DNA from: Yuukianura sp. NJ FZ-2021
Taxonomy: Eukaryota
Length of the DNA: 64,000 nt
Direction: 5' to 3'
Assembly: GCA_046563655.1 (NCBI GenBank)
Contig: CM102290.1
Coordinates: forward strand, 4,588,001-4,652,000
Below, one piece after another: positions 1-64,000 of this stretch; the stretch's first letter is position 1; each line of letters begins with the position of its first letter. Both the position numbers and the translations under genes were made by a program. The notes beneath the pieces are model-generated. The model was not told the origin of the DNA. It worked only from the letters and a program-made list of their open reading frames with translations, and did not search any database.

Positions 1-3000
1 TTAACAAGTAAACAACTCATGTACCGTTCTTCTGATTTTTCAAGGCATACACTAGTGTTGGGTCAACTTTCAAGGCGATTCCGGCAGCAGACGCCATTTC
101 ACTCACATTCTGAAAAGAATATAATACGGGATTAGTACATGAACTTGGGATCTTAATGTTAAGAGATGGGGTGCAACCGCTGATTCGCCATTGGGAGCAT
201 GTTCATGAAAATCCAGGATAGAACTGAGGAGAAACGGTATTCGATCAATCAAGGCGTCATGAAGGGCTTCTTGCGTAAGTTGACGGAATCTCAGGATCAT
301 TCCAACGATTGTCAATCTTCGGAGCATATTTTCCACATCTAAAAACCAAAAGACGTTTAGGTTGTTAACTTCTATACACCACTAATACCAATAGTTTTTA
401 GAATATTTAATACATAATTTTACTAAATGTTTTGAAAAGATTTAGTATTATGATGAGATAGCTTACGCAATAGCTTTCGGAATAGCTCCTTCATCAAGTC
501 AGGCTTGTCAAAATTCGTTCGCAAATTCATTAGGACGTCCTTATTTGCCGCCACCATTTTCTGCAACAAACGATGAACCCGAATTATAAAGCTATTTTTG
601 GTTAAATTAATAAAGAGTTTCGATTGTCTCTTTCTTGTTAGAAAAAGAAACAAACCCACCTTCAGTTCCTGAACTTGTCCCGCAATTTGCCACATTAGTG
701 TTTCGTTCAAGTGTTTCATTCCATAAGGACCGATTAGTTCTGCCAAAGCTCGAAGTTCAGAAATGTCGGAATATTCTTCGGCACTGAATGGAATTGCACC
801 CTCTGCATTCAGACTGACAAATGCTCGCTGATTTCCAGAGAAACAAATATTTCCTGCGCTAACACGTCGCAACAACACTTCGGCATACCACTGTGTGTAC
901 AGAATTGCAACCGTCTTCTCTCCATGACTATCCATTTGTTGTGTCTGCTGAAGCAACACGTTGTTGAACACACGGGTCATGTCTAGGTGAACTGCAAAGG
1001 AGTTTAAATACTTTAATGTCTTTAATCTTCAATTTCTATGGTAACTATGAATACCGATTAAATATTCTTCTTACCGTAGTTCTCCACAGTCTGAAGAACG
1101 TTCATATATGCTCGTACACTGGCCAAGAGTTCTGATGGTTTTGCAATTTCATTCGTTTCTTGATTGAACATAACCATTCCGACGAGTGCTCTTGCAAATC
1201 TACTCTCTAAATGTTGGTGTAAATACTCTTTAGGGGCAAATGTGTATTCCCAAACGGAAATTGAAGGGCAGTAGTTGATTGCAAAGCAAAGTTCAGTAAG
1301 AGCCATATGAAGCTTATCCATCCTAATCAAAAACAAACCAATTTGTAGTGTCGAAACTTGAAACAAAACGAGATGTTTTTGTTTTGCTTACGTGGTCAAG
1401 TCCTCCCGTGTTTTCCGAAAACTTTCTACACCGGGACGATTTATTTCCGGAAGCGCCTTCTTGTACTTGTCCTTCACTTTTTTGCGATGAAGTTGATGAG
1501 CAAAAAGTGCTGCACAATGCTTCGGAAGCAGCTAGAATTGCAACATACAATCAGATAGCTCATTTTCACTGAAAACTTTATGTAAAGTGAAATAACTTAC
1601 CTTATCACTCAAGGTACATTGCTCGTCACAAATCGTAGTAATAATATTCTTGGCTTCTTTGGCCATTTCGTCCAGAAATATATTGACGACTGAGAGACTT
1701 CTTTCTCGAATATGATGGCGCTGCAAATATAAAATCGTAGCAAGTTAGAAGAACCTAGGTAATGAACAAGGTCTGCTTCCGAATTCTTTCGTACCTCTTC
1801 TGGACACATTTCATGAGTGCAGTTCATGAAGTGACTACAAATGAGAGGGAACGCTACAATGTATCGGTTCTGGGCAGGAAACTCTAGACACATATGGAAC
1901 TGGTCTTCAAAAATTTTGTTATAGAAACTGTACACAGAAAGAAACAAAATTCAATTGACATCACCTTCAGCTCCCGCAAGTAGTACAATTTAACAACAGA
2001 GACTATTCATGACTAACCATAGTAATGACAAGTCCGAGGTCTCTAACAAAAGTTCGTCTTGAAAATCGACGAGTTTCAAATGAAATATCGTCGTATTCAT
2101 GAGGTAGGAAACTCCTTGAAACCGTCCAAGGGAGTGGGAGAGTAATGCCTGCAGTCTATACCAATCCAGTCTGACACCTTGGAAATCGAATGTTTCGTTG
2201 TCTTCCACTGAAAAAGATAGTACTAGATATTAAAACACATTCTCGCCTGGGTTAAGCGTAAAGGCTTACCTTGTTTAATTGACAAAGTCGAAATAGTGTT
2301 GAAAATAGAAGCCAAAATCATGGATTCATTTTCAAACTTGGCAAAATTCTGGAGCAGTTGTCCCAAAGCTGGACCGTCGTAACACGACAAGTATTGCACA
2401 TAATACCGCTGAATAACTTGACTGTACTTTCTAACTAAAGCTACCAAAAACCAAACAAGCACTTTAGTCAACAGCTTTACGACTTACTTACGGCTTTACA
2501 ATGTACCTCGAAGTTCTTCCATATGAAATAAAAGCTCAGGAAGCTGACGATCTTCTAGATCTTCCATCGTTTTACTTTTGCTTTTGTGTTGAGGTGGGTT
2601 GTCGTGATGTCGTAACAGCCACACAACTTCGTCTCGAGCGTAACAGAGTCCCATGAACACATATAATGCCTAATTCAGCACAAGATGAATCCATATTAAA
2701 GAAGAAGCCGTAACATTAGGAAGTTGGAAGTTGGTTAGGTATCAGTATCTTATTCAAACTCAATTACTTTTGGTCCCAAGAGTCCAGGCTGGTCGGTCAT
2801 GACAAGAGCCATCTCTTTCAGCGCAGTTCTAAAGAACTTACGCCTCTCTCGATGCATCAAAGCACTAGAATCGATAACAATAGAGCCAAGAATAATAATA
2901 CAATGGTGCACTAGACAACTGTACAGTATTACAGTAAACGATCTCCAGAAACATTTGCTTACGCATTCTGTACAGCGTATGTACACGCATCCTTCACATC

Positions 3001-4519
3001 GGAAATTCGTTTTGAATATCCCTTCATTCCATCAAAGAAGGCGTTGATGTAGGAGTGAATATGAAGGACTTCATCGCGAAACAGTGTAACCACCCATGAT
3101 GATTTCAAAGTAGAAAGCCACATCTCATCTGCAGCTAATTGGTTATTATTGAGGGCGTTATGACACAGCATAAAACCAACTACATAAACAATGTAAATTA
3201 ATGCATATAACTGAAAATTGTGATGGTTCCAGTCGACTTACATATGATCCATCTTTCCATTGTATCCAAGGAAAGATATTCACAAGGAGTTGTATCGGTT
3301 CTAGCCGGGATCAACAAGTAAGTCGGTTGGGCAGTTAAACTTAGCATTTGTTTTTTTCTGAAACACAATTTGTAACATAAGTGAGTGGTATAAGTCAACA
3401 AATATTTCGAGACAATACAGTACGACGCCTCCAAATAGCAATGTTTGAACAACGAAATGTGTAATATTATAAAGGTGTATTAGAATAAGGTAAGCAAAAG
3501 CAAACTGTCCTAAACCTTACCGAAAAGTATCTGCTTCGAGATTTCGACGAGGGTATATATTCTGCAGGGAAACCAAAGCCTTCACCAGTAACCTCGAATG
3601 TGGTGCGAATTCTTCGGATAACTTCTTCATTGGTGGGTCATATTCCAGAATCATTTGACCCAACCGTGGGAAACTAGTGTCTCCCGATCTAAAGCAAAAT
3701 TCAAACGCAAACGCAAAAATCAAATAATGAAAAACGTAATAATATAACTAGGGATTGTGTTGGGTTGGACAGTGGCTTACCCTTGGTTCGGATGAGCCAA
3801 CTCCTGGGCCACATGAAATAACCCTAGAACTGCTTTCCTATCTTCGACGCGAGAAAGAAGAATCATTAGGGTGACGTAAGTAACCACCAGATCAAGGTAA
3901 CCCTTCGTTAGGTCAAAGTTTAACGTCTACAAAAAAAACAAACAAACATTTCATGGTATATTCACGGATGCTGCATTGAATGCTGGGATGCTGAGAAGAA
4001 GTTATAAACTTACAATGTCTAGTTCTATTTGGCACGCATCCATAATAGTAAGAAGATCAGAGACATGATCTTTGAAGTCGAGCAAATCCACAAACGTATA
4101 ATAGTACAGGTTGAGGGTCTTAGAAATTTCAGCTCGATAACCACCAATATTTTGAACCTGAAGGTGAGAAATAGTTTCTTACAAACTACGTTTGGTAGAT
4201 AACAACTGCAAAGAGGTGAAGTTTCGTACTTGTTTTATATCGATGTTTGGAAATCTCTTGACGATGTGCTTCAGAGATGATTCAAGGGATTTCTCCGAAA
4301 GGAATCCAGGTTTGGATTTGGTATCTCCGCAGGCCTAAAAACCAAGCAAGTTATTCAGGTTACATACTACATAATGTTTAAGTTTTACATAAATACGTTT
4401 ACTCAATCATGGAGTTTTTAACTCGCCTTTTTTATATTGTACAATCTTGTCAGCAGTCCTATCCCTCTATCCGTCAGAATCGTCAGCTTCTCTGCCAACT
4501 TATGCTGTGTAGGATCCAT
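1..4519 (-). CDS. NCKAP1: Nck-associated protein 1 / membrane-associated protein Hem (WAVE regulatory complex subunit); multi-exon, 3' end lies beyond the window start
   Basis: ATG at 4519 gives [50 protein letters not shown], the family N-terminus. Later exons encode typical Nap1/Hem segments ([102 protein letters not shown]), separated by short (~55-100 bp) spliceosomal introns. Confidence 0.96.
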
Positions 4520-5283
4520 ACTTTAGACGGTAATGAAACTAAACCAACACTGGTAATTTATAAGTGGATAATTGTTCATCCAAGTGAAGTGATCTGCTGA
4601 TCACACAGAGGGTGAACCACTCATGAAGTGGTTCATTTTTCACAGAGCAGGAATTGAGCGTTGTTCTATCCGATTTCTGCGGGGCACGCGTGACGCGTAT
4701 AGAAATAATTAAGTGACCCCACCTGTATTCGCGGGATAAGTTCGTTGAGGTCCCTGTTAATAAATAAATGAATTGATTTCGATAAAGACGGCTACACGCG
4801 GAAATTGCACTGCTAAGTTAAACAGTAAATAATTTTAGAAACTAAAGGAATTTACTTGTCTAACCTGACCTGACGCAGAATCACAATGAGTCAGCGTCTA
4901 AAACCGGCGCTGGGAGGGTGAGCCCACGAATAACCAACCAGAGGTCAGCGGAACAACATACACGAAAAACCGGAAATGACACGTCAAGTCGTCAAGTAAA
5001 ACCAAAGTGTCAAATAAATCTCAAGTTAAACTGTTTCTAACGAAAACAATAGTACAGTCTTATCGCAGAATACGGGGACGGGGAGTTCAAACTAAATTTG
5101 TAGAAATTAATTATGCATCACAAAACCATAAATTGACACAACACCCATCCCAAACACGATAACGAAGGGACACGAACAGAGGAGGAACAAATGCGGTCGT
5201 GATTCCTAATGCATTCCTGTCCTTTTCCGTTTACCTTCACTCCGCCAATGCTTTTGCACAGACGTTTATGAGAGGTGCGGTTG

Positions 5284-5876
5284 TATGGGGGGAGATTTGC
5301 TGATAAACAACAGGATTTATTCCGCAACAGGAATACCAAAAAACGAGCAATTCCTGTTGAGGAGAATCCTGTTGCGTAACTCCTTGACAGTCAATTCCTG
5401 TTGCAAAAAATCCTGACAGTCATTTTCTGTAGCAAAAAATCCTGACTGTGAATTTCTGTTGCGAAAAATCCTGACAGTGAATTTCTGTTGCGAAAAATCC
5501 TGACAGTCATTTTCTGTTGCAAAAAATCCTGACAGTCATTTTCTGTTGCAAAAAATCCTGACAGTGAATTACTGTTGCGAAAAATCCTGGTAGCTAATTT
5601 CTGTTGCGAAAAATCCTGGTAGCTAATTTCTGTTGCGAAAAATCCTGGTAGCTAATTTCTGTTGCGAAAAATCCTGGTAGCTAATTTCTGTTGCGAAAAA
5701 TCCTGGTAGCTAATTTCTGTTGCGAAAAATCCTGGTAGCTAATTTCTGTTGCAAAATTCGAGACGTGTTTTTGACACCAGGAATTGAGGTGTGTTTGTGT
5801 TTGAGGCCGGTATTTTTAGGTATTCCTAGTTAATGTGGAGAATTTCGTAACATTGATCAGCAAATCTCCCCCCATA
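5284..5876 (+). mobile_element. Non-autonomous DNA transposon (MITE-like) with a perfect 21-bp terminal inverted repeat and an internal 29-bp tandem array
   Basis: TATGGGGGGAGATTTGCTGAT (5284-5304) is the exact reverse complement of ATCAGCAAATCTCCCCCCATA (5856-5876). The outer TA/AT may be the target-site duplication. No transposase ORF is present. Confidence 0.8.
5395..5753 (+). repeat. 29-bp tandem repeat array (~12 units), consensus close to TCCTGACAGTGAATTTCTGTTGCGAAAAA / TCCTGGTAGCTAATTTCTGTTGCGAAAAA
   Basis: Direct 29-nt periodicity. About six GACAG-type units are followed by six near-identical GGTAGCTA-type units (5585-5753). There are no spacers. Confidence 0.95.
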
Positions 5877-6290
5877 AATTCCTGGTGTCAAAAACACATC
5901 TCAAATTTTGCAACAGAAATTAGCTACCAGGATTTTTCGCAACAGAAATTCGGTGTCAGGATTTTTTGCAATAGAAAATCCCTGTCAGAATTTTTTGCAA
6001 CAGAAAATCACTGTCAGAATTTCTTGCAACAGAAATTCACTGTCAAGATTTTTTGCAACAGAAAATTTCTGTCAGGATTTTTTGCAACAGAAAATGGGTG
6101 TCAGGATTTTTTGCATCTGAAAATGGTTGTCAGGATTTTTTACATCAGAAAACGGCTGTCAGGATTTTTTGCAACAGGAATTCACTATCACGATTTACGC
6201 CACAGGATTCTCCGCAATAGGAATTCCTCATTTGTTGGCATTCCTGTTGCGGAGAAAATTCTGTTGTTTATCAGCAAATCTCCCCTCATA
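5877..6290 (-). mobile_element. Second, inverted and truncated copy of the same 29-bp-repeat TIR element
   Basis: 5877 onward (AATTCCTGGTGTCAAAAACACATCTCAAATTTTGCAACAGAAATTAGCTACCAGG) is the reverse complement of ~5730-5785. It ends at 6290 with ...GTTGTTTATCAGCAAATCTCCCCTCATA, matching the left end of copy 1. Its ~10 repeat units are more diverged. Confidence 0.8.
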
Positions 6291-6976
6291 GATTGGTAGC
6301 TAATTTGAATGGTTCAAATTTTTGTAGTTATGAGTTGATCGCCCAGCTATGCAGCGGTGGGTGAAAGTGTCGTGTTTCCTTTCTCCTGTAGAACCCTTAC
6401 TCCTGCCGAGAAATGAAAAACCCTCCAATTCCTCTTTCCTCCGGTAAACACCACACAGCACTAAAATCAGCCGTCGCCGTCAATTTATTTTGGGATTTGA
6501 ATTAAGCTTTCGTAATTATTGCTGAAGAATGGTTAATTAATTACGTCGGTGCCAATCTGTCAATCACGGGAAGAGGAGTAAAACAAGTTGTAGCGCTACC
6601 TTTATTTGTGATGAGTTAGTAGTTGGTGGCACGCACTGTAAGAAACAATAGAAATGGGAAAATGAAGAAAGTGAATTTTCTCTTTTCGCTCTGTCCTGTC
6701 AAACGTCAAAGTCATTATTGTTGTAATTGACCCTTACGAGCAATGCGGGCATCGTGATTAGCTAGAATTCGTTAAACACTCGTCGAACCAAGAAACGTAA
6801 ATAAGTAAGTACGTTTTCGTTTGCTGGCGTTTCGACCTACTTTTAAGGTAATTTGTACCATTGTACGGTACAATTTGTACCTAGGCTTTCAGACTAAAGG
6901 TTTCCGTGTCTTTAATATTGTATTAAATATATACATAGATTTTATTCTGGGTACACAGGTTTATTTCGTCATCAAA

Positions 6977-9900
6977 ATGGAGAAATACTTGGAAATGTTA
7001 CCTAGCTTCCTTGAGGACCAGGCAAACGACAAAGGGGAAGCCAAACTAAAGATAATTCAAGAGATCACAGAGAATTTCGAGGTTAGTGATTCTATGTAAT
7101 ATGATTGTGGAAGTGTCGAAAGTGCATTGCCAATGTTTGCAGAGGTAATGAAGCTAGAAGATGAATACTAAATACTCAAAATCTTTGGTTTTAGGGAATA
7201 CTTTCTTCTCCTGCCTATCCTCAGTTTCTGGAAGCAGCTATACCAATTTTCTTGAAGTTTTTTGAAGACTGCGAGCCTTACTTTGTTGCAGAATATCAGC
7301 TACAGGTATTAGAAGGCTTAATAATAAGAATCCAGAAATACTTGATGAATATAAAGACATCGGCTCGATTTTGTTAACGTGTTTCGAAACTGTTTGTTTA
7401 CTACATAAATACGTCTTTTGTTTCTTAACAGCAAGCACGTAAAGCGGTCTTAGAGCTCTTACATCGCCTTCCGGCAAATGAAGTATTACGGCCTTATGTC
7501 CGTCCTATTCTCACAGCTGTGTTTCGACTACTTGCAATCGATAATGAAGAAAATGTTCTTGTTTGTCTTCGCATCATCATTGAGCTACACAAGCAATTTC
7601 GTCCTCAGTTTTCTGTCGAAGTGCAAAATTTCCTCATTTTTGTGCGAACAGTTTACAAGGACCTACCAAAACATATGGAAAAGATCTTCGAACCTAAATT
7701 ACAAGCGACAGTACAGGACGTAAGCGAAATTAACTATAGCAACAGCGCAGCATTGGATGAAATTTATTCCGCCACGACATTTCACACCGATAAGAAGACG
7801 CCAGAAGGGATGTCACAATCCGTAAGTTAGCTAATCATGATTGTCCAAAGAAACACTGACTACATAAACATAAATCCATGCGTCGGTTTAAGTCTAATGT
7901 ACGTGTTTCTTTTTCAGTACACCGTTCTGCCAAAAGCTCAAAATTCTCTTAAAGTTCTACAAGAGCTTCCTATAATTGTCGTTTTGATGTACCAAATATA
8001 CAAGGCCAGTGTGCAGCAGGAAGTCGCGGATTTTATCCCGATCGTTATGTCTACCATAATACTGCAGCCTAATGAAAGTCACAGGCAAGTTTTTAAAAAT
8101 ATGGAACCTTCAGATGGTAAAAACAAATAGCACGAACTGCTAACATAATTCTTGAACTAAACTGTGTAACTGATAATAATGCTAAATATTTTTATTTTAG
8201 GACAAGCACTGGGTTCAATAAGGAAGTGTTAGTTGAATTCATGGGAGCTCAAGTGAAAACGTTGTCGTTCCTGGCTTATATCATAAAGTTGTACCAGGAC
8301 TTGGTGGTGCAGCATAGTGAGCTATTGGTCAATGGTTTCATCAGTTTACTCACGCTGTGTCCTATGGAGGTGGCTCATTTGAGAAGAGAGCTTTTCATTG
8401 CTGCACGTCACATTATGGCGACGGAACTCCGATACAGTAACGTTTCATTTAACATTTACAACGTGCACGGCAACTGTTAATTATGATTTCTATACGACGG
8501 GAAATGTTTAACTTTTCAGAATTCGTACCTCACATGGATCAACTGTTTGATGAAAATATTTTACTCGGGAAAGGGTGGACCGTAAACGAAACAATGAGGC
8601 CATTAGCTTACAGTACATTAGCAGATTTGGTTCATCACGTTCGGCAACACCTCACTCTTCCACAACTGAGCAAGGCCATTACGTTCTTTTCCTATCACAT
8701 TCACGATGAAACGCTGCCTGTCAGGTATGTAATGCGTACACGCTTGTGAGATTTTATTAATCATGTAATAATTTTTCTGTCCTACATATTAATTAAATTA
8801 AACACTTTCAGCATCCATACAATGTCCTGCAAGCTCCTGTTCAACCTGGTGGAAAGCATTCGCCTTAAATCTGAATCCGATAACGGAGACGGGAGAAAAG
8901 TTCTGATGAACATGCTGGATGCGTTGGCTTACAAGTTCAAAACTATTGCACAAGTACACATACCGTACTTCATCAACAAATTGTAAGTGGAGTTGTCTAT
9001 AACCACAACTTCATTGGAAGGGTTAACATTGGTTATATCTGTATTATTAGAATTTAGAATTCGAAATACCCGACACACTTTAGGGAAGTTGTTAACTTTT
9101 TTATTTTGTAGTAATCTCGCGACTGTCCAATCTGAGAGGAAGTCGGATGCTGAGCAAACAGTAGAAGAAATATTGAGCCGAGGATTTTTCGATGGAACCG
9201 TAAAGGAAGAGGTGCGCCGTTTCGGATTTCCTCAGCCTCCGATGCAAGCTTACATATTCCATGAATGCAGAACACTAGTAAAAACGGTTGTATGTGCTGT
9301 CAAGACCATTTCCTGGGGAATCGCTTCCTGCAAACCCCGCGTGAGTATATTTTCGATGTTCTTAAATCCAGTTATGACAATCTCCAGCATTTTGCTCAGC
9401 CATTCCAAAAGCTATGATCCGATTGGTTTCAATTTATAAACAGAGTACACAAACAGATATACCGGGGAATGTGTACAAACAGTTTACTGCTAAGGAGACT
9501 GAGGTATACTTGAGATTAATGAAGTGGGGGCTGAAGGCTGTGGACATTTATGCCATAAATGGTCCTGGAGCTGGAGGTCTCAATCCGCAGAGAAACATGA
9601 ACACGCAAGGTGTGAGATCCAAAGAAGAAAAGGAAGTCCTGGAATACTTTGCTGGAGCGGTAATGAAGTTATTTTTCGTTTTTAGTTGAATAATGTTTCA
9701 GTTTAATATATTCCGTTTTTCTAGTTCACTCTGCTTAACACATACACATTCCGCGAAATATTCAGCGTCCGTATCAAACTGTTGGTGGAGAGAATTCATG
9801 AAAACAATGCACTTCAGGTTGTGGCAAACAATCTTCTCGCGAATCCAACCACTTCTGCTGTTTTTGCAACAATTTTGGTGGAATTTCTGCTGGAGAAGCT

Positions 9901-12900
9901 ACCAGACATGGGAGAAGACGCAGAAAAAAGTAGTCTGTACTTAAGACTGTTCAAATTGGTTTTTGGATCTGTGAGTCTATTTCCTGCTGAGAATGAACAA
10001 ATGTTGAAACCACATTTACGGGAAATCGTGAACAGGTAATAATCTGAAATAATATAATAAAATACATTTTTCTATTTAACTTATTCCTACTCTACTTACA
10101 AGGTCTATGGATTTGGCTCTAAATGCCAAGGATCCTTACAACTACTTTTTGCTTCTGCGTGCTCTGTTTCGATCCATTGGAGGTGGAAGTCACGATCTTT
10201 TGTACCAGGAGTTCCTGCCTCTTCTTCCGAGTCTCTTGCAAGGTATAAATTCATCAATTAAATTAGTGTACTCAACTATTGATATTGTGAAACATGTATG
10301 TTTTAGGTCTCAACAGTTTGCAAAGTGGGTTACACAAGCAACATATGAAGGATCTGTTTGTTGAATTGTGCCTTACGGTTCCAGTTCGACTGAGTAGTCT
10401 CCTTCCATACTTGCCAATGCTAATGGATCCCTTAGTTTCTGCACTGAATGGATCTCCAACTCTAGTGAGCCAAGGACTAAGAACTCTTGAACTCTGCGTC
10501 GACAACCTTCAACCTGAATTCCTATATGAACACATTCAACCAGTCCGCACAGAATTGATGCAAGCACTTTGGAGAACACTGAGAAATCCAGTTGATTCTA
10601 CTGCTATTGTGGCCTACAGGTGACAAAACAATGTTATTTCTCTAGTAACTTTACAAGTAGCGAAGACGAACAGCGTATACGTAATAAGGATGAAACGATG
10701 AAAGGCGATTAGTTGCTCAAGGATAACTTATTAATGTTTCATTGTTATAATTGTAACAGAATACTTGGGAAATTCGGTGGAAGTAATCGCAAAATGTTGA
10801 TGGAGCCACAAAAGCTTGAATACGGAGATAAAACTTGTCAAGGCCCTCAAATTCAAATGTTCTTTCAAGACCATAAGGCCTCCGTTACTCTCCCGATTGA
10901 AAAGATCGTTGAAACAGCATATAACACACTGAAAACACCTACTACCGAACTTCATTACAAGAAACATGCGTGGCACTTCCTGAAGTCTTACCTTGCGTCG
11001 AGCATGTTAACTAGCGACGATCCAAACGTTGTCAACAAAGTCATCCTTCATCCCACCATGCATCAACAAGACGTTACGAGTGTTACGGTATTCAAACATA
11101 TGGATGAGAAGTCAAGGACTATCCATGCAACAGCCCTTAGCGGAGTCTGTATTGCATGTGCTACGAAAGAACTCAAACCTGAAGCTTATACATTCCTAGT
11201 GGACATAATGCGTCACTACGCCTTGGTTGCTGTTGCGCAACAAGTGGGGCCCATTGTCGCCGTCAAATGTCATGGAATGGACCCGTATGTGGTGTTTGAT
11301 GCCGTTACTATTGTGCTAGCTGGAGAAGACAGAGAATTTGAGCAGTATGTTTTCTTCGGCCTCTCCATTCTGATGAACGCAATAGTCAGCCTGGTTGGAA
11401 CTACGGAAAGAGCATGTTCGCTGCCAATGATAGAATATCTTATTGAGAACGTATGTGCTTTGTGCTACGAAAGAGCTTGGTATACGAAGATGGGTGGTTG
11501 CAATGCTATCGACTTTCTGCTGGACCATATGTCTTCGAAATGGGTGCTACAACATTACATCAATATCCTAAAGTCAATGTTGTTTGTTCTTACGGATTTG
11601 AGTGGGGAAGTCTCCAGTGGAACCGTTGAAGCTGCCAAGAACAATCTGGAGAAAATACTGGGAATTTGTGTCTCTATTACCGAACCTCATCTTATAGCCC
11701 TAAGAGACTCAACGCTAGCATCAGTCACTGTGGAGTTTGTTAGACATTTAACAAGTTCTGTTACGAACGTTCGTGAACAATCGGTGAACAACTTGACCCT
11801 CTTGGCAGAACTTCAAGGAAAATCAATCTCAGACATTATTCAGCCACACATGGCTGTAATAGCGGATATGATTCCTCCAAAGAAGCATTCTATACGACAC
11901 CAGCCACTTCAGGCACAACTTGGAATTTTGGATGGAAACAGCTTTTGCCTTTATTATGCTCCCACGCTCTTTACAATTGACTTTAGTCTTCCGGAACACC
12001 GGAGTTTTATTCCAGAAATTGTTGGAATTTGTGAAAGTGACGATGTTACTCTGTCCAAGTACCCGTGCTACAAAAATGTATTGAATTTGTTCCCTGTTCG
12101 CATTGCCATTTTGAAGGTATTGGGATGCGTCGTAGCCCCTTCACCTTTAAGGGAGAAAATCATAGCTCTTTTTCTAAAATCACTGGCAAATTCCAATGAA
12201 GAGTTACAAGAGGCAGCGTTTGAGTCTATGAGAAAGTTCATGCGACAAAACGAAGTAGAAGATGAACTGGTAAGAAAGTTTTTCCATTTCCAATACTCTA
12301 TTCTCCATATTATTTTTGTGTTTCTTTTTTCCAATCAGATCAATCAATCGATGAGACCAGTTCTCGCTTCACTGACAAACCTCAAGTCAGTGACATTGGA
12401 AGGTTTGCGTCATGCCGCGTATCTTTATCAACTTGCTCCAGAAGGAAACATCAAATTGTGGGATGCACTGATTCAAGTCTTGAGAAAATTTTTGGAAGGA
12501 GCTCTACAAAACCATAGCAAAACACCGAACAAGAATGGGTTTCACGAATTCAAAATTGCTATTGCCATAGTGGATCATTTCGAACTATTGACCGACGAAG
12601 CAGACGCGGTGCAACGGAAGTTTCTGGAATCAGTTTGTAAACTATGTTTACAGGCCGAGAAGGCATTGTCTCTACATAAAGGGTCTCCACTGCGCCCAAA
12701 TTTAATGAAGTATTTGTCTAAGTTGCCACAGGAGTACATCCATCAAGTATTCGAAACATATTTGGCACATCCGGAATGGAACAGTTTCTTTTTGTACTTC
12801 TTAAAACAACCAATTGCTACCAGCTTGAGGGAGAAATTGGTCCAAAATCCGGCATACATCCTTCACTGCTTGAGCATAATGCAGCATCCCACCAATCCCT

Positions 12901-15900
12901 CCACGATGATGAATTACACTGACACGGAGCTAGCAGAAATTCAGTTCATGGGCGTCAAGTCCGCATACATTCTCAGTCGCCATTATGAAGAGGAAATCCT
13001 GAATGACATTGGATTATTCGAAGCCCTAAAACTTCTTTGGGTGACTCCAGGTTATCAGCAGGGAGTTCGCAATAACACTTGGGAAGTGGATATCAAGACA
13101 TGGAAGGAACCAATTTATGTCTGCAAATTGCTTCTTATGTACTGCAAAAGGAATCCCGACGATATTGATTCACTGTTCCTACTACTGTTGGCTTTTTGTG
13201 GAAAACCATTATCGCATTACCAGGTAATTGTGTTGCGTTTTTCGTTTATTATTGTTAAACAGATCATAACAGATTACTAACTAGATATTTTGTTATCGTT
13301 CTCTTGCAGTTTTTAAAAGAATTTCTTGAAACTACCGTGACCATTAATTTCTCAATTCCGAGGAAACGTCAACTGTTTCTTCGATTTGTGGAAGTTTTCG
13401 GAGAGGAAAACTACTCCTTGGAGTTGAAAGCCAAAATTATCCAGTACTTGCTAATTCCGATCATGGCAAATTGTTTCGATCAAGGTCAGGGTGATGAATT
13501 TGTGGGTTCCTCACCGCTACCGGACGTTGACAGCCCTAACAACATTGTCAGCATCCTCTTGTCAAAGGTACTACCAATTATAAACCCAAGTCTGGAGTTT
13601 AATGAAATTTGATGTGAATTAAATGGCTTTCAATTGTATTTTCAGGTAATTGATGCAGATAATCCAATTGCTCAGGATGACAACGTGCGCATTATTCTTT
13701 GTCAATTATCCTGCCTTCTCGTCGACGTTGCTTCGGCCCACATCCATGACGCTTCAAATAAAAAACAAGGGAACAAGCTCAGACGCTTGATGACGTTTGC
13801 TTGGCCATGCCTTCTGTCAAAAGCATGTGTGGACTCCAGTACAAAGTACTATGGGCATTTGCTCCTATCACACATCATCGCCAAGTTCGCTATTCACAAG
13901 AGGATTGTGCTTCAAGTCTTTCATAGTTTGCTGAAAGCTTCTGTTATGGAAGCCAAGAGTGTAATTAAACAGGCACTGGAAATTATTACACCAGCACTCC
14001 CGCTACGAATGGAAGACGGAAACACAATGTTGATTCATTGGACGAAAAAGATATTGCTGGAAGAAGGCCATTCCTTGGCACAACTGACGCATATTTTGCA
14101 GTTGATCGTACGACACTGGAAAGTTTATTTCCCCGTAAGACTCTTACTTATCACGCATATTATCAGTGCAATCCAGCGCCTTGGGTTTACGCCATCCAGT
14201 ACGTTTGAACATCGAAGACTTGCTGTGGAACTGTCAGAAGTTATCATCAAATGGGAACTAGAAAGAATCAAAATAGAAGGAGAAGCGGTTACATCAATGT
14301 CTCCATCTCCACACGTCGGTAAAGTTGAGCCAGAGAAATCCTTGGAAAGAGGGCATACTGACGCTGTGGTGAACTTCCTTCTGCGAATCGCCTGTCAAGT
14401 TAATGATGCCACTCCAACTCCTGGATCTCCTGGGGAAATTCTGTCCAGAAGATGCGTTGCTCTTCTCAAAACAGTCCTCAAGCCGAACATTTGGCCAAAT
14501 TGTGATTTGAAACTAGGCTGGTTTGACAAACTGTTTCTCACACTGGAAAATCCACAAGCAAATATTCAAAATATTTGTACTGCTCTGGATTTGCTGACGT
14601 TCATTACTGGAATTTTGACTAAAGACCAAGTTTTGGAGCAATTCAAAAGTTTACAGAAAGGAATCTCTATTTGTACGTCGAGCCAAAATGGAAAGGTAAT
14701 ACATACTTTTTGTTTTTGCTATACCATAAATAATAATAACGACTTTTTCCATACAATTTGATTAAGTAAGTTGTTTACTATCGGGTTATTTTAGTCCACG
14801 CTCATCATGTTCATAAACATTACATTTCGTGTTTACAGGTTATCCGTGCTGTTCACAATTTGATGACAAAGTTAATGGCAATATATCCGACTGATTATCC
14901 TACTGGAAGCTCTGCAACAGGAAAATGTGAAGAATTAGACCATTTGTATTCACAAGTCAGCAAGGTTAGTAATAGGTTAATTTTTGTTAGTAATCGAACG
15001 TGCTAGGTTGTGTTTTATAATTTTACTTATCTATTTCTACTTCTTTCTACAGGTGGTTTTCGACGCATTAGCGAACTATGAGAAGCTTACATCGCCTACG
15101 CCATCATTACTTTTCGGGCCGCTGATGATGCTTAAATCAGCTTGTACCGCAAATCCATGCTACATCGACCGAATAATTACTGCCTTCATGAAAGTTTTGC
15201 AAAAGCTGTGTCGGGAACATTTGGCAACAGGAAGTCCAGACGCTCAAGGTAAAACCTCCCTTTGGTGTGCTTGCTGGTTTTACGCTTTATAAACCTTTGA
15301 GCTTTACATTTTAGTTGGAACGGATCTGCTAATTCTAAGTATGGACCTCGTCAAAAACCGTGTCGGTGTGATGGGGGTGGAAATGAGAAAAGCATTCATT
15401 GGAACCGTATTGGTTAGTCTCATTGAGAAAACAACCGACTCGAAAGTGATGCAAGGTATTGTGAAAATGTTGGAAGAGTGGGTCAAAAACAAATCTCCAA
15501 TCGTCATCAACCAGGGGCCAAGTAGTCGTGAAAAGTCCATCTTGTTGGTGAAAATGATGCAGAATGTAGAGAAGAGATTCCCAACTGACACTGAGCTCAT
15601 TGGACAATTTTTGGAATTGGTCAACTTCATTTACCGGGACGACCATTTGAAGGGTACTGAACTCAATGCAAAGTTGGAACCAGCCTTCCTCTCCGGTCTT
15701 CGATGCCCTCAGAGTTCAATCCGAAAAAAGTTCTTTGAAGTATTTGACAGCTCCATTCGTAAGAGACTCCATGACCGTCTGATGTACATTATGTGTAGTC
15801 AAAATTGGGAAGCGATGGGGCCACACTACTGGATTAAGCAGTGCATTGAACTCCTCTTCAGCACTGTTGCAGGTATGAATTTCGCCTTCTAATTGTTGTT

Positions 15901-18900
15901 CAGTATTGGTCGATTTACCATTTTTTTTCTTTTAATTTTCCTTTAGATGTGGATATTCAAATCGTTCCAGTGGAACTTGCACTCCCCGGCGTTGTTTCCG
16001 TCTTTCATTATTTCGAACCATCTTCTAGGCAAGGCTTCCTTAATTCGCCATCGCCTGCAAATGACATGGAAGTTGATCTCTCTGCCGTGCAGGAGGTGGA
16101 GAAGGATTTGGATTCGCTTCGGAAGACTCCAGAGGATGATGTACAGGATCTAACTTCATTGCTGGCCAGAATTGACGAGTTTTTCAAAAGGCGCTGGGAG
16201 GATGCACTCTACCCTATCGAAAACTCTAAAGTATTTTTGATCAGGTAAAGCGTTTGCATTGAACTCTGGTAATTTGCGATACGTTTTCAATTACGCAAGT
16301 TTCAAATGAAGTGAACTTCAATTGATTTTTGTTGTACAAGCAACTTATTTCAATTAAAAATATTTTCAGAGACCGAGATTTTAGTTCGCGTGTGCGTAAT
16401 ACGAAGCTACCAAACATTATTGCGTCATTGATACAACTGTGTCACTGTGACACTAGTCTTGCAGAAAAGGTTTGGGTAACATTCCTTCCTAGAGCTTGGA
16501 AGATATTCAGTGAAAAGCATCAACTGGTAAGCCAAATTACTATTTTGGTATGCAGACGAGGGTATTTTTTAAAATAGGAAATTGAATGTATTTAATATTG
16601 TTTTTAGGCAGTGGCAAACGAAATGGTTCCATTCCTGTGCAGTGGCGTCCACGTCGTGCAAAAGGATTGTATACCAAGTGCTCTGAACACATTTGCAGAA
16701 GCTGTTTCTCAATGTGTACCTTCAGTACCCATGAAGCCGTAATATCAATACTCGATCTGTTGTTGTTATTTTTATAAAAGATCTTATTCTTTTAACTTTT
16801 TCTAATTTAACCTTTGATTGTGTTTTTATAGGGTGGTTTGGTTTTACCTTGCAAGGAATCATAATTTATGGCACCGAGCTTGTCTTGCTTTGGAACAATC
16901 CATTTTTGAAGGAAACTCACATCAACTTAAAACGAAGAAGGAGCAGACTGACTGCTACGAATTTGAACCATCGACAGCCCATTCTGCTACCCCACCTACC
17001 CAAAACTTGGACGTAATGGATGCTCTCTCCGATTTATATCAAAACTTAAGGGAAGAAGATCTATGGGCTGGACTTTGGCAGCGACGAGCGAAATACGTCG
17101 AAACGAACATTGCAATAGCACTGCTTAATCAGGGTTTCTATGAGAATGCCCAAACTACCTTTGAGCTTGCCATGGAAAAAGCCAAAGAAGATTTTGGAGA
17201 TGAGTTATGCCCGGGTACTATTTTTCCAGAATGCAGACTATGGGAGGAAAATTGGCTCAAGTGAGTACTATAACTAGCTTAAAATGCAGCCTGAAGCTAA
17301 TAATTATTCCAATTTAGGTGCTCCAAGGAGCTCAACCAATGGAATATTGTCCAAGAGTATTCGGGATCCGGAGAAGGACAAAATCCAATTTTGGAATTGG
17401 ATGCGATTTGGCGCACTGGGAATTGGAATGAGGTGAAGAATTTACTTGGTCAGGTTGAAACGTCGTGTCCGAAGGACTTTGCTTGGAAAATCCACTTGTA
17501 CCGTGGATACCATGCAATTTGTTCGACTGATGAACAGAATTTGGGTGTGGTGGATCGATATGTGGATTCTGCAAGCCAGATAAGCATCAAAGACTGGAGA
17601 AGACTTCCGCACATTGTCTCCAACGCTCATGTGCCAATACTGCAAGCTGCGCAACAGGTTCTAGTAATAGGAATTAGGTCATTCCGAGGAGGTATTAATT
17701 TGTGAACTAACTGATTCTTTGTACAATGCCATTAGATTGTAGAACTACACGAAGCAATGGGAATTCACCAAGGGTTTATTCAAGGACGACCAAATACGGT
17801 TCACGACATGAAAGCTGTCGTGAAGACTTGGAGGAACCGACTCCCTTGTATTTCAGATGATTTGAGTCATTGGGGAGATATTTTCACATGGCGACAACAA
17901 CACTACAACTTCATCTCAAGTCAGTTTGATTCTCAAGTATCCACAGAAGCTACCGTTGTAGGAGGATCTCAAGGAATGCTGGGTATCCATGCTTCGGCAC
18001 AGGTAAAGATTCTATTACATAAAATTCTTATAGAAACACAATAACTAAGGAAGTTTTTTGTTATAGGCTTTTTGTCATTTCGGAAAAATCGCTAGAAAAC
18101 AGCATCTCCACTCTGTTGCACTGGCGTCTTTGTCAAAGATTTACACAATTCCAAGTATACCTGTCGTAGATTGTTTCCAGAAAATCAAGCAGCAAGTCAA
18201 GTGTTATATTCTTCAGGCTCAGACGCTGGGAAAGAATGAACTTCAAGAAGCCCTGGAAATTGTGGAATCAACGAATTTGAAATTCTTCTCCAAGGAAATG
18301 ACTTCTGAATTCTTCACTTTTAAGGCTTGTCTCCTGGGTCTTATTGGTTTGTGTTGAACTTTTTATTATTTTGGCTCGTACATCGTTGCAAGATTCCTTA
18401 ATGCAACTTAAATTTGTCATAGGTCGTTCTGATGAGGCGAGCAAATGCTTCTCGGCGTCTTGTCAATTGAATGATAACTTGATGAAATGCTGGGGTTTTT
18501 GGGGTGATTACTTAGAATCATTTTATGTTCGAGATCCTGCTCGGAATGTCAGTATGGGAATTGCCGCCATGACAGCATATATGCAAGCTTGTCGGAACCA
18601 AGGGGAAGTGAAGGCTAGAAAATATATCGCCAAGGTAGAACTTTATCATATGGACTTTCTGAAACTAATTTTAACGAGGAATCAGCAAAATAACAGAATC
18701 TTCATATTATTACAGATTCTTTGGCTCCTGACTTATGACGACGAAAGGGGCACTTACGCAGACATTGTAGACAAATACTCCAATTTTGTGCCACCAATCC
18801 AGTGGTTGCCTTGGGTGCCGCAACTTCTGACGCTACTAGTGCGTCATGACGGCAAAATGGTCATCAATCTTCTCAATGCAGTTGGCCGAATGTACCCTCA

Positions 18901-21693
18901 AGCTGTGTACTTTCCTATACGTACGCTCTACTTGACCTTGAAAGTTGAACAACGAGAGAAAGTTCGGAATGCCGAATTGGCTGCCGCCGCTTCGTCTTCC
19001 GCTAATGCAGCCGCTACGGGTGAAGGCGGTTCGTTTGAGCAAGATGGTACTCCAGCGACCAAGGCGCCGAATCCTGCAGAAGGCCAAGCTATCAAAGCAA
19101 CACCGAGTATGTGGAGATGCTCCAGAATTATGCACATGCAACGAGATCTTCATCCTACGGTTCTTTCTAGTTTGGAAGGGATTGTGGATCAAGTGAGACA
19201 ATTCTTTTACTCCCGTGTTTTTTATGTATTGTTGGCAAATAGTTTCACATTCCATATTGATAATCTTAGATTGTTTGGTTTCGTGAAAACTGGTATGAAG
19301 AAGTACTCCGACAGCTCAAAATCGGTCTCGCCAAATGTTACGCAATTGCTTTCGAGAATCGCGCAAGCGTTGCAGAAACGGCCATTACGCCGCAACTTCA
19401 GAACTTTGTGAGGAAACTTGTCTCTACATTTGGACTTGGTAAGTGTAGCATTTATTGTATGTAGGCAATTCCTCTCATACAGAGTGTAACATGAAATTGT
19501 ATTTTTTAGCGAGTAATCTGTCAGCCATGGGCTCAGGATCTTCCACATTTGAAGTACTACTGCGTCGCTCTACTCTTCAAGATCCAGCAGTTCAACAACT
19601 CAAACTCAAATTCACATCAGACTTTGATACAACTGGACCTATCGCTATCAAACTGCATAATCTCATCATCAGTCTGCGAAAATGGATAAAAATCTTAGAA
19701 GCGAAGACGAAACAATATTCAAAGTAAGTTTCGGAAGAATAGGTCATATCAACTTCTCTGTCATGATTGTCGAGTGCTTTTCATTCAAACGCATTATCAT
19801 GGTTTCGTTTTCAGGTCAATTTTAATGGACGATCGCTTCCGATTTCTGCAGAATTTTAGCAGCCAGATGACCGAGATTGAGCTTCCAGGAGAGTTTCTAA
19901 TTCCTAAGGTAAAAACGTTTTTTTAAACATTATACATACTGACGTATTTATTGCGCGATGATGGAAAAATTTAAGCCTTTAGTTCCAAGGTTTTGTAACA
20001 AGCATTTGCGCTACCTGTTTTAATTAGTAGGCAACCTTATGCCGGCAATTCTACGGGGCAGTGTGAGCTGCTGATAAGATCTGATCCAACCGTACTAAAT
20101 AGTATTGGTTTGTTCCCAAATACATTCCATCATCTATTTAACGTCTGTTTGTTGTTGTTTTTCACAGCACGCGCATTATTATGTCAAGATTGCAAGGTTC
20201 CAACCCAGGGTTGAAGTAGTGCAGAAGCACAATACGTCTGCACGGAGAATATTTATACGCGGTCACAACGGTAAGGTGTACTCCTACTTGATTGTCAATG
20301 ACTCGGGACTTACCGACGCCAGGAGAGAAGAGCGAGTGATGCAAATGCTGCGGATGATGAACCACTACTTGGCACGCCAAAAGGTTGCATGAACTTTGTA
20401 TTTACGAATATATTCTCGGATAGTTTGCTAATTTTGGCTTTTTGTAACGTCCAACAGAGTACTTCGAAGAAAAACTTGAGTTTCACTGTTCCGAAAGTCG
20501 TCGCAGTGTCCCCGCAGATGCGATTAGTTGAGGACAACCCTTCGTCCCTGTCGCTTCTCGATGTTTTTAAACATAGCTGTTCGAAACGAGGAGTTGAATA
20601 TGATGCTGCAATTACTCGATACTATGAGAAGATTGAAACTGTTCAGGTAAATATACATTTTGTAAAACACTTTTGGCACATTGTCGAATAGTGATAACTT
20701 CACAAATTGCTTGGCTTTTCCTATGCTTCTAGACAAGGGGATCACAAGTGAGTCACCAAGTTCTTCGGGAAATCTTGAGAGGCATTCAATCAAACACAGT
20801 TCCAAGAACAATGATGAAAGAGTGGGCATTGAATACATTTCTGACACCTTCCGACTACTGGATGTTTCGCAAAACTGTATGAAAAATCATATCTCAAATG
20901 CGACGATCCGAGTTTGTCTGAGTTTATGCATATGTCGAATTTGAAATTGAGTTTGGTTTCAGTTTACATATCAACTGGCCCTGATTGACTTTGCTGAGTA
21001 TGCGTTTCACTTGACTCGACTCAATCCGGAAATGATGTACCTTCACCAAGATTCTGGCCTTGTTAACATCTCGTATTTCAAATTTGAGTTACATGATGTC
21101 TCAGGTGAATTTACATGATTTAAAAAAACGAAACTTGAAAATTTCATCAGTTCTAATTTTCTGTTTCACAGGTGAATTGGAGTCCAATCGACCTGTTCCG
21201 TTTCGTCTAACCCCGAACATATCCGAATTTATCACTCCGTTTGGAGTGAACGGGCAAATTGTGTCTAGTATGATTTCTGTTGCAAGATGTCTGGTGTATC
21301 CTCACTATAAAGTGCAGGCTATTTTACGCGCAATACTTCGAGACGAAGTAATCGCCTGGCTATTGAAAAAACAAAATGATAGAGAAATATTGAACGTTGT
21401 TTCTGGAACGGAGGAAATGGTGCTGCCTGAATCTGACTCGGAAGTCATCATAAACCGAGTGACAAAGTCGGTAGTGTCCATGATGAATCGAATTCAATTA
21501 CTTTCAACGTTTGATGGAGTAGAGAGCAAGGTAATGATTTCATTTTAATTATTATATGAGCTAAATTTCCATCAACTTCAACGATAATCAACTCAACTTC
21601 TATTATTTTGTCTAGGCGAACACATTGGTAGCAGCGGCTAGTAGCCATGATAATTTGTGTCGTATGGATCCAAGTTGGCATCCCTGGCTCTGA
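6977..21693 (+). CDS. TRRAP: Transformation/transcription domain-associated protein (Tra1/Nipped-A; PIKK pseudokinase scaffold of SAGA and TIP60); many short introns
   Basis: ATG at 6977 (CAAAATG) after an acceptor at 6958. Conserved segments: [70 protein letters not shown] domain ([24 protein letters not shown]), pseudokinase ([17 protein letters not shown] and NISYF in place of the DRH/DFG motifs; VPFRLTPNI) and FATC end [14 protein letters not shown] (TGA 21691-21693). Confidence 0.97.
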
Positions 21694-22493
21694 TTTAACC
21701 ATTTTTTTTAAACTATGACTCTTTGTTACTATTTTTCCTTGTTTTTTGTTGTTATTTAGAAACCATTGTGACCATATCGCTTAATGTTTATGTACCAGGA
21801 CAGTTGAAATTTTTAATTGACTGAATTACGTCTCTTTCCTAAGTTTTCAAAGATTGATATTTTGTATTTAATTGGTTACTGTGACTAAACTGTTAGCTTA
21901 ATATCTGACGGTAAAAATATAAATTGACGCGAGAGTTATCTACTCCTCGCAAAACTACGGTTAGGATTATTTTCTGGACAATTCCATTGCTGAATTCATA
22001 GTGTAGATGAGATTCCTGTAAATTAGTGGTTATAACTTAAATTTAATTAGCTACTTGGATTCTTACTACTGAATACATTACCAACTGGCACTACGCCGTG
22101 GTGTTTATTTCGATCTATTTTTAGTGTTTCCTGTTTTTCCATTAAATCTATACTTGTATAAACTTTCGTATGAGTTAATCTTAACTAACTTTTTAACACA
22201 TTCCTCGTAATTCCTAATTGATCTAAATTTCTACAATTAAGTAGGGGTTTTAGGAACGTTTTTGAGCCCTTCTTTGGTAACGGAAATTTAGTAGTTTCCA
22301 GTTCGAAGCTGCTTTTCTTTGGTTGAGTCAAATTTCGAAAAACAATGTTTTAAGTTTGAATACAAAATTTAGAAAACGATTTTGTCGAATTGAGGACAGT
22401 GTGTGGAGACTGCGCAGAAATGTAGAAAAAGAGAAAGCGAGAGAGTCAATTCGTCACACTAAAACATTTCCAGTTCGGATTGTACTACAAAAA

Positions 22494-25400
22494 CTAGTAT
22501 GGCACAGGGTCACGGATCTGTCCCTGCTTTCTGTATTCGTACTTGAGACATTTTCCCCACCAACTGGATTTGACACAAGTTCGTTCGGCTTTTAGCACAA
22601 AGCATTTGGTTTGAACAACATTGAAGAACAGTTTTCCAACCATGTTGGAGGCTCCCGTATTCGTCATCTTCAGACAAGATCGAAACCTGTCAAGAAAAGA
22701 AACAAAATGATTATGAAACTTTTTTTTAAATTTGATATGCATTAGTTATGAAATAGTGAATCTCGATCAGACCGACGATGAGGAATAAAACTTTTTTAAG
22801 GTATACGTTTTTTCACGTTTTTTGAAACTCAAATCTCGCGACAAGCTTTAAAAAAGTGTGAAAAATTGTTAAAAATAAAAAGTCCAAACTCGAACATTAA
22901 TTTTTTCGTCAAATTTTGGAAAGAATGGACTTTCATGTTTTTTTTTTTAATTTCTTCAAAATTTGAGGGTACCTTTTTAAATTTTCTCAAAATACGTCAT
23001 GTTTCGGGAGCAAAAAGTTTGCGTTTCTATCGCTTTCCGTTCTCGAGATCTTCTGAGTTTTCAAAATTCTTAAAAATATAAATTGTCCAAAAAAGTTAAA
23101 ACTCAAATCTATAAATCTTAATATATAAAATCTCTAAAACAGAGGTTTTGGTAAAATTTTGGGAAGCGGGAAGACTGTGTGTTGTCGTTTCATTTTCTCA
23201 AATGCCAAAATTTGGATAGAGATTTTTCAAATTTCTTAATTCCCAATTTCGCGAATTGCTGTTTTGCAATGTGGGCCGATCGCCGGCGCCACTGAAATCA
23301 TTGAAACTGGAAATTTTAAAATAAATTTAACAAATGAAAAAACTTTGCAAATTCATGTCTTGCGAGCGGAATGCTTCCAACCGCTGAGTTCAGGTTGGAA
23401 CTCTGTTTTCGGAAGAAGTGTGACAAGGAGAATAATAGCTTGGAAAAAAGAGTTTGAACTTTTGGCAGCTGGACTTCCTAACGGCGTTATTAACTTGCTT
23501 TACAATCTCTCGGCATGAACTTTTTTCATTGTTCGTATAATTTATGAACCATAACTCTTCCAAAGACTAGTAAGAGGCTATCACGCCCTTTCAATTCAAA
23601 CAATTTGAAAGGAAAAACTCTTAGGAAAGGAGAATTCCTTGGAAATCCTGTAACATGAATTAAAAAATTTAACTTTTAATTGGAAAATTTTTATTTGAGG
23701 TGAGTAGAGTCACAAAATTCAAAATTTTCAAATTAAGATCCCAAACTAAAAAAAATCCAAAAAAACAAAGGTAGGTAGAATTATCAGCGGGACATGCTTG
23801 TTTCTCTGAATGACTTCTACCCACCCCAATGGAAGTTACTAACCCATGCATATAACATTCACATTTAAAAAATTTGAAAACGTAGCCGCTGTGTGCACTG
23901 AGGAGGGGCGTCTGGAGGAGAAGTTCGGTTTATAAGAAATAGGAGTTAATAAAATGTTAGCTTTTGGACGTAGTAAACCTTGTCAGCCTAACTTCCCATT
24001 GTCTTTTCTCGTTAAGATGTTGATGCCTAATGAGACAGAAGGAACGGAGATCATGACTATTTCTGTTTTCGTCTTTGATCTTCCCTCCCATATCCCAGTA
24101 ACGTCGAAGATCAACTGCGGGAACCAAAAGCCACCTTCGCAGCAGGAATTCCTTCTTGGGAAAAGATCGGACTGACGCCAACTTATAACTTTGTGGACAA
24201 GGAGTAACCACGGCACAGCTAAAGTCCTAACTTAACCAACGAAACAGTTTCAAAAGAGGGGTGAGAAATCTGAAGAAGTGGAGACTATCGAGAGGGTGAC
24301 TTATTGGAAGCGAAATAAAGGAAATGCCAAATACTCAATCTCTGCTTTGGAGAAAATAAATCTTGGGAAAGGCAAGAAAGTGAAAGTGACGAGGGAACGT
24401 AGGAAGTTAGTGAAAGTGAAAGTTAGTCTCCTAGCAGCCTCTTTGCTGCTGCGGTTAGGCTGAAGCGGAAAGGCAGGATAAGAAAAGAGGCTTTGAATGT
24501 TACTTTTGGTAGTGGTTAGGTTAGGTTCGACTGTGGTCAATTTATTGAAAGGTTCCTGGAAGAAGGGGGGCCAATGTTAAATGGAGTAGGAGTCATTGGA
24601 AGGTGCGGGTAATGACACGAAATAAAGGGGAAAAGAAATAGAAAGTGGACGGAGAAAGTCATTAGAGCTCTCCCACACTTTTTGACACTTTCCCCTCCTT
24701 TTCCCTGGAACGAAACTAATAATTGGATTCTTTTTTTTTCTTGTTCTGCTCAAATAAGAACTAACTGGTTAGGAAACAGTGGACAAGAACCTGACTTTAC
24801 ACAACTATAAAGAAGAACTAAGCAACTTTCTTTTGGAAACTAAGAAGCTTACAACTTCCTTTCGACTGCCCAAACTTAATAGGTCTACTCACCCATCTCA
24901 CTCGTTCCCTTTGAACAAAACTTTAAGATGGAAGGGAGAAAGCGGTTGGAAAGCATAAAGTGAAAGTGACTAACCAAAACTTGACATCAAACTATGCGTT
25001 GTTACAAAAGGAACTGCCAGCAGAAAAAGAAAAGTCTTCCTTTGTCAACTTTACAGACCAAAAGACCCTTGGTTTCCAGCCCTCTCTGCAATTAGTGAAG
25101 AATTGTTCAACGAAAAACGAAAAAAAAAAGAATCGAAAATCATTTGAACCACTGAAGAGGAATAATGTTTCAGGATAGAGGGAAGTAGGGGCTACAGATT
25201 TCCGGAACTGCAGTAATGGTGGTAACTTGGCAAATGAAGAGTTCCTCAAATTTTCAAGCCCTCACCAAGCAGACAAAAAGTAACTCAAAGCTGCAAATGT
25301 TACAATTGAGGAAGTCAGTCAAAAATCCCCGTTGCATCTTCGCTTGAAAAAAAAGCGGGAGAAAGTCTCCTTTCACTTGCTTTACTCGTAGTTATTATTT

Positions 25401-28400
25401 TTTTGAAGGTTAAGTTTCACAGTTCCCCCCTTGAGACTTTTTTGACTTATCAAAAAAGAAATCAGAATTTGGTGAAAAGATTTTTGGAGAGCCCTTGAGA
25501 CTGTTACTAATTTTGGTGTTGCAGGGTTCAAGTGAGCAGTTGGAAGGGATCGAAAGTCGGATGTTGTTGATGGGTGGTTTCTGTTGTGATGATAATGATG
25601 GTTTAAAAAATAAAATTAGGCAACATTATTTACTGGTTCCTTCACTTTAGTAAGCTCCAATTCTAAACGCTTTGGAAGTCGGAGCATGGGATCGAATCCA
25701 GTCAATTCCATTACTTTTTCTTTTTCAAAAGTACAATTAGCTACGCCTTTCTCTTGCAGTGCCCTTCACTTCTACCCTCCGCTTTCCTACCGAAAAGATT
25801 TTCAACTTCCCGGAGAACATTTTCAAAAGGCTAACCTACCCGCACCATCAATTTTCCCATCATCTCCTGATACGTTACTTGAATTTACTGCCAAGTCATC
25901 CTTAACAAAAAAAAATATATATACTTTATATTTTTTTGTTTTCAAAATTTTAATTTATTAACACTTTTAACTAAAATATATGTGGAAGATTCTTTCTGTA
26001 CGTCACATTCGTTTCAGATTTAAATCAAAAATGTAACATACTTTAAAAAATCGTTATCATTTACGTAATAGCACGCGCACTATGCAGTGTGAAGCTTTTT
26101 TCATAAAACTGATTTTTTTAAGTATCAAATACCAAAACATGCTTCGAGTTCCATTTCGGAATAAATGCAACATTTCAGGGCTGCCACTCTCACACCACTG
26201 TAATTACATTTCAAATAGTGTCTATTTTTTTCTCCTTATCAAAACCCTATAATTTCAAATAAAAATTCGTTAAAGAAAAAGCCAAACTTCCGTGGGATGA
26301 ACAACCAACGAAATTTCTCAGCCAAATATTGCCTCCAAGGGCCCTTTTCAGCCCATATTTGGATTCAAAAGTTTAAATTTGGTGTAAAAGTTAGATTTAT
26401 TTGAAAGGTTCAAAAAATACGGCTAAATGTCTTCGCATGACGGCAGAAATGCAGCGACGATGTCCATGACACTGATACAAATCAGGCATTTCTCCTTAAC
26501 CTTTCCAGTTTTTTGTTCAGAAAAACAGAAAAGTCAGTTTAGAAAGTCTAACTTGGGAGGAGTTCGGTCAGGATTCTAATTCGGATTTTTGTTGTCTTTT
26601 TACTTTTGGGCTACAAAGGGCCCTCCCATGTATAGTTGAAGGCCTCCTAGGTTCTGATGTTAGAGTGAAGTCGACTTTGAGACCAAAAGGTGATGTCTTA
26701 GTCTATTTTGCTAAGAAAAGCTTGTACCCTCACCCCTTGTCCCATAAAACACTTTTAGGAGTTGAATGATGTCAAAAAGATAAGAGTTAAACGATGTTAG
26801 TAGAGAGAGGATTTCTGGAAAATAAAGTGAAAGCAGTCGGGTCCTAACGCTTTCTCCACTTTTTCATTTAGTCTGCATGTTACTAGAGGAACTTCATTTA
26901 ACTTCGCTCGTGAATTTAAGCTAGAACAGTTTTGGTTAAAAGGAAAATCGACCAGGAAACTACCATGTCTAACACAGACATTTCGCTTCTCGATTTTTAA
27001 AATTTACTTTTTAGGGAACACAGGGTGAGAGCACTTGAAAATTGAGTACTCATGGACCACGAATAAACCAAATCATGACAGATCATCTCCTTTTGTCAGA
27101 TTTAACTTCTCAAATACTTGTTTAAACTTGGAACAATTGAACAGACAGCGCTTTAGAAAAATCAGTGTGACAACTGATGCCTTAACATGTTGATTCCAAG
27201 TAGGCGTTAGGTCAAGGTAGAACCATGAATCTTACTTAAGTGTTTCACATTTTGAAGAGTTATTTGAAGGGAATTTTGTGTTCATCTTTTCTACTGAAAC
27301 GGAACTCACATCGAGAGACTACGAGAGAGTCAATTCTATTCCCCCCTTGGGATTTTTCTATTAATTTTTGTTCATCAGTTTAGCTTCAAGCCAAAACATC
27401 ATCTTGGACTTGATCTTCTGATTATCCAGAAGACTTTTACTACTTTCTTTGTATCTTCCTCTGAGATTTACCCCTAACCTCCCTATACACTACTGCTGGA
27501 AGATTCGACAGCAAGAGAATGACGGAGACTTCCAGAAAATTTCATTTCCTGCCGCCCTCCTTTCCCAATATGAGTTTTCAATTCCTTAGTTTTTGTGTGT
27601 GCTTTTTTCAATTCTTAGAACACAAAAAAAACGCTTCATCATCGAAAAAAAAATGGAATATGGAAGAATATATTAGATTTTGGAAAATTAGATTCGTTTC
27701 TACTTTGTTCCTTTCCTCATCATCAGTCACTCTTCAGTGGATTTGAAATGCTATAAAGAACGTAAGAGGTCATTCAATGTCGACCAAACCCAATTTTGAA
27801 TCAACGGAACCAAGCCAAAATTTAGCTCATTTGGTCCTTCCAGAAGTATTTCCTTCGTTAAAATTTTAAATTTAGGTAACAGCGTTAAAATCTGGGCAAT
27901 TCGAAGCATCTTACTTCTTGTTGCTGGAAGATCGAGAAAAAAAAAGTTTTATTTAGAGTTTGACAACATGATGCTGAAGTTACATGTTGCCAATTTGTAG
28001 CCCAAATGTTTTTGCTCATGCGCAGGTCTTAAGGCGCAAAGTAAAGGTGAGTGACCTCAACAGTTGTTGAAAATGCATAATGTAAACGTGACCTTACCTT
28101 TCATCACAGGCACAATGACTGACTGTGCTATGAACTCTGTAGTTGAAGAGTCCGTACTTGGAAGTAAATCCCGGGATTTGGTAAGGGCATCCATCGTGTG
28201 CCCTGCAACATCGATCCGCTCCAACGTAGGCGCCTAAGGTTGAAAACTTGTCAGCCAAAGTCCCTACTCCGCACCACATTGTCCCCGGCATTCGGCCGAA
28301 TTCCATACTGAAACTGAATCCACTGCTCCTATGAATCATCAAAGTTCAAAATTAGTCATTCCGTAACTTTCATTTTCAAATGATCTTCTGACGCTGCTGC

Positions 28401-31400
28401 CAAATTGTTATACATTCCTTAATTCAGTTTCAAATCGTTCCTAGAAGTTAGAAACCAAAACCGCCTAAAGCCGAACTGTGAAATTAAACATAAACACTTC
28501 CATTTGTAAACATGGAAAGATTTTAAATGACTCATCCTCGCAACATACTACAATGTTAGTCCAAGTAAAAAACTTTTATGAATTAACAACTACCACCCAA
28601 CTATCGCGTTATGTTATTTTCTACAAACCAGCTCCGCGTGCCAAGAATAGGAATCAACATTGTGACAGGTCAAGCAAACTGGGAAATCAGAATCTTTGTA
28701 GTTTTTGTGAAGAGATTTTGAAAATAGCCAAACATTCCACTCTCAAATTTTCAAATTTTGGCTTATTTGTGACTGGCTAGACGCTAAAAGTGATTTTAAT
28801 TGAAGACAAGTAGCAAATAATAGGCACAACAGAAACATTCAAAGAAGGCGACAATTAAGCGCTCTGGATGAGTTAAAAGCGTCATAATGTGCAGACGCAG
28901 GCACTGTTGTTCCTGAAAGTTCCAGTTTTCTAGTTACAAACAAGTTTAGATCAGGATTTGCAAGTTTGAAACTATCGTCAGCAGAGGTCAAGGGGTTATC
29001 CAATGCGTCTTCACCCGGACATGAAACCTTTGGGTGACATAAAACTAAGTACTTTCTTAAAACATAGAGATCGTAAATCCCAAGATTACAAAAACTGAGC
29101 ATCACTTTTTCAACTGCTACTAATGGATTTAACAATTGGTTCAAGCGGGATCCTTACAAAGTCTATCAGTAGGATTACACGAGAAGAGCAAATGGCTAAT
29201 AAAAACTAAAAGGCTGATTACTTGCCAAATTCCAATTTTAGGATTTCCCTAGTCTGTTTTAAAAGACGCTGAGAGACTTTATGTATGTCGAAGACAAAAC
29301 TTTTGTCAGAATGCTTTAAGAATAGAGGCAAAGCCATCAATTATGGAGTCGAATCCTAATGCTTCCTCTCCATCAATTCACAAAGTTACGGAGAGTATCA
29401 AGTCACTTTTGCAGATTCAGTCTGACATGGAAAAAAAAAGCTTGTGAGCCTTCTGGACTCAAACAATGCTGAAGTAACCAAGATCACAAAAAGTTTAGAT
29501 ACGCGATACTTCGTACAAAGTGGTCCGGAACATCTCATATCTTTTTGTCAAAATAATTCCATGCAAGTTTTTGCAAAGACATATTCAGCTCATGGAAAAG
29601 TATTATTTAGGTAGTATAGAATTTTCTAGACCTCTAGGAATGATGCGCAGACTTCATTTAAAATATTTTGGTTGTGCTCCAAATATTATGACGCTCATTC
29701 ATTTCTTAGACGCTTCTCTGACATTGACGGATTACCAGCTTATACTAGGTCACACACATTCTCTAATGCCGTTTTTATATTTAGCAATACATATTTCACA
29801 TTTGTGGGATGCAGCATTTTTTTTCTAAATACTTTTCAAATCGGTATTGCAAAATTTACCTTGGAGGTTTGCTACTTTCGTTTTCATCATTTGCAGTGTT
29901 TCCAGCTTTCCGATTCCTCTGCTCTTCCTTCCTGTGTAACCTTCTGCACAGTCGCTGATGTAAAATAAGATCAAATGACCGCTGGAGGTCACCGACAACT
30001 TCATCATTTTTCAGTACCCTCAGGGTCACATTTCTGTAGGTTTCAAACCTGGAAGAATCTTTTGGATTATATGACGAACTATAGATTGGAAGTTTAAAAA
30101 GAAACTGGAGACAACGAATTGCCATTGCCGTTACCTTGAATCAAGTGTTTCAATTGAAGAATTAGTTTGGTTATCATTTTCGTTGAGATACTCGGCTTCA
30201 TTTTCATTGACTTGTACAATTGAACTGTTCACTTTGGGATACGCAGGAACTTGAACATTGAGTCCAGATCGATTTAGTTCTGCTAGGAATTGGGTGCGGA
30301 AGTGATCTGCCGAATCCCAGTCGTTCAGGACTTCACACTCCACTAATTTGTCTTTCCGCCGAAGGGCCCCCCTGTTTTTCCGCACTTTGAAGATCATTTG
30401 AAGAAAGTCCGGACCGGACGCCATTTGCCTCAGCAACAATCCACCCCCACTGAAAACGAACAACAGAACAGAAACTATTAGTTCCTAATTCAAACCTTTT
30501 GAATCTGAAAATTGTCAATTGTAGGGATTTACAGACTGATACGTACAAGTCCCAAACGTGGAAATTCATAATCTTAATTTGGCATCACAATTGTTCTGAA
30601 TTATGATTAATGGTTAGGTGGCAATAGGGAATTTTAGGTGCAGAACAACTTTTTTGGTTAGGCTAGTTATGCAAATGTTAGGATGTTTTTTTTTATTGTA
30701 CAGCTTATTCTAAAAGTCATTGTTTTACAATGGACTGAAGCCTATCCCTTGTTTAAAATTCAACCGTAGGCTACGCAACATCAGAGTCTGAGAATGACCA
30801 TAAATTTTCCCATTGTTTCCAGAAAGACTTGACCCCGAAGAAGACTGATAGGTAACTGTTCTGGTCTTGACTTTTGACAGACGCTTGGGGGCGGAGGGAA
30901 AATATAAATCTGTATTGTAAAAAATTAAAAGTTCGGGTTAAATGGCGAAAGAAAATGTCAAAAACTAAAATTTGTAAAATTTCAAGTTTGAAAAGGAAAA
31001 AAAAGTCAAAATTCAAAATTTGAATTAACTTTTTTAAGTGACAATTGTATTAAAAACCGAAGTTGTTTGTTTGCAAAACATGCGTAGGCAATGCCTTTGC
31101 TTGCTCTTAAGGCTCGTTAGATAACCAACAGAACTTTCTCCAGAAAACTGTGCCCACTGAAGCCCTACCCATGGAGCATACAAAGTAGCGTCCTTCTCAC
31201 TGTCAGATTGTTTAAAAATTTAACAAACTGTTATTTAAACTATTTGGTTTGACCGCCGATAAAAGATAGTAGCTGGGGTCATCACCGCTGGAGAGTGAGG
31301 TCATTGACCTCTGGAAAAAGGCGGCAACAGTAGTGTAGTGTTATGAATATTTAAAAGTTATTAAACGAATAAAGTGAATCTGCAGTACTGTTTTGTCTTG

Positions 31401-34400
31401 AAAGTTCAATTGAATCCTGGATGAGAAGGCGTAACTTTCCTTAAGTCGGAAACAATAGTTTGGTTGGAGTAATTAATAATAATTACAACCCGTCAAAATA
31501 ACAACTACCTTCCCAAATACTTCCCTCCTCTTCATAATTTAGTCTGAGGAATAGTCTACTAGTGGAATGAAATGCTACAAAGTGACTTTTCACCAGACAT
31601 GTCTGCAACTTTTTTTTGTTCGTGTCCAAGGTGCAGAAGTATCCGTCACAAGCGATCCTAAACTTACGCTAACATTGGCCCGCGGCGATTCCAAAGCTTA
31701 CACATTTCAGCCAGTGTTATATCGCCCGAGTATTTTATTTAAAAGAGTGCAGTGGCCTGAAAAGTGCCGGCGGGGTTTCATTTCCCCCGGGGTTTTTTCA
31801 ATTTTCCGGTACCCAGTGTACTCTGACTTGCTTGCTGGGCTGCATCCAGACCAAATTGGCAATAATAATAGAGTAGTTATGAATGACAGGTTTCATCATC
31901 TTATGCACTGGGAATTCGTCCAGGAAATTGGGCTTCTTGGGATTCCACAGAGAGCAGCAATTTGATGAATTGGGGGCCGTGGCTGTTTTGATCCGCCTCC
32001 TACGCCATCTCATTGGTGGATTTAGGTGGTGTGAGCAGTTGATGTGTTTTGGCATTGTCATAGTAAGTTGGTTCCGCTACTTTCCCCTTGGTCTTCCTAA
32101 AGTCTATTGTCACAATTCAATTGTTCATTGCCTACCTCACACTCACAGTAGCAGTGAGTCTGCAAGGATGATGACTCCATTCCACGACCTTGTTTTTATG
32201 TCTACCTCCTTGGCATTGACGCAACGCTCTCATCCACTTTTACTAACCGTATCTCATCCAAAAATCAACGTTTCAAACCGTAAAACTTCAAATACAACCG
32301 GCTTCATTATTTAATCAACTTTAGACTTGCTCTCAACTTTAAAACGCTCCTTGGGTCGTTAGCAGGCGAAGGTTAAATGACGTTCGTCCAAGAAACGGCT
32401 CCAGTTGGACACTGGAGCTCAAAAATGACATTACCATTGCTCAAAAACCGGAAAAAAGTGACAATGGACAATTAATTTAGTTGGCGTTCTTTTAGAAACA
32501 ATAAAAATTTAGTGGGACTCTTAAAATGGCAAAGTAAGCCAAAGATTTCATGGGAATTGTAATTAAAATGCCCAAACCCAGACTATAGTGTTAATCGAAT
32601 TCAAATTCAAATTATTTTAGACTGGCTAAACTTATTTAAATATTAATTTTTAGGATAACGAAAATCGAAAATGTCAAATAGAGTTGACTCACAAGGTGAC
32701 ACCGCTATCATAAGCGTTTGTTTGCGTAAGCGTGCGGATTGTGAGCTGAATACTTAGAACCTAAATTATTGGCAAGTGATCAAACCGCATAGGTTATTTT
32801 TAGGTTCAATTCAAATTGGAATGGTGTAAATTTGATACATTTGGGACAAGGTTACAAATGAGTTTGGTAGGTGCCAATTGCCTTTTTTTCTAAACAATTT
32901 TTTTTTCGTTTTTCTAAAAAAAAACTATTGAACAGTTATAGGTAGGATGAAGTCAGTGTACCATAAAAGATTGTCCGCAAGCTACTTAACTTTTGTATTT
33001 ATTAAGTAGCGAAGCTACTTTATACATCGACCTTGTCTGTCTGGCCGTCCGTCCGTCCGTCCGTCCGTCCGTCCGTCTCCGGCAATTATCTCGGAAACGG
33101 TTCAACATTTCCGGGATCTGTTTTCACCGGTGGACACCCAGTGACCCGGTGATGTTCACTATTGAATATCAACCCGGTGGGTCAACTCCTTCCGGGTCAA
33201 AGGTCAAGGTCAACCGGTTTCATCTCCGGTAACGTGAAAAATGCTCTCTACAAAAGTTGTTCATCTCGTCGAGATCAATAACTTTTGTGTACATCACATG
33301 ACCCCAAGTGACCTCCTTCCGGGTCAAAGGTCAACTTTTTCAGTTTAACGTTCTCCCATTGGGGGAAGTGGTGGAACCCACCCCTCCCCCGGGTGAACCC
33401 ATCTCCACTCCCCCGGGTGAACCCATCTCCACTCCCCCGGGTGAACCCATCTCCACTCCCCAGGGGGAACCCATCTCCATTCCCCCGGGGGAACTCATCT
33501 CCACTCCCCCCGGGGAACCCATAATCCGCAGGGGGACCCATCTCCACTCCCCCGAGGGGAACCCCACCCCCGCTCCCTCTCCCGGGGGGGGGGCCGGAAA
33601 GGAGGTAGAACCAACTATCACTTCCTCAGGGGGGGAGGGGGTGAACCCACCCCCACTCCCCCTGGGGGGGGCGCTATCTTCGCTACTTACGTACACCGGT
33701 TTACAACCGTTTATTAGATGGAAAATTATGCGTTGAGAGTTCAAGAGTTACCAAAGATTAAGTAGGCAACAAGTTACGTTTCCGACATGAACTCATCATC
33801 ATGCCATCGTACGATCCACAAAATTACAAATGGGAAGGACGTCTACTAATCCATTGTAAATATTCTGAATGGATGACGAACTCCGCCTACGACACGTCAG
33901 CCAAAAAATCACAAGATGGAAAGCTTACATACATTACGAGAAAATTACTGACGATGCTGCAGGATCGGATGGTTTGAGTGACAATGGTGTGGGCGTGGGG
34001 CTGGATAAAATGTTTGACGAAGCTGAATTATTATCAGAATCTGTCGGATGATGTGCAACTGCAACGTACAACTCTTGCCGTTTAATTTGCACATTTTACA
34101 CTATGAGGCATAATAATGACAATTTTGACGTAGTCGTATGACTTACCTGTCAGTCAACGTCAGCCTCACAAGACTTGTTTGATTTAGCTAAACTATACCC
34201 TCATAAACCCATCCCTAAAGTTATGTGCGTACTTACTTCTGACAAAACTGACTAATCTCTAGAAAATATTTCTCAAGAATTGAACAAAATTGGCCAATTT
34301 GTGCAAAATGAAATCATGGAAGCCAAAATGGAAAGCGAGTGTGGGCAAGGATCGAAGGACGCGTCCCAGAAGTGCGCAGTTTCAAAAAAAAATCAGAATA

Positions 34401-35356
34401 AAAAACATTTAATTGAAAAGATCAGCTAGAAAGTACTAACGTCTTTACGGAGAAGCGTTTCGAAAATTTCGAAGCATATCGACGAAAGAAATTCAAAATT
34501 GTGTATGAAAAATGAACGTTTTGATTAGTGTTTACACGTTGTGTTACAAAAGATTGTAACAACTTCAAAAAACAGTAAGAATATGAGTACAGAAAAATAT
34601 GAAAATTTCAATGAGATTTGCAGTGGAAAAACGAGACGCAAAATATGTTTTTGTTGAGCAAATTGCAAGTGCATGCACTTGGAATCAAAATATGGATTCC
34701 GTAATTGACTTACAAAACCAGTTGGCTATAATTACACTTGTTGTGTAAAAAAAATTATATTTGAATTACGTTTCAAACGTACGTGTTTTAAAGTAGTACG
34801 ATATGTAATTATAGAAATTATACGTGCTTAAAAATACTACGCAAAAATGCTTAAGCGTCACTTGGGATTTTCAAAAAAGAGAAAAACTGGGAATTAATTG
34901 CAAAACCAAAGTTTCCAAAATTCTTTTCAAGACGATTGTAATACCAATTCCCACCATTATGAAATTCAATGGTCGAAATTTTCAAAACAGTGTAATAATT
35001 TTTGGAATTTTCTTTAAATACAAAAAAAAAACTTTTCATAATTTCTTTTGCATAACTATACCATGAGTGGAATATTTCTTTTTTTTTCAAAATTCTAATA
35101 GTTCAGAGATTACATACCTCTTCCCACGCTTCTCAGCGTTGGCGTTTCCGGCAACTGAAGTTTCCTTGACAATAATGTCGCCAAATCGCATGCGAACTTC
35201 ATACTCTCCGTCAGTCAGTTCAGCAGTTGCTATGTAGTTGACTGGCGGATGACCCTGTGGATCTGGATCTGGTTCTGAGGTCACAGTGACCAACGAACTT
35301 AAACAAACAATACAAAGGGCACTCACACTTAGCAAAAGTTTGCACGAATTTACCAT
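22494..35356 (-). CDS. Secreted group III (bee-venom-like) phospholipase A2 with signal peptide and long N-terminal pro-region; 5 exons
   Basis: Phase-consistent GT-AG exons 35356-35118 (signal peptide MVNSCKLLLSVSALCIVCLSSLVTVTS), 30449-30135, 30048-29860, 28328-28098 and 22686-22494. Motifs: Ca-loop PGTMWCGVG, catalytic DRCCRAHDGC, SHCACDER|FRSCLK, VGKLFFNVVQTKCF, C-terminal CVKSSWWGKC. Confidence 0.9.
33000..33715 (+). mobile_element. DINE-1/HINE-like non-autonomous Helentron element in PLA2 intron 1
   Basis: Sub-terminal inverted repeats TAAGTAGCGAAG (33003-33014) and CTTCGCTACTTA (33678-33689); 5' hairpin AAGTAG-CGAAG-CTACTT; (GTCY)n microsatellite ~33035-33078; central 24-bp tandem repeat; 3' stem-loop CGGTT-TAC-AACCG (33697-33709); T-rich flanks. 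Confidence 0.85.
33383..33560 (+). repeat. GC-rich 24-bp minisatellite (CTCCCCCGGGTGAACCCATCTCCA, ~7 units) inside the HINE
   Basis: Direct 24-nt periodicity. It generates the spurious PPGEPIST / GSGDGFTR ORFs in the ORF track. Confidence 0.92.
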
Positions 35357-38300
35357 TTCCTCTCGACGGCAGTTAGAGATTACTTAATTCAGTTAATTTA
35401 AAAAAATCTTTCAAAACTGAAGCGTTGTATTTGTTTGAACAATAGGTTTGTTTTGAAGAAGAATAGATGATGGTGCTCTGTTTGTGTGCTGAATTGAAGT
35501 GAGGGTTAGGCCAAAGTGGTTCCCGGTAAAAAGAGGAAATCCTTACTAGCAGCAGTCTGACTCTCTCAGTGACTGACCCCCACTTAGGAAGGTGTCCCAG
35601 ACATCAAGTGCAGAATACACAACCGCACTTAACTACATACAGTTTCATATCAAAGTGTGTCAAGTCAACCTATAAGTAATTACAAATTAACAGAGTAAAT
35701 TAATTGGATTGATTTTTAGTTAAAAGTTAGCGCTGGTGGGATTTTTGTAAGATATTTCGAAATACGAAATGTTATTTGAAAATCAAACGAGCCTCCTTTT
35801 GCAAAAAATATTGTACACCGACCCACGCTATTTCAAATTTAACCGCATTTTTTAGTAATTTGTCTGACAGTTCGTAAGGGTGTCTGGAAGATGGAATTTT
35901 TCATGAAAAAACAAAAACATATATAAAAACACGGAATAATTTAGAATTTTTTAAGTATATGCGCAGTGATTTTTTTCGGAATAAGTTACTGTATTCAACT
36001 TTAATCCGCTGCTACGTTTTCCAAAGTTGTAAAATCCGCAAATTTGCGGTTCAATTCTAAGTGTTCTTTTGAAGATGTAAAATTTCGCTTTCTTTCTGAC
36101 ATTTGTGACTTTTGACATTAAATAAAGAGATAATTTTTTGACGTTTCGCTGTTTATCAAAAACATAAAGGTTAATAGCTGGATAAGTTACAAATTTGAAA
36201 CTATTGGTTTACACAAAGTATTTTATCGTAAGTGAATTTGAACTTGAAGATAGATTTCTTTCGGCTGTACAGGGAAATTGCCACCTAACTGGATATTTCA
36301 TTAGAAAAATTTTGATCCAAATCTGCAAAAAAATTGTTACATACTAGTTCATCTACAAAGTGAGACGTACGTTTTTTTTTCAAAGGCATCGGTTACGAGT
36401 ACGACACTGCTTCGTATCACACTTTCACACAAACACATAAGCCTTCGACATGCTTGTAGCGACATCTAGCGGCAAAAATTACTATAATGTCGTTAGTACT
36501 AAATGTTCAGCACGTAACGTACGACATCAAAAAACGTTAAATCCTAATCTAAAATCTAACCGTTGTTATATTGATATTTTCCTAAAGCACGTCAATTACA
36601 TATGGCTGACTAAAAATTTTTTTTGGTGAAATCAGACTTCGTAGAAGAGAAAACAAATCTAAATTTTTCAAGTTCGAAAACGTAGTATATTTATTGACGC
36701 ATAGTTACACGTGTAATAGTACAAAATAGTCGATTTAGCACTAATCGTTTTGTTACGTCTCAAGCATAGTTTTTTTTTTCGATTTTAGAATATTAGCGCA
36801 TACCGATACGAACGACCAACCGCTCGGTCTTTATAAGATACACATATTTCAACAAGGTTCCCCCGTGCCCCAAATTTTGAACAAGACCACGTAAAATTTG
36901 ACCTCTACTTACAAAAGTACTAGCATAATCCTACGGTATTCTTTATCGTACGGAGGCATCTTCCATTTCATAAGGTTATTGTTCAGACGGAAATTGAGGG
37001 AACTCTCTGTTAATATACTTAACAACCTACAAGATCATTTACCAAAAATCCAAGAAAAAGGAACTATACAAATTGTACCACACATTTCCCATTTCCTCAT
37101 ACACATTGTAAGTGTTAGGTTTTCTAGTTCATTTTTCTAAAAAAAAAATTATTTCACAACAGTTTCTAACAAACAGAACCAAAATTATGGTACTATAATG
37201 AAAGGCTTCAACGTTTCTAGTAGTATCAAACCATCTGAACAATTACTACGACGCATGTTCCACAGGAGATCCTGTTTGATACATTTTTTATATCTTAAAC
37301 AAAACCTAATGATTACTCTCAACCAATTCGGAGAAATTACAAGTTAATTCAGCAATAGGTGCTTTAAGAGCTCGTTTAACAATATTTGCGAATTACGAAC
37401 AAATGAGCGACAATCTAAAAACTACTATACAAGAGGCAATTTTATAAATTGTAAATATTATTTAGCCCCAGCACCGTTTAGTAAATATTTGACCCTCGTA
37501 TTCAATAAACATCCGAAAAAAAAAGTGTTAAGATAAAAGAAAAAAAAACAATACAAATTCAGTAGAAAAACAAATTAAAAGACTAAAATTCTACATAAAA
37601 TTAGTTGCCTTAAAATTACAATTGTAATTAGACTAATAGTTACAAGTTAAATATCACACACTCGTATTAAGTAGAGTTGCTAAATGCAAACATGCTTTTG
37701 CCTCCTTGCCAGCCTTACAATATATTTTATTTCCGTGAGTAATAAATAATACTTTTCAGCGATTTCAAAAGTGTCCGAGCCAAAAACAACTTCTTTGTTT
37801 TTGAAAAGTCGCCGAAATCGACTTTCCAAGGAGTATAGTAGTTAGTAACAATATTTAGCATTTCGACACCCCTCACTACAGTAGGATTACAATTTTGGCT
37901 CGACAAGTTCTGCAATGTTATGGCTAATGCGCTTGTAAATGTTTTTGTTTTGTCTACCTACCAGGTATGGTTACAGTTTCCAGGTATTTTTTAGGTGTTT
38001 ACAAGTGAAGCGATATTTTGCGGTGTAATGTTCTGACGTAGGTACATTAGGGATAAAGGGGATCGGATTCAAAATATTACGTTTCAAATTTCCCAAACTG
38101 TTAATATGTTAAGAGCATTCACAATTTACTTTAGGTTACAGTGTATCACAAATCACACATTTATATCGTCCCCGTGCGAAAAGATCTTAAATAGTATTCA
38201 TTTGCTATGTATACTTTAATTCATGTTCGGTCCAAAAAAAAATTGTGATACAAACCCCAAAAACCCAATCCACGATATTTTGTCGAAAAATCTCGAATGT

Positions 38301-39253
38301 TTTAGCACTGCACTTCATATTTTTTTTTCTGGCAACACTCCGTTTTGCGGCAAGCAAAAATCTAATAATGGGGATTTAAGCGTTGAAAAGATCTGAAATG
38401 CTTCAGCAAATACATGACAAATTATTCATCGAAATAGTGTGACGCAGAAGTGATAAACTGGAAAAATCAATACAAAACTGATTGCTCCAATTTCAATTCA
38501 ATGTTTTCAAAACAAAAAATAATAATATTTTTTTGAGTTGTTGATATTTGTAACTTGGCAAAATATTTGGATTCAACTGCGAAATGAATAGTATTCGTTT
38601 TTGATAGTTTCATAGACAGACAAAACACTATTCCCGGAAAAATGTCACCAAAGTAAAAAATTGATTATTCGCTATTTGTCCACAAAAAAAGATGAAAAAA
38701 TCATTTTAGAGTTTCAGTGAAATATTGGAGTGCTGCCAGTATTTTTTTTCAAAGGGTTATGCGAAGAGGCAGCTACGAGATCTTTCAAGTTAAAGGAATA
38801 TACAGGCACCGTGGATTGGACTCCCATTAAAATATTTTCAGCGAAATCTTTGTTAAAAAAACGGGATTAACAAATGAAAAGTGTTCTAAAACTGTGTCTA
38901 TGTGATAATAATTGTGATTGAATTAGATATAGAAGCCTCGAATTGTGATGTTTTACAATGTAAAAAGAAAAAGAAACGCGCAAAGTTTGTTAGATGTTTG
39001 ATTCTAGGCAATTCTGCGCTTAAATCACAACAGCAGCAACGCGTGCATAAGTGATCTAAGTTAATTAATCTCAAACATATGGGATTTTAGGTCCTCTAGT
39101 AATTGCAAACGGAGGCTGGATATCGGTATCCTTTGGGTTTCGTACCATACAACAACGCACGAATCTATTTTCTTCTCGCAGTAGATCATATTAGAGGTTG
39201 AAAAATATTTCGACAGGGATTTTGACTCGGTGATGTCGCTTCCATGTGGGTTC

Positions 39254-39479
39254 GCCAGGGTCACCGCCAAGTGTGCCAGAAGAATGTGAAGAGACGACGT
39301 AGGAAGGCAAAGCACGCCAGAAACGATTGACATAGCTGAGTAACTGCCGTAGACTGTGGAGGTTCAACTATTACTGGGTCGATTTCTGGAATGACCCAGG
39401 GGTCAACGTCTGGACTTCCTTGTGTCGTTCTTGGACGATTGATAGTAAATGGTTTAGCAGTTTGGTGGCTGACCCTGGC
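39254..39479 (-). promoter_or_regulatory. Candidate structured cis-regulatory RNA element immediately 3' of the YPEL stop codon
   Basis: At least five mutually compatible complementary segment pairs found by eye (see findings). The region is GC-richer than the downstream AT-rich UTR. Function is inferred only. Confidence 0.55.
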
Positions 39480-39485
39480 CTTTTC

Positions 39486-41104
39486 TCAGTCCCACTGATT
39501 CTCCTTCACCATATGAGCTAGTTCAATAATATACTTCCCCTCTTTGTACTTTTGACTAGATTCAAAGGCGTGCTCCTAGGAAGGAAAAAAATCGATTCTT
39601 TTAATTTTGAATGTGTTAATTCTTTCAAAGAAACCCAAGTGGATTGTAACATTGAACAAACTTACGTATTTCCAGCCAAGTGTTGTTCGACAGCATTCAC
39701 AGTAAATGTCTGCAACGGCATGAAGTCCAGTTAGCAACACTCGTTCTTCCGCGGGTCCACAACCAACATTTACTCTGCAATAAAAAGAAGTATACAAATT
39801 GTTTATTTTACAACAACACATTCTTATCTCCCATATAGAATAAAATTTAATTAAAATTAAGTAAATCCAATACAATAAATCGGCTGAAACCGATTTATTG
39901 CAATTCGATAGAAAAGTTGCAGGGCGGGGTAAACGTTTCTCTCCTGAAAACCCGAAATTAAAATAATTGTTAATAATTTTTATGGCTCCTAGGTGGAGTT
40001 AACGTTAGAATACTGAAGAAAGAGTAACGAAAAAGCATAGAAAGACAATAGATAATTAGAATCTTAACTAAAGTTTACCCACACCAATTTACTCACACTG
40101 AATTGAAGAGGTAAGCCCTTCCCTGACTTCCTTGAAATGACTGTAGAGAAACAACAAAGACAACAATTAGTCCGACGTTCCCAGCAGCTGAATAATCGAG
40201 TTACCGAATACGGCAATTCTTTGTTTTCGACTTCACTATTCTGCATTCATCGCAATATCCTATGCATTTTCCATTTCATCATGCATTGTGAATTTCAAAA
40301 ATCGAAATTTGAGGCAAGGCATGCATGAACAATTTAACAGTAGGGGTGGAACAGTTTTCGTACATTTCAGAGTTTCCTATTCCTGACTCTCCATTCGATT
40401 TCTTCAGGTTACAATTTCAAATGAGTGTGGAAGCTGAATTAGCTTAGACCAGCACAAAAACAAAAACATAAACGTCAATATCCAAACTTCTTGAGACTAC
40501 AGTTATGGTGAAACGGATCCGTGTTAAATGGGAGTAAGCGGTTTAGAGGTTCACTTTTTGCAAGTCAAAGAAGCAACGCAGTTGATGGTCAGGAATAATT
40601 GATGACACTTTGCAAATCCAAAAGCTGCATTCAATTCCAGGCAATGTCAGCATTATTTCATAGCTCTCGAGGGCACGTTCATGCAGTTTGGGATCAAAAT
40701 AACGGCCTTAAAGTAAAGCTCAAATTTCGTTGCTATGTCCTCAATCCTTCTACAGATAAAAGTCCAGCTAACTTTGGCACCCATTGGTTCTCAGCTAACA
40801 AAAAATCTGTCTTCCTTGTTATTCTCTCGCTTTGAATTTCTACCCGATTCACGTTTTGATTGTTCTACAGGTTAACAATAAGATATACCAAACTCCTACC
40901 AAATGGAAAAGGAAAGTAATGAAAACTGTTGACAATACTTGTGATTATGCACATAAAAAACAGCACGAACACAGAACTTTAGAGTATTGAACGTTTGTTT
41001 ACCTTTGAAATCAGTTCATCATGATTAGCAAGATGTGCCCGACAATGGACACAAGTATAGTATCTGTGACAATTAGCCAAATAGGCCTGGAACGTCTTGA
41101 CCAT
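39486..41104 (-). CDS. YPEL: Yippee-like protein (YPEL1-4 type zinc-binding protein); 4 coding exons
   Basis: Exons 41104-41003 ([34 protein letters not shown]), 40140-40097 ([15 protein letters not shown]), 39774-39666 ([36 protein letters not shown]) and 39575-39486 ([29 protein letters not shown]). Two CxxC motifs; all introns GT-AG. Confidence 0.96.
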
Positions 41105-44100
41105 TGTTCCGTCCTTGATAGATGGGTCCCCCGTTCCGGGGCTCCGAAGATGTACTACCACCGCCAGTTCTAAGAACATACACAAAGAGATATCCAATTA
41201 ACGTTTCGCACATCTTCGACTCGACACCTCAGATCAGTCCGATACATGAATTCTAGAATTGGCAAAGTTAACGTACAATACGAAAAGAATTTGGACTCGA
41301 TTTAAGTGTCCAAAGCAGGTGAAAAAAAAACTTGTTCGCGGCACATACACGGAGATCAATGTAAGTTTACCTCTTACTACTTCCTTTGTTAAATCTCAAT
41401 GAGCGACTTGACTTGACTTGAGTAGGGGAGTTGAATGACCCCTTCCCCTGGCATGGCAGTGATTTGCCCGTTCGTTTTTTATGGCGTATGTAATTATTGT
41501 TGTACATCTTAAATCCTAGTGTAACTATGGAAATGAATAATAAATTGACTTACTTCTTCCAGGATTACACCATGTAACAGGTTCTTTGTTAGAATCCCTT
41601 TTGTAAAACAAAAGGAACTGCTCTTTGTTCTTGTTTTGACTGAAGGTGAAGTCAGCTGTGATGAATTCCTGAGACAGTGAAATGGAGGCAGTGACACTGA
41701 TTAGTAATTAAGTGCCCAGTAACCAATAAATTGGTTTAGCAGTGTGTAACGATGATGTTGACGAAGACATGAGAAGACCACAACTAACTTTAACAGCAGA
41801 AACACTTGGCTCCTCTTCTTGTTTTGGTTCAATTCAGATGGACAACTGTGCATGCTCCATTCCATAGATCCAAATAATACAGCCTACCATGGAGAGGCAT
41901 GTTATCCACGAATAGTTTCACAAACTGCGCACTATCCTTTCTTTACAAAAACTATCAAGAAATGCTCAGTTTATAAGTTTCATATTTCTTTTTGGTTTGT
42001 GTTCGATCTACCAAACCTTACTTCTAAACTATTTGAAAAACAATTATTGTCAGAAAACTTCGAAAATAGACTTTTATTGGCATCAAATTTGGAATTAAAA
42101 TAAAATATTATAATAAAAAAGATGAAATCGAAAACCAAACATGGCCGAACACGGAAGAATTTTAGTTTTTAAAAAATATAAACAGAGTTGGAAACAATAA
42201 ATTAAGGCCATACCACATGCGACAAAGTATTCGGTAATAGTTGTCCTATTTTGGTTTGATTTTGAACGTTTTGAGCGTCTTGCATTAAATTACAAAAAAA
42301 GCTATACTTTCTTTTAAATATAAATGAGTACTTTAAGCATTGTTGAATCGCTAAATTATGTACGTCGAGCTGATGTTCTTTCAAAGTATTGACTTTTTTT
42401 TTAGATTTCGGCTAGTTTTTGGGAGCTTTTATTATTTTAACCTTTTACATTACATGACATCTCTAATTTAAAATGTCTAAAAAAAACTTTCAAATTATGA
42501 AACGTGTTTGCGGCAAAATTATGTCTTGCTTGATTCATGTACATACAGAACAACCAAATCGAAATTGTAGAAAAATTCGTAAACGAGATGGAAAAATCAC
42601 TGCAAATAAACATTTAACTTAAACATTTTTATACACAAGTTGACCTTTAGCAAAAAAAAAAAGAAGTTTAATTGCGTATATCAGTAAAGTTTTGTTGAAA
42701 CATTCTGCTTTTCATGGTGTAAATTCCCCTCCATGGTTCGTAAGGTGGTTCACTGAGGGGTGTTGAACTTGAGGATGGAAACTGCGAACAAAGGGAAAGA
42801 AGGACCATAACAACAACAGCTGTAAACCTCCATGTGTTGACTCCAAAACTAAAAAGCACAAAGTACTTCCATGAAATGGACATGCTTGGATATTGCACTC
42901 ATCATCCAAACAACAGAAACCATTTTCGTGAAAATCCATCTTCACAAATTACATCAGTTTTATAACTGTGAAAGTCTCCAATTCCAGTAAATCCATGGTT
43001 TCAAAGGACTCCAATGACGCTCTTTCAACCCGCGCCTTTCCGCATTAACTTTCACTCCGAAATTCTCAGAAATCCGGAGTAGGGAACTACAATTGAACCC
43101 GATTCTCCGAAAATCTCGATTTTTTTTTCTGAATTTCCCCTTACACAGTATCAAAGTTTCTCAAGGAGTGGTCTTCTACGCATTTAATTTTTAGGCCTTT
43201 GTGCTTCAAAGAGCTCAAAAGTAGATCACAGGAATAGAAAAACCTAAAACGTAGCAATATTTTAAAAAGTTCAACAAATTGTCTCATCGTTCATTTTTTT
43301 TGCAAAGTCGCATTAATAATGTAACAAAGATGTTCGTTCATAATGTTATTTCCTAAGCAAAAATTAGTATCCTTCTATGTGTTACATCTTTTATTCAAGC
43401 CTATGTTATAAACTTACATCTCGGAGACGTGAATATGCGATGCAATTGAATTACCGAATGTTCTTTTGCTCAACAATAAATTATACCGAGGGTTCAGCCT
43501 TTTACAACTTCTCACGCAAACGTAATTCAGCATCTTTTTGTTAGTACTTAAGTTAGTTACCATTTTTATAACGAAGTTCCCATACTTCCTCTACTAGCAA
43601 GTCAACTTTCTTTCTCATTGTTATAATGACGCAAGTAAAAAGAATTGTGAACCATAGTGTACAAGTTCCAGGGTACTGAGAATATGATGCAACAACATGT
43701 TTTGAAGGATAACAAAAGACGAAGTTGATCTTGATCAGCAGACGAACTTTATTAATGCATGGCTGAGTGTGAGCTTATTTACCATAGTGGTTTATAGTTT
43801 GGGAAAATAGCAAATAACAAAAATTGCGTCTTTTCTTGATTTTTGATCCCATTTCACAAAAAACTTCTTCTTTTGGCGTAACAAGGCTTAATGGGCATCC
43901 AAAGTGATAAATCATGCGCACAGTTTTCAAAGGAATATTTATTATGATGATTTGCCAAATGCTTCCGGGTCCTAAAACCCCTCGTGCTAATACAATTCTT
44001 CTTTCAACGTGCTCTCACGACCATCATGGTCCAGCAATCTTATAGCCACGCGGAGACGGAATTTTTAAAAGAACAAAAAAGTTGAATCTGGGGAGAAGTG

Positions 44101-46683
44101 CTACTGCCGTAGTAATACTGTACCTTACAGCATCGCGTTTAAAATGTAATCAGAATCACAATAGAGAGTGGCGTAGAAGAAGGTATGAACTCCAACTCCT
44201 AATGCTCAAAGCTCAATTGAGCATGTTTTTCCATTTGCCAATTTATGCTTCAAGTATACATTGTACTAGTGACTACGAATGTACCGTAGTTACTGGCTAC
44301 AGTAGGTACAACAAGGAATACTTGTGCTGTTGCTTCGCAGATTCTGACTTTTAGCGCATCTCTCTCGCTCTCTTTTCATGATCTGATTTTATGGACATGT
44401 TCCGACATCTTCTTGCTCTACTGCGTTCCTAAAAAGATCAAAAGTCCTTCATATCTCTCAACTGAAGCTTAACGTTGTAACCTGACGTCGTGAGGTACTC
44501 TAAAGACTAGAGTATCTCTGAACAAGGAAAGAGGAGACATCATAAAGAGGAACTTTGGATTAGTCAGCTCCTCCACAGCATCTGGGCCCATGTAAGATGT
44601 ATTTTGTGTACGAAAACTTAGGTTTTGAACAATGTTTATGGTGGTACTCGTCCCAAAGTTGTTAGTTCATGGACAAAAAAAATGTGGAATCTGCGTGGAA
44701 AGAACGTTTGTTGGTGGTCGTGGCACAACTTGTTTTTTGGTTGAATCGTATCAAATCTCCATTTGATTTTCAATAAAAGTGGTCCGTACAAGGACTTGGA
44801 AGTAAACAAAAGATAAATGAACTCCGCAGCGTTTTCTCATCTCCTAAAGAGGTCAAAGATATTTATCACCCCTCCCTTCCCATAAGACAAAACAATCGAT
44901 ACAATTGGTTTCAAATTTTCTGTAACTTTTCCTATCAATATAAATTTCCTGGATCAACAGTTGAGCAAATCCAAGTTGGTGGAAATTCCTGTTTCGACAT
45001 AAATTTAATACTGGAGGAAGTTCTGGAAAAGCCAAATCTTAACTCTAAAAAATGGGTGCACAAAAAATAATGGAAAGTCAATCTCCAAGTGCTACTTAAG
45101 ATTTTAAGTACTGTAAAAAATTATAGTAAATATTGCGAATTAGTTTTTTTTAAATTTTTGATTTTTTTTTTCAAGGTTATGGCTCAACAGTTCACTAAGG
45201 TTAAATTGAACCGTGTTTGACGAAAGAGAGAAAGTTAATTAAATTCAACACTCAAACCCTAGGAGGGGGTTCAATGCCACCAACAAAAAATAAAAAATCC
45301 ATCAAGCAGTATGTTTAGGTTGGTGTTTTTCGTGGTGTAGTCGTTCCTGTTGTGTACCTTGTACAACTAAATTTTTTCGTTTTTTGGGGTTACGTACTGT
45401 ACTATGCCAGTTCATGTCCAGTCCTCACGACCACCGTATCAGAAGCACAGCGGCGTCATCGGCAAATGTCAACGACCACGGTGCTAGTGGTGGGTTGATG
45501 ATGAAACTTAAATGTTTTTAGTGTTGAGTAACTTTTGTTTTGGGTAGAGTCAAATTCAAACCAATTGAAAGAGACACTCTTATACATAGAAACTGCAGAA
45601 TTGACTATTACAAAGGAACCACGCTTTTTTTGCACTCCGTTAGAATGGCGCTTAAACCCACATTTTTGCAGGTTTTGGTGTCAGGATTTGATGCACATGC
45701 TCCTCACTTTGCAAATATCCCACCTACCCACTTTGCCCACTTCACCAGCGTCACCATTCAAAATTGGCTTTGACTGTACAGTGAAGCCTCTTCAAATTTG
45801 TTTTCGTGTTTTAGCAAAGGAGCTTTCCGCAACGAAGATTTCAGCGGTGGAGGTAAACAGTTTGCATTCAGAGGAATAAAAAAGAAACCGCTGCTGCATG
45901 CTGGTGACGAACTTTTGAAACAACCTGTACATGACAAGTGTTAACAAATTTCCTGTTCCTGTGCTAATTTTTGTAATTTTGCCAACTTGGTTTCTCAATT
46001 TTCCAAAAAATATGTTGGCTCTTATTCTACTATACGGTTTTGTTTGGCCATGAAGGGAAATTATGAGTACATAAGTTTAGATCAATCCGGTTTTGAGTAC
46101 ACAGAGACAAAGGAACCCGCATAGTCTATCTGCTAATTTTGCAAAACCACTTCCGGGAAGCGTAGAATTGAGGCTATCAGTTGGTGTTGGTAAAAAATCC
46201 AAAACGTTGACACAGTGTAACAATATGATTTACTGACAATGGATAGTTATAATTGGCCAAAAGTGTGATATTAGGCAGAGAGACAAAGAACTTTGCAAAA
46301 ACAACAAAACACTGTTTGTGTAAAGATTGTGAAAGTAAATGCGTAAAATGTAGGAAGTGGATGCCCTAGTCCCTTGGGGACTAAAAAACTTGGAACCCAG
46401 AAGAGAAAGTAAAGAGCTTTTCTGCTGTTTTCTACGGTTTCAGTTCTTTACATTTGTTTCGTTTGGCACGGAAAAGTGTCAAGTAATTTAAGCAGCCAGT
46501 CATTTCCAGTTAGCCTGGAAAGGCTAAATTTTTTAACAAAACGGAAAAGGCCAAGCAGGAAAAGTCAGTCTTCAATTTTTTCTTGTCCCGGAAGAATTTT
46601 CTATTTTAAATTCCAATTTTTTTGCTCCAAAATTCAATGTGACATGGAAAAAAAAGGAGAAAAAAACATGATTGCGTTATTTT

Positions 46684-54293
<7,610 letters not shown>

Positions 54294-55443
54294 TGTTCTA
54301 AAGTCGTCTGATAAACGTTGACTGCAGAAGTATCTTTGAGAACTGCAACTGCGCAATGACTTGGCTCTTCGGAATGGAAAATTGAACTGGAAGAAATGGC
54401 GTCTTTGCTGCTGCTATATCAATGGAAAATCACATTGGATGTTCTGCCGAGACCAAAAAAAGCGTTAAAATTCCCTGACGACATTGATGTGTCAAGGTAT
54501 TCCAGAACAAGTAGAAAATACCGCGAATGTCCAAATAAGAAGAGTGCAGTTACGTTATTCCTGGGATTTTGATATGCTGTTATGCTGAGTTACCTGGTTG
54601 ATGTTGTTAAGAGCTCAATTTTGGAAGATCACGGTAGTAAGGTAGTTGGTCCAGAAGGAATGGATCATGCAGGACAGAAACTGGACTTATAGGATGATAG
54701 CTTCTGATTGGTTAAAATTTGGGATGGAACGGAGGTTTAAAAAAAAGTTTCAAGGTAAGCGACTCCATTATGTAGAGGTTCATAATTCATTGAACAAGGT
54801 TACTATACAAAATCCACTTGATTACATCAGATCTAGCCTGGATTTAACTAATTTCAATCCAGGTTCAGAAGACGTTGAAACTGGTCAAACGACTTTGAGC
54901 CAGTTTCAACCATTTCTACAGAACATTCAGAGGACTGTAAATTAAAGCAACTTTGGATCCTGCAAGAGCTTCCAAATGCAGTTTCAGATTTTTATAGAAT
55001 AAAAATCCGGGATAAAAAATACTTGCAATGGGCTTGTCACATCATGTGACTCGCATGATATGCGTCCAACGTTTCTATACATTAAAGTTACGAAATGATA
55101 TGTTCGAAATTACAACATTAGCATATTGGCAAAATTTCGTCTCGATTACAAATAAGTTTTTAGTCGAAGTCTTGCTAATTGAAAATTAAAAAACTGAAAA
55201 GCATACAGATGATATCCGGTATCCAATTAAATTTAAAAAAATGAGTTCAGGTTCCTAACCGAAACCTGCCGTTTCGTGATATCCAGGCTTATATAGGAAA
55301 TGAACGAAAACATTAGCAAGATGTTTTTGCTGTAATTAGTCAAGATACTTTTTATTTCCAAGTGGAATAATATAATCAGTATCTCTTCGTCAATAGAAGT
55401 AATGCTACTCCTTAAAAAATCAGATAACTTCCCAACTGCTAAA

Positions 55444-57155
55444 TTACGTGGCTTTTGCTCGAATTGCAGCACGTTTCCCAGTGACAGCCTGAAATCCATG
55501 TTTGATACTCGCAACGGAACAGCGTGATCCACAAGCTTCGCATTGGAGGAAGAAAATCCTGGAATCTTTCTGCAGCAAGGTGTTTGGGGAACGACAAGTA
55601 TGACACGTAACGTATTCCTTAATATATCTTCGCAGAACGTTTTCAATCTGCTTCTGTTGAAAACGTCCTTTGATAATAAGCTGATTGTTGCCGTCAATGG
55701 ATCCACTCGTACCCAACTCAGAGAGAAGGAAGTCCAGCAAATGTTTCTGGGGTCGGTGAAGCCTGAAAAATTGTTCATGAAGCAAAATAAAACTGACCTA
55801 TTTTGTTTTTTCTAGTTTTAAAGTTAGTAAAATGGTATATTTACATTTTACAGATTTCCATAAAGTTGACAAAAGATGATTTCTTCGTTCCCACACGGAC
55901 CACTTGTGGAGGTCGCATAACAAATTTTTGCTTAGTTCCGGATGCCATTTCTGGATTTTTCTGCCGCATTATATCGAATACACGCAGAAGCAGTTCATCG
56001 TAGGTGTAGTCCCTATCGCTTCCACCCCATGAGTCAACTCCGGGCTCTTCGACTAATTATAAAATCAGATACAAAGTGTTACAATTAGAAATTTGATGGT
56101 TAATGTTTAGTACGCTATGAACGCTGCGTAATTATGTCGTTTGAGCATGCAAAATATTAAGTTCGATTGGGCTGTTCAAGCTGTACCGTCGTCCCATTCT
56201 TACCAAATTCTTCGATAACTAAATCCGCTGCATTAAAAGGAAACAGGAAGTACAATGAAGTTAGTGATATCAGCCCGAAGTTATCGAGACATACAGATTT
56301 AGCTCAACAATTGAAATTGGTGTACACTCCTAAACGTACCGTCAGGGGTAGCATCCTCTTCCGCTTCTTTGTCTGCATCTGCGGCTACTAAATCGTTCAA
56401 GTCCTTCCTTTTCTTCTTCTTCTTCTTTTTTTCGGCAAATTCTAAACTCATTTCATCTTCCTCTTCTGCTGCTTCTTCGGCAATTACAACCTTTTTCTTC
56501 TTCTTTTTCTTCCCGAACGACTCCAGGTCAAGGTCAACATCTTCAGCCTGATTTGTGTCTACTTGCTCATCAGCATCCCCGGACTTTGTGTCAGTTGCAT
56601 CACTCTGCAGAACGGCTTCAAAATCAAACGGCTTCTTTGGTTTCTTTTTCTTCGTTACAGCATCCGTATCCTGAAATAAGTAAATTCTTCGTTAGAAATC
56701 TGTTTAGCATTAATTAAATGTACAAATAAATGTCCTAACCGAGAACAAACTACTTCGAAGTTCTGTCAACACCATTTTGTTAGTGATGATATGAGATTGA
56801 ATCAGAACTTATACTTGCACCAATTCAATCTGCCGAAATTTTTTCCGTCTTTACAACGTAAACGCCGTTTCGTTTAAAATACTACACAATGTCCATTCGA
56901 TTCAATCATTCTAATATCTTATTGCATCATCCTTTTCCTGCGAGAATTCATAAATTAAATCTACTGGCTAGAAAACAAATCATCCTTTTTGCAAGTTCAC
57001 CAACCTACTTTTAGTCTTCTTGAAGTAGTTGTGTACTGAATTTGCTAAAGTAATTCTGAAAATCACTATACGGAATTTCGATAGGTGTTTATGAAAAGTC
57101 ACGAATCCGTTCGAAGACTTACCTTTCGAATAGATTCTGCAGCTGTTTCACTCAT
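55444..57155 (-). CDS. EIF2S2: Eukaryotic translation initiation factor 2 subunit beta
   Basis: Exons 57155-57123, 56670-56340, probable microexon 56227-56204, 56052-55845 and 55762-55444. Three poly-Lys boxes, [60 protein letters not shown]2-C2 finger CHTC...CEAC, C-terminus [11 protein letters not shown]. Confidence 0.97.
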
Positions 57156-58526
57156 GATGAATTTTGTGTTGTAAATAATCAATAAATTGATGAAATGTTA
57201 AAACCAATTGATTTTTCAATGCTAAATCTGAACAAGACCGCTGTAATCACTGCTTTAATCACCGTATGCTGTTTGCTTGTTTGTAACTTCCGGTCCGGTA
57301 CAGTTTTTTGAATTTTTGCCTTGCTTTTATAATAGGTAGTTTTTGCCTTCGGGAGTTCTGTGTGCAAAAAAAAGACGTGACAATTTTGAGAGGCCTTTGT
57401 TGACGCGCGGCTGCTTACACGGTGTGTGCCCATCTAAATAACATTCCTCGTTTAACTCACAAAATTAACTCGTCAGTGTTAGTGTACATATTTAGTTTGT
57501 TTGTTGTTTTTTTTTTTTTGTTAATTTTAAGTTAGTGATCTGGTTTTGTACAAGCCCTCCAATATTAATAAAATAAAATGGACGACAAATTGAAAGTACA
57601 TTACTTACGATGCCTTAGCTGTCTTCCAGAAATAGAACATTTCTGGAATTCGCACGAAGAAAGTAGATAACAAATCATACTCAAAGTTAGGAAGACTGAA
57701 CGGGCCTGGGCTGAAGCCAGATGCTGCGTATGCTTGTTCTTTTAGTATTACAATAGACAAATTAGCTCGTAATTATCCGGTCGCTTTTGATAGACTTTGA
57801 GTAAGCAAACCAATTGATTGCTATGCATTCGCGTAATCACCAGTACTCGTTTAGTATTATCTATCATAGATACTAGATGATCAATCGTGGCTTGAAAGTT
57901 CGAAATCCATGAATTTGTTACAAATTCAGGAGTTTCTGTGTAGGCACTTAGAACAGTTTCTGCCTTACTGCAACTAGGAATCAACCTTTTTACTAAACTT
58001 TGCTTTGCTTTTCTCCGTTCTTTCAACAAAGTAAGCCCGCCAATTCAAAACTGAATTCTTCACATTATGTTTATTGCACGACGAAAAAAATTACACTAAA
58101 AAGCATGAAGACAGGAAAAGAAACGTTCAAAACTGTTATCTAATTTGCTTTGGCTTAACTGGATTCATAAAGTGTACAATAACAGTGAATTCATCACATA
58201 ATGTTGTCGCATGAAAACAGAGATGAAGAGGATGAAGGAACGCGTAGTTGTAATCTAACTCCTAAATATTAATTCCACAAAACTGAAAAACAAAGGGGTA
58301 AGTGAAATGTAATTGAAACGAAAGTCAATGTGTTTATTATGTCACCAACTATTTGCATTTGCAAACCATTCTAAACCCGTTATATCACTCGATAGTCACA
58401 CGATCATTTGCCAGTCTTTTAGTCTTACCTTCCAAAACAATGGATCAATATGAAGTAATGAAGTAAACCTGTCAATTTTCAATTTCAGGCTTATATGGAC
58501 CGATGTCATAGGCTCAATCCAGTACT

Positions 58527-61219
58527 ATGGTTCATAAATGTTGCATATCATCGTGCGGAATGAGTGTTCGGGTAACCGGATGTAAAGGGCTCTCCTTTCA
58601 CACATTTCCAGTCAAAGAACCGAATCGCGAAAAATGGTTGCAAGCAGTACTGCCACATGTGGACAAGCCCGAGATGTTCAGAATTGTACAAGGATATACA
58701 AGGATTTGTTCGAGGCATTTTAAAAAGAAGGACTATTCATTAGATTCCAGGAAAAGAGCCCGACTTAGCTCCAGTTAGTTGATTTTTTTAAGTTGGTAAA
58801 AGGTGAAAATGCTTTTTATACATGACTTTGAATTTTGATAGATGCAGTACCTTCAGGGTTTCCTGGAAGGGATATCAAAGATGCAATCCAACCGATTCGG
58901 TTAGAGAAAACAAAAGCTGAGCGTGGTGACAATTCAACCAAGAATTCTGTCGTGACCATCTGTCGTGTAGAGAAACATCCATCCCGAGCAGTGTTAGCGG
59001 AACCAACGCTGCCTGGCGAGAAGGAGGTTATACCGACGACAAGTAACCAAACCATAGGAGCTACCGAGGACCAACAATCGCAGCAAGTGTCGGAAGACGA
59101 TACAGCCTCCTCAACATTTTCCAGCCAGGAAGAATGTGGTATCAGCCGTCACCATACAAATACAAAACGTAAATCACCTGATAAAATAAGAAAACGCAGA
59201 AGACACCGTGTTTCAATGCCAGTCCCGTTAAGTTCGTCCAAGAAAAGATCCTCCGTAACAGAGGACTTAAATATCGAAGGGGTAGGAGACGCATTGGCAG
59301 AAATTAATCTTTCAGCGTTTATGTCGAAGTCTTCAGATCTGATACGTGGCAGTCCAAACGATCCCCAACTTGGAAAGTCTCCTCCTTTTCAAACAATCAA
59401 AGTGGAACCACTTTTTCTACGACCTTTAGAACCAGCCGTGAAACCAAAATCCCATGTTAGCAACTCCACTACTCCTATATTACGGCCAAAGCTGAACGAA
59501 GGAACATTTCTCGGTACTTCCAGCCCGAAGAAAGAATGTTTGGCACAAGCAAATTTCGAGCATGACCTGCTGATGTCTATCCATGCTGTGAGCATTGGAG
59601 CCAATGAAACACCAGATCCACAGTCCCCACGTAGCGCAACTCCGACTCGAGAGGTGGATTCTGTGTCGCTGAACAACTTTTTGTCATCCACGGATGACGA
59701 TGATTCTTTTGTTTCAAGTCATCTTCAAGATCTTTATGCTGACTTGGTCAACGGTGGAGCCAGTCTCTCTCTTGAAGATTCTACGGCAACTATATTTGAT
59801 AGTCAACTTTTAATTGACGCTCTTCAGGGTGTTGCAGAAGACTTAGCAGGAGATGCAAGCATAGATCAATTGGCTCGTAATCTTGATGACTCCTTCCTTA
59901 ATGATGCCTTAGCGCCGCCTTCAATTTTAGGAATTGATGATATTCCAATATCGAATCTTGTTTCTTTCACGTCAGCGCTGCCGGATCTCGACAGTAAAGC
60001 TTTTGACGCAACAACTCTACTGCAATCCATCAATAGCAATGAATGTCCTAGTGATGGGAAGGCGGAAGCAGGTACGACCAATCTATATCCTCATATTTTT
60101 GTAACTTAGTGTAACACAGTACGTATGTACTTAGTTTGTTAATCAAATCCTTTCGACTTGTGTTTTGTGTTAGTACCTACCACGTCAGGCGTCAAATCCA
60201 TTTCTGATCCAGACTCTTCGCAGAAACGCATTACTGAAGAATCCGAGTCCTCTCCCGAATTTGACGAACAAGTAACTCCAACCCGTTCTCGCAAGAAATT
60301 AAGCCAGAGAGAGAAAGCAGCAGGGAGCTTCTCGGTGGAAAGGTTTCGTGATTCTGACAAAGATATTGAATACTATACAGGATTTCAAACGTTTGAAAAA
60401 TTTAACTCTTTTTTCTCATCAATCGAATCCTACGCTGAGAATTTGAAGGTTACGGATATGGTGTACGGTGTGGCAAATTTGGGACTTAATGTATCTCCAG
60501 AGGGGTCGGCGCCAGTAACAGGCGATGCGGCTCTAGACGTTGCCGTCGAAAATATTTCAAGTGCTAACCAAGAACCAAAACGTCGCTTGAGTCAAGGAAG
60601 ATCAATGTCAAGAATGGACGAAATGTTCATGACTATTATAAGACTACGTCGGAAAATCCCCGAGAAAGTTGTTGGTCACATGTTCTGCATATCTCAGCCA
60701 TCGGTGTCCCGAATTATTCGTGCCTGGACAATGTTATTGTCCAGAATACTTTCGTTGGGAAATGAAGGAAAATGTACAGCGTCTAAAACAAATAAGCGGG
60801 ATTATCTCCCCGGAAGCATCGAAAATACCGCCGACGCATCAAGTTCCATGGCCACCACCGAATCTCCGAATCAGAGTCACATCAAAACTGATGATATTCC
60901 AGCCTCATTTCGACATCTTTTTCAAAGTGAATTAGCACAGAGCATCATATCCAGCGGAACTGTGACTTTGAATTCGAGAAAAACTTGTAGTTCGACGAAG
61001 TGTCCAAATACCTCACGGTCCAAGCGTCCTAAGAAAGAGAAGGTAGCTGTTGCCGTGAGTGCAGACGTAGTACCGCCTTCATTGTCGTCCCAAGACGTGC
61101 CCATTGTCAACGATAAATTTAGCACCATCTTAATACCACCTTCCATCGAATCTGAAGCGGGTAACGAAGGAAGACATACAGATTCAGAAGTTGTTGCTCC
61201 TGTTGACAGCATCATGTGA
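58527..61219 (+). CDS. THAP zinc-finger protein with a C-terminal PIF/Harbinger/ISL2EU-transposase-type HTH and no DDE domain (~840 aa, 3 coding exons)
   Basis: Phase-1 spliced exons 58527-58773, 58842-60071 and 60174-61219. THAP signature MVHKCCISSC...SFHTFP...REKWLQAV...RICSRHF...NAVP. Exon 3 has DIEYYTGF...DEMFMTIIRLRR...VGHMFCISQPSVSRIIRAW, typical of the HTH region that precedes DDE_Tnp_4 transposase domains. Confidence 0.85.
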
Positions 61220-64000
61220 ATAGAAGGAGTGACTACGAAAACGGCGGAAGTTCGCATTTACACTTCGTACTGTAAGGTTCAGCACGTCGGTGAGCATTTG
61301 AAATAGATCATTAAAAAGCACTCAGGTATTTAATTTATGCTTATGAAGGTAAAACCTTAGGCAGTACAATTTGACGCTTTTCGTAATATATGTTTAATCT
61401 AAATACCTTAAGACAATGTATCTCATTAGAATTAACATATTCTATGTTTCTTTTTTTACCCGCTCCCTCTAACGCATTTACTGTAATTTCTATTTTCCGG
61501 GGGGTCTATATTTAACTAACTACGCAACTCATTAACTACGTAAGCGCTGCTATTCAGTTACTTGGTAGTTTGTTTAGTTGTTTTAAACTCTTCGGCTGCA
61601 ATTAGTACCCTATTTGCCAACCAAACTTGTGTGACCTCTGACAAGCAGCGCGTGTGCGTTGCAAAAATGCAACTCTTTAGTAGTTAATCATGTTTGTAAT
61701 TTATTGTAAAATCTAATCGCTTTTTCGGTAATTAATCAACTGTATACCACTCGCTACGAAACGTAACTAACTACTTAAAAAACATCTCCATTATTCTTAC
61801 TGACGATAATTAAATTTATTCCATTGTAAACCAAGGTTTCCAACCTTACGATGACGAAGTGAATTGAAAATTTAAAATTGAATTATATTTAAAACAAAAT
61901 TCACGCCATTATATAGCAAATTTATTTAAAAATCTGGTGGTTGCTCATCCGAATGAAAATGAATTTGAACAGAAATCGACTACTACAGGAGTTGACTTAT
62001 CAAATTGATTTTCCCAGTGGTATTTGAGGCATTTCGTGGTTAGCACCGTTAAGAAAGGGAAAGTTAGTCTAAACTGTGCAGATATAGGTACTCATTTCCG
62101 TCTTATTTTAGTTCTTCGAAAGAGGGCGAGCAGAACATACACATAAACATAGGGTAGGAACGGGTGACTTTCTATCTTAGTATGTATGTTCAAGTGTTGT
62201 AAATTAGCCTGTAGGGTAGGTTGTTCGTAGCTGGATGAATTAGAATTTGAGGGTTAAATTGACTTCAGGGTCTTCTACTAACTATTGATGACTAGGCCTG
62301 TCAACTAAAATTTTTACTAACCAGGAAATACTATACACGTCTCCTTACTTTAGTGACTTATAGGGAACGCAACCAAAATATTTTCAGTCATAGTATCTTT
62401 TTTTTTCAGTGAGAATTTATGTAATAGTGAATTGTGAAGTGGTGGTGCGAAGGGGAATTACTTGTAAAATTTATTTTTTCTCAGGAGAGAGGGGGACGAC
62501 ACCGTGATTTTTTGTTCATAGTTCCGGCGGAAGTGCACAACTGGAATACCCGGATTCGGAGAAGAGTCACATGTGGAAGGTATAATGCTTTCTGACAACC
62601 TTACAAAAATGCATGGTCAGATTCAGGACTAACGGGACTTTATTTTTTCATTTTAGGACTTGAAAGCTGCAGCAGAACAAGACGACGAAGAAGAAGAAAT
62701 CTCATCAATGGAAAGGCATCAGACTCATTCGTTTTCAGTGATCCGAAAAATGTGTTGAAGCAAACGTCAAACCCGCAATCCAGAACACGACATGATCTGC
62801 ATTAGCCCATGAATTGTTCAGCGAGTCAAGGCGCTGCTGCTTAAATATACAACAAGTGGAAAATCAATTGAATGATTTGTATAGAAGTGTTCCGCGTAGT
62901 TGGAAGTAATCGAATCTCCGATACGGCCTGCAAACACGTTGCTCTACATCTCTCGGCAATTCTGAATCTCGTTCTCTGCGAACTGTGACGTGTCAACTAT
63001 TTATTATACAACATAAAATATTCTAAATTGGAATCTCAAAATATGTCCCTACAATTGCCACGTTTTGTCAAAAAGAATAGTTTGGAAATTGAAAGAGAAA
63101 CTTTCGAAAAAACTCAGGTATGTCGAAACTACCATTGTACAAATATTTTTTAACAAGACGTATCATCAACATTAATCTTTAACGAGGATTAGACTTAGGG
63201 TAATAATAGAAGTCAACTGGGATAACTTTTCTGTGATTGTCAATATTATCTGTTTTATTTACCAGCCGTTAATGACACTTCAAGTGAGTGCGCTAACCTA
63301 GGACATTCGCAGATTCTATTCTAGATTTATGATTGTTTTTTTTTAATACGCCCTAGGTTGTATTGGTTTTACGCGCGCAATTTTTTTATTTTCGTGTGTT
63401 AACTTGTCAGTTTAGTGTAAATGCCGTCTTTATCATAGCCTTTCCAGGTAATGGCAGCGCGCAGTAAATTGATTTGGCTTTCTGTGAAATCCTAAACGCC
63501 TTAGGTCAATATTTGCCATTTTCTGTTTTTTGTGGAGTTTTATTATTTCCTCCAGAGTTTTATTGATTGACCTCAGCTTTTAACGTTGCTCACTCCTTTG
63601 AGTCAGAAAACAGATGAGAAGTCATGACGTGACATAATTCGTGAAGCAAATCGGATGAATCACAAAAACTTAACAACTTTTAGCACTCGCAGCAAAATTC
63701 AAAGTGTTGAGCTTAACTCAGTTTTTCCAGTTCGTAATGCCCATTTTTTTCTCGATGTGTTTATGAAATTTAATACGCAGAGTTGGTGTTGCTTTCGTTA
63801 AGGGAAAATAGTGTTAGAATAAGAATGAAAACTGAATTTGAGCTTAGGTTGCAAAGATGCGAATTTATGCTATTCCGAAATTTTCCAGCGTCTCATTGAT
63901 CAGATTCCAAAAGCATAATGAGAGTTGGTAAATTCGGGTATTGATGCTACTAGTCGTTCCAACTAGAATTTTTCTTATTAACGTCCAAAAATGTTTATGC

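Follow-up and report, generated by a model that had tools for sequence, protein, structure and literature searches.

Stems that lie 7 to 8 nt 3' of a UGA stop codon raise readthrough up to ~10-fold in alphaviruses, and conserved stems have been predicted for hdc and kelch (Firth 2011, PMC3159437). For dfr, both the stability of a stem and its distance from the stop matter (PMC13170385). Deletion of the 3' half of the kelch stem SL1 did not reduce readthrough in HEK-293T cells or fly neurons, whereas a local stem-loop, SL2, mattered for readthrough, as described in a preprint on kelch (Hudson et al., 10.1101/2020.06.22.165522).

YPEL proteins are conserved from yeast to human and have poorly defined functions; in flies, CG15309 (dYPEL3) is the sole homologue of YPEL1-4 (PMC7286299). 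Its Anopheles gambiae orthologue, AGAP011563, is among the candidates for readthrough that were placed on a "preliminary" list by PhyloCSF (Jungreis 2016, PMC5100048, Supplemental Data S1). Candidacy for readthrough within the YPEL family is thus already published for the Anopheles orthologue. A literature search with yippee and readthrough returned no paper on translational readthrough of YPEL, a search with ypel and stop codon readthrough returned only papers on non-AUG N-terminal extensions, and none was found for AGAP011563. The main text of a 2026 preprint on neuronal readthrough mentions neither YPEL nor CG15309.

Here, we analyze a 64-kb stretch of DNA (the window) in which a Yippee-like gene is followed, past its UGA stop codon, by an open frame enclosed between two complementary arms. 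Our reading of the locus as a whole, which we hold with slightly better than even confidence, is programmed UGA readthrough of YPEL by a near-cognate tRNA, with the stem formed by the arms as its most likely cis-stimulator. Judged from sequence, the locus would give the recoding field a cleanly conserved cellular case of UGA-G readthrough.

The YPEL gene and its relatives

The minus strand of the window carries a YPEL gene of four exons with GT-AG introns and a stop-free 114-codon coding sequence (CDS), closed by the UGA at 39488-39486. The features of the locus are as follows.

41003..41104, minus strand: YPEL exon 1, coding part (34 codons; ATG at 41104-41102)
40097..40140, minus strand: YPEL exon 2 (14 codons plus 2 nt; donor GTGAGT, acceptor CTACAG)
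39666..39774, minus strand: YPEL exon 3 (1 nt plus 36 codons)
39489..39575, minus strand: YPEL exon 4 (last 29 codons, ending ...MVKENQWD)
39486..39488, minus strand: first stop UGA, the proposed readthrough codon (context UGA-GAA-AAG)
39480..39485, minus strand: spacer GAAAAG between the first UGA and the 5' arm
39264..39485, minus strand: 74-codon in-frame extension (second ORF), the open frame after the first UGA
39462..39479, minus strand: 5' arm of the closing stem (GCCAGGGUCA-G-CC-A-CCAA), 6 nt past the first UGA
39384..39404, minus strand: conserved peptide block DPWVIPE, extension residues 28-34
39264..39335, minus strand: predicted amphipathic C-terminal helix of the extension, residues 51-74
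39261..39263, minus strand: second stop UGA, inside the 3' arm
39254..39270, minus strand: 3' arm of the closing stem (UUGG-C-GG-UGACCCUGGC), comprising the last two codons, the second stop, and 7 non-coding nt

The first UGA, the GAAAAG spacer, both arms, the second UGA within the 3' arm, and the 74-codon frame all lie where the original prediction, made from the window alone, had placed them.

The same layout, a UGA followed by an extension of ~70 codons, occurs in eight or more other sequences: four loci from metagenomes, available as DNA (L001 to L004), and four further predicted proteins. The window and the four loci make up the five DNA sequences compared below. A metagenome scan yielded 155 stretches that matched the search pattern, of which these 4 passed confirmation; the remaining 151 lie outside the sample, and counts of 5/5 are silent on YPEL genes that have no extension. 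A HMMER search of the 74 residues against the whole library found two proteins (E 1.9e-13 and 4.0e-13), both aligned over residues 1-74 and both starting with the YPEL C terminus, followed by W at the stop position. A profile search added P0003, P0004, and P0005 to the relatives. W stands at the UGA position in the gene-caller translations of all five proteins (P0001 to P0005). P0004 is the protein of L001, whose DNA shows this W to be TGA; in P0001, P0002, P0003, and P0005, which are known as protein only, it is presumably TGA as well. The extension of P0005 is longer than the 68 to 74 codons of the DNA sequences. Word-indexed protein searches with the extension gave zero candidates in the class of 57 to 182 aa and zero matches in that of 365 to 2000 aa. 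None of the 28 pattern matches in GTDB genome contigs was confirmed, and a 23-nt pattern had 0 matches there. A Pfam search placed the extension, P0003, and P0005 in no family.

By its sequence, the window gene is a Yippee-like gene of the YPEL1-4 type. The contiguous 114-residue CDS of L004 matches Pfam PF03226 (Yippee-Mis18) with 41.1 bits and E 2.2e-10, above the gathering cut-off of 26.6 bits, and the spliced four-exon CDS of the window shares 112 of its 114 residues with it. The 29 residues of exon 4 are the same in L001 to L004. Scanned alone against Pfam, exon 3 of the window gives a weak Yippee-Mis18 match that falls below the cut-off (14.6 bits, E 0.037), and exons 1 and 4, each scanned singly, give none. 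The one public sequencing run that matched, a metatranscriptome, contained a single contig 90 to 95% alike, which covers only 38700-38874, outside the YPEL gene. For a large ORF nearby, a protein-atlas search gave only generic HEAT-repeat families.

Coding signature past the first UGA

We judged the coding signal by open frame, gap runs, codon-position differences, and pN/pS. The first stop is UGA in all five DNA sequences, in the context UGA-GA(A/C)-AAG-GCC-AGG-GU; the second is likewise UGA in all five, within ...UGGCGGUGACCC..., and between them frame 0 is open for 74, 74, 70, 69, and 68 codons. The stop context is UGA-G and not the favored UGA-C, which counts against readthrough. Only 1 of 10 off-frames is open across the five sequences, every gap run (18/18) in a codon-blind MAFFT alignment of them is divisible by three, and 249 of 249 alignment columns are phase consistent. 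Pairwise differences within the extension are 0.41, 0.29, and 0.56 at codon positions 1, 2, and 3, and mean pN/pS is 0.52 in frame 0, compared with 1.11 and 1.53 in the other two frames. For the closest pair, L003 and L004, pS is 0.73 and pN 0.12; their nucleotide identity is 74.6% in the extension, with gap runs of 3 and 6, versus 52% downstream, with gap runs of 1 and 4.

The signal is distributed along the extension. Codon-position differences of 0.24/0.13/0.61 mark a strong periodicity in the DPWVIPE block, and those in the C-terminal helix segment are 0.44/0.15/0.51. The first ~25 codons past the 5' arm are near-neutral at the residue level (0.52/0.48/0.65). Overall, coding signal runs in frame from the stop to the next stop, the evolutionary signature used by Jungreis et al. 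Coding-like evolution past the UGA, which the original prediction had proposed looking for, is thus seen in the five DNA sequences and in four further predicted proteins. From these patterns, we consider it very probable that the extension is translated in frame with YPEL.

Taken by itself, the window is only suggestive. An open frame as long as its own arises in 3.1% of mononucleotide shuffles, matching the few percent first estimated (the chance probability of each of the five open frames is 1.6 to 4.2%), and its fold lies in the top 4.2% of the 241-nt segments scanned. These values would suit a purely non-coding structured 3'-UTR element with the open frame as a by-product. The locus rises above chance because its relatives conserve both the closing stem and the open frame. 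A by-product would not be expected to stay open in 5/5 sequences, to confine 18/18 gap runs to multiples of three, or to show third-position periodicity and a pN/pS of 0.52 against values above 1 off-frame; moreover, outside the arms, peptide blocks are conserved but RNA structure is not. We regard a purely non-coding element as scarcely credible.

The near-neutral start of the extension (0.52/0.48/0.65 over the first ~25 codons past the 5' arm) would also fit a peptide reached without passing the stop, through an alternative splice into the extension or a non-AUG downstream ORF. However, the open frame and the multiple-of-three indels begin at the first codon past the UGA. In-frame AUG, GUG, and UUG are absent from the window extension, and AUG is not conserved in the other DNA sequences. 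Inspection of the alignment by eye did not reveal a conserved phase-0 acceptor, and L004 is colinear from start codon through extension: no intron interrupts its full 114-codon CDS, the UGA, or the extension. Such a route past the stop is, in our judgment, quite improbable. The antisense frames are closed in 15 of 15 cases, which speaks against an antisense gene.

Reassignment of UGA was also considered and rejected, by inference: reading frames of 855, 425, and 382 codons stay open even when UGA is treated as a stop, and the second UGA marks the end of conservation.

On this alignment evidence, ordinary readthrough is the probable source of the extension. The first UGA would be decoded at some frequency as a sense codon by a near-cognate tRNA, with Trp, Cys, or Arg as the expected residue, and the second isoform would carry ~70 extra residues, made up of a linker, a DPWVIPE-like motif, and a 23-residue amphipathic, Cys-containing C-terminal helix. 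The linker part is poorly conserved and probably disordered. AlphaFold2 predicts a helix at extension residues 51-73, with pLDDT 93 for residues 61-70. The amphipathic tail proposed from the window thus reappears as a predicted C-terminal helix (hydrophobic moment 0.31 to 0.46, mean hydrophobicity 0.18 to 0.30), and C52 and C58 are invariant in 7/7 sequences. This helix may bind membrane or a partner. If made, the long YPEL isoform with its amphipathic, Cys-bearing helix would differ in location or partner from the short one in animals that have both, and a second isoform would offer a handle on YPEL function.

The closing stem and proposed decoding of the first UGA

The arms pair over 10 + 2 + 4 = 16 bp in the minimum-energy (MFE) fold of the window and over 14 to 17 bp among the five DNA sequences, enclosing a loop of about 170 to 190 nt. 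The original prediction placed a stem shortly after the UGA; this stem is conserved, starts after a spacer of 6 nt in the window and 5 nt in L001 to L004, and closes on the second UGA. It is present in the MFE fold of 5/5 sequences and remains so in 5/5 with 90 nt added upstream and 120 nt downstream, at pair probabilities of 0.77 to 1.0. Arm duplex energies are -30.6, -23.4, -28.4, -29.6, and -32.2 kcal/mol, and 87.5% of arm cells are paired, versus 21 to 45% after the partner is slid by 1 to 3 columns. A stable helix begins at the distance of ~5 to 9 nt 3' of the stop that typifies structure-stimulated readthrough.

Nucleotide conservation follows the arms. Synonymous sites of the arm codons AAG, GCC, and AGG are invariant in 3/3 cases across the five sequences, versus 1/7 for codons of the same residues elsewhere, and synonymous conservation forms two peaks at the arms, on a small sample of five sequences. 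At the 3' arm, CGG-UGA-CCCUGG is invariant across the five, and CCCUGGC past the second stop is kept in 5/5 (with one extra C in L001), while sequence farther downstream diverges. Rfam has no family match in window positions 38500-40200, in the whole window at gathering threshold, or in L001 to L004. We rejected an origin of the arms as the inverted repeat of a MITE or other transposon: the 18-nt arm has no second copy in the 64 kb even when 3 mismatches are allowed, and the arms are conserved in orthologous position.

Covariation, suggested at the outset as a check on the stem, is not significant. Its score is 0.100 versus 0.096 in shuffles, with 343 of 500 shuffles as high; 7 of the 16 stem pairs are constant, and a single one differs at both positions. 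RNAalifold gives a covariation term of +1.44. With no significant covariation in the closing stem, it is conserved complementarity that supports the pairing.

The long nested structure first described inside the stem fared differently from the stem itself. The 241-nt fold of the window has an MFE of -72.9 kcal/mol (z = -3.29), and 0/200 dinucleotide shuffles are as good; yet 67 of 1,594 windows (4.2%) score at least as low when 241-nt windows of both strands are scanned across the 64 kb at a step of 80, with MFE regressed on composition. Whole-element z-scores of the five DNA sequences are uneven (-3.38, -1.87, -4.21, -0.03, and -3.07). The segment between the arms is marginal in the window (z = -1.88, 4/100 shuffles as good), and this region folds no better than shuffles in 4/5 sequences. 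The helices first described inside the stem (ACGAC/GUCGU, AGGAAG/CUUCCU, and others) can be seen when the window sequence is folded by itself, yet the consensus structure lacks them; they are lineage-specific. Of the readthrough isoform as first proposed, then, the coding extension, the fixed UGA, and the conserved closing stem are supported, and the nested inner helices are not.

With the stop codon in the A site, the closing helix would be positioned where mRNA enters its channel in the ribosome. By analogy with known stimulators, we see the chances as evenly balanced that the closing stem is the stimulator of readthrough. A less probable, though substantial, possibility is that readthrough is real and that leakiness is set by the invariant post-stop sequence GA[A/C]AAGGCCAGGGU or by a trans-acting factor. 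The stem would then have another role, such as mRNA localization or stability, binding of a dsRNA-binding protein, or limiting ribosome entry to the extension. The lack of covariation is consistent with this, as is kelch, in which the portion of the report cited above describes a long-range stem that had no effect when its 3' half was removed and a local stem-loop that mattered. Furthermore, a sequence motif could be at work, since the invariant 5' arm comes directly after the stop. Nevertheless, the 3' arm, including its 7 non-coding nt, is as conserved as the 5' arm and exactly complementary to it, which argues that something selects for pairing, and the 5- to 6-nt spacing is near the 7 to 8 nt of proven stimulators, as given in the source used here. 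RNAalifold showed no conserved local hairpin near the stop comparable to kelch SL2.

Stimulation by the stem might also take a more specific form. Because the second ORF lies entirely between the arms, with its stop inside the 3' arm, any ribosome reading through must melt the helix and keep it open until it terminates. The helix could thereby act as a gate, the share of the extended isoform being set by the rate of helix refolding relative to ribosome traffic: ribosomes that reach the first UGA while the helix is open would meet no structure and terminate. This idea is speculative and we think it doubtful; if true, the balance of YPEL isoforms would depend on how fast the mRNA is translated.

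A strong double-stranded element near a conserved genomic UGA is also what might be expected if A-to-I editing recoded the UGA to UGG (Trp) in some transcripts and the extension came from edited mRNA; Firth 2011 (PMC3159437) raises editing as a possible explanation for some readthrough candidates. However, the A of the first stop lies outside the conserved helix, with pairing probabilities of 0.00, 0.40, 0.42, 0.68, and 0.29 in the five sequences and no common partner, and their extended folds contain no conserved duplex spanning the first UGA. It is the A of the second stop that is found in perfect duplex, and past this stop conservation ends with the arm. We therefore consider editing unlikely.

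Selenocysteine at the first UGA, with a 3'-UTR SECIS element to direct it, would account for a perfectly conserved in-frame UGA with coding sequence after it, and the SRE and HRE stem-loops adjoin UGA codons in selenoprotein genes and their derivatives (Mariotti 2015, PMC4561486, as excerpted). Rfam models, the one means of search applied, found no SECIS at 38500-40200 (E <= 10), in the whole window (gathering threshold), or in L001 to L004 (E <= 1; for L001 and L002 the search took in ~3 kb downstream). The UGA falls exactly at the normal C terminus and is not flanked by a Cys-type redox motif, and a SECIS would tend to recode the second UGA too, yet conservation stops there. Selenocysteine is accordingly very improbable at this position, and near-cognate decoding, as in ordinary readthrough, remains our preferred account of the first UGA.

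Comparison with known systems

The YPEL locus resembles the selenoprotein N SRE and the HRE of hymenopteran SPS1-UGA in having a conserved RNA structure that adjoins an in-frame UGA; those elements promote SECIS-independent recoding in arthropod genes (PMC4561486, as excerpted). The HRE, however, overlaps a UGA in the middle of an enzyme CDS, whereas in YPEL the UGA is where the protein normally ends, and the helix does not include it.

With headcase, dfr/vvl, and alphavirus nsP3/nsP4, as described in the parts of those reports drawn on, the YPEL locus shares a stable, phylogenetically conserved structure a few nucleotides 3' of the stop. Theirs are local stem-loops or extended hairpins, mostly supported by compensatory changes and tested by mutation. 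The YPEL helix, in contrast, is long-range, has an invariant core, and is known from sequence alone.

Within the YPEL family, AGAP011563 likewise has a UGA conserved across aligned species (PMC5100048). It differs in having a 26-codon extension, TGA-T, and no RNAz flag, whereas the extensions described here have 68 to 74 codons, TGA-G, and a conserved stem; this comparison is with its entry in that list. The D. melanogaster orthologue CG15309 was scored "Non-RT" (Jungreis 2016, PMC5100048). Given that score in the fly and the 26 codons and TGA-T in Anopheles, the extension described here is not a general feature of insect YPEL genes.

Kelch offers the closest likeness. Both are cellular genes with a conserved UGA outside the UGA-C context, and both have a stem of ~14 bp with a small bulge, which starts 8 nt past the stop in kelch and 5 to 6 nt past it in YPEL. 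The enclosed loop is 268 nt in kelch and about 170 to 190 nt in YPEL, and both stems were found as two peaks of nucleotide or synonymous conservation. The YPEL locus bears on the question of whether stems of the kelch SL1 kind, with long-range pairing, have any role, and a helix that encloses the entire extension together with the second stop is an arrangement easily tested with reporters. Whereas the kelch stem was assayed by deletion and lies well inside a long second ORF, the YPEL stem is known from its sequence, and its arms enclose the whole second ORF and the second stop.

A YPEL gene with an open frame past its stop

The Yippee-like (YPEL) gene occupies a eukaryotic, AT-rich locus, and its introns of 862, 322, and 90 nt are all GT-AG. 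Its spliced coding sequence (CDS) comprises 114 stop-free codons and agrees at 112/114 residues with the contiguous CDS of L004, a metagenome locus. The L004 CDS matches Pfam Yippee-Mis18 above threshold (41.1 bits; cut-off, 26.6), and none of the window exons that were scanned one by one does.

Features of the window
41104-41003, 40140-40097, 39774-39666, and 39575-39489, minus strand: coding parts of the Yippee-like gene (four exons)
39488-39486, minus strand: first stop, UGA, followed by a 6-nt spacer
39479-39462 (5') and 39270-39254 (3'), minus strand: arms of the closing helix (16 bp)
39263-39261, minus strand: second stop, UGA, within the 3' arm
426-1028, minus strand: Nckap1 fragment (E 2.3e-53)
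10716-19411, plus strand: Tra1/TRRAP gene whose exons are very long (Tra1_ring, E 5.1e-139 and 1.4e-99; FAT match sub-threshold)
60146-61219, plus strand: open reading frame (ORF) encoding an HTH_Tnp_4 domain (E 4.9e-08), which is characteristic of DDE transposases

The original prediction had correctly placed the UGA, the spacer, both arms, the 74-codon open frame (here, the extension), and the second UGA in the 3' arm. The 241-nt segment, with a G+C content of ~0.49 compared to 0.30 to 0.40 around it, folds at -72.9 kcal/mol (z = -3.29; 0/200 dinucleotide shuffles as good). Taken alone, the segment's folding energy is unremarkable: across all 241-nt segments, with minimum free energy (MFE) regressed on composition, 67 of 1594 reach a score at least this low. 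Between the arms, the folding signal is borderline (z = -1.88; 4/100 shuffles as good), and a 74-codon open frame arises by chance in 3.1% of shuffles.

Elsewhere in the window, the strongest self-complementarity falls at 5201-6401 (composition-corrected MFE residuals down to -7.8 sd for the minus strand and -6.2 sd for the plus strand). This stretch, which contains an ORF (5820-6299) with a repeating peptide unit, resembles a large inverted or tandem repeat and may be what remains of a transposon. A G+C-rich island at 33121-33841 (up to 68%, versus ~33% for the genome) is open on both strands and encodes tandem PPGEPIST-like repeats on the plus strand. The only public-run match to 1.5 kb around the YPEL gene, a 209-nt metatranscriptome contig 90 to 95% alike over 38700-38874, lacks 9 nt through a deletion, has a loose end at 38874, and probably represents a dispersed repeat separate from the YPEL transcript.

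Relatives and coding evidence

A HMMER search of the whole protein library with the 74 residues returned two proteins (E 1.9e-13 and 4.0e-13), aligned along the full extension and opening with the end of YPEL, followed by W and (D/E)KARV; in these ORFs the gene caller translated TGA as Trp. Three more proteins (P0003, P0004, and P0005) came from a profile search, and P0004 lies on the contig of metagenome locus L001, in whose DNA both W positions are TGA. A metagenome scan yielded 155 stretches matching the pattern, four of which were confirmed (L001 to L004); the relatives with DNA rest on these four, within a total of nine distinct sequences, five with DNA. The L003 contig bears Illumina adapter at both ends (L003:1-45 and L003:1140-1183), which makes the bases at its extremities artefactual. 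L004:492-833 is a complete 114-codon YPEL CDS lacking the window's three introns, and both contig ends are free of poly(A); L004 is either a transcript-derived (cDNA-like) contig or an intronless gene.

All five DNA sequences have TGA at the first stop, in the shared context TGA-GA(A/C)-AAG-GCC-AGG-GT, and TGA again at the second, within TGGCGGTGACCC. Frame 0 stays open for 74, 74, 70, 69, and 68 codons, and one of the ten other sense frames is open. A codon-blind nucleotide alignment contains 18 gap runs, every one a multiple of 3, with 249/249 columns phase-consistent. Broken down by codon position, pairwise differences come to 0.41/0.29/0.56, and pN/pS averages 0.52 for frame 0 compared with 1.11 and 1.53 for the shifted frames; in the two most similar sequences, pS is 0.73 and pN 0.12. 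Codon periodicity peaks in the DPWVIPE block (0.24/0.13/0.61) and the C-terminal helix (0.44/0.15/0.51). The first variable part shows little of it (0.52/0.48/0.65), yet its frame is open and its indels are in-frame. L003 and L004 share 89.7% identity over the last exon and 74.6% over the extension, where the gaps measure 3 and 6 nt; further downstream, where the gaps measure 1 and 4 nt and L003 adapter contaminates part of the stretch, the figure drops to 52%.

Between sequences, the last YPEL exon (window 39489-39575 and L001 to L004) varies at just 5 to 14 of its 29 third-codon sites, beside an extension pS of 0.59 to 0.85. In this small sample, such low divergence could reflect codon bias or extra mRNA constraint just upstream of a leaky stop.

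The extension has no Pfam family match. Given a 7-sequence alignment, AlphaFold2 leaves its residues 1 to 50 without predicted secondary structure (pLDDT 52 to 66) and predicts a helix at residues 51 to 73 (pLDDT 93 for 61 to 70). This helix is amphipathic (hydrophobic moment, 0.31 to 0.46; mean hydrophobicity, 0.18 to 0.30) with two invariant Cys, and it may bind a membrane or a partner.

Conservation of the closing helix

The closing helix appears in the MFE fold of 5/5 sequences and persists in a context longer by 90 nt upstream and 120 nt downstream (pair probabilities, 0.77 to 1.0), with arm duplex energies of -23.4 to -32.2 kcal/mol. Across the arms, 87.5% of cells pair, versus 21 to 45% with the partner slid. 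Covariation in the helix was no better than in shuffles (343/500 as high). The nested inner helices of the original prediction are not conserved, since the RNAalifold consensus holds only the closing helix and two tiny hairpins (covariation term, +1.44) and the inner regions score z = -1.88, -0.45, -1.09, +1.23, and -0.51. Synonymous sites of the 5'-arm K, A, and R codons are frozen (3/3, versus 1/7 same-residue codons elsewhere), and CCCUGGC past the second stop is conserved though non-coding; together these show nucleotide-level constraint on the arms. P0005, available as protein only, has a longer extension, in which DRAARV takes the place of (D/E)KARV past the stop and an insertion precedes the DPWVIP block.

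Passage of the stop and known readthrough genes

Programmed UGA readthrough is the simplest account of the extension. Rfam models gave no SECIS in the window or L001 to L004, no antisense gene covers the extension (0/15 antisense frames open), no conserved AUG offers a separate start within it, and L004 is colinear from start codon to extension. Alternative splicing and A-to-I editing of the first UGA would be other routes to the extension; the editing model is weakened by the lack of a conserved pairing partner for the A of that codon.

If readthrough occurs, the closing helix may or may not drive it. The helix starts 5 to 6 nt past the stop; proven or proposed stimulators are described as starting 7 to 8 nt past it (Firth 2011), and for dfr, another structure-stimulated case, distance from the stop and stability are reported to be what matters. 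The closest analogue is the predicted SL1 of Drosophila kelch, a long-range stem of 14 bp with a 268-nt loop. By that analogy, stimulation by the closing helix is an even call, because deleting the 3' half of SL1 is reported in a preprint to leave readthrough unchanged in human cells and fly neurons.

Full-text literature searches found no paper discussing YPEL readthrough. Jungreis et al. 2016 describe 187 candidates chosen by PhyloCSF as a "preliminary list," and their Supplemental Data S1 places on it AGAP011563-RA, the Anopheles gambiae orthologue of CG15309 (dYPEL3); the entry gives 26 codons, TGA-T, and no structure flag, with the fly orthologue marked "Non-RT." Compared with AGAP011563, the YPEL extension here is longer, differently built, and in other animals, and its unusual feature is that the helix arms enclose the entire second ORF.
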